Below are positions 1 to 41,467 of a stretch of 41,467 nt of DNA, piece by piece. The stretch lies in the NCBI GenBank assembly GCA_001751075.1, contig MAVP01000003.1, positions 1-41,467 of the forward strand, given 5' to 3'. A program made the translations under genes and the position numbers. The stretch is from Desulfobacterales bacterium S7086C20 (GTDB lineage: Bacteria > Desulfobacterota > Desulfobacteria > Desulfobacterales > C00003060). How positions within the stretch are numbered: the stretch's first letter is position 1; each line of letters starts with the position of its first letter. The notes below the pieces were generated by a model, which worked only from the letters and a program-made list of their open reading frames with translations, did no database searches and had not been told where the DNA came from.

Positions 1-1413
1 CTTATTCAGCAAAAAGAAGAAATACGGTTTGTGATCTGCAAGCGAATGCTTGAGATCTATGCTTCTCAGCGCACGGTAGTTAACGGCAATCATAATGCCA
101 TTCCCATGGTCATGAATGAACATGTAGAGAAGGAGATAAAACGCTTCCAGGGTCGAGAGCGAAAGTTTTTCCTTGAATCTTACAAACGTTCGGGGAGATT
201 CCGCCCTTACATCCTTAAGGCCCTTAAAGAAGCCGGGCTTCCCGAAGAACTTTCATGGCTTCCATTGATCGAAAGCGGTTTTAAGGTAAGGGCCCTGTCT
301 AGAGCTAGGGCCCTTGGTTTGTGGCAGTTTATCCCGTCTACAGGCTATAAATTTGGCCTAACGAGGGATCGATGGGTTGATGAACGTATGGATGTCGTCA
401 AGTCGACCCAGGCGGCTATCGCCTACATGAAAGAACTCCACAATATATTTGGTGACTGGAGTACGGTTCTGGCAGCATACAATTGTGGCGAATTTAGGGT
501 ACTTAGGCTTATTCGAAATCAAAACATCAACTACCTCGATGACTTCTGGGATCTGTTCAGACAACTCCCGCGGGAAACTGCCGCGTATGTGCCTCGATTC
601 CTTGCTGCTTGGTATATCATAAACGAGCCTGAGAAGTTTGGCTTTGACCTGGGGGTTTCGGACTTGCCTCTTGATTATGAGTTGGTAGAAGTATCCAAAC
701 AGATTCGTTTGACAGACGTTGCCAAGTCTCTGGATATCCCCAAAACGGAGTTGCAGCTCTTAAACTCAGAACTTCGGCACAAGGTCACCCCCCCTCAGAC
801 ATACAAGCTGAAAGTGCCGGAAGGCAAGGGATCTGTTCTAATGGCCAAGCTTGATGATATCCCCGTCTATGTCCCATCCAGAACATATTACGCCTATCAC
901 CGCGTTCGGAAAGGACAAACCTTGTCTCAGTTGGCCCATCGATATCATACAAGCATTCGTGCCATTATGGAGGCAAATAACCTGCGTAGGGCAAACTATC
1001 TCAGAGTAGGGCAAAGGCTTAAGATTCCTGCTAGAGGGGAAAGCCGTACCTATGTGCTGGCAAGACAGGCTGCTCAGTCTAATGATACCTCAAAGCCACT
1101 TCACCACCGGGTTAAGCGGGGTGATTCTCTGTGGCTTCTCGCCCGAGCATATAAAACCAATATTCGAGAGATCATGCGCCTTAACAATTTGAGGTCGACC
1201 CGTCTTCATGTTGGTCAGGTTCTTATCGTTCGCGAGGGAGTTGATGGAAAAATGCTGGAAGGAACTCGGAATTATCAGGTAAGAAAAGGAGACAGCCCTT
1301 ATCAGATTGCCATGTTACACAATATGGAACTGGGACGATTCCTACGTATCAATCAACTGACTCCGAGGTCAAAGATATATCCTGGACAAACACTCTTTGT
1401 TGATGCAAAATAG
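1..1413 (+). CDS. MltD-like lytic murein transglycosylase with LysM repeats (5' end runs off the window)
   Basis: SLT motifs LIESGF, ARALGLWQFIPSTG and LAAYNCG; three LysM repeats (HRVRKGQTLSQLA, HRVKRGDSLWLLA, YQVRKGDSPYQIA); frame is open from position 1. Confidence 0.9.
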   Translation, partial: LIQQKEEIRFVICKRMLEIYASQRTVVNGNHNAIPMVMNEHVEKEIKRFQGRERKFFLESYKRSGRFRPYILKALKEAGLPEELSWLPLIESGFKVRALSRARALGLWQFIPSTGYKFGLTRDRWVDERMDVVKSTQAAIAYMKELHNIFGDWSTVLAAYNCGEFRVLRLIRNQNINYLDDFWDLFRQLPRETAAYVPRFLAAWYIINEPEKFGFDLGVSDLPLDYELVEVSKQIRLTDVAKSLDIPKTELQLLNSELRHKVTPPQTYKLKVPEGKGSVLMAKLDDIPVYVPSRTYYAYHRVRKGQTLSQLAHRYHTSIRAIMEANNLRRANYLRVGQRLKIPARGESRTYVLARQAAQSNDTSKPLHHRVKRGDSLWLLARAYKTNIREIMRLNNLRSTRLHVGQVLIVREGVDGKMLEGTRNYQVRKGDSPYQIAMLHNMELGRFLRINQLTPRSKIYPGQTLFVDAK

Positions 1414-1469
1414 CATCAATCATTCCCAAGGATTTTCTAAAAAAAGCAGCACTTTGCCCCCCAATGCCA

Positions 1470-1602
1470 ATGCTCCTTCGCTGCAACCACCCTTGCCTTT
1501 GGCTACCCGTCGCCTCCGTCGGGCCGGGTCTGGACTTTGCCCGACACCTGTGTCATAGTACCGGACAGCACCATTTAGCAGCCCGGGCAGTGCCCGGCAC
1601 AC
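1470..1602 (-). mobile_element. 5' fragment (domain I) of a group IIC-type intron, no RT ORF
   Basis: Minus strand begins GTGTGCCGGGCA directly after TTGTT in the attC bottom strand; contains GGGCAAAGTCC and AGCCAAAGGCAAGGGTG, which resemble group IIC domain I; lower boundary approximate. Confidence 0.65.
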
Positions 1603-1657
1603 AACAAATCACTTCAGCCGACGCTCGTACCTCGCGCGGCCGAGTTTAACGTTAGCG
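1603..1657 (+). mobile_element. Integron attC recombination site (R'' disrupted by the intron insertion)
   Basis: AAC-5nt-ACTTCAGC(L'')-CGACGC..GCGCG-GCCGAGT(L')-5nt-GTTAGCG(R'): canonical spacing, with extrahelical bases. Confidence 0.8.
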
Positions 1658-1694
1658 CGCCAGATGAATCTTATAATACTTTAATGGTGAAAAG

Positions 1695-1982
1695 ATGAAA
1701 AAAATATTTGATGGTAAAAAGACAGCAAAATTGGGCACTGAAAAGAATCCCGCTGTTGTAAATGTACAAACTGAAGAAAGAGTGAAAGAATTAGAATCAG
1801 TATTTGAAGAAAACCGTTGGAAATATACAATTGAATTGGAACCAGATAAACCTGAGGATATTACAAACTTAGAAATATTGTTGAATCCACTAAAAACAAA
1901 GATTGCCGAAAAGAAAGTGGGACGCAATGAACCCTGCCCCTGTGGAAGCGGTAAAAAGTATAAAAAATGCTGTGGCAAATAA
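1695..1982 (+). CDS. Small SEC-C metal-binding motif protein; cassette-like and AT-rich
   Basis: C-terminal [20 protein letters not shown]; visibly more AT-rich than its flanks; starts 38 bp after the attC R' box. Confidence 0.85.
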
Positions 1983-2019
1983 GGCTATTTTTCATTCTAA
2001 AAAATTAACCTGAATATAT

Positions 2020-2095
2020 GCCCCCGTAGCTCAGGGGATAGAGCAAAGGATTCCTAATCCTTGCGCCGCCAGTTCGATTCTGGCCGGGGGCACCA
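2020..2095 (+). tRNA. tRNA-Arg(CCT)
   Basis: GCCCCCG/CGGGGGC acceptor stem, AAGGA-TT-CCT-AA-TCCTT anticodon arm, GTTCGA T-loop, encoded CCA. Confidence 0.97.
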
Positions 2096-2195
2096 AATAA
2101 AACAGCCGGCAAAATACTGGGTTAGAGTGTGTCGGTTTTTCTCGCGCCTCCAACTTCCCGCCTAATACCTTGTCCGGCTTGCCCCATGACGTCCC

Positions 2196-2900
2196 TTACC
2201 GTCCTATGTAGGCAGTGGGATCGGGGACACCGGCTTTTTTGAACCCTTTCTTTCTTAAAAGACAGCTGTCACATTGCGCACAAGCCTTGCCGTCCGGCGA
2301 TGGATCGTAGCAACTGAGGGTTATGGCGTAGTCAACACCAAGTTCTATGCCTCTTTGAATAATCTGTGCCTTTGTCATTCGGATGAGAGGTGTTCTAATC
2401 CTTATCTTGGTCTTTCCTTCTACCCCTGCCTTTGTGGCCAGATTTGCCATATGCTCAAAGGCTTCGACATATTCAGGGCGACAATCGGGGTATCCGCTAT
2501 AGTCGATGGCGTTTACCCCAATAAAAATATCTGACGACCCCAGAACCTCCGCCCAGGCTAGGGCACAGGAAAGAAATATGGTGTTGCGTGCAGGTACATA
2601 CGTTACGGGAATTTCTTTTTCCATTTCTTTATAAGTTTTCGCCTTCGGGACATCGATATCATCCGTAAGTGCTGAACCGCCTATCTTTGCCAGGTCAATG
2701 TCGATTACCAGATGTTTTCTCGCATCAAGTTTCCTTGCCACCTGCTGGGCTGCCTTTAACTCCAGACCGTGGCGCTGGCCGTAGCGAAAACTTAGACTGT
2801 AAATGTCATACCCCTCCGACTTGGCGATTGCCATGGCCGTAGTGGAATCGAGTCCACCACTGGAAAGCACAACCGCTCTTTTTCCCTCACTCCTTGACAT
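2196..2900 (-). CDS. queC: 7-cyano-7-deazaguanine synthase
   Basis: SSGGLDS PP-loop, TYVPARN, YPDCR, C-terminal Zn cysteines SCYDP..CAQCDSC. Confidence 0.95.
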
Positions 2901-2907
2901 GTTGATT

Positions 2908-3570
2908 TTACACGCCCCTTTGGTCAGAGGGCCAGACCACTTTATGAAGTTGAAGCTGGAGCCTCACATTCAAACGGTCTTTAAGAATCCAGTCTGCTAA
3001 TATCTTTGGCTCAATCTGTCCGAAAACAGGCGAGAAGTGAACTGGATGTTTCTTGCAAAAGTCAGGAGTCCTGGCATCCAGGATCTCCTTGGCAACGGAA
3101 AAGTCGTTTCGATCTCCAATCACAAACTTGACCTCGTCATGGTCGATTAATCTGTCCAGGTTTTCCATGTCGTTTTGTTCAAACTCACCACTGGATGGGC
3201 ACTTGATATCAACAATCTTAACGCAACGGTCATCGGCTTGGCTGATGTCCTGACTGCCATTGGTTTCCATCAAGACCTCATATCCATCGTCAAGCAAACG
3301 ATGAATGAGATGGGGTGTCTCTTCCTGGATCAGGGGTTCGCCGCCCGTAACTTCAACCAAAGGGCACTGGTGAGATGCAACTTGGCCGACAATTTCTTCG
3401 ATTGCCAGTTCTTTGCCCCCCTTGTAGGCATACTTGGTGTCACAGTAAGAGCATCGGAGGTTACATCCGGTAAGTCTTATAAAAACGCAACGACGACCGG
3501 CATAGGAAGATTCTCCCTGAATGCTGTGGAAGATCTCATTGACCTTCAAGCCCACCTTTGTTCCTCCCAA
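2908..3570 (-). CDS. queE: 7-carboxy-7-deazaguanine synthase (radical SAM)
   Basis: [27 protein letters not shown]; lies between queD and queC. Confidence 0.92.
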
Positions 3571-3938
3571 TAGAAAGCCCCAGCTCCGGGGGTTTCCGAT
3601 ACCTTGATCTTGGACACTTGCACAGTGTCAGTGTTAAGCTTTTCCCCCAACTCCTGATAAAGGAACTTGGCAATGTTTTCGGATGTGGGATTCAGCTCTT
3701 TGAATGCCGGCAAATCGTTAAGATTTAAGTGGTCCAGATTTTTAAGGACGTCCTTGACTTCCCGCTTTATGTCCCTGAAATCGACGGCGATTCCGATGCC
3801 ATCCAATTCCATGCACTTCACATAAACCTCAATGATCCAGTTGTGCCCGTGTACCCGAGAGCAGTCGCCCGCATAACCCCTGAGAGAATGGGCGGCAGAA
3901 AAATGGGTTTTTACGTATACTTCAAAGATGCCGGGCAT
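3546..3938 (-). CDS. queD: 6-carboxy-5,6,7,8-tetrahydropterin synthase
   Basis: FSAAH, CSRVHGHNW, LDH, PTSENIA, VSETP. Confidence 0.93.
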   Translation of the reverse strand: MPGIFEVYVKTHFSAAHSLRGYAGDCSRVHGHNWIIEVYVKCMELDGIGIAVDFRDIKREVKDVLKNLDHLNLNDLPAFKELNPTSENIAKFLYQELGEKLNTDTVQVSKIKVSETPGAGAFYWEEQRWA

Positions 3939-3948
3939 ATATCCTCCA

Positions 3949-4923
3949 TTACAAGTCTCTTATTCTTACCTTTAGAAAGAGATCACCCTTAAGGCCCTCG
4001 GGGGTTTGTTTCCCCATCCCCTTTAGCCGAAGCTTGCTCCCTTCCGTAACACCTGGGGGCACATTTAACATAAAGACGTTCTTTCTAAAACCCTTGGCGA
4101 TGTTGACCAGCTTGCGTGTCCCAAGAAGGGCCTCGCGTTCACTCACGTCAATGACTGCATAAGAATTCAAGTTGTCTCCGACCTGTGCCGGACGGATTAC
4201 CTGCAGCCGCGGTGTGGAGCGTTTGTGCGTTAGGCCACGGAATTTCTTGTCGGCGCCTGTTTGGGGCAATATTTCGAAGAGCTTTAGAAGGATTATTCCA
4301 AATATGAACCCTCCAATGTGCGCCCACCAAGCAATGCCGGCGGCTTGCGCCGAGCTGCCGGCAGCGCTCATGAATTGTAAGATAAACCAGATGCCCAGAA
4401 AAACAAAGGCCGGCAGTTCCACGAAATGGAGGAAGAAAAAAATCGGTACAAGAGTAAGTATCTTGGCCTTTGGGTATAGTATGATGTAGGCGCCCATGAC
4501 ACCTGCAATGGCTCCGCTGGCCCCGATGGTGGGTATTTCAGAGTGCCAGTTAAGGGTCAGATGTGACAGGCCCGAAAGGAGTCCGCACAACAGGTAGAAG
4601 ACTAGGTATCTGAAGTGGCCGAGTCGGTCTTCAACATTGTCGCCGAATATGTAGAGGGACCACATATTACCAAGTAAGTGAAGGAATCCTCCGTGCAAAA
4701 ACATGAAGGTGACAAAGGCGACTATCTGCTGGCCTGTGGTGAAATAAGAGGCCATCTGAGGGACAGAATAGCGGGCCGGCACAAGGCCATAGGTGTAAAC
4801 AAATCTATTAGTTCCCTGCCCTTGATAAAGTTCAAAAACAAAGACTAAGACATTAATTGCAATGAGGATGCTGTTTACAACCGGGTAGGTTTCAGAACGT
4901 ATGGTGTCGCGAATAGGGATCAT
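3949..4923 (-). CDS. Rhomboid intramembrane serine protease with a C-terminal DnaJ_C-like domain
   Basis: MFLHGG, HLLGNM, GASGA (catalytic Ser), AHIGG (catalytic His); tail EALLG..VPPGVTEGSKLRLKGMG..GDLFL. Confidence 0.88.
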   Translation of the reverse strand: MIPIRDTIRSETYPVVNSILIAINVLVFVFELYQGQGTNRFVYTYGLVPARYSVPQMASYFTTGQQIVAFVTFMFLHGGFLHLLGNMWSLYIFGDNVEDRLGHFRYLVFYLLCGLLSGLSHLTLNWHSEIPTIGASGAIAGVMGAYIILYPKAKILTLVPIFFFLHFVELPAFVFLGIWFILQFMSAAGSSAQAAGIAWWAHIGGFIFGIILLKLFEILPQTGADKKFRGLTHKRSTPRLQVIRPAQVGDNLNSYAVIDVSEREALLGTRKLVNIAKGFRKNVFMLNVPPGVTEGSKLRLKGMGKQTPEGLKGDLFLKVRIRDL

Positions 4924-4949
4924 AGCTTAATCATAATTATATCGCAAAA

Positions 4950-6953
4950 TCACCATTCCAGGTAATCTATTTGCTCTTGGCTTGTCAGTGACCATGATTC
5001 TAGAATATCTTCTGAGATGCCCTCAATAAACCGTGAAGGTCTGCATAGTACCATAGCTGTGCCTCGATCGTATATGTTAATCGGATAGGCAAAATAGAGG
5101 AGTTCTTTTGCCCTGGAGGCCGCCACATACATGAGGCGAAGCTCTTCTTCCATTTCATCAGCGTTGCGTGTGGCATAGATTGACGGGAAACGGCCTTCAA
5201 GGGTCCAGATAACAAAGACTGTGTGCCATTCCAGCCCTTTGGCTGAGTGGATCGTTGAAAGAACCAGTTGCTCATCTTCATAGTCAGTGGCCATTACATT
5301 GCCTACACTTGCATTAGGAGGTTCCAAGGCCATGTCGGACAAGAATTTTTCGACGTTATTGTAACGCTCCATAATTGACAAAAGGTGTACAAGGTCTTTG
5401 GAACGTTTAGGATGATTATCAAATCGTTTTTCCAAAATAGGTCGGTAATAGTCTACCACTCTTTCGCCAATCTCGGCTACGGGAAGAAAGGGATTTTGAA
5501 CAAGGTCTTCCAGCATGTCTCTAAGGCGTTCAAAAGACTTGGCATATCCTGGCTTTGGCCTTACTGTTGTCAGCCCGCCGACATCTTTTGCTGAGCTTAG
5601 GACCTGCCGAAATATCTCATTTGCTGTTTTGGGTCCGATCTTTTCTAAGAGAAGTAAAATCCGGTGCCAACTGACAGAGTCCTTCGGATTTGCGAGCACC
5701 TTCATGTGTGCCAGGACATCCTTGATGTGGGCTGTTTCCATGAATTTGAATCCCCCCACCTTTATGAACGGGATGTTGCTTCTGTTTAGTTCAATTTCAA
5801 GGTCAAAGGAATGAAAGCCGGAGCGAAACAATACAGCAATTTCATCAAGGGGAACACCTTCTTCTCGCAGTTCAAGTATCCTTTGTACCACGAACTCTGA
5901 CTGCATCCGTTCGTCTTTTGCCATTATCAGGGCAGGCGGAGCGCCATCTTTTTTCTGCGTGAAAAGCACTTTGGTATACTTTCTTTGCGCCTTGTTAATG
6001 ATGACGTTGGTAAGGTCTAGTATCGGCTGGGTACTGCGATAATTTTCTTCCAGTTTAACCAATTTGGTTCCCGGAAATATATCAGGAAAATCCATGATAT
6101 TGCCGAAATTGGCCCCTCTAAAACCATAGATACACTGTGAGTCGTCGCCGACAACCATTACATTGTCATGGGTGTCGGCAAGAAGCCTGACAATATCGGC
6201 CTGAATCATGTTTGTATCCTGGTATTCGTCAACCATGATATAGCGATGGACCCGAGAAAGTCTTTCCCGGACCTGTTTGTTGGCTTGGAGTAGGGTTTTC
6301 AAATAAACAAGAAGATCATCGTAGTCCATCAGGAGATGCTTCTGTTTGTGGATGCCGTAGGCTTCATGGAGGCGTATGAGGTCTGGGATGTCTCTTGCGA
6401 AGTTGGGGTAATCATCGAATACGACATCCTCGACAGAAACGCCTTTGTTCATGGCTTTACTGTAAATGTTGGCTATTGTTTTCTTGCGGGGAAAACGGCG
6501 ATCTTTCACATTTAGCTTCAGCCAGCCACGAAGCAAATTGATGACATCTTCTGAATCAACCCGGTCAAGAATATTGAATCCCGACTCAAACCCCGATTCT
6601 TGAGCATATTTTCTCAAGGTAAAGTTGGCAAAAGAGTGGAAGGTGCCGCCGCGTACGTTTTGACAACGATGGTCAAGCAGAGTTGCGGCCCTGCGGAGCA
6701 TCTCTTGCGAGGCCTTGCGTGTGAAGGTCAGCAACAAAATAGACTCTGGAGCAATCCCTTCTTCGATCAATCGGGCTACCCGGTATGTGACAGTTCGTGT
6801 CTTGCCGCTACCTGCTCCGGCAATAACAAGGATTGGGCCTTGTAGTGTTGTTACGGCCTCATATTGGGCGGTGTTGAGTACATCCTCATAGGGGATGGAA
6901 AACGCCTCGCTTTTGGCCTGAAAAGTGGTTTCCTTCAAGGGGTAGTGTTTCAT
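4950..6953 (-). CDS. UvrD/Rep/PcrA-family ATP-dependent DNA helicase
   Basis: AGAGSGKT, LTFT, VDEYQDTN, VGDDSQCIYGFRGA, LEENYRS, STIHSAKGLEW, EELRLMYVA; start set at ATG 6953 to avoid overlapping the PilZ gene. Confidence 0.92.
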   Translation of the reverse strand: MKHYPLKETTFQAKSEAFSIPYEDVLNTAQYEAVTTLQGPILVIAGAGSGKTRTVTYRVARLIEEGIAPESILLLTFTRKASQEMLRRAATLLDHRCQNVRGGTFHSFANFTLRKYAQESGFESGFNILDRVDSEDVINLLRGWLKLNVKDRRFPRKKTIANIYSKAMNKGVSVEDVVFDDYPNFARDIPDLIRLHEAYGIHKQKHLLMDYDDLLVYLKTLLQANKQVRERLSRVHRYIMVDEYQDTNMIQADIVRLLADTHDNVMVVGDDSQCIYGFRGANFGNIMDFPDIFPGTKLVKLEENYRSTQPILDLTNVIINKAQRKYTKVLFTQKKDGAPPALIMAKDERMQSEFVVQRILELREEGVPLDEIAVLFRSGFHSFDLEIELNRSNIPFIKVGGFKFMETAHIKDVLAHMKVLANPKDSVSWHRILLLLEKIGPKTANEIFRQVLSSAKDVGGLTTVRPKPGYAKSFERLRDMLEDLVQNPFLPVAEIGERVVDYYRPILEKRFDNHPKRSKDLVHLLSIMERYNNVEKFLSDMALEPPNASVGNVMATDYEDEQLVLSTIHSAKGLEWHTVFVIWTLEGRFPSIYATRNADEMEEELRLMYVAASRAKELLYFAYPINIYDRGTAMVLCRPSRFIEGISEDILESWSLTSQEQIDYLEW

Positions 6954-6976
6954 TATTTCTGAGAGAGGGATGTTCT

Positions 6977-7327
6977 TTAAGTGCCTGGCATCGGAGTGGA
7001 GTGTTTGAAAATATTGAAACAAGACTCCATAGACATGGCATCTCGAGGTGGCAAATCCATAAATTCTACGCCAATCCCCTTTTTAGATATATGAGAAACC
7101 CGCGCTTTCATACTTAACGCCTTGGTTTCATGGGGAAACTTCATTTCTATGTAAATACTGTCACCAATTTGGAACTGAGCAGGGTTCTCGGTGCGAATAA
7201 ATATCCCGTAAAGTCCAAGGTTTCTGACATCCCTCAAGCCGTCTTGTCCCTTTACTTGTATATCAAGGCGAAAGTCGATCCGCGGACTCTTCCTTTTTTC
7301 TGCTGGTTGATCTTCCATGATTGTCAC
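6977..7327 (-). CDS. PilZ domain protein (putative c-di-GMP receptor)
   Basis: EKRKSPR (RxxxR), NLGLYG (variant D/NxSxxG), GIGVEF; AGGAG RBS before the GTG start. Confidence 0.85.
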   Translation of the reverse strand: MTIMEDQPAEKRKSPRIDFRLDIQVKGQDGLRDVRNLGLYGIFIRTENPAQFQIGDSIYIEMKFPHETKALSMKARVSHISKKGIGVEFMDLPPRDAMSMESCFNIFKHSTPMPGT

Positions 7328-7422
7328 GTAAAGACTCCTAAAATAAGCTCCAGTATAGAGTTAATATAGTGTTTTTCCCTTAATGTCAACTTGATGCCAT
7401 GCTAGATCAGCCTTAAATTCTA

Positions 7423-7451
7423 TTGACACTCCAGAGGGGCTTTCCTATAGT
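7423..7451 (+). promoter_or_regulatory. Sigma70-type promoter for the PBP gene
   Basis: TTGACA-17 bp-TATAGT. Confidence 0.7.
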
Positions 7452-7460
7452 CGTTTCCGT

Positions 7461-8777
7461 ATGATCATGCAAAACCACAAGGGCTGGCAAAATTATCAAA
7501 GGAAGTTAAGGCGAAAGGAATTGCGGCAAAGGTTTTTAAAGCAAAGCCTTTGGTCTTTGCCCTTCTTGGCGTTACTGATTCTGGGGGGGCTGTTTGCGAG
7601 AGTTGATCTGTTGTCCGGCTTATTTGGAGGTATTTTACAAACACAAAACCAGTGCGAGGGCAAAACGATAGTTGCCTCGAGCATATTGACCAAAGAAAAT
7701 CTGAAAGAGATATTAGAGCCTGAGGTCATGTTAGGCAACTCTGGGCAGAAAATCGACTTCAATTATGCCGGAAGTTTTTTTACACTGGAGACTACCCTAA
7801 ACAACGGTCTTCAACACTATATGTCCGAGAAGATAAAACATGCCCGTTCTCCACTGATTGGTTTTGTGGCCATTGAGCCTTCGACCGGACGGATCCTTTC
7901 CTTGACCGAGTCCAACAATATCGAGGAACAAGGGGAAGTATGCCTCGGCAGTCAATTTCCGGCGGCAAGTGTGTTTAAGATAGTAACCGCAGCGGCAGCT
8001 ATTGATCGTTGCAATATTTCTGCTGATACGAAACTCACGTACAATGGCCGCAGACATACGCTCTATAAGAATCAATTGACAGATCAAACAAATCGCTACA
8101 CGAATAGTGTCTCCCTGAAGGATTCTTTTGCTAAATCGATTAACCCGGCATTTGGCAAACTTGGTATCTTCTACTTGAAAAAGAACCTCCTTGAAGAATA
8201 TGCGATCCGATTTGGATTTAACCGGCAAATTGATTTTGAGCTTCCCGTTCAACCGAGTCATATTGCTGTAGGGAATGATCCTTATCATTGGGCGGAAATT
8301 GCTTGTGGATTTAATCGCCAGACCTTGATATCTCCCCTTCACGCGGCAATTATGGCCGCAACGATTGTCAATGATGGAAAACTTGTGAACCCTACAATTG
8401 TGGATCATGTAATTGATAGCAGGAAGGAGTCTGTCTATTCCAATAGTACTGATGTGGTCAGGCAGGTCATTTCTTCGGAGACATGTGAACAGATGAAAGA
8501 GCTGATGAGTGCCACTATTTCTCGCGGGACTAGTCAGCGAACATTTCGCGGATACCGCCGTGACCGTGTTTTGTCCAAGCTCCTTATTGGGGGGAAAACC
8601 GGCTCTATCAAGAACCGTAGTAATGAATTGCTCTACGATTGGTTTGTGGGCTTTGGTATAGAAAAGGGTGGCGCCAAGAAGTTAGCCCTGGCGGTATTGG
8701 TTGTTCATGGCAAGCTTCTCAGGGCAAGGGCTCAAGAATACGCCCGTCTTGCACTCAGATATTACTTCAGCACATAA
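7461..8777 (+). CDS. Penicillin-binding transpeptidase domain protein
   Basis: N-terminal TM segment; SxxK (SVFK), SxN (SIN), KTG. Confidence 0.85.
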   Translation: MIMQNHKGWQNYQRKLRRKELRQRFLKQSLWSLPFLALLILGGLFARVDLLSGLFGGILQTQNQCEGKTIVASSILTKENLKEILEPEVMLGNSGQKIDFNYAGSFFTLETTLNNGLQHYMSEKIKHARSPLIGFVAIEPSTGRILSLTESNNIEEQGEVCLGSQFPAASVFKIVTAAAAIDRCNISADTKLTYNGRRHTLYKNQLTDQTNRYTNSVSLKDSFAKSINPAFGKLGIFYLKKNLLEEYAIRFGFNRQIDFELPVQPSHIAVGNDPYHWAEIACGFNRQTLISPLHAAIMAATIVNDGKLVNPTIVDHVIDSRKESVYSNSTDVVRQVISSETCEQMKELMSATISRGTSQRTFRGYRRDRVLSKLLIGGKTGSIKNRSNELLYDWFVGFGIEKGGAKKLALAVLVVHGKLLRARAQEYARLALRYYFST

Positions 8778-8934
8778 CATCTTGGAAACCGTAGTTTTCG
8801 ATTGCAATATAGGTAGTTTTACGGATTGCGTGTTCGCAAGAATCGATTTATGGGATAATCAAGTATTTTCAGGTTTCTCAAGTCCCCGGGTCAGTATAGC
8901 AGTTGTTCCTTAACTCATTTTCCGCTCTCGCCGT

Positions 8935-10029
8935 TCAGCCGGCAAAAACTTTTCTTATTCTGTTGGAAAACTTGGCTGATTCGAGTTCTGCAAATTCTTT
9001 CAGTAGTTTTTCTTGTTTTTTGCTCAGCCCTGTCGGGGTTTTTACCATTACTTGAATGATTTGATCACCCTTCCTGTGGCTCCTCAAAGATGGGATTCCC
9101 TCTCCTTTGAAGCGAAACACCTCTCCCGGCTGTGTACCTTTGGGAATATTGAGCTTCTTTTGCCCGTTTAAAGTAGGAACATCTATTTTGTTCCCAAGGG
9201 TTGCCTGTACAAAGGAAATAGGTATTTGACAGATTATGTCGTTGTTCTCGCGCCTAAAAAACTCGTGAGGCTCTACATGAACGAAGATATATAGGTCCCC
9301 AGGTGGGCCACCTCGGACACCACTTTCTCCCTCTCCGGTGAGGCGTAGTCTGGTACCTGTATCTACGCCGGCAGGCATCTTGACAGAGACGTTTTTCTTT
9401 CGTTCAACTTGTCCTGTTCCACTGCATTCATGGCAAGGATGAGGTATGCTTGTGCCCTGTCCGCGACAGTGGGGGCAGGTAGTTCTGACGGTGAAGAAAC
9501 CCTGACTGCGCCTGACTTCCCCAATTCCCCCACAGGCCTGGCACTTTTGGGGAGATGTTCCGGGCTCACACCCCGAACCTTCACAAGTCGGACAAGCCTG
9601 GAGCTTACTGACTTCTATCGTTGTTTCAAGGCCAAAGGCGGCATCCGTAAAGCTGATGTTCAAATCGTATCGCAGGTCGGCCCCACGTCGTGTCGCACTC
9701 GTAGATCGTCGCCCACCTCCAAAACCGAAAAACTCTTCGAATATGTCACCAAAGCTGGAAAATATGTCTTCAAAACCACCAAACCCGGAGAACCCCGTGC
9801 CTTGAAGCCCTTCATGGCCATATTGGTCATAAATCTGTCTCTTTTCGGGATCTCGAAGGACTTCGTATGCCTCAGCAGCCTCTTTGAATTTTTCTTCCGC
9901 TTCCTTGTCGCCGGCATTACGGTCTGGATGAAATTTCAACGCCAATTTTCTATATTTTGCCTTCATCTCACCATTGTCGGCATGCCTGCTAACGCCAAGG
10001 ATCTCGTAATAATCACGCTTTGTGGTCAT
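8935..10029 (-). CDS. dnaJ: Chaperone DnaJ
   Basis: [14 protein letters not shown]-rich region, four CxxCxGxG repeats; start at ATG 10029. Confidence 0.96.
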
Positions 10030-10110
10030 AATGTTGACTTGATTCCGGAAAACATTGATTGTTTCGTAAAACTTTATAAAGATAATACACAACCGTATGT
10101 TGTCAACATT

Positions 10111-10325
10111 TGACGGTTTCGTAAAAAGTCTGATTTTGCTCTTCCCGTGCACGATTCTGGGATTCAGAAAACACCTGGCTAAATGTCAAACACGTAGTGA
10201 AGCTTTGCGCTCAACTCGGGCTAACGCCCTTAAACAGTTTGACATTTTTAACGCCAGGTAATTTCTGAATCTCTTTCCAGAATCGCGCAATGTCATTCGC
10301 AAAATGACTTTTTACGAGTCCAACA
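10111..10325. repeat. Palindromic miniature element, family A, copy 1
   Basis: Ends TGACGGTTTCGTAAAAAGTC ... GACTTTTTACGAGTCCAACA; internal arms are self-complementary. Confidence 0.8.
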
Positions 10326-10421
10326 TTTGAACTTGACCCAAATCCACGGCTTCAATTTGGTACGGATAGAAGGGTTTCTTTCGAGATCTAGATGTGATAT
10401 TGAGCACGAAAAGGTTTTTTT

Positions 10422-11231
10422 ATGAAAACAAAGATATTGGGACATCTGAAAAGAGAATCAAGGATGGTCATAGGTTTGACCATCCTTGTATATATAACCC
10501 TCGTTTCGCTTGAAACAGGTCATAGCGCCCAGGAGTTTCCGAAACCTAGAGGCCTTGTCAACGATTTTGCAAATGTAGTCTCCCCTCAACATGAACAAAA
10601 ATTGGTTCAAATTACCAAAGAACTTCTGGAAAAGACAGGTGTGTCTGTCGTTGTGGTGGTTGTGCCTGACATTGGCGGTGAAGACTATAATGAATATGCT
10701 ACTCGCCTTTATGCTGACTGGGGCATAGGAAAAAAGGGGAAGGATCAAGGGGTCCTTATCTTTGTTACCGTCAAAGAGCGCAAGATGCGTATTGAAATAG
10801 GTTATGGGCTTGAAGGGCTAATCCCCGACGGCATGGCGGGTGAGATCCGTGACAGATATATGGTTCCGTATCTGAAGCAGGACCGTTTCGGTGAGGGGCT
10901 TTTGAATGGTACCTTGGTGATCTCACAAATTATTGCCAAGGATGCCGGCATAAGCATGTCCAGCAAAAGCCCCCGCAGGAAAGTTTCAAAGAAAACGTCC
11001 GGTTATTCAAGTTTATTGTTTTTATTGATTTTTCTTGGACTCGCTTTTCTTGGCGGAAGAAGAAGGGGTGGCCTGTTTCCCCTGTTGCTTATTATGGCTA
11101 TGGGACGCGGTGGATATGGGGCGGGTTACAGCAGGGGCGGCTTCGGAGGAAGTTTCGGAGGTTTTGGTGGTGGTTTCGGAGGTTTTGGAGGGGGCTTAAG
11201 TGGTGGAGGTGGAGCCGGTGGAGGGTTTTAA
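10422..11231 (+). CDS. TPM domain (YgcG-like) membrane protein
   Basis: VNDFANV, WGIGKKGKDQGVL, RIEIGYGLEG, TM helix, Gly-rich tail. Confidence 0.9.
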   Translation: MKTKILGHLKRESRMVIGLTILVYITLVSLETGHSAQEFPKPRGLVNDFANVVSPQHEQKLVQITKELLEKTGVSVVVVVVPDIGGEDYNEYATRLYADWGIGKKGKDQGVLIFVTVKERKMRIEIGYGLEGLIPDGMAGEIRDRYMVPYLKQDRFGEGLLNGTLVISQIIAKDAGISMSSKSPRRKVSKKTSGYSSLLFLLIFLGLAFLGGRRRGGLFPLLLIMAMGRGGYGAGYSRGGFGGSFGGFGGGFGGFGGGLSGGGGAGGGF

Positions 11232-11244
11232 AGGAGAATAGCTT

Positions 11245-11982
11245 ATGGCGCGGGTACCAAAAGATCCAAGGGACATATTCCCTAGTATTGTTGATGATTA
11301 TAAGGGAGTCTTTGGTGATGGCCTTGTTTCGATAATCGTCTACGGGAGTACGGCGTGTGGCGAGTATGTTGCCGGTACGTCGGATATCAATCTCATGATC
11401 GTAGTCTCTGAGGATAAGATCGATTCCCTTGAGCAGGCATTTGGAGTCATTAAAAAGTGGAGAAAACATAATGTAGCTACTCCTTTGCTCTTGACGGAAG
11501 ATTATGTGAGGACATCGCTTGATGTCTTTCCTATTGAATATCTGAATTTCCAAAATTGCCATGAAGTGGTGTATGGGAAGGACATCCTAGATGAACTCAC
11601 CTTCGATCCATATCTGTTGAGACTGCAGTGTGAAAGGGAAATTAAGGGCAAATTGCTGTTGCTTCGAGAAGGTTTTCTGGAAACAAGGGGAAAAGGGAGA
11701 TATATCCAGGAGTTGATTTCGGATTCACTTCATGCCTTCATTGCCATTTTCAATGGGCTCCTCCATCTTAAGGGCAAGGAGCTGCCCCGGAATGGACGTG
11801 ATGTCGTCACGGAAATTTGTGCGACTTTTGGTTTGGATTTGGTCGTTTTTGAAAGACTTCTTGACATCAAGGCGAAAAGGATTAAGCCTTCCGCCAAAGA
11901 GCTGACCGAGCTTTTCAAATCTTACCTGAAAGAGGTTCGCAGGTTGTGGAAGGTTGTCGATATTCTGGAAATAGGGACCTAG
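11245..11982 (+). CDS. Nucleotidyltransferase-fold hypothetical protein
   Basis: VYGSTACGEY..SDINL (GS..D motif), DVFPIEY. Confidence 0.7.
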   Translation: MARVPKDPRDIFPSIVDDYKGVFGDGLVSIIVYGSTACGEYVAGTSDINLMIVVSEDKIDSLEQAFGVIKKWRKHNVATPLLLTEDYVRTSLDVFPIEYLNFQNCHEVVYGKDILDELTFDPYLLRLQCEREIKGKLLLLREGFLETRGKGRYIQELISDSLHAFIAIFNGLLHLKGKELPRNGRDVVTEICATFGLDLVVFERLLDIKAKRIKPSAKELTELFKSYLKEVRRLWKVVDILEIGT

Positions 11983-12027
11983 GCATTTGAAGCCGATTTC
12001 AAGGTCTTCGTCTCATAGCATTAAAAT

Positions 12028-12134
12028 TGACGGTTTCGTAAAAAGTTTGATTTTGCTCTTTTCGTGCACGATTCCGGATCTCTTGCCAGAATCGTGCATT
12101 GTTATTCGCAGAATGACTTTTTACGAGTCAATCA
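12028..12134. repeat. Palindromic miniature element, family A, copy 2 (internally deleted)
   Basis: Same ends and outer arms as 10111-10325, with the central ~110 bp missing; AAAATT on both sides. Confidence 0.8.
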
Positions 12135-12151
12135 AAATTGGAGGCATCTAA

Positions 12152-12727
12152 ATGACAAAAGGACAGAAAATCGGACTGATTGTTATAGCGGTTATTATAC
12201 TTGCGTTGGTTATCCCCTATTCATACTTGAAAGGGACGTATAACAGCCTTGTTCAAATGGATGAGACGGTAAAGGGGGCGTGGGCACAGGTTGAAAATCA
12301 GCTTCAACGTCGCTACGACTTGATACCAAACTATGTAGAGACGGTAAAAGGGTATGCCAAGCATGAAAAAGAGGTCTTTGTAAAAGTTACACAGGCGCGT
12401 TCCAGGGTGGCTGGCGCCGGTACAGTCCAGGAAAAAATGGAGGCAAACAACAGATTGTCTTCAGCCTTGGCACGACTTTTGATAGTAGTCGAAAGGTACC
12501 CTCAATTAAAGGCGAATACCAATTTTATTCGACTCCAAGATGAACTGGCTGGTACGGAAAACAGGATTGCCGTGGAGCGTCGCCGTTTCAACGAATCGGT
12601 AAGGGTATATAATACAAAAGTCCGGAGCTTCCCGACCAATTTTGTTGCAAATATGTTTGGTTTTGAGAAGGCTGTCTTTTTTGAGGTCCCAAAGGAAAAG
12701 CAGGAGGTTCCCAAGATAAAGTTTTAA
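12152..12727 (+). CDS. lemA: LemA family protein
   Basis: YNSLV..E..WAQVENQLQRRYDLIPN, ERYPQLKAN, ENRIAVERRRFN. Confidence 0.93.
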   Translation: MTKGQKIGLIVIAVIILALVIPYSYLKGTYNSLVQMDETVKGAWAQVENQLQRRYDLIPNYVETVKGYAKHEKEVFVKVTQARSRVAGAGTVQEKMEANNRLSSALARLLIVVERYPQLKANTNFIRLQDELAGTENRIAVERRRFNESVRVYNTKVRSFPTNFVANMFGFEKAVFFEVPKEKQEVPKIKF

Positions 12728-12729
12728 CT

Positions 12730-12821
12730 AGTTTCCATCCATAAATGGCCCTTTTTCCTCTGAGCTGCGTTCTCCGCGGGTTTGCTCAGACAAAATATTG
12801 CTCATTTCTGAATTGGAAACT
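12730..12821. repeat. Degenerate short inverted-repeat element related to family B
   Basis: Imperfect TIR AGTTTCCATCCATAAATG / CATTTCTGAATTGGAAACT; subterminal AATGGCCCTTTTTCC and AAAATATTGCTCATT resemble 30328-30469. Confidence 0.5.
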
Positions 12822-12904
12822 CACGCTAACGCCCATTTGGTTAAAAATATCTATGGATGGACACTAACTATAGAAATCAAAGGCATAGGAGCAAAGTAAC
12901 AACA

Positions 12905-13918
12905 ATGAAAAAAGAAGATGCAATCTCGTTGGACCATGGCAGTGGGGGCAGAGCATCCCATGAACTGATAACCCGCGTTTTCCTGCCGGGATTTGATAAT
13001 GCCCTCCTGGACAGCTTGGAAGATAGTACTGTTTTCGAGGTAGGAGATCACAGGATGGCGTTTTCGACAGATTCCTATACGGTTGATCCAATCTTTTTCC
13101 CTGGTGGAGATATTGGGTGTTTGGCTGTACATGGCACCGTAAATGATATTGCTATGCGAGGGGCCGAACCCCTATATCTCAGTGTGGGCTTCATTATTGA
13201 AGAAGGATTTCCTATGGCCGACCTTGAGCGGATCTTAAAATCAATGAAAGAAGCGGCTGACACGGCCGGTGTACAGATTATTACGGGAGATACAAAGGTG
13301 GTAAATCGCGGTAGCGTTGACAAGATTTTTATTAATACCTCTGGGATTGGTATCATAAAGAGCAAGAGCGATATTGCCGGGAAGAATGCAAGAGTTGGAG
13401 ATTCAGTTTTAGTGAGTGGTACCATGGGAGATCATGGTGTTGCCGTCCTTTCTATGCGCGAAGGCCTTTCTTTTAAAGCTCCGATTCAAAGCGATTCTGC
13501 TCCCCTGAATGGCTTGGTGGCAGATATGATGGCTGCCAGTGATATGATTCATGCAATGCGCGATCCCACCCGTGGCGGGCTTGTTACAACCCTCAATGAA
13601 ATTGCCCTCCAGTCAGATGTGGGAATTGAACTAGTTGAGGACCAAATACCGTTGCGGGAAGGTGTGGAAGGGGCATGTGAACTCCTCGGCCTTGATCCTC
13701 TTTATCTTGCCAATGAAGGCAAGCTTATAGCCTTTGTAGATCCTGCGGATGTACAAAAGGTTCTGGAAACTATGAAGAAAAATCCCTATGGGCGCGAATC
13801 TGTCGTTATTGGCACGGTGGTAGCGGAGAATCAGGGAAAGGTATTTATGAAAACCGGCATTGGCGGTACCCGGATTCTCGACATGCTGACTGGTGAACAG
13901 TTACCGCGTATATGTTAG
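12905..13918 (+). CDS. hypE: Hydrogenase maturation carbamoyl dehydratase
   Basis: HGSGG, PIFFPGGDIG, GDTKVV, RDPTRGG, ANEG, C-terminal LPRIC. Confidence 0.95.
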   Translation: MKKEDAISLDHGSGGRASHELITRVFLPGFDNALLDSLEDSTVFEVGDHRMAFSTDSYTVDPIFFPGGDIGCLAVHGTVNDIAMRGAEPLYLSVGFIIEEGFPMADLERILKSMKEAADTAGVQIITGDTKVVNRGSVDKIFINTSGIGIIKSKSDIAGKNARVGDSVLVSGTMGDHGVAVLSMREGLSFKAPIQSDSAPLNGLVADMMAASDMIHAMRDPTRGGLVTTLNEIALQSDVGIELVEDQIPLREGVEGACELLGLDPLYLANEGKLIAFVDPADVQKVLETMKKNPYGRESVVIGTVVAENQGKVFMKTGIGGTRILDMLTGEQLPRIC

Positions 13919-14016
13919 AACTTAGGTAACATCTCAAAAAGTCCTGGCGTTACACCTGGCAAAGAAAAGATCCCCTTGCCCTAGCTTATTGAGGACTTAC
14001 GAACTTAGAGGTTATT

Positions 14017-15912
14017 ATGTTACATTTGATGAGAAAACATGCAGGTTCTTGGTTGATAAAGGTTGTGCTGGGTGTAATTGTAGTAGTCTTTGTCTTCTGG
14101 GGGGTTGGCAGCTATCGGGAGCGGCAAGGAAACCGTGTTGCAATTGTTAATGGCGAAGTGATTGCCTTGGATGAATATCGCGGAGCATATAAGCGGCTAA
14201 TGGAGCAGTACCGAGAGCAGTTTGGCGATGCCTTGGACCAGAAACTACTCAAAAGCCTCAATCTAAGGGAACAGGTGTTGGAACAGTTGATTAACCGTCG
14301 GCTCCTTTTGCAAGAGGCCGGCCATCTGGGGCTGCAGGTAGGCAATGATGAGCTGTTAAAGGCTATTCAAGGAATTGGTGCATTTCACGAGAATGGCCGG
14401 TTTAGTTCTAGGCAGTATCGGCGTACGATTGCTGCCAACCGAATGACTCCTGAGGTGTTTGAACAAAGCATGAAAGAGGATCTGCTCGCAGAAAAGATGC
14501 GAGGGATTGTTCTCGGGAGCATTAAGGTGTCAGATGCGGAGGCGTTGGAAACATTCAAATGGCGTGAAGAGATGGTCAGTATCGAATATATGAGGTTTGA
14601 ACCCTCTGCCTACAAAGATGTAAAGATAGCCCCGGAGGAGATTGAGTCTTATTTTTCCAGCCACGAGAAAGCATACGAGATACCACCGAAGATACGTGTT
14701 GGGTATGTGCGGTTTGGTTTCAAGGCATTTGAATCGCAGGCCGATATCTCAGACAATGATATCAAAGAATATTTTGAACTCAACAAGGAGACCTATGCCA
14801 CACCAAAAAAGGTTAGGGCTCGGCACATCCTTTTTCGGATAGAACCGGGATCTACGCAAGAACAACGTGATGAATTGCGAAATAAGGCCTGGGTTCTCAT
14901 GGAACAGGCAAGATCCGGGAAAGACTTTGCCAAGCTGGCGAAGGAATATTCTGATGATCCGGGCACCAAAAATAAAGGTGGTGACCTGGGATATTTTGCG
15001 AAAGATCGGATGGTAAAGCCCTTTTCTGATGCCGCTTTTGCAATGAAATCCGGCGAGATTAGTGAGCCGATTCTAAGTCGATTTGGCTGGCATATTATAA
15101 AGGTTGAGGCAATCCAGGAAGCCAAAGAGCCTGTCATAACTGATATCCAGGACGAGATTCGCAACAAACTTGTTAAAAAGGCGGCCAGAAGACTTGCCTA
15201 TGACATGACAGAAGAGTTCTATGATGCCAGTTATGGGATTGGTCATATTGCTGATGTGGCAAAAAGGCGTGGGGTAGAGGTGCTTGAAACAGCCTTTTTT
15301 GCGCGCAATGATCGCGTGGATGGAATCAAGGAGGCGCTAAAATTTGCGAAGGTTGCTTTTAATCTCAATGATAACGAGACAAGTGAACCGTTGGAATTGA
15401 CAGACGGATACTATATACTTGAGGTAATCGGCAAAAAAGAGGCCCAGATCCCTGAGTTAACTTTTGTTGAAGAAAAGGTGTACAATGACCTGACAAAGGT
15501 CACACAAAATGAGCTGGCAAGAAAGGATGCTGATAAGTTCTTACAAGCCGTAAAGGATGGGGCTGAGTTTCAAGCCGCGGCCGAGGACTTTGAGCCAAAG
15601 GTTGAGACTACAGACTTCTTCAAGCGATTTGATTCAGTTCCAGGTATTGGCCGCGAACAGAATTTGGCGGAACTTGCCTTCTCCTTAAGCCAGACAAAAC
15701 CATTGCCGGACAGAGTAATAAAGGGAAGAAAGGCCTACAATGTAATCCACTTGAAAGAGCGGCAAGATGCTGACGTTAAGGATTTTGAAGCAAAAAAAAC
15801 GCAGATCAAGTCTGGGATTATTTCAGAGAAACGTCAGGCACTGATGAATGAATGGTTCGCGCAGCTGCGCCGGCAGGGCGAGGTTTCCATTCAGAAAGGG
15901 TTTTTAGACTAA
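14017..15912 (+). CDS. PpiD-like SurA-N/parvulin peptidyl-prolyl isomerase
   Basis: N-terminal TM segment, RARHIL, FAKLAKEYSDDP, GGDLG, FGWHII. Confidence 0.9.
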   Translation: MLHLMRKHAGSWLIKVVLGVIVVVFVFWGVGSYRERQGNRVAIVNGEVIALDEYRGAYKRLMEQYREQFGDALDQKLLKSLNLREQVLEQLINRRLLLQEAGHLGLQVGNDELLKAIQGIGAFHENGRFSSRQYRRTIAANRMTPEVFEQSMKEDLLAEKMRGIVLGSIKVSDAEALETFKWREEMVSIEYMRFEPSAYKDVKIAPEEIESYFSSHEKAYEIPPKIRVGYVRFGFKAFESQADISDNDIKEYFELNKETYATPKKVRARHILFRIEPGSTQEQRDELRNKAWVLMEQARSGKDFAKLAKEYSDDPGTKNKGGDLGYFAKDRMVKPFSDAAFAMKSGEISEPILSRFGWHIIKVEAIQEAKEPVITDIQDEIRNKLVKKAARRLAYDMTEEFYDASYGIGHIADVAKRRGVEVLETAFFARNDRVDGIKEALKFAKVAFNLNDNETSEPLELTDGYYILEVIGKKEAQIPELTFVEEKVYNDLTKVTQNELARKDADKFLQAVKDGAEFQAAAEDFEPKVETTDFFKRFDSVPGIGREQNLAELAFSLSQTKPLPDRVIKGRKAYNVIHLKERQDADVKDFEAKKTQIKSGIISEKRQALMNEWFAQLRRQGEVSIQKGFLD

Positions 15913-16253
15913 TGCATGAAGTTTCCATTGCAATGGGTCTGATCAAGATGCTCGAAGATGAGACCAAGAAACACGGGGCCTCGCGAGTTACGCAAGTAAA
16001 TGTTCGGATAGGTGAGCTTTCAGCCTGCGTTCCAGATTCGCTTCAATTCGCTTTTGAGGTTGCTACTGAAGGCACTGTTGCGCAGGGGGCCGAACTCAAC
16101 ATAGAGGTAGTGCCCGCTAAAGGGCGATGTGGTGGTTGTGATATAGAGTTTCATGTGGAAGATGCCATATTCCTCTGCCCTCAATGCAATCAAATAGTCT
16201 CAGAAATCATTTCCGGTAGGGAACTCGAACTTACCAATTTTGAAGCGGAATAA
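15912..16253 (+). CDS. hypA: Hydrogenase nickel metallochaperone
   Basis: MHEVSIA N-terminus, CGGC and CPQC, GREL; ATG overlaps the upstream TAA. Confidence 0.93.
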   Translation: MHEVSIAMGLIKMLEDETKKHGASRVTQVNVRIGELSACVPDSLQFAFEVATEGTVAQGAELNIEVVPAKGRCGGCDIEFHVEDAIFLCPQCNQIVSEIISGRELELTNFEAE

Positions 16254-16272
16254 TCCGTTTGGTTCAAAACAG

Positions 16273-16494
16273 ATGAAGTTAAATCTAAAAAACTTCACTA
16301 CCTCCCTTCTTTTCTTGCTAGGTTTCCTGTTGTTCTATAAGTTTCTCAATTCGATTATGCCAAGCACGGGGAGGTGGACGTTCTTATACCCCTTGATGTT
16401 GTTAATACTCGCCCTTGTACTGATCGTGGTCGTGAGTTCAATCATGAAAAAGCGTGAACGCCTCGATGAAGACAAAAAACAGGGGCATCAATAG
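16273..16494 (+). CDS. Small hypothetical membrane protein (2 TM)
   Basis: Two hydrophobic helices and a basic tail. Confidence 0.5.
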   Translation: MKLNLKNFTTSLLFLLGFLLFYKFLNSIMPSTGRWTFLYPLMLLILALVLIVVVSSIMKKRERLDEDKKQGHQ

Positions 16495-16596
16495 AAAGCC
16501 TCCTAGAACTTTACAAAAAAGCCTTTTCCACAAAAGGACTGCTGGGACAACAACCGCGGCCAAATCTATCAAATAGAGTTTGCGAGATCTTACACT

Positions 16597-19500
16597 ATGC
16601 CCACACCACTCATGGAGACACTCAGAAAACAGACCAAAGAGGAAACCATTTCTTACGAGTATACATACTGTCTTGACGGTGGTGAACTGGCTATTGCCGT
16701 AGGTAAAGACGAGAACCAGTACCGTATCAGTCTGATCACAGACATTGACGGACCGCTGATCCTTCATTGGGGTATTTCAAAACATTCTCGGCAGCAATGG
16801 GTCTTGCCGCCGGCCGACATACGTCCTAGTGGAACAGTTGTGCTTCAAGATAAGGCCGCCGAGACGACCTTTGCTGAAGAGGGTGATTACAGAAAAGTTC
16901 AACTAAACCTCGCGGGGAAAGATGCGCCAATCGGCATTCCCTTTGTCGTCAGGCAGGTTGGTACTGATCGTTGGATAAAAGATAATGGGCGCAATTTTTA
17001 TATTCCCGTTGCTGTTTCCCGGCAATACAAAGAGACTTTTAAAGACGTTGCTGTGGCAGGACTTGCCGATACGATCATTGAAAGGGAAATGGGTCCGCAC
17101 TCATGGACACTGATGCATCGCTTCAATCTGTGTTATGACCTGCTGGAAAGTATTGGAGGCAATGTTGAAGGATTAGCGCTGATCTATGTGTGGCTCCGAT
17201 TTTCCGCCTTGAGGCAACTGGACTGGCAGCGCAACTACAACACCCAACCAAGAGAATTGAGCCATGCCCAGGACCGTCTGACCCTTAAACTTGCTGAGCA
17301 GTATCAAAGACAACCACAAGGCCGAGAGTTTATCCGGCTGATACTTACTACCTTGGGCCGAGGCGGTGAAGGGCAGCGTGTGCGTGATGAGGTCTTAAAC
17401 ATTATGCACCGTCATCACATCAAGGAGATTTCAGGCCATTTCATGGAAGAATGGCACCAAAAACTGCATAACAACACCACACCTGATGATGTTGTTATCT
17501 GTGAGGCGTACCTGGCATTCCTCAAAGCAAACGGCAACCTTGACATCTTTTACAAGACTCTCGAGGCGGGTGGTGTTACCAGAAAACGATTGAAGGGCTT
17601 TGAGCGATCCATTGTGTCAGACCCTGATTTCATTGCCCACCTGAAAGAGGCATTGATCCACGATTTTGAACATTTCCTGGGTATCCTCAAAAGCGTTCAT
17701 AGCGGTACTGATCTTGGGACTGCCATCCATGCCGCCAGGCACCTGTTCGATAAAAAACTCCACGATCTAATGGATTTTATATGGGCCCATCGCGATGATC
17801 CGGGAACCCGGGCAGGGATACTCGTTGCAAAGATCGTTGAGGGGCGCCAACACTTGAAGATGCAACTAGAGTACGCCGGAACGAATGGCCGAGATGCGCT
17901 CTTCGTCGACCTTGCACTTGATGATTTCTTGCGTGTTGTCATAGAACGCAATCTTTGCCATGATATCAGCGGAGATGAATTAGCAGAACTGATCACAATG
18001 GTGACAGAAGACCTACTCATCACAGAAGAAAACGACGAACTTGAATACTCTTTGGGCCACTGGAAACGCCTCGGGCAGAGGCCCCGCTTTAAACAGCAGT
18101 GGTCGCTTGAAGCCAAGGCCGTGCTGGACCGTGTTGGGCGTGCCTTAGGTGCTGTAATAGACCGCTATTACCAGATCCTTCAGCCAATGGCGGAATTTCT
18201 AGGCACAGCCTTTGAGGCAGAACCTTGGATTATTACACTATTCAGTGAAGAAGTTGTGCGTGGCAGTCCCGCGTTTGCGCTGGCCGCACTCTTGCGTCAG
18301 ATTGATCCTGTATTGCGGAAAAGCGCCGAGCTTGGCAATTGGCAGGTAATCAGCCCCGGGCAGACAACGGGCATAGTCGATGTAGTCTCTAATATGCAGT
18401 CCATTCAGAGTAAAGACTTTTCGCAAAACACCGTCATCATTGCCGACATTATTACAGGGGCCGAGGAGATTCCGGCAAACATCAGTGCTATCATCACTCC
18501 GGATACAACCGATATCGTATCCCACGTGGCGATTCGTGCCAGAAATGCAAAAGTTCTTTTTGCTACGTGTTACGATAGTGATACAATTGCTCAGTTGAAG
18601 TCCATCAGAGGACACTGGCTCCAGCTAAGCGTGAATGTGGCCGGTGACGTGGTGTTTGAGGAAAGCCGGGAAGCGGATGCAAAAGATGCGAAGCCGCTTT
18701 CTGAGCAAAGCGCTATCCCACACCTCCTATCCCGGCCCGGATTTACCGATTATGCCGTAACCGCCGGTGAGTTTAATGAGGGAAACGTTGGGGGCAAATC
18801 CCACAACTTGAAACAGCTACATGGCAAAGTGCCGAATTGGATTCATTTGCCTGCTTCAGTGGCACTTCCCTTCGGGGTTTTCGAAGAGGTTCTTTTCCGA
18901 GAGGAAAACAGGAAGGTTTCCAAACAATACGAAGCACTGATTCATGATATCGATAAGGAAAAGGAGAATGCAAGGGATGAGATCCTTGGTAAACTCCGAA
19001 AAACTGTTATGTCCCTTGCCGCGCCCGAGGAATTGGTCTCTTGCCTTCGTGAAGCAATGTATGAAGCAAGGCTTCCTTGGCCGGAAAACTGGGAAGGCGC
19101 CTGGAGGGGCATCAAAGGGGTGTGGGCCTCAAAGTGGAATGACAGAGCACTTTTGAGCCGAAAGATCAGAGGAATACCTCATGACGATCTCTTCATGGCT
19201 GTCCTCATCCAAGAGGTGGTTGAGGCTGAATACAGTTTCGTGATTCATACTGTCAATCCTTTGACAGGTGACGGAAAAGAGGTGTATGCAGAGGTCGTTT
19301 CCGGCCTTGGAGAAACCTTGGTGGGCAATTACCCGGGAAGGGCTCTGAGCTTTACCTGTAACAAGGATGGGCTTAAACCAAAGATCAAGGCCTTTCCGAG
19401 CAAGAGCATTGGTCTTTTCGGTAGAGGGTTGATTTTCCGCTCTGATTCTAATGGAGAAGATCTCGCCGATTATGCGGGGGCTGGCCTGTATGACAGCATT

Positions 19501-19716
19501 ATGCTGGAGCCTCCGGTCAAGACCCGCTTGGATTATACCGAGGAATTGCTCATACAAGATGAAGATTTTAGAAACGAATTCATGGTTTCAGTTGCCACTA
19601 TTGGCGCCATAATTGAGGAGGCCTTGGGCTTTCCGCAAGATATCGAGGGAGCATATTGCAAGGGGCAATACCATGTAGTGCAAACGCGCCCACAGGTTGG
19701 AACTGCAAATGAGTAA
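16597..19716 (+). CDS. Alpha-glucan, water dikinase (GWD1/R1-like) with a CBM45-like N-terminus
   Basis: WQRNYNTQPRELSHAQ, GQRVRDEVL, MEEWHQKLHNNTTPDDVVICEAYL, phospho-His SHVAIRARN (His codon 18523), C-terminal ATP domain VWASKWNDRA, FRSDSNGEDLADYAGAGLYDS, QDIEG, VVQTRPQV. Confidence 0.9.
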   Translation: MPTPLMETLRKQTKEETISYEYTYCLDGGELAIAVGKDENQYRISLITDIDGPLILHWGISKHSRQQWVLPPADIRPSGTVVLQDKAAETTFAEEGDYRKVQLNLAGKDAPIGIPFVVRQVGTDRWIKDNGRNFYIPVAVSRQYKETFKDVAVAGLADTIIEREMGPHSWTLMHRFNLCYDLLESIGGNVEGLALIYVWLRFSALRQLDWQRNYNTQPRELSHAQDRLTLKLAEQYQRQPQGREFIRLILTTLGRGGEGQRVRDEVLNIMHRHHIKEISGHFMEEWHQKLHNNTTPDDVVICEAYLAFLKANGNLDIFYKTLEAGGVTRKRLKGFERSIVSDPDFIAHLKEALIHDFEHFLGILKSVHSGTDLGTAIHAARHLFDKKLHDLMDFIWAHRDDPGTRAGILVAKIVEGRQHLKMQLEYAGTNGRDALFVDLALDDFLRVVIERNLCHDISGDELAELITMVTEDLLITEENDELEYSLGHWKRLGQRPRFKQQWSLEAKAVLDRVGRALGAVIDRYYQILQPMAEFLGTAFEAEPWIITLFSEEVVRGSPAFALAALLRQIDPVLRKSAELGNWQVISPGQTTGIVDVVSNMQSIQSKDFSQNTVIIADIITGAEEIPANISAIITPDTTDIVSHVAIRARNAKVLFATCYDSDTIAQLKSIRGHWLQLSVNVAGDVVFEESREADAKDAKPLSEQSAIPHLLSRPGFTDYAVTAGEFNEGNVGGKSHNLKQLHGKVPNWIHLPASVALPFGVFEEVLFREENRKVSKQYEALIHDIDKEKENARDEILGKLRKTVMSLAAPEELVSCLREAMYEARLPWPENWEGAWRGIKGVWASKWNDRALLSRKIRGIPHDDLFMAVLIQEVVEAEYSFVIHTVNPLTGDGKEVYAEVVSGLGETLVGNYPGRALSFTCNKDGLKPKIKAFPSKSIGLFGRGLIFRSDSNGEDLADYAGAGLYDSIMLEPPVKTRLDYTEELLIQDEDFRNEFMVSVATIGAIIEEALGFPQDIEGAYCKGQYHVVQTRPQVGTANE

Positions 19717-22700
19717 TCACCGCCGAATCAGGATCGGCAATCAGAGCGCTTTTTCAGCGGAAAGGGTAATTCAACCCTTCGAGTTTGCCGTAGCAAGTGG
19801 CTTCGATGCCTTTGAATGGCTTCCGGACAAAAAGGAATCCGGAGCTGGTTGGCAAGAATGCGATATTGATGCTCAAACACGCCGTTACATAAGAAACACA
19901 GCCCGTCAACACGACATCAGACTGTCTGTTCATGCCCCGTGGCACGTCAATCCTTCAGAACCAGACCTCAGCGAGCAGCTTCTTAAAACCGTACAGTTTG
20001 CTCAGGACATCGAAGCATCGCTTTTAAATGTCCACCTCTTTACTGAAAATGGGACTGAGGCCTATGTTCGAGGCATCATCCCGTTTATTAAGTCTCTCAG
20101 AAAAACCGGAAGCAGGCTCTCAATCGAGAATACCCCCCTGACAGCCCCCGGGGACTTGAACGCATTTTTTGCTACACTACAACACCTTGCCCCCGCCGAG
20201 GCAACACAGACAGGGATGTGCCTCGACCTGGGACACGCCAATCTGTGTTCCGCCACCTTAAATGACTACATCAAGTTCATTGACCTTCTTGATCCTGACA
20301 TTCCCATCATTCATATTCATCTGCACGAAAACTACGGGGACCATGACAGTCACTTGACCCTGTTTACAGGGCCTTCCGGACAGGATGTCTCCGGCATCAA
20401 GGCCTTTTTAAAACTCATAAAAAAACGCCGGTTTTCAGGCAGTATCATCTTGGAACAGTGGCCCGAACCACCTAGTCTGCTAATTGAGGCCCGTAACAAC
20501 CTGAAAATCATGATCGGCAATTCGCCGCCGCCCCTTGTTGAACCCCGAAATGCCAACACAGAGGACTTTGTGAGTGTTATTGCCGAGGCAGACAGACAAC
20601 ACAGAAGTTGGAGAGAAAAACTTGCCTGGGTCCATGATTTTGTTGCCGAGAAAATCTCTTCTCATAACACGAGGCAACTTACTTACCTGATGATCTATCT
20701 GCGTTTTATCGGCACAGGCCAGGTTGCCTGCACCGAGGATGGCAAACACTACCGTCCTTCTCATCATGCCAAGATCGCCCGCGGAATCCACAATCGTCTG
20801 GCCGAGATAACTACTCCCGAAAATGTCTTTATCATCAGGAAGATCTATCCATGGCTGCCCTCGTATGAGAACCGCTTTGCTAATGCGGAACCACTCACAC
20901 GGATAAGAGATCTTGCCCACCGAAACGATATTTGCAAAGAACTCAAACAAGAAATAAAGCACACACTGCAAAATAAGCTGCACAGATGTGCCGGCCCGGA
21001 GGATCTTGCCACATCAGCAGCCTTGCTTAAAAGGATAACAGCCCCTAATGCAAATTACCCAAATGACTTTGTTAAAGAGTTTGTGAGATTCCATGAAGAA
21101 CTAGAGGAGTTTTTTAATGTCCATTCCTTGGAAGAGCAGCTTGAAGCCATCGCCTCCAATGCTCGGAAGGATGAAGATTCTACTACCTTCAAGTTGATAA
21201 GCGATTTCCTTAAAGCCAAGAAAAAGGCTGTTACGTCGGAAGAGTTGATAACTGCTTTTGAGCTTTTGACAACACTTCGTCGTCAATTTTTTAAAAAGTC
21301 TAAGATTGATACCAGCGCTCAGCAGCAAGGACTTCAACTGGCCGACATAAGATTGGAAGACTATGCTTTTGTTCTGTTGAGCCAATTGATCAATCACCTT
21401 GCCACTGCTGGAAAAGAAAACATGCAGTGGCCTATGGCGGGACACTGTTTAGGCTTGGCCATTTTGAACCTGCGCCTAAGCGGCTTGGACAGCTTCGAAT
21501 GTCGGGCCATAGAATCGGAATTAGAGCTTTGGCATGAAAGTTTTACACCCAAAAACCGTGAGCATGTTCTTCGTCTCAAGGCTACAATTGATCGTTGTCG
21601 AAGACTGGCAGAGAGATATTCAGACAAGATCCTTTCCCTGTTTCCCGAAAAGGTTCAAAGACTGGGCCGGGCCTTGGGTGTGGCCAAAGAAGCCATAAGG
21701 GTTTTTTCTGAGGCCGAGATTCGAAGCCATTTAGTCTTTCAAGTCTCAAGGCTTGTGGATCTTGTGTTGAAATCGATCCGCTCAGTTGCCTACCTCTCTC
21801 CGTGGGACGCTATCGTGTGCGAGAAAGTTTGTGGCCGTCTAGTCGAGACCCAATATCTTGACGATTTATCCGACCTCTCTGATGAACTGGTCGTGGTATT
21901 GCTTGAAAAAGCCCGGGGCGATGAAGAGCTATCTGCCGGCGTAGGAGGTATCGTCTTGGCCCACGAAATGGCGCATCTTTCTCACCTAGCGGTCCGGGCG
22001 CGGCAAGAAAAAGTAGCGCTAGCCGTGTGCGAAGACGCAAACCAATTTGGGGAGCTTAGAAACCTTGTCAATACACAGGTTGTCTTGGGAGTATCTCCTG
22101 AAGGTGTAGTGCTTGAAACCTCCTCAAATCATGGTATCGTAGAGGCAACTGACAGGAAAAGCAAGATTGGGCATGGGAACATTGATGTGGCTGATGTGCC
22201 TTTATCTTTTTCAGTCCCGTTGATCCCACTTAACGAAGTTACGCAGAAAACAGGGGGAAGTAAGGCATATGGAGCAAGACGCCTTGAAGAAATCTCACGC
22301 GTTCAGACCGCTGGGTTTGCAACACCTCCCGGAGTTGTGATTCCCTTTGGTGTGATGGAAGAGTCTCTGCACTTTTCGCCGGCCCTTAAAGAAGAGTACC
22401 AAGCCTTGGTCAACCAGCTAAACGACCTAGAACAAGATGATTTCTCAGAGGCCTTGGCAAGACTGCAACGTATCCATGACGAGCCTAGTGTTTCCCGCGA
22501 GATAGTCCGACTGGTGCAGAAAAAATTCCCGCATGACGCACGACTTATGGTGCGTTCAAGCGCCAACTGCGAGGACCTGGAAAGATTATCAGGGGCCGGG
22601 TTGTACGAATCAGTAGCAAACGTATCGCCATCTGAGCTATCTCAAGCAATATGTGAAGTCTGGAGATCCCTGTGGGCCAAGCGGGCGGTCATGAACAGGA

Positions 22701-23176
22701 AAAGGCATGGCATCCCGCATGATAGGGCTCATATGGCACTGCTCATCCAGCAGATGCTGGTTGCCGATCTTTCGTTCATCATCCACACGGTCAATCCCAT
22801 AGACCATAACACGAACGAGGCTTATGTCGAGCTAGCGGTGGGATTGGGAGAAACCTTGGCCTCCGGCAAGTCCCCGGGATGTCCATATCGAATGCTCTGC
22901 GACAAGAATACAGGGGCGGTCAGAATGCTGGCCTTTGCCAGCTTCAGCCAGGCCTTGTGGCCTGATCTTTCAGTGGATCTGAGAGCCGAAACGATAGACT
23001 ATTCCAAGATCAACCTAACAATAGATGAAGATTTCAGAAACCGTTTGGGGGGCCGCCTTGGAGCAATGAGTCGATTTGTGGAAAAGGCCCTGGGGGGACC
23101 TCAAGATATCGAGGGACTTGTGATTGATAGTAAGATCTATCTTGTCCAGGCGCGACCTCAACAAGATGTTTTGTAA
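19709..23176 (+). CDS. Phosphoglucan, water dikinase (PWD/GWD3-like) fused to an N-terminal AP-endonuclease-2/xylose-isomerase-like TIM barrel
   Basis: SWREKL, CTEDGKHYRPSHHA, PLTRIRDLAHRNDI, KQEIKHTLQNKLHRCAGPEDL, HLSHLAVRARQEKV (His codon 21983), VRSSANCEDL..SGAGLYES, VQARPQ; ATG 19709 overlaps the GWD stop. Confidence 0.9.
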   Translation: MSNHRRIRIGNQSAFSAERVIQPFEFAVASGFDAFEWLPDKKESGAGWQECDIDAQTRRYIRNTARQHDIRLSVHAPWHVNPSEPDLSEQLLKTVQFAQDIEASLLNVHLFTENGTEAYVRGIIPFIKSLRKTGSRLSIENTPLTAPGDLNAFFATLQHLAPAEATQTGMCLDLGHANLCSATLNDYIKFIDLLDPDIPIIHIHLHENYGDHDSHLTLFTGPSGQDVSGIKAFLKLIKKRRFSGSIILEQWPEPPSLLIEARNNLKIMIGNSPPPLVEPRNANTEDFVSVIAEADRQHRSWREKLAWVHDFVAEKISSHNTRQLTYLMIYLRFIGTGQVACTEDGKHYRPSHHAKIARGIHNRLAEITTPENVFIIRKIYPWLPSYENRFANAEPLTRIRDLAHRNDICKELKQEIKHTLQNKLHRCAGPEDLATSAALLKRITAPNANYPNDFVKEFVRFHEELEEFFNVHSLEEQLEAIASNARKDEDSTTFKLISDFLKAKKKAVTSEELITAFELLTTLRRQFFKKSKIDTSAQQQGLQLADIRLEDYAFVLLSQLINHLATAGKENMQWPMAGHCLGLAILNLRLSGLDSFECRAIESELELWHESFTPKNREHVLRLKATIDRCRRLAERYSDKILSLFPEKVQRLGRALGVAKEAIRVFSEAEIRSHLVFQVSRLVDLVLKSIRSVAYLSPWDAIVCEKVCGRLVETQYLDDLSDLSDELVVVLLEKARGDEELSAGVGGIVLAHEMAHLSHLAVRARQEKVALAVCEDANQFGELRNLVNTQVVLGVSPEGVVLETSSNHGIVEATDRKSKIGHGNIDVADVPLSFSVPLIPLNEVTQKTGGSKAYGARRLEEISRVQTAGFATPPGVVIPFGVMEESLHFSPALKEEYQALVNQLNDLEQDDFSEALARLQRIHDEPSVSREIVRLVQKKFPHDARLMVRSSANCEDLERLSGAGLYESVANVSPSELSQAICEVWRSLWAKRAVMNRKRHGIPHDRAHMALLIQQMLVADLSFIIHTVNPIDHNTNEAYVELAVGLGETLASGKSPGCPYRMLCDKNTGAVRMLAFASFSQALWPDLSVDLRAETIDYSKINLTIDEDFRNRLGGRLGAMSRFVEKALGGPQDIEGLVIDSKIYLVQARPQQDVL

Positions 23177-24221
23177 AACCATAGCCACAGTTTCCCAATC
23201 TCCTCGCTTGCTGGGACTCTTTCAGAAAAGGATTGATGGTGATGATGCACTGCTCGATTTGGCCAGGGTCCGTTTTAATGAAATGGGTCTTGGAGCAGAG
23301 TTTTATGCTGAAACAACAGAGGAACTTGACCACTTACTGAAATTCAGACCTGCGGCTGAAACCCCTCTGGTGGCCCATTTGCGGCGTGGAATTAATCTGC
23401 TCGAGAAAAAGGATTTGAGCTTAGTCATTGATTTTGCAGAAAGATTCAAAGGCCGGCTCTTTGGCTTTGTCGTCCATGATCAACCCGAAATCTCCACCCG
23501 CTTTGACGATTACTTGTCTGCTTTAAACAGGCTTGAAGCTGAATACAACAAGATCCAGGGGAGCCCCTATCTTTTCATAGAATATGCTGTGGGCCTGGCC
23601 CCTTCTCTTTTTGTCCATTTCGCAGAAACCATGAAAGGTCTTCAGCGAATAAGCTGTTGCATTGACATAGGTCATATCGGCCTATGGCAGGCGAGAACTG
23701 CTTATAGCAAAGAGCATCCCGGAAAAGATGTATGTAGCCTAACAACAGACGATTCTTCTTTGCCGGAAGTAATCGAAGACGTTCAAAGTGCGGTTCGTTC
23801 AGCACTGGATACAGTGTTAAGCATAGTTCGGGTGCTAGGCCGTTTAGAAAAACCGTTGCATTTCCATCTTCATGATGGCCATCCTCTTTCAATTACGAGT
23901 CCCTTTGGAATTTCCGACCACCTGAGTTTTCTGGATAAAATTCCCGTTCCCTTTGAATACAAGGGAAAAAGGTCTCTTGATCCCATGTTTGGTCCTTCAG
24001 GTCTTTCAAGTATCGTTTCTGAGTCATTGAAGCACCTCGGTCCAGAGCAAGTCTCTTTTTCACTTGAGATTCATCCTGCACAGGGAAGGCTTCCCCTTGA
24101 AGATGCTTCTTACCTTTTCGATCACTGGGAGGAAAAGACGAATGCAGAAAGGATGAACCACTGGCTTTGGGTGCTTTCTCAAAATCAGCAGCTTGTGCAG
24201 AACTCATTGGAAGGAAAATAA
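23166..24221 (+). CDS. Metal-binding TIM-barrel protein (AP endonuclease 2/sugar-phosphate isomerase-like), function unknown
   Basis: FIEY, CIDIGH, HFHLHDGH, SDH, SLEIH ligand pattern; ATG overlaps the PWD end. Confidence 0.7.
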   Translation: MFCKTIATVSQSPRLLGLFQKRIDGDDALLDLARVRFNEMGLGAEFYAETTEELDHLLKFRPAAETPLVAHLRRGINLLEKKDLSLVIDFAERFKGRLFGFVVHDQPEISTRFDDYLSALNRLEAEYNKIQGSPYLFIEYAVGLAPSLFVHFAETMKGLQRISCCIDIGHIGLWQARTAYSKEHPGKDVCSLTTDDSSLPEVIEDVQSAVRSALDTVLSIVRVLGRLEKPLHFHLHDGHPLSITSPFGISDHLSFLDKIPVPFEYKGKRSLDPMFGPSGLSSIVSESLKHLGPEQVSFSLEIHPAQGRLPLEDASYLFDHWEEKTNAERMNHWLWVLSQNQQLVQNSLEGK

Positions 24222-24223
24222 CT

Positions 24224-25522
24224 GTGAAACCAACGGCAAAGATGATCATCTATAATTTGTTCCCTCTCTTGGCAGGCAAGTTTACCGATTGGGAAAAGCA
24301 TTTGTTAAGGGCATCTGAGATGGGCTTCAATTGGGTTTTTGTGAATCCGATTCAGCGTCCCGGAAAATCGGGGAGCCTTTACTCTATTGCCGACTATTAT
24401 GCCTTCAACCCGTTGCTGGTTGACAAAGAGAGCCGAAAGAAACCGCAACAGCAGGTAAAAGATGTTGCCGGGTCTGCGGAAAAACTGGGCCTCAGCTTGA
24501 TGGTGGATCTTGTAATCAATCACTGCGCTGCTGATTCGGAGCTGATCAAGTCTCACCCGAAATGGTTTCAGTGGAAGGACAGCGATCATGTGGCCCACCC
24601 TTCCTGTGACGAAAACGGAGAAAGGGTGGTCTGGAAAGACCTTGCGAAGTTTGATCATGACAACTCGCAGGACAAGGAAGGACTTTTTAGATTTCTATCT
24701 GATGTGGTGATGTACCTGATAGATCTAGGATTTAAGGGTTTCCGTTGTGACGCAGCGTATCAAGTCCCCAGGGCCGTGTGGGAAAGGCTCATAAGTGAGA
24801 TACGAAAGAGACATCCTGAGGTGAAGTTCTTTGCGGAAACACTCGGGTGTTCACCAGACCAAACCATACAAACAGCAGGAGCTGGTTTTGACTACATATT
24901 TAACAGCTCAAAGTGGTGGGATTTTGAAGCCCAGTGGTTGATGAAACAATATGCCCTTACGCGTGAGATTGCGCCTTCCATAGGTTTTCCTGAAAGCCAC
25001 GATACCGTGAGGCTCTATGATGAACTCGATGGCAACATGGCTGGGATGAAACAACGCTATCTATTTTCAGCACTTTTCTCTTCAGGGGTTATGATGCCCA
25101 TGGGGTTTGAATACGGCTTCAGGAGAAAACCCCATGTAGTAAAGACAAGGCCACAAGACTGGGAAACAACCGATGTTGATATGACGCATTTCATAAAAGC
25201 CGTAAACAAGCTTAAGGCAGGGCATGCAATCTTTCAGGAAGAAGCGCTAACCGAAATACTGTACTACAACAATCCGAATCTTCTCCTCTTGTGGAAGGCC
25301 TCTACTACCACTCAAGAAGAATGTCTCATTATCGTCAACAAGGATATTTCCAACAAACAGCATTTTCATGTAGAAAGTCTGCAAGAATTTGTTCAGGCAG
25401 GGGCTCCACTTGTTGATCTCTCTCCAGAATATCAAATGAACTATATTCCCAGCCCCTTTTCGTACGATTTCCGGCCAGGACAGGGTATAGTCTTGATGAC
25501 TTTAAGGGATTTGCCGAAGTAG
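24224..25522 (+). CDS. GH13 alpha-amylase-family glycoside hydrolase/transferase
   Basis: DLVINH, GFRCDAAY (nucleophile D), FFAETL (acid E), ESHDT; GGAAGGA RBS before GTG 24224. Confidence 0.85.
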   Translation: MKPTAKMIIYNLFPLLAGKFTDWEKHLLRASEMGFNWVFVNPIQRPGKSGSLYSIADYYAFNPLLVDKESRKKPQQQVKDVAGSAEKLGLSLMVDLVINHCAADSELIKSHPKWFQWKDSDHVAHPSCDENGERVVWKDLAKFDHDNSQDKEGLFRFLSDVVMYLIDLGFKGFRCDAAYQVPRAVWERLISEIRKRHPEVKFFAETLGCSPDQTIQTAGAGFDYIFNSSKWWDFEAQWLMKQYALTREIAPSIGFPESHDTVRLYDELDGNMAGMKQRYLFSALFSSGVMMPMGFEYGFRRKPHVVKTRPQDWETTDVDMTHFIKAVNKLKAGHAIFQEEALTEILYYNNPNLLLLWKASTTTQEECLIIVNKDISNKQHFHVESLQEFVQAGAPLVDLSPEYQMNYIPSPFSYDFRPGQGIVLMTLRDLPK

Positions 25523-25671
25523 ACAGCCTGCCAGTCCCTTTGGGCGAAAATGCTTCAGATCGCGTGCTTTTCGGAAAAGTCAAACTTTTTTACTGGATTT
25601 TCTTATAGTCTTTCGATAAGTTACAGCCAGATTTTGGCAGGTTTTCAGTAAGTGCGCAAAGGTGTTCGTCA

Positions 25672-26433
25672 ATGCATCTTGTTGCTCTTCACGTGTTTGG
25701 TTTGTATCTTCTCAATAAACTTAACTTAATAACCTGGGGCAATAAGGCCATTAACCGACTCAGGCCGAACGGGTGGGTGTTACCAGTGTATTGTTGTGCA
25801 ACAAGTGAAACCGCTGACAAAGCACACAGCCTCATAGATTCTTGCATCGAAACAAGAGTTGTTCTTTTGCCCGTTGACCCGTACCTGGTTCATGTTTACT
25901 GGGAGGTCAACTCTAAGGAAATTGATAGAGCAAGATATTTGCTGGGTGACACATACGAATCTTCGCAGGCTTTACTCAGGTTCTATGATGTTACCAATGT
26001 TTTCTTTGACGGTACAAATGCCAACAGCTCGTTTGATGTGAAAATCGACCTTGAATCGAAGAGCTGGTATGTTCGCCTCTGGGTCCCAGACAAGTCATAC
26101 GTTGTTGAACTGGGCTATAGGACCACCGACGGCAGTTTCTTTTCGTTGGCACAATCAAACACCGCGCGCACACCCCGTGCCTGGCCTGTACCAAGGGTGG
26201 ATGACACCTACTCGCTCGTTGATCGACGTGCCGACGATGGCCTGGCAACCACCGAAGTCCATACAGCACCTCATGGCGGTGACAAGAAGCAATCCAATCG
26301 GCGAGAGTTAACCTCCCAAACGTGGGAAACCGAGCCTGAACCCAAAGATGAGAGTTTAACACAGATGAATGAGGAGCAATTTTCCTTTGGTATGTCATCA
26401 TATCGTATCTCATCAATACGGTGCTTGCGATGA
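25672..26433 (+). CDS. DUF4912 domain protein (start uncertain)
   Basis: ETRVVLLPVDP..HVYWEV, LRFYDVT, WYV, YVVELGY, SNTARTPR; usual neighbour of GH57 branching enzymes. Confidence 0.75.
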   Translation: MHLVALHVFGLYLLNKLNLITWGNKAINRLRPNGWVLPVYCCATSETADKAHSLIDSCIETRVVLLPVDPYLVHVYWEVNSKEIDRARYLLGDTYESSQALLRFYDVTNVFFDGTNANSSFDVKIDLESKSWYVRLWVPDKSYVVELGYRTTDGSFFSLAQSNTARTPRAWPVPRVDDTYSLVDRRADDGLATTEVHTAPHGGDKKQSNRRELTSQTWETEPEPKDESLTQMNEEQFSFGMSSYRISSIRCLR

Positions 26434-26485
26434 TCAGCTCTGAAGTTTCACGATTTCCTACAAGTCCTTTTCGCGGGGTTTGAAA

Positions 26486-28081
26486 ATGGAAAAGGCTTAT
26501 CTGGCTATTGTGCTTCATGCGCATCTTCCTTATGTCAGACATCCTGAACACGTAGATTCTCTTGAGGAGAACTGGCTGTATGAGGCTATCACCGATACTT
26601 ACATCCCTCTGCTTTTCGTGCTGGAAGGTTGTGTAAAAGATGGAATTGACTTTCGCCTGACTCTGTCACTTACCCCCACCCTTGCCTCTATGCTCGCAGA
26701 CCCGTTGTTGCAGAGCAGATATTTGGAAAGACTGGAAAGGATGATAGAGTTGGCCCAAAAGGAGATTAAACGCACTAGATCCCAGCCCGAATTTAACGCC
26801 TTGGCCCTTATGTACAACACCCGTCTTGGGCAGGTGCATGAGGCTTTCGTCAATCGTTATGAACAAAACTTGCTCCAGGCCTTCAGGTCCCTACAAGAAC
26901 GCGGAAAAGTGGAAATCATGGCCTGCGCCGCCACGCATGCTTATCTCCCCCTGCTTTCAGTAAACAGGTCCGCTGTTAGGGGACAGATTGGGATCGGGGT
27001 TGAACATTACAGGGAAGTATTCGGGAAAAGCCCCGAGGGCTTCTGGTTGCCGGAATGCGGTTATTATCCTGGAGTCGACGAATTACTCGACGAATATGGC
27101 ATACGATATACTGTACTTGAGACTCACGGTATCACGCGGGGCAACCCAAGACCTGAGTTTGGCGTCAATGCCCCTGTTTTTTGTTCCTCAGGAGTTGCTG
27201 CCTTTGGGCGAGACCCTAAATCCTCGGCCCAAGTTTGGAGTTCTGAAATCGGTTATCCAGGGGATTATGATTACAGGGAATTCTATCGTGACATTGCTTA
27301 CGATCTTGACCTCGGATATGTCGCGCCCTATATTCACAGGGATGGGATTCGAGTAGATACCGGCTTTAAGTATTTCCGTATTACCGGCAAGGGCAATCAC
27401 AAGGACACCTACATCCCAGAACAAGCAGAAAAGAAGGCCGAGCTTCACGCAGAAGATTTTATATCCAAGCGCTTCAAACAGGTTGAATATCTTGGCTCCA
27501 TTATGGATCGCAAACCAATCATTGTGGCCCCCTTTGACGCTGAGCTATTCGGCCATTGGTGGCATGAAGGACCATTGTGGCTGGACCATGTTATCCGCAA
27601 ACTTCATTCGGCACAGGCGGGAATCAGGCTTGCTACGCTTTCTGAATACCTCGAACAATATCCCATAAATCAGGTTTCAACACCTTCCTATTCCAGTTGG
27701 GGACACCATGGGTTCAATGAGACCTGGCTCAACGGGAAAAACGAATGGATCTATCCTTGTCTCCATAAAAGCGCACTGCAAATGGAAAGGCTGGCGAACA
27801 ATTATCCTCAGGCCAAAGGCTTGACATTGAGGGCGCTTAAACAAGCAGCACGGGAGTTGTTGCTGGCACAGTCAAGCGACTGGGCTTTTATGATCAATGC
27901 AGGCACTATGGCAGAATACGCTACTGAGCGAACCAAAAGGCATATCTCCCGCTTGGCAAGACTAGCACAAGACGTTGAGTCAGACAGTATCGACCAAGTC
28001 TGGCTGTCCAAATTGGAAACCCGGGACAACATCTTTCCTGGAATAGACTACCGCTTCTTTTGTGGAAGTTCTCGTTTATGA
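26486..28081 (+). CDS. GH57 1,4-alpha-glucan branching enzyme (DUF1957 C-terminus)
   Basis: HAHLPYV, FWLPECGY, PFDAELFGHWWHEG, RELLLAQSSDWAF. Confidence 0.9.
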   Translation: MEKAYLAIVLHAHLPYVRHPEHVDSLEENWLYEAITDTYIPLLFVLEGCVKDGIDFRLTLSLTPTLASMLADPLLQSRYLERLERMIELAQKEIKRTRSQPEFNALALMYNTRLGQVHEAFVNRYEQNLLQAFRSLQERGKVEIMACAATHAYLPLLSVNRSAVRGQIGIGVEHYREVFGKSPEGFWLPECGYYPGVDELLDEYGIRYTVLETHGITRGNPRPEFGVNAPVFCSSGVAAFGRDPKSSAQVWSSEIGYPGDYDYREFYRDIAYDLDLGYVAPYIHRDGIRVDTGFKYFRITGKGNHKDTYIPEQAEKKAELHAEDFISKRFKQVEYLGSIMDRKPIIVAPFDAELFGHWWHEGPLWLDHVIRKLHSAQAGIRLATLSEYLEQYPINQVSTPSYSSWGHHGFNETWLNGKNEWIYPCLHKSALQMERLANNYPQAKGLTLRALKQAARELLLAQSSDWAFMINAGTMAEYATERTKRHISRLARLAQDVESDSIDQVWLSKLETRDNIFPGIDYRFFCGSSRL

Positions 28082-28112
28082 ATACGAGTCTTTTCGCTGA
28101 TGGATTAAAGAC

Positions 28113-29579
28113 ATGTTTATCGTTATGATCACCCCGGAATGTGCCCCTGTTGCCAAAGTCGGTGGCCTGGGAGATGTCGTACAGGGGCTTTCCCGCGAAC
28201 TGGACCTCAGGGGAAATGCGGTAGAGATTATTCTGCCCAAGTATGATTGTATGCGCTACGATCGCATCTGGGGGCTTGAAAAGACATTCGGAGATTTATG
28301 TGTTCCCTACCATGACCAGCATGTTCATTGCGATGTCTATTTCGGCTTTGTAGACGGCCTGAAATGCTTTTTCATTGAACCGCATTCTTTCAAGAATTTT
28401 TTCGACCGGCACACCTTCTACGGGCACGATGATGACGTCGAACGCTTTGCCTTCTTTTCCAGAGCTGCCCTGGAGTTCATGCTCAAGACAAACAAGCATC
28501 CCGACATTATCCACTGTCACGATTGGCAGACGGCGCTGGCGCCGGTCCTTCTCTTTGATATATATAAACACATGGGAATGACCCACCCGAGAGTCTGCTA
28601 TACGTTGCACAATCTCAAGCATCAGGGTGTCACCGGGGAATATGTGCTGCGCCAAGTCGGCCTGGATCCTGCTCATTACATGACACAGGACAAGCTTCAA
28701 GACAACTTCAACCACGGTGCTGTAAACCTGATGAAGGGAGGAATCGTTTATTCAAACTTTATTACCACAGTCTCCCCTCGCTATGCCGACGAAATAAAAC
28801 ATTCTGACATGGGATGCGGCTTGCAACATACACTCCATGACCATGCCGCAAAATTTGGTGGAGTCTTAAACGGCATTGATTACAACGTTTGGAATCCAGA
28901 AACCGACCCCTATATTGCCTGTCAATATGGAGTGGAAACGGTCGGTGACAAATACAAAAACAAAGAGGCCCTACGCCAAAGGCTCTGGTTAGGAAAGGGT
29001 TTCAAGCCGATTGTTGCTGTGGTAAGTCGTCTCGACCATCAAAAAGGGGTGGGCCTGATACGGCACGCGATTTCTTATGCCCTTGAAAACTCCTGTCAGT
29101 TTATCCTTTTAGGATCAAGTCCTGATCCCGTCACCAACAACGATTTCTGTGCCCTGAAGCAATGGCTGAATGACAACCCAGATTGTCACCTCGAGATTTC
29201 ATATGATGAGGAGCTGGCACACCTCATATATGCAGGGGCTGACATGATTCTCATACCCAGCGCCTTTGAACCTTGCGGCCTGACACAAATGATCGCCATG
29301 AAATATGGAACTCTCCCCATTGTTCGAAACATTGGCGGATTAGCAGACACAGTGTCTGATGCGGATTATTCGCACAGGCCGTATCACGAACGTAACGGCT
29401 ATGTTTTTAATGATTTTGATAACCAAGGGCTCCAGTCTGCAATGAGCCGGGCCATTGGCCTTTGGAACGTATACCCAGAGTATTTCCGGGAGCTTATGGT
29501 AAATGCAATGAGGTACGACTACTCCTGGAACCATCCTGGACAGCACTATCTCAATATTTACAATCACATTAAGGAGTAG
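28113..29579 (+). CDS. glgA: GT5 glycogen/starch synthase, KVGGL (SSIII/SSIV/GlgA2-like) type
   Basis: PECAPVAKVGGLGDV, ILPKYDCM, HCHDWQTA, TTVSP, NGID, FEPCGLTQMIAM, GGLADTV. Confidence 0.93.
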   Translation: MFIVMITPECAPVAKVGGLGDVVQGLSRELDLRGNAVEIILPKYDCMRYDRIWGLEKTFGDLCVPYHDQHVHCDVYFGFVDGLKCFFIEPHSFKNFFDRHTFYGHDDDVERFAFFSRAALEFMLKTNKHPDIIHCHDWQTALAPVLLFDIYKHMGMTHPRVCYTLHNLKHQGVTGEYVLRQVGLDPAHYMTQDKLQDNFNHGAVNLMKGGIVYSNFITTVSPRYADEIKHSDMGCGLQHTLHDHAAKFGGVLNGIDYNVWNPETDPYIACQYGVETVGDKYKNKEALRQRLWLGKGFKPIVAVVSRLDHQKGVGLIRHAISYALENSCQFILLGSSPDPVTNNDFCALKQWLNDNPDCHLEISYDEELAHLIYAGADMILIPSAFEPCGLTQMIAMKYGTLPIVRNIGGLADTVSDADYSHRPYHERNGYVFNDFDNQGLQSAMSRAIGLWNVYPEYFRELMVNAMRYDYSWNHPGQHYLNIYNHIKE

Positions 29580-29856
29580 AGGATAAATCTCGTAAGAGAC
29601 TAAGTTTTGGACCTGTGTGGATTCCCGGATGCTCCCCCCCCATCATTTTCTTCGTTATTGTTACAAATAGTTCCACCGATTGGTATTTCTTTTCCCAAAA
29701 TATAACCTAAATTACCCAATTGCCCCGTTGTTCCTTCCCGGGGTGTCTAGCTATAACTTTTTGTAATATATAGAGAATCGTCCGTTCTGGCCCGGTGGCA
29801 TGCAATTTTCAAGAGCTATCCAATAGCGTATGGATATCTTTTGAGGATGTTAGCGT

Positions 29857-30327
29857 GTGGACATGAATGTTTACTACCTACCGGACAGGCGTTGCGGTGA
29901 TGATCGACGCAAGAACAAGATCCCCATTCTTACCATCTCTTCACTACTAGGGAGACGCCGGATACCGAGACGTCAAGAAGACAGGGGGGGCTCCTTTGCT
30001 ATTGACGTGTACTGCTCCAAGACGTTGTTCATGATTCTGTTGATTGTCTCGCTGAGTGTATTGGATGCCATGCTAACACTCTACCTGGTAGAGCACGGTG
30101 CGGTAGAGATGAATCCTGTCATGGCCTATTTTCTAAGCCATGGTCCTCTCATCTTCTTCAGCGCCAAGTATCTGCTGACCTGCTCATGTACCATGCTGGT
30201 ATTGATCAACAGCCGGTCTTTTCTGTTTGGAACCAAAATCCGGGCCGAAGCGCTCTTCGTTGCATTTGCCATTCCTTTCGCCCTTGTGGTGAAATGGCAG
30301 CTCTATTTGATCTTCTTCGTCCTCTAG
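29857..30327 (+). CDS. DUF5658-like membrane protein with an N-terminal DRR-rich segment
   Basis: DRRCGDDRR, LSVLDAMLT, EMNPVM, several TM helices. Confidence 0.65.
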   Translation: MDMNVYYLPDRRCGDDRRKNKIPILTISSLLGRRRIPRRQEDRGGSFAIDVYCSKTLFMILLIVSLSVLDAMLTLYLVEHGAVEMNPVMAYFLSHGPLIFFSAKYLLTCSCTMLVLINSRSFLFGTKIRAEALFVAFAIPFALVVKWQLYLIFFVL

Positions 30328-30469
30328 GAGGCTGTCCGAGAATGGCTCTTTTTCCCAATCTCTGCGTCAGGCTCAAATTTTAATCCTCGAAATATGTCAA
30401 TATATTCCTGCGGTTAAAATTTTCGCCTTCCTTGACCTCGGAAAAAATATCTCATTCTCGGACAGCCTC
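30328..30469. mobile_element. MITE family B, copy 1, with perfect 17-bp TIRs and a CTAG duplication
   Basis: CTAG-GAGGCTGTCCGAGAATG ... CATTCTCGGACAGCCTC-CTAG. Confidence 0.85.
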
Positions 30470-30531
30470 CTAGGAGCGCATCGATGGTTATGGAGAAGAT
30501 ACCGGGAAAATGGGTAAGTATTTGGCACTAT

Positions 30532-30606
30532 TGGTAGGCACGCGGGGATTTGAACCCCGGACCTCTACCGTGTCAAGGTAGCGCTCTCCCCCTGAGCTAC
30601 GTGCCT
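30532..30606 (-). tRNA. tRNA-Val(GAC)
   Basis: AGGCACG/CGTGCCT stem, CTACC-TT-GAC-AC-GGTAG anticodon arm, GTTCAAA T-loop, encoded CCA. Confidence 0.97.
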
Positions 30607-30679
30607 GCGTTGATAGCTTTGCATAACCTCGTCTCAGTCATTGTGTCAAGCAAAATAGCAGGCCCAGCGGAGCAAATCT

Positions 30680-31252
30680 TCATTTCATCTCTCCGTTTGA
30701 ATTGTTATCCTGCAAGATGACCAGGCCCCTGTATATATATTGGAGGCCCGAGGCCGTAGTCACAGCGGCTGTGAACCAGAACAAAAACCATTCGATCTGA
30801 GCCATTGCATGGACTTGATGGGCAACAAGAACGGCGCAAACCGTTGCTAGCTGAGCAACAGTGGTGATTTTGCTCAAGATGGAAGGCTTTATTTCAATAC
30901 TGCGATTCATGATGTTCAGCAAGACTATCCCAAATATGATCAATATATCCCGAGTGATAACAATCACGCTAAGCCAGCTTGGGATCATACGCTGGATGGC
31001 AAGGGTTACAAACGCAGTAGTTAGCAGCAGTTTGTCTGCAGTAGGGTCTAGATAAGCCCCAAGGGTTGTCTTTCGTTTAAATAAACGAGCTACGAGACCA
31101 TCCAATCCGTCGGTGATGGCAGCCACGACAAAAACGAGTAGGGCACCGTCAAAGAGGTGCCTTATCAGGCAGATGGCAAAGACTGGGGTGAGGAGTATCC
31201 TAACAAGGGTCAAGGTATTGGGGATATTGATGCGGGGCGTTGACTTTTTCAT
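30680..31252 (-). CDS. CDP-alcohol phosphatidyltransferase (PgsA-like)
   Basis: NIPNTLT, DGLDGLVAR..TTLGAYLDPTADK. Confidence 0.9.
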   Translation of the reverse strand: MKKSTPRINIPNTLTLVRILLTPVFAICLIRHLFDGALLVFVVAAITDGLDGLVARLFKRKTTLGAYLDPTADKLLLTTAFVTLAIQRMIPSWLSVIVITRDILIIFGIVLLNIMNRSIEIKPSILSKITTVAQLATVCAVLVAHQVHAMAQIEWFLFWFTAAVTTASGLQYIYRGLVILQDNNSNGEMK

Positions 31253-31287
31253 AGTTGCGAATCGTGGTATGGTAATCTATGAAATAT

Positions 31288-32559
31288 TTACCATGTTTCA
31301 GATTCTACTTCTGTTGGCCTTTGCCAGTCATCTGAAAAGTTAACTTTTGGTATTAGCTCGAGTGTTATGCTATTTTCTTTAACCTCAAGGATATTCACTC
31401 CAAAACCTTCAAAGTTTTTCAGTATCAATTCCTCTGCCAGTGCGCTGGTATTTCCTTGAAGATTAACATCTATCTCAGCCTCATCGGTCTTGATTGTTCG
31501 TAGATAGACATTTTTGATGCCTGCGATTTCATCCCTGAGGGTCTTTCGGAATTTGACAAAGTCGACATATTCCCTGATACCCTTCACAACCAATTGTACC
31601 AGGACAGTTTGTCTGGTTCCCCTCCCCCAGCTTGCCGTGATTTGTCTGATGATATCTTTGGCTATATCTGAGGTGGCAAGCGCAAGGGCCTTGGTACCTG
31701 CAACAGTCTCATTTGCATGAACGGCAGCTTTTGCAGAGTTGAATGAACCAATAATTTTACCATTGTCAACCTTGAGTGCTCGAAGAGAAACCTTGGCTTC
31801 AACAGACTTCGTGCCTGTCCCGGAAATATTGCCGGTTAGTTGAGCAAAGGCCTCGCCTATTATTACTACATCGGCGCCAAGTTGTCTGGCAAGTTCTGCG
31901 GCCATTTCATCACTGAGATCAGTATCAGGGATTCTACCCTCACTTGTTTCTTGGGTTGAAAGCGTTTCAGGCGCCAGGACTGCAAACCCCTTTTCTTTTA
32001 GTGTTCGTTCTAGTGTATCCTCTACGGTTAATGGCAATTTCATAAATGTAAATGTATTTTGTTTCCATGTGTATCGGGGCCAAGTGTGGCCAACATTTTT
32101 TTCTGTGAGCAGGAGCACAACCCTTGGCAGTTCCTTTTCGGTTAAGAGTACGCCGATATCCTGCAATTTGTTGTGAAGGACATCAATCAACAAGGTTGCT
32201 TGCACTACTACCCGATAATAAGAACCGGCCTTGGATTCTGTAAGTACCTTGTAATCATGGATGAAGTCCTTGAATTGCGTATAGATATGCTCACTGAGTA
32301 GCTGAAAATGGCTAACCACCACTGCGGGTGAAATCAAGAGCCCAACACCTTCCTCCACAGCGTTCCATAGACCATGTTCGATAGCCTTGTCCCGGGCACT
32401 TGCCACTTTGTCATGGTAAATCTGGCCCGTTCCTATAACTTCTACGATTTTTGTCTGCTGAACGTTTTGGCCCCATACGATATTGCCAGACCAACTTAGA
32501 CACAAAAAAAAGAAAAAGAGTGAAATGAGACGTCCGGTCCTAGAAAATTTCATGCCCAC
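31288..32559 (-). CDS. Exported protein with an FlgT-N-like domain
   Basis: Signal peptide; ARDKAIEHGLWNAVEEGVG; LGADVVIIGEA. Confidence 0.55.
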   Translation of the reverse strand: MGMKFSRTGRLISLFFFFLCLSWSGNIVWGQNVQQTKIVEVIGTGQIYHDKVASARDKAIEHGLWNAVEEGVGLLISPAVVVSHFQLLSEHIYTQFKDFIHDYKVLTESKAGSYYRVVVQATLLIDVLHNKLQDIGVLLTEKELPRVVLLLTEKNVGHTWPRYTWKQNTFTFMKLPLTVEDTLERTLKEKGFAVLAPETLSTQETSEGRIPDTDLSDEMAAELARQLGADVVIIGEAFAQLTGNISGTGTKSVEAKVSLRALKVDNGKIIGSFNSAKAAVHANETVAGTKALALATSDIAKDIIRQITASWGRGTRQTVLVQLVVKGIREYVDFVKFRKTLRDEIAGIKNVYLRTIKTDEAEIDVNLQGNTSALAEELILKNFEGFGVNILEVKENSITLELIPKVNFSDDWQRPTEVESETW

Positions 32560-33152
32560 TACTTCTCCTGTATAACTTTAATAAAATTAAGTTCTTGCCT
32601 TGCTTCATCAACATGCGTTTTGTTGATTTCAATGACCTTTTTAAAAAGTCTCGTTGCCTTCGTGAACTTAGATGCCTCCTGATAGATTTTTCCCATATAG
32701 TAATGTGCTTCAGAGGAGTCTGGAAAAAGTTTTATAGCCTCTCTGTAAGCTGATTCGGCTTCAGCAAACCAATTTTTAAAATTGGTTCCTCTATCCATTA
32801 GATACAATCGTATAAGTCCCACATGCGCAAAGGCCAATTCCTCATCTGTATTTGCCAGGGTTTGGGCTTTTCTTATCTCTTCTATGCCCTTTTTGCAATT
32901 GCCTTTATTACCCCAAACCAAACCGGAACCAACGTAGGCCTTAGAGTATGTTGGGGCCAATACCTTGGCGAGTTCGAATTCTCGGATGGCGTCACTATAT
33001 TTTCCCAACTCAAGGAATTTTATACCGCTGCAGACATGGTGTTTGGGTGTGTTCAGTATGTTCTCCGTTGTTACCGGCTTTAGAGCACACCCATACAAGG
33101 GGACAAAAGCAACCAGCAACGTCCCTATCAGTACAAAAGACCTAAGTCTCAT
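32559..33152 (-). CDS. TPR-repeat lipoprotein
   Basis: LYGC lipobox; TPR helices (YSDAIREFELAKVLAP, AYREAIKLFPDSSEAHYYMG). Confidence 0.8.
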   Translation of the reverse strand: MRLRSFVLIGTLLVAFVPLYGCALKPVTTENILNTPKHHVCSGIKFLELGKYSDAIREFELAKVLAPTYSKAYVGSGLVWGNKGNCKKGIEEIRKAQTLANTDEELAFAHVGLIRLYLMDRGTNFKNWFAEAESAYREAIKLFPDSSEAHYYMGKIYQEASKFTKATRLFKKVIEINKTHVDEARQELNFIKVIQEK

Positions 33153-33198
33153 TTTGTTCTGCCTCCTTTTTGCAAAAAAAGGCCTTTCATGGATCTGG

Positions 33199-34053
33199 TC
33201 AGTCTATGACAATTATGACCTTGCATTTTTTTAATAACAATAGGTTTTCAGAAGCACTCTGGACCTTTGAGGCATCTGTGTTACTTATAATAAAATTGCA
33301 TCGGCAAAGCCCCCGTGTTCTTAAGGCCCTGATTATTAGGGGGTTGCCTGACACCCTTGGATTGTTTTGTGCGGATTTGAGGTCTCTTTCATATGCAACC
33401 GTTCCTTGCTGGACGGCAAATTCGCGGCTTATATATGCTGAACCATAGACCTCCTTGCCGCTTTCATCTACAATCGTCGGAGACATAGATGGTACGGCAT
33501 TAAGTCCACGGGCATCAAGTACGAACCCTGTGTATGCAGGAGTCGTAGGAAGGGGCGTAATCTCGTTGCTGCGAAGTGCCTTTATCTGTGGTACAGACTT
33601 GATGCCCGGCGGGAGTGCCAGTTGTGCGAAACCGCCCTTCATCTTAAATGCTAGAGTGACTTCCATTGTACCATTTGATAGATACTCCCTCTTGACAACT
33701 TCAGCTTCTTTAACCATGCCTCGAAGCTGGTTTTCTATCATGGAACTATTTCTTATTAAATCCTCAACGATGGAAGATGAATCTATCCTCACTTTCCTTA
33801 TTGTTGCAAAGAGATTTGAGAAGGGGACTGTTTCTGTGTTCGGGGCTATCGGTTCTTCTTGGTTTTTTTCACTATCTTTTCCTGGAGCTGTTCCTATCCC
33901 ATTGGCATAGATGACCCATTGGGACCAGTTTATGTGCCCACAATTATCAACCTTTTCAACAAACTCATCTTCTTCCGCAGCCAAGAAAGGTGCGGTCAGG
34001 CAGAGAACTAGTACTGCTAAAGCCGTAGCTACAAAGAGATTAACAATTTTCAC
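33199..34053 (-). CDS. LPP20-like exported protein
   Basis: Signal peptide; GHINWS..ANGIG, YTGFVLDARGL, VYGSAYISREFAV, NPLIIRA. Confidence 0.6.
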   Translation of the reverse strand: MKIVNLFVATALAVLVLCLTAPFLAAEEDEFVEKVDNCGHINWSQWVIYANGIGTAPGKDSEKNQEEPIAPNTETVPFSNLFATIRKVRIDSSSIVEDLIRNSSMIENQLRGMVKEAEVVKREYLSNGTMEVTLAFKMKGGFAQLALPPGIKSVPQIKALRSNEITPLPTTPAYTGFVLDARGLNAVPSMSPTIVDESGKEVYGSAYISREFAVQQGTVAYERDLKSAQNNPRVSGNPLIIRALRTRGLCRCNFIISNTDASKVQSASENLLLLKKCKVIIVID

Positions 34054-34113
34054 AAAAAGTTCCTAAAGTCAGCAATCTCCGGTTAGGAAATTGGTGGGCC
34101 GTGCCCTTCTTTT

Positions 34114-35673
34114 TTAGTCGGTGGATTCATCGCTGTACAGGTGTCTTTCAGATCCGTGTTCCAGGAAGCAAATTATTCGGTCAATTGCTTCTACGTAGGC
34201 CTTCGCACTTGCCTTGAGGATGTCAGTACTGGAACCGCGTCCCAGGGCACGAAAGCCCTCGCGCGATACCCATACCGTGGCCACACCCATGGCTTCTTTT
34301 GTCTCTGTGACGGCGTTGACCTGAAATTGCTCCAGCTTGTGATCAATTCCTGCAATCTTATCTATGGCCTTGAATATGGCATCGATCGGCCCATCGCCTT
34401 CGGAGCTTGCCTCCAAGATGACATCTCCTTTACGAAGCCTCACCTTGGCCTTTGGGGTACTACCATTGCCGGTCGATATCTTGTAAGACTCCAGACCGTA
34501 AAGAGCACTGTCGGTGAATTGTGCAAAGATTACGTCCTGGACTATAATGTCTACATCTTCATCGTAGACCTGTTTTTTCTTGTCCGCAAGGGCCACAAAA
34601 CGTTCATGGACTGTCTTGAACTCGGTTTCGTCAAGCTCATAGCCAAGCGCCGATATCTTTCCCCTCAAGGCATGTCTTCCAGACCTTGCTGTAAGGATCA
34701 TGGTATGCTCTGTAATGCCAAGGTCTTCCGGGCGCATGATTTCATAGGTGTTCCGATCCTTCATAATGCCGTCCTGATGGATGCCGGAAGAGTGGGCAAA
34801 GGCGTTGGCGCCAACAATTGCCTTATTGGCTTGAACCATCATTCCCATAAGGCGGCTAACCAGCCTGCTGGTTCTTAAGATTTCCTTGGTATTTACTGAT
34901 GTGCAAAATTCGAAGTAGTCTTTTCGTGTCCTGATGGCCATGACAATCTCTTCCAGCGAGGCATTCCCTGCTCTTTCTCCCAGGCCGTTGATTGTACACT
35001 CCACTTGTCTAGCTCCGTTTTCAATAGCCGCTAAGGTGTTGGCGGTGGCCAACCCCAAGTCGTTATGGCAGTGAACACTGAGCAGACATTCGTCAATGTT
35101 TGAGACGTTTTCCTTGATGTGACGAACGAGTGTGCCGTACTGATTGGGGACCGCATATCCGACAGTATCCGGAAGATTTACCACTGTAGCTCCGGCCGCA
35201 ATTACCTGCTCAACCACCTGGGCGAGATAATTTGGGTCTGTACGTGAGGCGTCCTCAGTTGAATATTCTACGTCATGGCACAGGGACTTAGCAAATTTCA
35301 AGGCTTCAAGACCCCGTTCTAAGGCCTTTTGGCGATCTAAGCCGAATTTTTTCTGGATATGGACATCTGAAGTCCCAAGAAAGACGTGTATGCGGGGCCT
35401 TTCCGCCCCCTTTATTGCCTCCCATGCCGTCTCAATATCCTTCTTTACTGCCCGAGCAAGGGCGACAACTGTAGGACCTTTTACCTTTTGGGCAATCATC
35501 TTGACGGCCTCGAAGTCCCCAGGAGACGAGATGGGAAAACCGGCCTCAATGGCATCAACCTGTAGCCTTTCAAGTTGCAGTGCAATTTGAAGCTTTTCTC
35601 TCGGAGTCAGGCGCGCTCCTGGAATCTGTTCTCCGTCTCGTAATGTAGTGTCAAAAATGAATATACTCTCCAT
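34114..35673 (-). CDS. leuA: 2-isopropylmalate synthase
   Basis: FDTTLRDGEQ, HCHNDLG, GERAGN, HSSGIHQDG, regulatory domain GDGPIDA; Leu-rich leader upstream. Confidence 0.95.
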   Translation of the reverse strand: MESIFIFDTTLRDGEQIPGARLTPREKLQIALQLERLQVDAIEAGFPISSPGDFEAVKMIAQKVKGPTVVALARAVKKDIETAWEAIKGAERPRIHVFLGTSDVHIQKKFGLDRQKALERGLEALKFAKSLCHDVEYSTEDASRTDPNYLAQVVEQVIAAGATVVNLPDTVGYAVPNQYGTLVRHIKENVSNIDECLLSVHCHNDLGLATANTLAAIENGARQVECTINGLGERAGNASLEEIVMAIRTRKDYFEFCTSVNTKEILRTSRLVSRLMGMMVQANKAIVGANAFAHSSGIHQDGIMKDRNTYEIMRPEDLGITEHTMILTARSGRHALRGKISALGYELDETEFKTVHERFVALADKKKQVYDEDVDIIVQDVIFAQFTDSALYGLESYKISTGNGSTPKAKVRLRKGDVILEASSEGDGPIDAIFKAIDKIAGIDHKLEQFQVNAVTETKEAMGVATVWVSREGFRALGRGSSTDILKASAKAYVEAIDRIICFLEHGSERHLYSDESTD

Positions 35674-35780
35674 GATTTGCCTCTCCCCCTTGTATCTTTT
35701 CAATAACCCAGGACACCCGGGCTTTGTGAGAACTTACTTTCTTTTTTTACCAGAATTCCGACAAACTGCCAGGGCAATTT

Positions 35781-35962
35781 TGACGACTTCGCAAAAAGTC
35801 CATCTGCGGCGTTGCGCTTCATCTTTCGTCACTGCGACGTACGATCAGTACGTCTCATTCCTCAAGAATGCGCCGCAAAAGCGGCTTGAAAACAGTATGC
35901 GCGCCTTGCATCTGGAGCTTTTTGCTGTGTCGTCTGTTTGTGGACTTTTTATGAGTCCATCA
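35781..35962. repeat. Palindromic miniature element with family A-like ends and a different interior
   Basis: TGACGACTTCGCAAAAAGTCCA ... TGGACTTTTTATGAGTCCATCA. Confidence 0.7.
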
Positions 35963-35975
35963 ATTTCCGGCCTCG

Positions 35976-36008
35976 AAAAAAAAGCCGCAGGTTTTAGTGC
36001 CCGCGGCT
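35976..36008 (-). terminator. leu attenuator terminator
   Basis: Minus strand AGCCGCGGG-loop-CCTGCGGCT followed by a T-run. Confidence 0.85.
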
Positions 36009-36033
36009 CTTAATTCCTTGGTTTGGTCCTAAA

Positions 36034-36126
36034 CTACCGCAGGCAGACCACTCCGAGAAAGAGCCCCAAAAGAAGCAACAAACCCGACGGTAGCAGTAGG
36101 AATATGTGTGATTTTGCTGTAAGCAT
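36034..36126 (-). CDS. leuL: leu operon leader peptide (30 aa, 12 Leu)
   Basis: MLTAKSHIFLLLPSGLLLLLGLFLGVVCLR*; its 3' end CCTGCGG can pair with the terminator 5' arm CCGCGGG. Confidence 0.85.
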   Translation of the reverse strand: MLTAKSHIFLLLPSGLLLLLGLFLGVVCLR

Positions 36127-36346
36127 GACTAACAAAAAGCACGACAGGGTTTAAGTGTCAAGCTATTTTTTCGACAAACAGCTTGACTTCAGCCTTATCA
36201 GTTGCTACTCAAAATCATTTGTTTCCCGTTTTCACAGCGCTTGGATGCATAGTTAGTTGTGCGGCTTACGTCTTGCAGTGCAGTTGCCATGTGTCAGAAT
36301 CGGATGCATCTCCTGTATTAATAGCCTACCAAACATCTAAACTATT

Positions 36347-37579
36347 GTGGACACCGAAATGATATACCCTGAAACGCTTAAACCTCTTGCTTACGATATT
36401 GTCCCCTCAGCGGAGATTTTCGGCCGGATCTCAAGACTTCAAGAAAGGCTCGCGCGGGCCGCCCTTGACGGGGCCATCATCGTTGACATAGTGAACCTGT
36501 TTTACTTCACAGGCACTATCCAGCAGGGAGTCCTCTTTGTGCCCCAAGAAGGAGACGCGCTCTTTTTTATACGCCGCAGCCTTGAACGGGCAGAAAGGGA
36601 AACGCCCATTAAGGGCCTGATTCCCATAAAGCGCTTTGATGAGATGGTAGGTCATATTGCCGATGCTGGCCGCAAGGTGCCAAGGCTCGGATTGGATGAA
36701 ACCACCATCCCTGTTTCAGTGTTTAAAAAAGTTTCCGGGGCTTTTCAGGAGTCTGCCTTTGAAGATATCGGTTTTGCACTCGCCATGATCAGGGCAGTGA
36801 AGTCGGACTACGAGGTGGAGCTAATCCGTGAGGCTGGGAGAAGACACAAGCTCATATATGATAAGATCCCGGATATGATTTCAGAGGGGATAACAGAATG
36901 GGAACTCGGTTCAGCTATCCTAGCAGAAATGCTCAAGCTCGGGTTTACGGGCCTTGGAAGGCTTGCGACCTTTAACAGTGAGCTTTTTGGCGGCGTGATC
37001 AGCTTTGGAGACTCCGGCAATTATCCCACTTCATCAGTTGGCCCTGACGGTCTGGTAGGCCTTAGCCCTGCCTTTCCACTCCTTGGTGGGGCCAGGAGGC
37101 TAAAAAGAGACGAGATCATTTTTGTCGATACAGGCTTTTCGTATCATGGCTACAATACGGATAAGACCAGGATATTTTGCCTAGGAGACTTGCCACAAGC
37201 CGCCCTGGATGCCCACAAGACCTGTCTGGACATACAAGAGGCACTGCGGTGGCGATTGAAAACCGGTGCCATGCCCGGCGAGATATTCGATGATGTCTAT
37301 GAGGCTGTAGTATTGACACGGAATTTTGATGACAACTTCATGGGTTTTGGAACCAACAAGGTCCCCTTCTTGGGCCACGGCATAGGTCTGGTGTTTGATG
37401 AATATCCTGCCATCGCAAGAAAGATCCGTACGCCTCTTAAAGAGAATATGGTAATTGCCTTGGAACCGAAGAAGGGCCTTGAAGGGATCGGGTTGGTAGG
37501 CATTGAAAATACGTTCTTGGTGACAGAACAAGGCGGGGAGAAGCTAACGATCGGTTCGGATGAGATAGCCCTGGTTTGA
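36347..37579 (+). CDS. M24 Xaa-Pro peptidase family protein
   Basis: RAVKSDYE, VDTG..GYNTDKTR, GHGIGL, ALEP, GIENT. Confidence 0.88.
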   Translation: MDTEMIYPETLKPLAYDIVPSAEIFGRISRLQERLARAALDGAIIVDIVNLFYFTGTIQQGVLFVPQEGDALFFIRRSLERAERETPIKGLIPIKRFDEMVGHIADAGRKVPRLGLDETTIPVSVFKKVSGAFQESAFEDIGFALAMIRAVKSDYEVELIREAGRRHKLIYDKIPDMISEGITEWELGSAILAEMLKLGFTGLGRLATFNSELFGGVISFGDSGNYPTSSVGPDGLVGLSPAFPLLGGARRLKRDEIIFVDTGFSYHGYNTDKTRIFCLGDLPQAALDAHKTCLDIQEALRWRLKTGAMPGEIFDDVYEAVVLTRNFDDNFMGFGTNKVPFLGHGIGLVFDEYPAIARKIRTPLKENMVIALEPKKGLEGIGLVGIENTFLVTEQGGEKLTIGSDEIALV

Positions 37580-37709
37580 TCGGTGTTGGAATATCCGCGG
37601 AAAGACAGGTGGCCCAAAAGTTTAAGACAACAAAACTTTCTTTTAGATACGGAAATAGGGAGGAGACGTTCTACGCCATTTTCACGATTTTCCTGGCACT
37701 TGCACGCGA

Positions 37710-37811
37710 TTATCTACCTAACTCAGCTTTCACGGCCAGCCCGATTCTCTCCGACGTATATGGTTTCTTCATATATTGCCCGGCGCCTAGTTGCTGGACT
37801 TCCCTGTTCTT
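37710..37811 (-). pseudogene. Remnant of the C-terminus of a response-regulator receiver domain
   Basis: Translates [33 protein letters not shown]; GA..Y..KP motif; upstream part absent. Confidence 0.65.
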
Positions 37812-37846
37812 TTTCCATGACTATGCCTTGTACTCGGCAGCGCCTT

Positions 37847-38010
37847 GAGACCTTTGCAAAACGCCCCTTTTTGCCCGATTGAGCGCTATGCTTCACTTCG
37901 TGTCTGTGTCAGGCTCAAATTTTAATCCTCGAAATACTCAATGTATTCCTGTGGTTAAAATTTTCGCCTTTCTTGAACTCTAACAAAAATTTGCATTTTT
38001 CAAAGGTCTC
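37847..38010. mobile_element. MITE family B core with different (IS5-like) TIRs and a GCCTT duplication
   Basis: GCCTT-GAGACCTTTGCAAAA ... TTTTTCAAAGGTCTC-GCCTT; core shared with 30328-30469. Confidence 0.8.
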
Positions 38011-38027
38011 GCCTTGAAAGCCCTTGT

Positions 38028-38858
38028 CTATTTTGCGTTGGCCGTAAAAAGCTGTTTTCCCAGTAGCCTGAAATCAGCAATGACTTTTTGGATCTTAGTT
38101 GACGTGATCCAACCCGCAAACTTCGTGGCCAGATCGTACTTGACCGATTTGCAGTGCTTTGGGTTCACTGCCAAAACACTGTACTGATTGAAAAGGGAGG
38201 CATCTCCATCTACCAGTATCTTCAACGGAGGGTTCCCCTTCTTGTTGGCCTCGTATTTGATGTACGTGCCGCGATCCGTCATGGTGTAGCCGTCGCGTTC
38301 CTCAGCCACCAGGATAGTCTTTATCATGCCCTGGCCGGTTTGTACATACCAGCCCGCCTTGTCAGGAACCGCCAAACCCGCCTTCTGCCACAGGGAGATC
38401 TCCTTTTTGTTGGTCCCTGAATTATCTCCACGGCTGGCAAAAACGGCTTCGGCCTTGGCAATAGTCTTCATGGCATCGCACACCTTCATGCCTTTAACCT
38501 TGGCAGGATCATGGGGAGGACCTATGATGATGAAATCGTTGTACATCACCTCTTTACGGTCCACGCCGTATCCCTTGGCTACGTAAGCTTTTTCAGCGGC
38601 GGGAGCATGGACAAGCAGAACATCTACATCACAGTTTTCCCCCATTTTCAGAGCCTTGCCGGTACCTACGGCCGTCCATTTCAGTTCGATGCCCGTGTCT
38701 TTTTTGAATATGGGCGCCAGTTCGTCCAAAAGACCCGTGTTGTCCGTACTCGTGGTGGTGGCCATCATTAGACTCTCCGCCAAAACCGGAAAGGGAAACA
38801 CAACGAATACAACAAACAAAAAAATACATACCGGTACCACAATTCTTCTCATTATCAT
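38028..38858 (-). CDS. tupA: Tungstate ABC transporter substrate-binding protein
   Basis: ATTTSTDNTGLL, GTGKAL, VHAP, SRGDNSGT, DRGTY; signal peptide; AGGAGG RBS (start 38858 or 38852). Confidence 0.88.
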   Translation of the reverse strand: MIMRRIVVPVCIFLFVVFVVFPFPVLAESLMMATTTSTDNTGLLDELAPIFKKDTGIELKWTAVGTGKALKMGENCDVDVLLVHAPAAEKAYVAKGYGVDRKEVMYNDFIIIGPPHDPAKVKGMKVCDAMKTIAKAEAVFASRGDNSGTNKKEISLWQKAGLAVPDKAGWYVQTGQGMIKTILVAEERDGYTMTDRGTYIKYEANKKGNPPLKILVDGDASLFNQYSVLAVNPKHCKSVKYDLATKFAGWITSTKIQKVIADFRLLGKQLFTANAK

Positions 38859-39124
38859 ATCTCCTCCTTTGTTTCGCTTTTCCCGTCCGTAATCAGCATG
38901 GTGCAATCCGGATGAACCAAACAGCCGGATATGCCATGCCTGACCTATATGTCGCACTTAGCATAATACATGGGCTGTGTCAACAATAAATTGTATGTCG
39001 CTCGGGGAAAAAGTAGCATATGTGGTATGTTTTTCTTGACGAGCTGGGATCCCTTTGGTATAAAGCCGGGGCTTTGGTTGTTCACGCGCCAAAATTCCTG
39101 AAAGAGATCAATGAGGGAGGATTT

Positions 39125-40039
39125 ATGAAGACTATTGCTATTGCGAATCAGAAAGGCGGATGCGGTAAGACGACGACGGCTATTAACTTATCATCATGTT
39201 TGGTGCAAAGGGGGCAGAAGGTCCTGCTCATTGATTGCGATCCTCAGGCACATGCCAGTATGGGGCTGGGCGTGGATCCCGAGCATAAACGGAGTATGTA
39301 TAGTGTTATGACACCACGGGAGAGCGAACGCTTGGCAATCGAGAACATTGTAATACCTATCAAGGAAAACTTTGATCTAGCGCCCTCCAATGTAACACTG
39401 AGTGCCGTGGAACAGGAGTTTGCCAGCCTGGAAGGCAGGGAGAGTAAGCTTGCCCAGGTTATTGACACACTGGAGGATTCTTATGACTATGTCATAATAG
39501 ATTGTCCTCCGAGCATTGGACATCTTTGTTTCAATGCCCTTAGGGCTTCTGGAGAAGTGATCATACCAATCGACATGAGCCTTTTTTCCCTTCGCGGAGT
39601 TGCGAGGCTCTCAGAGCTTGTTATGCTGCTCAAGGACCAGTGTGGCCATAAGACAAAACCCCGTGCCCTTGTCACCATGTATGATTACAGGACTCGATAT
39701 TCCAGCCATGTCCTGGAGAAGGTCAAGGAGCAATTCGGAGACGGGGTATTTGATACGGTCATCCGTTACAATATCCGTCTTAGAGAGACGGTGGACCATG
39801 GACTACCGGTGGGAGACTATGACAAGCACGCCATCGGCTACAAGGACTATGACAGACTAGCGAAGGAAATTATTACCTCACAGGTTGATACGATGGCGGA
39901 TGTTGCAAGTGTATTGAGTAGTGCAGACGAACTCTGGCACAGGCCGGATAATCATTTCGATGCCGTTGTTGAAGCCTCCATCTTGGAAGAGAACACCTCT
40001 GAGGCCGAAGACGCCTCTGACACCGGCTATACAATATAG
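39125..40039 (+). CDS. ParA/Soj-family ATPase with an acidic tail
   Basis: NQKGGCGKTTT, IDCDPQ, IDCPPS; GGAGG RBS before ATG 39125. Confidence 0.9.
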   Translation: MKTIAIANQKGGCGKTTTAINLSSCLVQRGQKVLLIDCDPQAHASMGLGVDPEHKRSMYSVMTPRESERLAIENIVIPIKENFDLAPSNVTLSAVEQEFASLEGRESKLAQVIDTLEDSYDYVIIDCPPSIGHLCFNALRASGEVIIPIDMSLFSLRGVARLSELVMLLKDQCGHKTKPRALVTMYDYRTRYSSHVLEKVKEQFGDGVFDTVIRYNIRLRETVDHGLPVGDYDKHAIGYKDYDRLAKEIITSQVDTMADVASVLSSADELWHRPDNHFDAVVEASILEENTSEAEDASDTGYTI

Positions 40040-40090
40040 TAGTGTTGTCCCCGGATGGCGGGAAGAATATTTGTGTCGGGGCAGTTTCGT

Positions 40091-40849
40091 CTATTTCAGA
40101 TATCGGCTTCTCAGCTTGACAAACTCATCATATTCTTCAGCAGACGTTTCACGATCAATTGAGTCCTCCCGGTCTGCCGTGGGCTGAACGCATGAGGTTT
40201 GAGGGGAGGTTTCGTCTGCCCTGGGCTGCTCGGAGCATATGGGTGTTACGGGTTCGAAGTGAACCACAGGCTTTCCAAGGTCTTCGACCTGGAAGATACG
40301 GTACTTAACCAGGTGAACTTTCAGCGCCGGATCCCAGTGGCCCATAATGCGATGTACGGACTTTGAAAAGCGACTTGAGAAGAGAAACATCTTCATTTCG
40401 CTGCTCGTGTTCATGATCGCTCCGTTTACCGAGATCAATTCCTTTGCCCACAAGTAGTAGGCGAGTGACTCAACAAGAAAGGCTTCGCTGTCTTGTTCAC
40501 TGTTGAGTCTGGCCACGGTGACACAGTCTCTCGACTTGCTGGTAAAGGCTACATCCGATGAGCCAAATTCAGACGAGACAATCCTTTCTAGGTGAACAAC
40601 CTCCGGGTTGCCCTGAGAGTGAAGCAGGAAATCACCGGCCGCACGGATCAAGTCTTCCCGCGGGGCTTTTGCCGTAATGACCTCAGAAGCAATTCTCAAC
40701 ATCCCTGTGTCTCCTCGATAGAAGGTGGGTTCCGTTTTCCCGGCGCCCGATAATTGGCAAGACGTTGTTGCCCCTTCATCAACCGTTTTGTAGGCGGAAA
40801 GGAAATGATGAGCAACCCGGTCTATTCCATAAGGCTTCTTTTTTAACAT
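40091..40849 (-). CDS. Hypothetical protein
   Basis: 252-aa ORF filling the gap; no motif recognised. Confidence 0.6.
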   Translation of the reverse strand: MLKKKPYGIDRVAHHFLSAYKTVDEGATTSCQLSGAGKTEPTFYRGDTGMLRIASEVITAKAPREDLIRAAGDFLLHSQGNPEVVHLERIVSSEFGSSDVAFTSKSRDCVTVARLNSEQDSEAFLVESLAYYLWAKELISVNGAIMNTSSEMKMFLFSSRFSKSVHRIMGHWDPALKVHLVKYRIFQVEDLGKPVVHFEPVTPICSEQPRADETSPQTSCVQPTADREDSIDRETSAEEYDEFVKLRSRYLK

Positions 40850-41002
40850 TTAAAACCCTGTGGCGCCAGCAGTGGGCGGCCCATCTCTTCAAAAAGATAA
40901 GCAAAGGCTCAGTTCAACTACATATGGAAACGCGAGAAACATTGTGCACAAGATGTCGTGGCTGTCAAGGAGAAAACAGAATGGATGAGGTGAACTCGGC
41001 TC

Positions 41003-41467
41003 TTACAATGCGCGGCCAAGCTCATCCGCCTCGGCTAATGCATGAAAGAGGGTTCTGGGCGACTTCGCATCGCCTATGATATGGACCTCAATGGCGGCTT
41101 CTTTAAACAATCCCAATGCCTGTCTATTCGGGCGCATTCCTTCTGAAAGCACGATATCGGTTATCATCTCTAATGTCTCAACTTGCCCTTTTAAAAGGAG
41201 CCTGATGCCATTTCCCAAAAACTCCTTGATAGTGGCACGTCTCATGAGCTGAACACCCGGCCGTTTCATCCTTTCCATCAAATAGGTTCTATCGTTTGGC
41301 GCCATCTCTTTTGCAAAGTGATCGCCACGATGCAAAACAAAGACCTCTTTTCCCGCCTCTGCAAGGAAGTCTGCTACCTGAAGGGCTGCCATATTCCCTC
41401 CAAGGACTACAACCCTATTGCCTGGGGTCGAATCGGATTGGAGTATATCGGTAATTGTATGAAGAAT
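41003..41467 (-). CDS. C-terminal part of an FAD-dependent (NADH:flavin oxidoreductase-like) enzyme; 5' end outside the window
   Basis: RVVVLGGNMAALQVADFLA, GMRPN, IIGDAKSPR; frame is open to the window end. Confidence 0.8.
   Translation of the reverse strand: MLHTITDILQSDSTPGNRVVVLGGNMAALQVADFLAEAGKEVFVLHRGDHFAKEMAPNDRTYLMERMKRPGVQLMRRATIKEFLGNGIRLLLKGQVETLEMITDIVLSEGMRPNRQALGLFKEAAIEVHIIGDAKSPRTLFHALAEADELGRAL

What the first reader, a model, noticed from the sequence alone, without database searches (positions are those of the whole stretch)
16597..19716. Intronless bacterial homologue of plant GWD1 (R1/SEX1)
Seen: the domain order is CBM, helical central domain, phospho-His, C-terminal ATP-binding domain. 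That is the GWD order; PEP synthase and PPDK have the nucleotide-binding domain at the N-terminus. The GWD-specific strings WQRNYN.PRE.S.AQ, EEWHQKLHNNT.PDD..IC.A and FRSDSNGEDL..YAGAGLYDS are present, and His643 is intact. At 1039 aa it is shorter than land-plant GWD1. Inference: an active C6 glucan kinase that automated pipelines would probably label PEP/pyruvate-binding domain protein.
Basis: partly seen in the sequence, partly recalled or inferred. Interest (0 to 1): 0.88.

Follow-up and report, generated by a model that had tools for sequence, protein, structure and literature searches.

The report
Bacterial starch-type glucan water dikinase gene
This sediment bacterium carries a true relative of the plant enzyme that phosphorylates starch, inside a conserved glucan-storage gene cluster, but thousands of such bacterial genes are already in databases, so it is an untested member of a known family, not a one-off.

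Summary
ORF 16597-19716 (+) encodes 1039 aa with the order CBM45-like Ig domain, GWD central helical domain, phospho-His domain (His643) and C-terminal ATP domain. All three quoted motifs are present. It is a genuine GWD-family protein. The potato GWD1 central domain (PDB 9HA9) matches at E 5e-93, and plant and green-algal GWD1 are 41-43% identical over 745 aa. PEP synthase and rifampin phosphotransferase models match only the last ~200 aa, far below their cut-offs.

It is not rare. Relatives occur in Thermodesulfobacteriota, Nitrospirota, Scalindua, Verrucomicrobiota and others. JGI already names them "alpha-glucan, water dikinase", and a 2018 tree legend notes bacterial GWDs as possible LGT.

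New here is the context: a conserved cluster of GWD, a second TIM-barrel-fused dikinase, a TIM-barrel-like ORF, a GH13 enzyme, DUF4912, a GH57 branching enzyme and GlgA.

In the trees the rows grouped as bacterial form one clade (SH-aLRT 99 and 94) beside the Viridiplantae-containing clade. An AU test does not reject a sister position to all eukaryotes (p 0.106), so the transfer direction is unresolved. Activity and C6 specificity are inferred, not shown.

The parts
16597..19716 (+). GWD-family alpha-glucan, water dikinase gene, 1039 aa (P0001)
   Evidence: ORF, translation. Three GWD-type Pfam domains. 41-43% identical to plant and green-algal GWD1 over 745 aa. AF2 model built with an 83-sequence alignment: pLDDT 89.6, pTM 0.83.
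16675..17010 (+). Single CBM45-type Ig-like starch-binding domain (residues 27-138). By position it corresponds to the second CBM45 of two-CBM homologues.
   Evidence: PF23166 at E 3.2e-27; the same stretch was found. W58, W68 and W126 are invariant in 83 sequences. Query residue 7 aligns to residue 131 of a 1161-aa homologue, and residue 18 to residue 427 of an unnamed 1471-aa representative (P0259) that groups with tomato and Arabidopsis GWD1.
17062..18327 (+). GWD central helical domain (residues 156-577), the presumed glucan-acceptor side
   Evidence: phmmer against PDB 9ha9_A and 9qvi_A (potato GWD1 central domain), E 5e-93 and 2.3e-92. E551, E552 and R555 fall in the columns of StGWD1 E900, E901 and R904.
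18337..18675 (+). Phospho-histidine domain (residues 581-693); catalytic His643 codon at 18523-18525
   Evidence: PF22973 at E 4.9e-36. H643 is invariant in 83 of 83 sequences and aligned to tomato His1070, which is StGWD1 mature His992.
18754..19701 (+). C-terminal ATP-binding (ATP-grasp, PPDK_N-type) domain, roughly residues 720-1035
   Evidence: PF01326 at E 1e-25. Foldseek hits the ATP-binding domain of rifampin phosphotransferase 5hv6 with TM (target) 0.74-0.76. R948, S949, D950, E954, D955, G961, A962 and G963 are invariant.
19697..23176 (+). Second dikinase ('DK2'), 1159 aa: xylose-isomerase-like TIM barrel, then a helical region, a GWD-type pHis domain and a C-terminal ATP domain. Its start overlaps the GWD stop by 20 nt.
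   Evidence: Pfam AP_endonuc_2 at 28-261, GWD1_pHisD at 703-810, PPDK_N at 854-1156. 25% identical to the GWD over residues 261-1033, E 4e-49. Directly downstream of GWD in 25 of 56 loci with enough flank.
23166..24221 (+). Conserved ORF ('orf365') with no Pfam or NCBIfam family; probably a divergent xylose-isomerase-like TIM barrel
   Evidence: No family even at E 10. The Atlas's own model has TM 0.57-0.74 to AP_endonuc_2 clusters, which is a lead only. Collinear weak motif matches to the DK2 N-terminal domain. Present in 29 of 80 related loci.
24167..25522 (+). GH13-type alpha-glucan enzyme ('amy451')
   Evidence: Pfam hDGE_amylase at E 2.7e-25 and Alpha-amylase at E 3e-9. Only weak NCBIfam hits, far below cut-offs. 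Present in 36 of 80 loci.
25672..26433 (+). DUF4912 protein
   Evidence: PF16258 at E 1e-34. Present in 16 of 80 loci, next to GH57.
26480..28081 (+). GH57 1,4-alpha-glucan branching enzyme
   Evidence: Pfam Glyco_hydro_57 plus BE_C. NCBIfam NF041133 at E 1e-102, below its cut-off.
28113..29579 (+). GT5 glycogen/starch synthase GlgA (ADP-glucose type)
   Evidence: NF001905 at 880.8 bits against a cut-off of 560. Pfam Glyco_transf_5.

Best explanation
The gene encodes a cytosolic bacterial alpha-glucan, water dikinase of the GWD family.

**Mechanism, by homology with potato GWD1.** The C-terminal ATP-grasp domain binds ATP. The beta-phosphate goes to His643 on the swivelling His domain, and the gamma-phosphate goes to water. 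The His domain then swings to the central helical domain, where the phosphate is passed to a glucosyl hydroxyl of an alpha-1,4-glucan held by the single CBM45. The target is inferred to be C6.

**Substrate.** It is most likely the cell's own storage polyglucan. That glucan would be made by the GlgA and GH57 branching enzyme encoded 7-10 kb downstream in the same gene string. Phosphorylation would open ordered glucan for breakdown by the cluster's GH13 enzyme, and by the phosphorylase and GlgX encoded elsewhere in the genome.

**Partner.** A second, paralogous dikinase (DK2) overlaps the GWD stop codon. It probably acts on the same polymer.

Shown: family membership, domain order, conserved catalytic residues, and conserved gene neighbourhood. 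Inferred: enzymatic activity, C6 position, the nature of the glucan, and the role of DK2.
For: - **Family signatures.** Three GWD-type Pfam domains score above their cut-offs. The potato GWD1 central domain matches at E 5e-93. Identity to named plant and green-algal GWD1 is 41-43% over 98-100% of a 745-aa query.
- **Catalytic residues.** H643 is invariant in 83 of 83 sequences and lies in the StGWD1 His992 column. E551, E552, R555, R574 and W582 match StGWD1 E900, E901, R904, R923 and W931. The roles of those residues come from passages of PMC13553574 and the bioRxiv preprint 10.64898/2026.02.06.704335.
- **Structure.** The AF2 model has pLDDT 89.6. Its ATP domain superposes on rifampin phosphotransferase and PEP synthase ATP domains.
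- **Gene context.** In 80 related loci from at least 9 phylum labels, tblastn found DK2 in 35, the GH13 enzyme in 36, orf365 in 29, GH57 in 19, DUF4912 in 16 and GlgA in 13. Of 56 loci with at least 3.6 kb downstream, 45 hold at least one cluster gene and 25 have DK2 directly downstream.
- **Rest of the pathway.** The same genome encodes glycogen phosphorylase, a GlgX-type debranching enzyme above its cut-off, and a GlgC fragment at a contig end.
- **Bacterial chromosomal setting.** The gene lies between PpiD/HypA and housekeeping genes with no GC anomaly. Contigs from a run of another study bridge both the HypA-GWD and GWD-DK2 junctions.
Against: - No biochemical data exist for any bacterial member in the papers I could search.
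- The position phosphorylated cannot be read from sequence.
- The StGWD1 residue E971, proposed to polarise the His, aligns with A622 here. That column is variable (E 29, D 26, N 19, S 3 of 83 as printed), and E623 next to it is at least 90% conserved, so the equivalence is ambiguous.
- Only one CBM45 is present, against two in plant GWD1.
- No DSP-type (SEX4/laforin-like) glucan phosphatase was found in this 95.7%-complete genome, so the dephosphorylation half of the plant cycle has no identified counterpart.
- Eukaryote-focused papers state that GWD goes with semi-crystalline starch and is not seen in glycogen accumulators. Nothing here shows what polymer this bacterium stores.
Confidence: 0.8

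Rival explanations
1. The fold and chemistry are the same, but the acceptor or role differs. The enzyme might phosphorylate soluble glycogen or maltodextrins, or a non-storage or extracellular alpha-glucan. It might also phosphorylate a position other than C6, with the GWD/DK2 pair dividing the work differently from plant GWD/PWD.
For: Potato GWD1 itself accepts amylopectins, glycogens and amyloses (passage of PMC13553574). The cluster uses GH57 and GT5 enzymes typical of bacterial glycogen. DK2 carries no CBM20 and has a TIM barrel instead, so it is not a plain PWD. No DSP phosphatase was found in the genome.
Against: The CBM45 tryptophans and the central-domain residues facing the His are conserved with plant GWD1. 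The neighbourhood with GlgA and branching enzyme is conserved across phyla. By inspection of the translation, the N-terminus does not look like a signal peptide; no predictor was run.
Confidence: 0.13
2. It is a catalytically dead or purely regulatory or structural glucan-binding relative of GWD.
For: One proposed helper residue (StGWD1 E971) is Ala in this alignment. No RNA holder was listed, but the tool says this carries no weight.
Against: H643, the ATP-domain motif residues R948, S949, D950, E954, D955, G961, A962 and G963, and K734 are invariant across 83 bacterial and eukaryotic sequences. The ORF is intact at 1039 aa, and its closest relative is 92% identical at the same length. That pattern is what purifying selection on an enzyme would give.
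Confidence: 0.04
3. The gene is eukaryotic contamination or an assembly chimera in a metagenome-assembled genome.
For: The genome is a 241-contig assembly with 2.54% estimated contamination. The family is best known from plants and algae.
Against: The gene sits mid-contig between bacterial housekeeping genes and overlaps the next gene by 20 nt. A 91%-identical locus in another Desulfobacterales MAG has the same PpiD-HypA-GWD-DK2-orf365-GH13 order. Contigs from run X3, from a different study, bridge both junctions. The protein groups with sequences from named bacterial MAGs, not with eukaryotes.
Confidence: 0.01

Closest known systems
Plant and green-algal GWD1 (R1/SEX1; EC 2.7.9.4), e.g. Solanum tuberosum GWD1 (central-domain structures 9HA9 and 9QVI) and Arabidopsis GWD1
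   Same: Same domain order after the first CBM45: CBM45, central helical domain, His domain, C-terminal ATP domain. Identity is 41-43% over 745 aa. The central domain matches at E 5e-93. The catalytic His and the facing E/E/R residues are conserved.
   Different: One CBM45 instead of two, and no DUF7067 linker element. About 360-430 aa shorter. Encoded in a bacterial gene string with a second dikinase, a GH57 branching enzyme and GlgA. Never assayed.
The uncharacterised bacterial GWD clade (MAG proteins that JGI names 'alpha-glucan, water dikinase' and NCBI names 'PEP/pyruvate-binding domain-containing protein')
   Same: The window protein is a member: 92% identical to the closest and 54-67% to the other 119 listed. 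It shares the clade (SH-aLRT 99 and 94) and the gene neighbourhood.
   Different: Many members are about 1160 aa; the two scanned (P0004, P0035) carry two CBM45 domains. This is one of the shorter forms, about 1020-1050 aa, with a single CBM45.
Phosphoglucan, water dikinase (PWD/GWD3; EC 2.7.9.5)
   Same: Same superfamily architecture, with the His domain before a C-terminal ATP domain. PF22973 also occurs on CBM20-bearing eukaryotic clusters.
   Different: PWD carries an N-terminal CBM20 (recalled; consistent with the cluster rows). The window GWD has a CBM45 and no CBM20. The neighbouring DK2 has a TIM barrel instead. No PWD sequence was available here, so the DK2-PWD relationship is untested.
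PEP synthase, PPDK and rifampin phosphotransferase
   Same: Homologous ATP-grasp nucleotide-binding domain and swivelling phospho-His chemistry.
   Different: Their ATP domain is N-terminal. They match only residues ~836-1035 here. Scores are 5-25 times below family cut-offs, for example 71.8 against 598 bits. They have no CBM45 or GWD central domain.

Membership tests
GWD (alpha-glucan, water dikinase, EC 2.7.9.4) | N-terminal CBM45-type starch-binding module with conserved tryptophans | tested here: met
   PF23166 Ig_N_CWD1 at 27-138, E 3.2e-27, 95.6 bits against a cut-off of 27. W58, W68 and W126 are invariant in 83 sequences. The link between this Pfam family and CBM45 is my inference from the Pfam name and from passages of PMC13553574.
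GWD (alpha-glucan, water dikinase, EC 2.7.9.4) | GWD-specific central helical domain | tested here: met
   Residues 156-577 align to 9ha9_A (25-466 of 467) at E 5e-93. The AF2 model is all-helical there with pLDDT mostly 86-97.
GWD (alpha-glucan, water dikinase, EC 2.7.9.4) | Phospho-His domain with the catalytic His (StGWD1 His992, mature numbering) | tested here: met
   PF22973 at E 4.9e-36. H643 lies in the column of tomato His1070 and is H in 83 of 83 sequences.
GWD (alpha-glucan, water dikinase, EC 2.7.9.4) | ATP-binding domain at the C-terminus (order reversed relative to PEPS/PPDK) | tested here: met
   PF01326 at 836-1035. PEPS profile positions 156-336 of 798 match protein 838-1034. 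Foldseek TM (target) 0.74-0.76 to 5hv6.
GWD (alpha-glucan, water dikinase, EC 2.7.9.4) | Central-domain and His-domain residues proposed to assist transfer (StGWD1 E900, E901, R904, E971) | tested here: inconclusive
   E551, E552 and R555 are conserved. The E971 column holds A622 here, with a conserved E623 adjacent. The roles of these residues are proposals in the papers, not proven.
GWD (alpha-glucan, water dikinase, EC 2.7.9.4) | ATP-dependent autophosphorylation and transfer of the beta-phosphate to glucan C6 | not testable with these tools
   Needs a recombinant protein assay.
Land-plant GWD1 subtype | Two tandem CBM45 modules with the DUF7067 linker element | tested here: not met
   One Ig_N_CWD1 stretch and no PF23229 in P0001. 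Arabidopsis and Chlamydomonas GWD1 have two stretches plus PF23229.
PWD (phosphoglucan, water dikinase) | N-terminal CBM20 | tested here: not met
   No CBM_20 hit in P0001 or in DK2 at E 0.01.
PEP synthase / rifampin phosphotransferase | Full-length match above the curated family cut-off | tested here: not met
   Best scores are NF005057 at 71.8 bits against 598 and NF041857 at 66.8 against 999, covering only the C-terminal ~200 aa.

The most novel reading that the evidence does not exclude
The GWD-DK2 pair and its seven-gene cluster may be an old bacterial system for making and mobilising an ordered, starch-like, phosphorylated polyglucan in anaerobic sediment bacteria. Eukaryotic starch phosphorylation (GWD, perhaps also PWD) would then descend from this bacterial system, not the reverse. 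The two xylose-isomerase-like TIM barrels (the DK2 N-terminus and orf365) would supply the missing glucan-phosphate esterase step. The data do not exclude this. The rows grouped as bacterial form one clade, and a tree holding all eukaryote-grouped rows together is not rejected (p-AU 0.106).
Probability: 0.15. Interest if true: 0.85.

Novelty: new member of a known kind. Interest (0 to 1): 0.5.

Why it matters
Starch researchers treat GWD as a hallmark of eukaryotes that store semi-crystalline starch (passages). Bacterial copies have been mentioned only as possible LGT in one figure legend.

This gene belongs to a large, coherent bacterial clade with its own conserved glucan operon and a paired second dikinase. 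That makes two questions directly testable:

1. Do sulfate reducers, Nitrospirota and anammox bacteria store phosphorylated, ordered glucan?
2. Which way did the gene move between bacteria and eukaryotes?

A compact 1039-aa, single-CBM45 enzyme might also be a simpler subject for full-length structure work and for in-vitro starch phosphorylation than the ~1400-aa plant enzymes. Full-length potato GWD1 was refractory to crystallization.

Tried and rejected
- **Single-sequence AF2.** The model of P0001 was useless (pLDDT 34.6). It was replaced by the alignment-based model.
- **Foldseek against PDB.** It did not return 9HA9 or 9QVI. That library stops at 8 April 2026, and I suspect the entries are later, so the central-domain match rests on sequence.
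- **ESM Atlas on P0323.** It gave no usable taxon label.
- **Naming of representatives.** Of the 38 rows I grouped as eukaryotic, 11 are named eukaryotic by a source. Four are marine metagenome ORFs judged eukaryote-like, with neighbours scanned for 3 of the 4. The other 23 are grouped only by tree position. Of the 25 rows grouped as bacterial, 16 are the window plus named MAG loci, and 9 are unnamed.
- **Expression.** No RNA holder was listed for the gene.
- **Promoter and terminator scans.** Both were at the shuffled expectation (15 against 15.8, and 17 against 15.1), so no operon boundary is claimed.
- **MAFFT.** The --localpair run timed out; FFT-NS-i was used instead.
- **DK2 versus PWD.** Whether DK2 is the counterpart of PWD could not be tested.
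- **Literature.** The searches cover only open-access PMC and bioRxiv. Book chapters by Ball, Colleoni, Colpaert and colleagues, cited in the preprint, were not readable and may discuss bacterial GWD. Supplementary trees (Fig. S5 of the preprint, and additional files of PMC6260743) were not seen.
- **Wording of Desulfotignum note.** 'Myxococcota' labels come from records titled 'Deltaproteobacteria bacterium' and should not be trusted.
Full report
**Observation**

One search lists a single ORF at 16597..19716 (+), 1039 aa, starting with ATG. One search shows in-frame stops upstream. One search also places the quoted strings at residues 210-215 (WQRNYN), 284-294 (EEWHQKLHNNT) and 947-956 (FRSDSNGEDL), and puts His at 643 inside SHVAIRARN.

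Pfam finds three families, all far above their cut-offs of 27 bits:
- Ig_N_CWD1 at 27-138 (E 3.2e-27)
- GWD1_pHisD at 581-693 (E 4.9e-36)
- PPDK_N at 836-1035 (E 1e-25)

Against all PDB chain sequences, the best matches are 9ha9_A and 9qvi_A, named 'Alpha-glucan water dikinase, chloroplastic'. They cover residues 156-577 at E 5e-93 and 2.3e-92. Passages of the bioRxiv preprint 10.64898/2026.02.06.704335 identify these entries as the open and closed central domain of potato GWD1.

**Family identity**

PEP synthase, rifampin phosphotransferase and prodigiosin-ligase NCBIfam models match only the last ~200 residues. Their scores are 34-72 bits against cut-offs of 598-1700.

I searched with a 745-aa piece (residues 156-900) restricted to proteins longer than 1304 aa, to step over the bacterial relatives. 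That search returned 440 hits at E ≤ 0.001 among 8000 scored. The 120 listed are 38-44% identical. Most cover 98-100% of the query. The named rows are land-plant and green-algal proteins, many called alpha-glucan water dikinase, including Arabidopsis, tomato, Chlamydomonas, Parachlorella and Closterium.

In an 83-sequence alignment of bacterial and eukaryotic members, H643 is invariant. So are W58, W68 and W126 of the CBM45-type domain, K734, and R948, S949, D950, E954, D955, G961, A962 and G963 of the ATP-domain motif.

I mapped the residues that the potato structural papers single out, using tomato GWD1 with an offset of 78. StGWD1 E900, E901, R904, R923, W931 and H992 correspond to E551, E552, R555, R574, W582 and H643 here. 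E971 falls on A622 in a variable column next to a conserved E623.

An AlphaFold2 model built with the alignment has mean pLDDT 89.6 and pTM 0.83. [quoted passage not shown] It aligns its N-terminal Ig domain to an isoamylase chain, presumably the N-terminal module.

The protein has one CBM45-type domain. By alignment it corresponds to the second, core-proximal CBM45 of the ~1160-aa bacterial forms and of an unnamed plant-like representative.

**How common it is**

The word-indexed search found 2514 proteins at E ≤ 0.001 among 8000 scored. The 120 listed are 54-92% identical, and 119 of the 120 carry all three Pfam families. Every organism name given is bacterial or metagenomic: Desulfobacterales, Deltaproteobacteria, Thermodesulfobacteriota, Nitrospirota and Dissulfurispiraceae. 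JGI calls them 'alpha-glucan, water dikinase'. NCBI calls them 'PEP/pyruvate-binding domain-containing protein', 'hypothetical protein', 'Phosphoenolpyruvate synthase' or 'phosphohistidine-like domain-containing protein'.

The exhaustive scan of 50%-identity representatives found 5792 proteins at E ≤ 0.001 and 555 at E ≤ 1e-30.

In the one-genome-per-species collection, 130 of 149 pattern-matched stretches encode a relative. The 80 loci kept carry these labels:
- Nitrospirota: 39
- Thermodesulfobacteriota: 17
- Planctomycetota (Scalindua): 3
- Verrucomicrobiota: 3
- Pseudomonadota: 3
- Acidobacteriota: 2
- Chloroflexota: 1
- Nitrospinota: 1
- Deltaproteobacteria-named records: 5
- Promethearchaeota: 1, on a 4.2-kb contig
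- No phylum label: 5

Within the window's own phylum the domain is patchy. PF23166 was found in 8 of 301 sampled genomes including the window's own, and in none of the 9 same-order genomes listed.

The closest named locus, L016, is 91% identical. It comes from an uncultured Desulfobacterales MAG and has the same PpiD-HypA-GWD-DK2-orf365-GH13 order.

**Context**

The contig is ordinary bacterial chromosome. It carries SLT/LysM, QueC, a radical-SAM protein, a PTPS-family protein, rhomboid, UvrD, a PBP, DnaJ, TPM, LemA, an AIR-synthase-related protein, PpiD and HypA upstream. Downstream lie a CDP-alcohol transferase, a LeuA-like gene, an M24 peptidase, a phosphate-binding protein and a ParA-like gene. 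There is no GC anomaly.

Directly after the GWD come six genes on the same strand:
1. A 1159-aa second dikinase (DK2), whose TTG start overlaps the GWD stop by 20 nt. It has an AP_endonuc_2/xylose-isomerase-like TIM barrel, a GWD-type pHis domain and a C-terminal ATP domain. It is 25% identical to the GWD over residues 261-1033 (E 4e-49).
2. A family-less ORF that looks like a divergent TIM barrel of the same superfamily. This is a lead only.
3. A GH13 enzyme.
4. A DUF4912 protein.
5. A GH57 branching enzyme.
6. GlgA, at 880.8 bits against a cut-off of 560.

I ran tblastn with these window proteins against the 80 loci. It found DK2 in 35, GH13 in 36, orf365 in 29, GH57 in 19, DUF4912 in 16 and GlgA in 13, mostly in the same order. 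Many loci are truncated. Among the 56 with at least 3.6 kb downstream, DK2 is directly downstream in 25 and somewhere in the locus in 30. At least one cluster gene is present in 45, and 11 have none.

The genome (95.7% complete, 241 contigs) also encodes glycogen phosphorylase, a GlgX-type debranching enzyme (747 bits against 640.9) and a GlgC fragment at a contig end. No DSP-type phosphatase was found.

The DNA recurs in marine-sediment and cold-seep metagenomes: 20 holding runs from 16 studies, one of which may be the source. Contigs of run X3, from another study, bridge 16257-16915 and 18604-19927. These spans cross both junctions of the gene.

**Evolution**

A FastTree of 197 rows placed the window in a clade of 108 rows holding all named bacterial loci (support 0.948). 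The rows comprised 12 DK2 as outgroup, 76 bacterial loci plus the window, 7 named Viridiplantae, and 101 representatives of at least 900 aa. One row was dropped for low fill. The 108-row clade sat next to a clade holding the named Viridiplantae.

Deep unnamed clades were partly labelled by a profile search:
- P0324 is Chromera velia.
- P0421 is Zooxanthella.
- P0244 and P0300 are MMETSP transcripts.
- P0406 and P0418 are EukProt entries.

One further clade (B1) was tied to marine metagenome contigs. Their neighbours are long AMP-binding-ankyrin, ion-channel, Mpv17/PMP22 and CBM20 proteins at 52-67% GC. I read these contigs as picoeukaryote-like.

An IQ-TREE quick tree used LG+C20+F+G4 PMSF on 70 rows and 859 columns, with 7 DK2 as outgroup.
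- All 25 rows grouped as bacterial form one clade (SH-aLRT 99).
- That clade sits in an unresolved three-way split with B1 and the Viridiplantae-containing clade (node support 83).
- The alveolate/EukProt clade lies outside.

I then left out the one long-branch row, P0364.
- B1 moves to the base.
- The bacterial clade (94) becomes sister to the Viridiplantae-containing clade (80).

The AU test of a tree holding all 38 eukaryote-grouped rows together gives a log-likelihood 18.8 lower and p-AU 0.106. That is not rejected.

So the rows grouped as bacterial share one origin in these trees. The free trees nest that clade among eukaryotic lineages, as the LGT reading in the Goniomonas paper's figure legend would predict (passages of PMC6260743). 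But the root position is unstable, and a sister-group position with a possible bacterial origin is not excluded. Only 11 of the 38 eukaryote-grouped rows and 16 of the 25 bacterial-grouped rows carry a source name.

**Literature**

Eight full-text searches found no characterised bacterial GWD. The only mention I saw is the legend of Fig. [quoted passage not shown]

A 2026 review (passages) and a 2026 preprint (passages) discuss GWD only for eukaryotes. The preprint states that dikinases are never seen in glycogen accumulators, and lists only a few cyanobacteria, Clostridia and some Verrucomicrobia as prokaryotes with starch-like granules.

The potato GWD1 structure papers contain no word beginning 'bacteri' or 'prokaryot'.

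**Verdict**

The gene is not exceptional as a sequence. It is one member of a large bacterial clade that databases already recognise and nobody has assayed.

The added value lies in four points: the conserved seven-gene glucan cluster, the paired TIM-barrel dikinase, the absence of a recognisable glucan phosphatase, and the unresolved direction of transfer. I rate it a new member of a known kind, of moderate interest.

Noticed in passing
window 19697-23176 (+): The second dikinase has an unusual architecture: an N-terminal AP_endonuc_2/xylose-isomerase-like TIM barrel (weak hit to the cobamide-remodelling phosphodiesterase CbiR, E 6.8e-11, below its cut-off) fused to a GWD/PWD-type helical, pHis and ATP core. 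It lies directly downstream of GWD in 25 of 56 loci across several phyla. The TIM barrel might be a phosphoesterase acting on phosphoglucan. Its relation to eukaryotic PWD is untested.
   Followed up: partly
window 23166-24221 (+): A conserved ORF with no Pfam or NCBIfam family. It has collinear motifs of the D-x-G-H and H-x-H-L-H type, like the DK2 TIM barrel, and the Atlas's structure model resembles AP_endonuc_2 clusters (TM 0.57-0.74). Its nearest Atlas clusters are bacterial: Nitrospirota and, for the next two, Actinomycetota.
   Followed up: partly
L067 (4193-bp contig labelled Promethearchaeota) and L068: The only 'archaeal' GWD locus sits on a 4.2-kb contig. In the tree it is almost identical to a Thermodesulfobacteriota MAG sequence (end branches 0.06 and 0.05). 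It is probably a binning error, not an Asgard GWD.
   Followed up: partly
L083-L162, e.g. L094:5593-9006, L162:6115-9213, L130:4076-7801: Marine metagenome contigs up to 186 kb carry uninterrupted GWD ORFs of about 1030-1240 aa. Their neighbours look eukaryotic (Mpv17/PMP22, an AMP-binding-ankyrin fusion, an ion channel) at 52-67% GC. They form a deep, well-supported GWD clade (B1) distinct from the clade with the named land-plant and green-algal GWD1. The organisms were not identified.
   Followed up: partly
proteins P0301, P0389-P0452: Dozens of near-identical GWD variants of 1253-1322 aa sit on ENA contigs of about 4.0-4.2 kb, barely longer than the gene. One 90%-identity cluster has up to 168 members. 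This looks like transcript assemblies of one abundant eukaryote group. They branch with an MMETSP sequence.
   Followed up: no
PMC4046663 (Desulfotignum phosphitoxidans genome paper), passage seen: The paper lists adjacent genes Dpo_3c01990 and Dpo_3c02000 as 'pyruvate water dikinase'. An adjacent pair in a cultured Desulfobacterota species could be this GWD-DK2 pair mislabelled. That would offer a cultivable test organism. I did not check this.
   Followed up: no
G000 contig C37:19647-19829: The only good GlgC (ADP-glucose pyrophosphorylase) match is a 61-position fragment cut by a contig end. The gene is probably present but unassembled.
   Followed up: no
window 12857-13918 and 15852-16253 (+): An AIR-synthase-related protein and HypA (hydrogenase nickel chaperone) lie just upstream, separated by PpiD. 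The HypA start overlaps the PpiD end by about 60 nt as called, so the real start may lie further downstream.
   Followed up: no

Follow-up and report, generated by a model that had tools for sequence, protein, structure and literature searches.

A TIM barrel with endonuclease-IV-type ligands fused to a PWD-like dikinase in a bacterial glycogen gene cluster: a candidate glucan-phosphate esterase

The genome that contains our window (the whole 41,467-nucleotide stretch analysed here) comprises 2.65 Mb across 241 contigs and is 95.7% complete. On the forward (+) strand of the window we found an operon with the order GWD-like dikinase, barrel–PWD-like dikinase, ORF3, GH13, DUF4912, GH57 branching enzyme and GlgA, which is conserved across loci. 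The first gene (16597..19716) encodes a 1039-aa GWD-like alpha-glucan dikinase (Pfam PF23166, 3.2e-27; PF22973, 4.9e-36; PF01326, 1e-25) with an N-terminal Ig_N_CWD1 domain, a phospho-His domain (VSH643VAIRARN) and a PPDK_N ATP domain; its H643 is invariant in 58/58 sequences. The fusion gene (19709..23176) and ORF3 (23166..24221) are followed by a GH13-type alpha-glucan enzyme (24167..25522; hDGE_amylase / Alpha-amylase in Pfam, start codon uncertain), a DUF4912 protein (25672..26433; 1e-34), whose gene is syntenic in many loci, a GH57 1,4-alpha-glucan branching enzyme (26480..28081; PF03065 and PF09210; the equivalog model scores 1e-102, which stays below its cut-off) and the glycogen synthase GlgA (28113..29579; NF001905, 880.8 bits against a cut-off of 560). 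A glycogen phosphorylase is also encoded in the genome. The genes of the cluster overlap and are without introns. The host of this glycogen gene cluster is a sediment bacterium, and the fusion gene is of bacterial, not eukaryotic, origin.

The fusion gene can be read without interruption to 23176 (+) from either of two starts, ATG 19709 (1155 aa) or TTG 19697 (1159 aa), and with the ATG the gene overlaps the stop codon of the preceding one (19714-19716). Residues are numbered here from ATG 19709, and Pfam domain limits refer to the TTG-start protein. The N-terminal part (aa 1-270; 19709..20518) is a predicted (beta/alpha)8 TIM barrel that includes a match to AP_endonuc_2 (PF01261; aa 28-261, nt 19778-20479; 5.3e-19, 69.3 bits against a cut-off of 31.1). 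It is followed by a central domain (aa 271-700; 20519..21808), which BLAST showed to be conserved in PWD-like homologues and for which Pfam holds no family (only DUF3800 at 0.034), by a GWD1-type phospho-histidine domain (GWD1_pHisD, aa 703-810; 21803..22129; 3.8e-20, 77.2 bits) and by a PPDK_N AMP/ATP-binding domain (aa 854-1156; 22256..23164; 5.7e-33). These Pfam matches are well past chance level. His759 (nt 21983-21985, motif LSH759LAVRARQ), the candidate catalytic residue, is invariant in 42/42 PWD-like sequences, and the PPDK_N domain aligned to the ATP-binding domains of 'phosphoenolpyruvate synthase' chains in the PDB (best 8.2e-20). The junction between barrel and central domain near 20519 is spanned, with no indels, by contigs of other sequencing runs (metagenome contigs X2 record 3, 20319-21991; X3 record 11, 20448-20682; X4 record 18, 20344-20568). 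The initial annotation had described a TIM barrel joined to a complete PWD core with an intact catalytic His. The fusion proved to be real, one uninterrupted gene bridged by independent contigs, and both kinase domains and the candidate His were recovered.

In its central domain, GWD1-type phospho-His domain, PPDK_N domain and conserved His, the protein resembles plant PWD/GWD3 (EC 2.7.9.5) and GWD1 (EC 2.7.9.4). Among the named ESM-Atlas clusters, the one closest to aa 271-1155 (score 0.94, a lead only) is eukaryotic and mainly streptophyte; all its members contain PPDK_N and pHisD, and 12% contain CBM_20. Many homologues of the fusion carry the automatic JGI name 'phosphoglucan, water dikinase', and the protein displays an SHLxVRARQ motif, which we take to point to PWD rather than GWD. 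The label 'PWD' over 'GWD' is provisional, based on the automatic names, the Atlas lead and this motif. Plant PWD bears an N-terminal CBM20 and requires previous phosphorylation by GWD. The GWD-like gene upstream of the fusion gene recalls this GWD-then-PWD relay, and among the 62 loci with at least 3.5 kb of sequence before the barrel, 49 have a GWD-like homologue immediately upstream of it. Unlike plant PWD, the fusion is encoded in a bacterial operon, and a predicted metal-dependent TIM barrel takes the place of CBM20, for which we obtained no Pfam match in the fusion protein at E<=0.01. The analogy of position to plant PWD drawn in the initial annotation thus holds, but since the gene is bacterial, the comparison with eukaryotes is an analogy only.

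We then examined the barrel. It contains the motifs VHAP (H75), SIEN (E140), CLDLGHAN (D173, H176) and ILEQW (E249), and the motif HIHLHENYGDHDSH supplies H202/204/206, D213 and H215. The resulting ligand set, H-H-E-D-H-H-D-H-E, consists of H75, H109, E140, D173, H176, H204 (with H202/H206), D213, H215 and E249. The motifs on which the initial annotation was based are all present, and these and all nine endonuclease-IV-type metal ligands are invariant in 81/81 barrel sequences. In the available text of PMC13113976, the three-metal ligands of Chlamydia pneumoniae EndoIV are His75, His115, Glu153, Asp187, His190, His224/229, Asp237, His239 and Glu269. The nine positions are matched in the barrel in the same order and with similar spacing. 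In the AF2 model (pLDDT 92.7), the ligands are placed at the C-terminal ends of strands 3-8.

When the barrel was compared as a profile with the PDB, MJ1311 was the best match (2.7e-17), followed by endonucleases IV and TTHB071 (2e-6 to 4e-4), with sugar epimerases reaching merely 0.017-0.35. The only NCBIfam matches were CbiR (4.5e-12) and DNase IV (1.9e-4), both phosphoesterases, with scores far under each family's cut-off; no epimerase/isomerase family was matched at E<=0.01. The phosphoesterase kinship and the complete endonuclease-IV-type ligand set, more than the sugar-epimerase subset, agree with the initial annotation. In terms of fold (VIA), the barrel gave Z values of 26.1 with MJ1311, 24.7 with the ASFV AP endonuclease, 23.5 with D-tagatose 3-epimerase and 23.0 with E. 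coli EndoIV, where rows within 1 Z are ties; comparison of the predicted fold cannot separate a phosphoesterase from a sugar epimerase.

MJ1311 from Methanocaldococcus jannaschii (PDB 3WQO) is the closest solved structure by both profile and fold (rmsd 2.5, 240 residues aligned), and the alignment shows VHAP / vvvH / ENmP / DiGHAN / HvHaHDN..D.H motifs in common. On the other hand, it is a stand-alone archaeal protein without known activity and is 22% identical to the barrel. It is deposited in the PDB as 'D-tagatose 3-epimerase-like protein', and its authors reportedly noted conserved EndoIV zinc ligands and the absence of a DNA groove. EndoIV (Nfo; E. coli 1QTW, C. pneumoniae) shares with the barrel the nine-residue pattern and the fold (Z 22.8-23.0, rmsd 2.9-3.0 over 243-245 residues), but the identity is 18%, the barrel scores 21.2 bits on the DNase IV model against a cut-off of 244, and its genomic role lies in glucan metabolism. 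CbiR, which acts in cobamide remodelling in Akkermansia, is a proven metal-dependent phosphodiesterase of the same superfamily, and its activity is abolished by mutating the conserved His/Asp/Glu metal residues (PMC7733943, in the text available). It is the top-scoring named family for the barrel and a non-DNA phosphoesterase. However, the barrel reaches 46 bits against the CbiR cut-off of 105, the true CbiR of this genome is encoded elsewhere (contig C80, 267.6 bits), and cobamide genes are absent around the barrel.

ORF3, a 351-aa protein from ATG 23166 whose start overlaps the stop of the fusion gene, is a second, highly divergent TIM barrel as judged from hhalign (73%), AF2 (pLDDT 91.6) and Foldseek (best match an AP endonuclease, 3e-6). 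Its invariant residues, H71, H104, E139, D167, H170, H232/234, D251, H252 and E301, form a ligand set of the same kind as that of the N-terminal barrel. Neither Pfam nor NCBIfam holds a family for ORF3, and any name given by the sources to its 1838 homologues is 'hypothetical protein'. ORF3 co-occurs with the PWD-like gene across loci. It was absent from the initial annotation.

The barrel and a PWD-like sequence are fused in 93 of the 120 best homologues listed and share one frame in 45 of 80 species loci. The loci with the fusion come from several phyla, and so the fusion is not unique to this assembly. The barrel is a separate gene with intact ligands in 33/80 loci, usually directly after a GWD-like gene and often in clusters lacking a PWD-like gene. 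In 2/80 loci (L022 and L060) it is fused to GH13, as it is in P0061 and others. Three kinds of fusion between the barrel and glucan enzymes occur (barrel-PWD, barrel-GH13 and barrel-PWD-ORF3), and ORF3 is fused to GH13 in L037, L052, L053, L063, L067 and L075. On the barrel tree, the fused and free states interleave and have switched at least 8 times. One lineage has proteins of ~690 aa (689-709 aa) with barrel and central domain that stop at the boundary of the central and pHis domains and contain no kinase domains. The barrel is a separable module, and its persistence in kinase-less proteins and, with intact ligands, as a free-standing gene indicates an enzyme in its own right rather than a degenerate binding module. 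These results do not agree with the idea of a specific PWD accessory, and the interpretation in the initial annotation is as a whole partly supported.

A GWD-type His domain is present in 6/201 genomes of the phylum to which the window belongs. Strong barrel orthologues (338-398 bits) were found in five genomes, all among these six and adjoining the dikinase; there were none in the 195 dikinase-negative genomes. Where the barrel had no neighbouring dikinase, one was encoded elsewhere in 4/5 such genomes. The barrel was not found in the dikinase-positive genome G156 (96% complete), nor a dikinase in the barrel-bearing genome G003, a MAG. The domain architecture, ligand conservation, gene linkage and phyletic coupling are direct observations.

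The best reading of the barrel, with about an even chance of being right, is a glucan-phosphate esterase, or 'eraser'. The fusion would then be a bifunctional enzyme in a bacterial storage-glucan phosphorylation system. The three C-terminal domains would function as a PWD-like dikinase, in which the ATP domain would phosphorylate His759, the central domain would hold an alpha-glucan and the His domain would transfer the beta-phosphate to that glucan. The barrel would be a catalytically active phosphoesterase with a multinuclear metal centre, belonging to the endonuclease-IV/CbiR/MJ1311 branch within the superfamily of xylose-isomerase-like TIM barrels. It may have been recruited for the hydrolysis of phosphate esters, either on the glucan that the dikinase modifies or on phospho-maltodextrins set free from that glucan. 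We infer metal binding, esterase chemistry and the glucan substrate, as well as any C6/C3 division of labour. The barrel would functionally replace the dual-specificity-phosphatase-type glucan phosphatases SEX4, LSF2 and laforin; a DSPc phosphatase domain was not found in this 95.7%-complete genome. The likeness to these enzymes would lie in the proposed role only, removal of C6/C3 phosphate from alpha-glucan in partnership with GWD/PWD, whereas the Cys-based DSPs and a metal TIM barrel are unrelated in fold and chemistry. With ORF3 as a putative second barrel of the phosphoesterase kind and the upstream GWD-like dikinase, candidate writers and candidate erasers, two of each, would be encoded beside GH13, branching enzyme and glycogen synthase. 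Kinase and phosphatase activities combined in a single protein would constitute a futile cycle unless their position specificity differs or they are regulated. It also counts against an eraser that the products of GWD and PWD are monoesters and the characterised relatives of the barrel cut phosphodiesters. EndoIV does have 3'-phosphatase activity. A 3'-diesterase activity is mentioned for the EndoIV-type family in the available text of PMC2958311.

A phosphoesterase with a different substrate is unlikely but credible. CbiR, the only characterised non-DNA relative, is a phosphodiesterase (PMC7733943, available text), and the EndoIV enzymes are diesterases (PMC13113976 and PMC2958311, available text). 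The barrel could act as a phosphodiesterase on a glucan phosphodiester, cyclic phosphate, nucleotide, nucleotide-sugar (such as ADP-glucose) or adenylated intermediate, or else as a phosphatase on maltose-1-phosphate, glucose-6-phosphate or another small sugar phosphate that feeds or drains the pathway. The JGI name 'starch synthase (maltosyl-transferring)' on barrel-GH13 fusions would involve maltose-1-phosphate, but the GH13 of the window matched none of the GlgE models of NCBIfam. Moreover, the barrel goes strictly with glucan dikinases and has no such general tie to GlgA or GH13, and it occurs fused to the central domain of the dikinase.

We regard as distinctly unlikely a non-hydrolytic isomerase, epimerase or dehydratase acting on glucan-derived sugars or glucosyl residues. 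Such an activity would be in line with most xylose-isomerase-like barrels and with Pfam family PF01261. Ketose 3-epimerases and UlaE are level with the endonucleases in Foldseek and VIA, and some homologues bear the JGI name 'sugar phosphate isomerase/epimerase'. Nevertheless, the profile search places EndoIV-type proteins several orders of magnitude ahead of epimerases, and the lack of an epimerase/isomerase match in NCBIfam differs from the generic PF01261 paralogue L083 of the same genome, which matches eight families of sugar epimerases, isomerases or dehydratases. Ketose epimerases have a four-ligand set, Glu-Asp-His-Glu, and the barrel has five further invariant ligands (H75, H109, H176, D213 and H215). 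There is little to recommend a non-catalytic 'reader' that replaces CBM20 and steers the PWD-like kinase to pre-phosphorylated glucan: the CBM20 position of the barrel, the lack of any CBM detected by Pfam in the fusion protein and the need of plant PWD for GWD pre-phosphorylation would fit, but all putative catalytic and metal residues are invariant, the orthologue occurs alone in clusters without a PWD-like gene or fused to GH13, and free and fused forms are interleaved on the tree. A DNA-repair endonuclease IV fused to the dikinase by chance is hardly believable in spite of the nine-ligand set and of the failure to find a canonical nfo in the genome's three PF01261 matches, given the low DNase IV equivalog score, the constant location of the barrel within glucan operons and in fusions with glucan enzymes, and the absence of orthologues from the dikinase-negative genomes of the phylum, which is unlike a housekeeping repair enzyme.

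If the barrel is indeed a glucan-phosphate esterase, it is probably a new kind of enzyme that removes phosphate from glucan. Its fusion to a PWD-like dikinase in a glycogen gene cluster points to a plant-like reversible phosphorylation of a bacterial storage glucan.

The genes of the window are those of a bacterial host, in that the frames are long, without introns, tightly packed and often overlapping; the window is contig C3 of a 2.65-Mb genome assembled in 241 contigs and 95.7% complete. The fusion gene (19709-23176, + strand) is the second member of a co-directional run on the forward strand. It is preceded by a gene for a GWD-like dikinase (16597-19716; Ig_N_CWD1, pHisD and PPDK_N domains), whose His643 is invariant in 58/58 sequences. 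It is followed by ORF3 (23166-24221), an hDGE_amylase-type GH13 enzyme (24167-25522; Pfam), a DUF4912 protein (25672-26433; Pfam), a GH57 branching enzyme (26480-28081; Pfam and NCBIfam) and GlgA (28113-29579; 880.8 bits), and stops and starts partly overlap along the run. Scans for consensus promoters and terminators returned chance-level numbers, with counts of 15 (15.8 expected) and 17 (15.1 expected), and are thus uninformative on transcription units. Both here and at many related loci, such as L003, L004, L007, L010 and L013, the DUF4912 gene lies directly 5' of the GH57 branching enzyme gene, a synteny that suggests a role for DUF4912 in glucan metabolism. Upstream of the cluster, a stretch at 10422-12727 (+) carries a TPM-domain phosphatase gene, a possible nucleotidyltransferase gene and a LemA gene, with no apparent link to the cluster.

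The open reading frame of the fusion starts at TTG 19697 or ATG 19709 and ends at 23176, the ATG start overlapping the stop of the upstream gene (19714-19716). Residues are numbered here from the ATG (1155 aa), while Pfam coordinates refer to the TTG-start protein. Pfam assigned AP_endonuc_2 (PF01261) to residues 28-261 (5.3e-19; 69.3 bits, passing the gathering cut-off of 31.1), GWD1_pHisD (PF22973) to residues 703-810 (3.8e-20) and PPDK_N (PF01326) to the C-terminal residues 854-1156 (5.7e-33; 115 bits, cut-off 27). The initial annotation had described a PWD homologue with a metal-dependent TIM barrel at the position of the CBM20, and every motif that it listed is present in the protein. No CBM_20 match was obtained in the fusion protein at E<=0.01, and PF01261 occupies the N-terminus instead, unlike plant PWD (GWD3), which has an N-terminal CBM20. 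The C-terminal PPDK_N-type domain and the GWD1-type phospho-His domain with its conserved His are the two features of a GWD/PWD-type dikinase. His759, within the motif LSHLAVRARQ, is invariant in 42/42 PWD-like sequences and, from its position in the motif, is the candidate phospho-acceptor. The PPDK_N domain can be aligned with the solved ATP-binding domains of chains deposited as 'phosphoenolpyruvate synthase'; these were the only matches to the dikinase part in a sequence search of the PDB, with no solved GWD among them. The label 'PWD' rather than 'GWD' follows leads and not a tree, namely automatic JGI names, the motif SHLxVRARQ and an ESM-Atlas cluster in which CBM_20 occurs in 12% of members. 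The central domain (residues 271-700) matched no Pfam family even at E<=10, and is conserved across homologues. By position it corresponds to the 'central domain' that, in the accessible passages of a 2026 paper (PMC13553574), lies between the CBM45s and the histidine domain of potato GWD1.

The fusion is not peculiar to this assembly, as it recurs in homologues from several phyla and its junction is bridged by other runs. The barrel is common to 369 proteins (635-2022 aa) at E<=1e-3, and in the best 120 of these PF01261 is accompanied by PF22973 and PF01326 in 93, stands alone in 21, and is found with PF22973 in 2 and with GH13 domains in 4. When the barrel alone was used in a HMMER search of 1.84 billion cluster representatives, 364 clusters passed E<=1e-3, of which 102 also passed E<=1e-30; among the 150 clusters listed, 37 are 1095-1311 aa long with an N-terminal barrel, and others are free barrels of ~270-350 aa or ~740-aa forms. 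In one-genome-per-species contigs, a relative was encoded in at least 445 of at least 599 pattern matches. By record titles, the best 80 loci belong to Desulfobacterota, Nitrospirota/Thermodesulfovibrionia, Planctomycetota (including Scalindua, Anammoxibacter and Gemmataceae), Verrucomicrobiota, Gammaproteobacteria (including Parabeggiatoa, Thiotrichales and Chromatiales) and Nitrospinota. The junction between barrel and central domain is spanned without indels by metagenome contigs of other runs, X2 (20319-21991), X3 (20448-20682) and X4 (20344-20568), which derive from three studies, one of them possibly the window's own campaign. On the strength of the homologous fusions, the species loci and these contigs, an assembly artefact was rejected as the origin of the fusion. 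Near-identical DNA to window positions 19000-24500 (29-90% of sampled words, counting shares of at least 0.2) was also present in marine sediment, cold-seep and seawater metagenome runs of several studies.

Concerning the architectures, the window proteins were compared by BLAST with all stop-to-stop ORFs of the 80 loci, and the barrel-bearing frame was then classified. A barrel with a full PWD-like dikinase was found in 35/80 loci (1 cut by a contig end) and a barrel alone in 33/80 (3 cut by contig ends). Eight of the 80 have a barrel with the central domain only; 4 are cut by contig ends, and some others are split frames, such as L053 and L081. In 2/80 loci (L039:9998-14467 and L042:3250-7782) barrel, PWD-like dikinase and ORF3 form a single frame of ~1490 aa, a triple fusion also seen in the homologous protein P0063 (1490 aa). 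The last 2/80 (L022:9998-12184 and L060:9971-12154) carry the barrel on the N-terminus of a GH13 enzyme (~728 aa). This form occurs in some Thermodesulfovibrionales/Nitrospiraceae, also as P0061, P0076, P0097 and P0098, and bears the JGI name 'starch synthase (maltosyl-transferring)'. Proteins of 689-709 aa with barrel and central domain (L005:3509-5593, L017:9992-12061, P0008, P0011, P0019, P0026, P0030) belong to one lineage and terminate exactly at the boundary between central and phospho-His domains; at L005 and L017, no kinase-like sequence was found in the 0.8-0.9 kb between the gene and the contig end. The persistence of barrel plus central domain in this lineage suggests that the central domain may serve the barrel as a glucan-holding platform independent of kinase activity. 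A further case is the giant protein P0213 (5557 aa), residues 3782-3981 of which are 35% identical to the barrel (E 2.3e-34, representative library).

The genomic linkage of the barrel was then considered. Directly upstream of the barrel, at a gap of <700 nt, a same-strand GWD-like gene was found in 49/62 loci with at least 3.5 kb of upstream sequence. Many barrel-alone loci are entirely without a PWD-like gene and run from a GWD-like gene to the barrel to GH13 (such as L008, L013 and L074); in others barrel and PWD-like gene are separate genes (L023, L030, L032, L043). A maximum-likelihood tree was built for 81 barrels with a quick IQ-TREE run. On it the fused, free or GH13-fused state changes 17 times in all, well-supported branches force at least 8 changes of the PWD-fused label alone, and the nearest neighbour of the window's barrel is a free barrel (L003). 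Taking these architectures, linkage counts and state changes together, the barrel is a single orthologous, mobile cluster module tied primarily to the GWD-like gene, its tie to the PWD-like gene being facultative. The gene that tracks the PWD-like dikinase is ORF3: in the 56 loci whose sequence extends for at least 6.5 kb onward from the start of the barrel, a PWD-like sequence and ORF3 occurred together in 33 and neither occurred in 18, while 4 had just the PWD-like sequence and 1 had just ORF3.

A GWD-type His domain was detected in 6/201 genomes sampled from the window's phylum, the window's genome included. Strong matches to the barrel profile (338-398 bits) occurred in 5 genomes, all among these 6 and each ~2 kb or less from the dikinase. 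In the profile search, no barrel orthologue was found in 195/195 dikinase-negative genomes of the phylum, nor in one dikinase-positive genome (G156). Because four of the positives share one family, they are not independent events. There are also 5 genomes with a barrel without an adjacent dikinase, and in 4/5 the dikinase is encoded elsewhere. The remaining 29 profile matches (58-76 bits) are paralogues, many of them ~267-aa open frames like the genome's own CbiR; these weakly matching frames, common in the phylum, are probably CbiR orthologues.

An AF2 model of the barrel built with 22 sequences was a (beta/alpha)8 fold of eight strand-helix units (pLDDT 92.7). Eleven residues invariant in 81 sequences (H75, H109, E140, D173, H176, H202, H204, H206, D213, H215 and E249) are placed by the model at the C-terminal ends of strands 3-8 or within the loop that follows strand 7; Q12, E36, W37, D40, R58, N141, C171, N178, N185, E207, N208, W251 and P252 are also invariant. 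In order and spacing, the H-H-E-D-(x2)-H-H-D-x-H-E pattern of the barrel matches the nine residues that bind the three metals in C. pneumoniae EndoIV, listed in an excerpt of PMC13113976 as His75, His115, Glu153, Asp187, His190, His224/229, Asp237, His239 and Glu269. H75, H109, E140, D173, H176, H204, D213, H215 and E249 of the barrel are thus predicted metal ligands. Against PDB sequences, the barrel-family profile matched MJ1311 (3WQO) first (2.7e-17), with the same motifs aligned, then endonucleases IV and TTHB071 (2e-6 to 4e-4), UlaE (0.017) and D-tagatose 3-epimerases (0.35). Its only NCBIfam matches were CbiR (4.5e-12; 46 bits) and DNase IV (1.9e-4), both far under their cut-offs, and no NCBIfam epimerase or isomerase model matched at E<=0.01; another PF01261 protein of the same genome matched eight epimerase, isomerase and dehydratase models. 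The part available of PMC7733943 describes CbiR as an experimentally demonstrated, EDTA-sensitive phosphodiesterase whose conserved His/Asp/Glu residues are required for activity. Profile, NCBIfam and ligand evidence therefore point to the superfamily's phosphoesterase branch as the place of the barrel, outside EndoIV proper. As a true CbiR the barrel was rejected, since it reaches 46 bits against the 105 of NF041277, its neighbours are glucan genes, and a bona fide CbiR, the third PF01261 protein of the genome, is encoded elsewhere (contig C80:2877-3677; L084:378-1178, - strand; 267.6 bits).

ORF3 (351 aa) gave no NCBIfam match and no Pfam match even at E<=10, and its profile found no relative among PDB sequences. 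A weak alignment to the barrel profile was obtained with hhalign (73%, 3.1e-5) over VVHD...IEY...CIDIGH. The AF2 model from 27 sequences is a confident TIM barrel (pLDDT 91.6), for which the best Foldseek matches, namely ASFV AP endonuclease (3e-6), ketose epimerases, EndoIV and class II aldolase, are weak and superfamily-level (TM only 0.4-0.5). Residues H71, H104, D105, E139, D167, H170, H232, H234, D237, H239, D251, H252, E301 and H303 are invariant in 38/38 sequences and lie in the model at strand ends corresponding to those that carry the set in the first barrel. Clustered at 90%, the family counts 1838 members (193-615 aa). No Pfam domain covers ORF3 in the best 120 of them (P0358 carries GH13 domains), and the homologues listed are 'hypothetical protein' wherever named. 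Fusions of ORF3 to GH13 (~800-870 aa) were present at L037, L052, L053, L063, L067 and L075. ORF3 looks like an undescribed branch of the xylose-isomerase-like/EndoIV superfamily.

In chloroplasts, SEX4 and LSF2 remove phosphate esters that block exo-acting degradation. We propose that the operon could support a comparable cycle. GlgA and the GH57 enzyme would make a storage glucan, which both dikinases would then phosphorylate; the two metal barrels would strip the phosphate esters that block exo-acting degradation, and the GH13 enzyme and glycogen phosphorylase, the latter encoded elsewhere in the genome, would degrade the glucan. The barrel-PWD, barrel-GH13, PWD-ORF3 and ORF3-GH13 fusions are what is expected of enzymes acting successively on one polymer. 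The barrel might act with the GWD-like dikinase at C6 and ORF3 with the PWD-like dikinase at C3, a speculative division of labour suggested by the co-occurrence pattern only. The glucan phosphatases SEX4, LSF2 and laforin need a DSPc domain; the barrel has a different fold, and DSPc (PF00782) had no match anywhere in the 95.7%-complete genome.

We consider it an evenly balanced question whether the barrel is a phosphoglucan or phospho-dextrin esterase. Against this reading, the known relatives of the barrel are diesterases whereas dikinases produce monoesters, a kinase fused to a phosphatase would waste ATP unless regulated or differing in position specificity, and MJ1311, the closest solved relative, is itself without known function. 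That the barrel acts on another phosphoester substrate agrees with its placement among phosphoesterases, and we allow it a modest share of the probability beside the fusions to glucan enzymes. Somewhat less probable still is a non-hydrolytic sugar-modifying enzyme. Here the fold comparison (VIA Z, with a similar Foldseek picture) does not separate esterase from epimerase: scores against superfamily members lie between 22 and 26, D-tagatose 3-epimerase (23.5) standing among MJ1311 (26.1), ASFV AP endonuclease (24.7) and E. coli EndoIV (23.0), with differences of up to 1 Z taken as ties. The NCBIfam searches named no epimerase or isomerase at E<=0.01. A non-catalytic reader would suit a barrel in the position of the CBM20, and we judge it improbable beside the invariant set of predicted ligands. 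A DNA-repair enzyme shares the EndoIV ligand order, and is hardly credible at 21.2 bits against the 244 of the Nfo model NF002198. The probability that remains belongs to some reading that we have not thought of.

Building on the esterase reading, we advance with due reserve, as a possibility that we would sooner doubt than accept, that Desulfobacterota, Nitrospirota, Planctomycetota (including anammox bacteria), Verrucomicrobiota and sulfur-oxidising Gammaproteobacteria run a full plant-like write/erase cycle on an alpha-glucan reserve. The GWD-like and PWD-like dikinases would be the writers, and the erasers would be position-specific glucan phosphatases of the endonuclease-IV-like, multinuclear-metal TIM-barrel type, one of them the barrel described here, linked to the GWD-like gene, and the other ORF3, linked to the PWD-like gene.

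Reversible glucan phosphorylation is regarded as belonging to the starch and glycogen metabolism of eukaryotes, with GWD/PWD and SEX4/LSF2, or laforin, as its enzymes. A 2026 review, in the sections available, states that laforin is absent from prokaryotes and that the machinery of prokaryotic glycogen phosphorylation is unknown, and a 2026 preprint, in its accessible part, describes GWD as a hallmark of starch that glycogen accumulators never show. Some bacterial GWD sequences appear as possible gene-transfer recipients in the tree-figure legend of a 2018 paper (PMC6260743); within the available text of the open-access literature, this legend was the only place where we met bacterial GWD homologues. 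Open-access papers and preprints, supplements excluded, yielded no account of the fusion or of a bacterial glucan phosphatase. The sequences are not new, because databases already contain the fusion proteins, as 'TIM barrel protein' or 'phosphoglucan, water dikinase'. What we offer is a reading of them, namely reversible phosphorylation of glucan in which the candidate eraser is non-homologous, together with a novel domain architecture.

Both halves of a bacterial glucan-phosphorylation cycle have candidate genes in the operon, and its proteins, all of soluble-enzyme size, are accessible to heterologous expression. Both barrels would constitute a new enzyme class for glucan dephosphorylation, in the case of ORF3 from a family without a Pfam or NCBIfam model. 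If the write/erase cycle is real, it would represent a non-homologous, convergent counterpart of SEX4, LSF2 and laforin and would define a catalytically new class of glucan phosphatase, and its carriers would store a poorly soluble, starch-like glucan. It would then bear on tools to tailor starch phosphate, on the origin of the eukaryotic dikinases, and on how sediment and anammox bacteria manage their carbon reserves.
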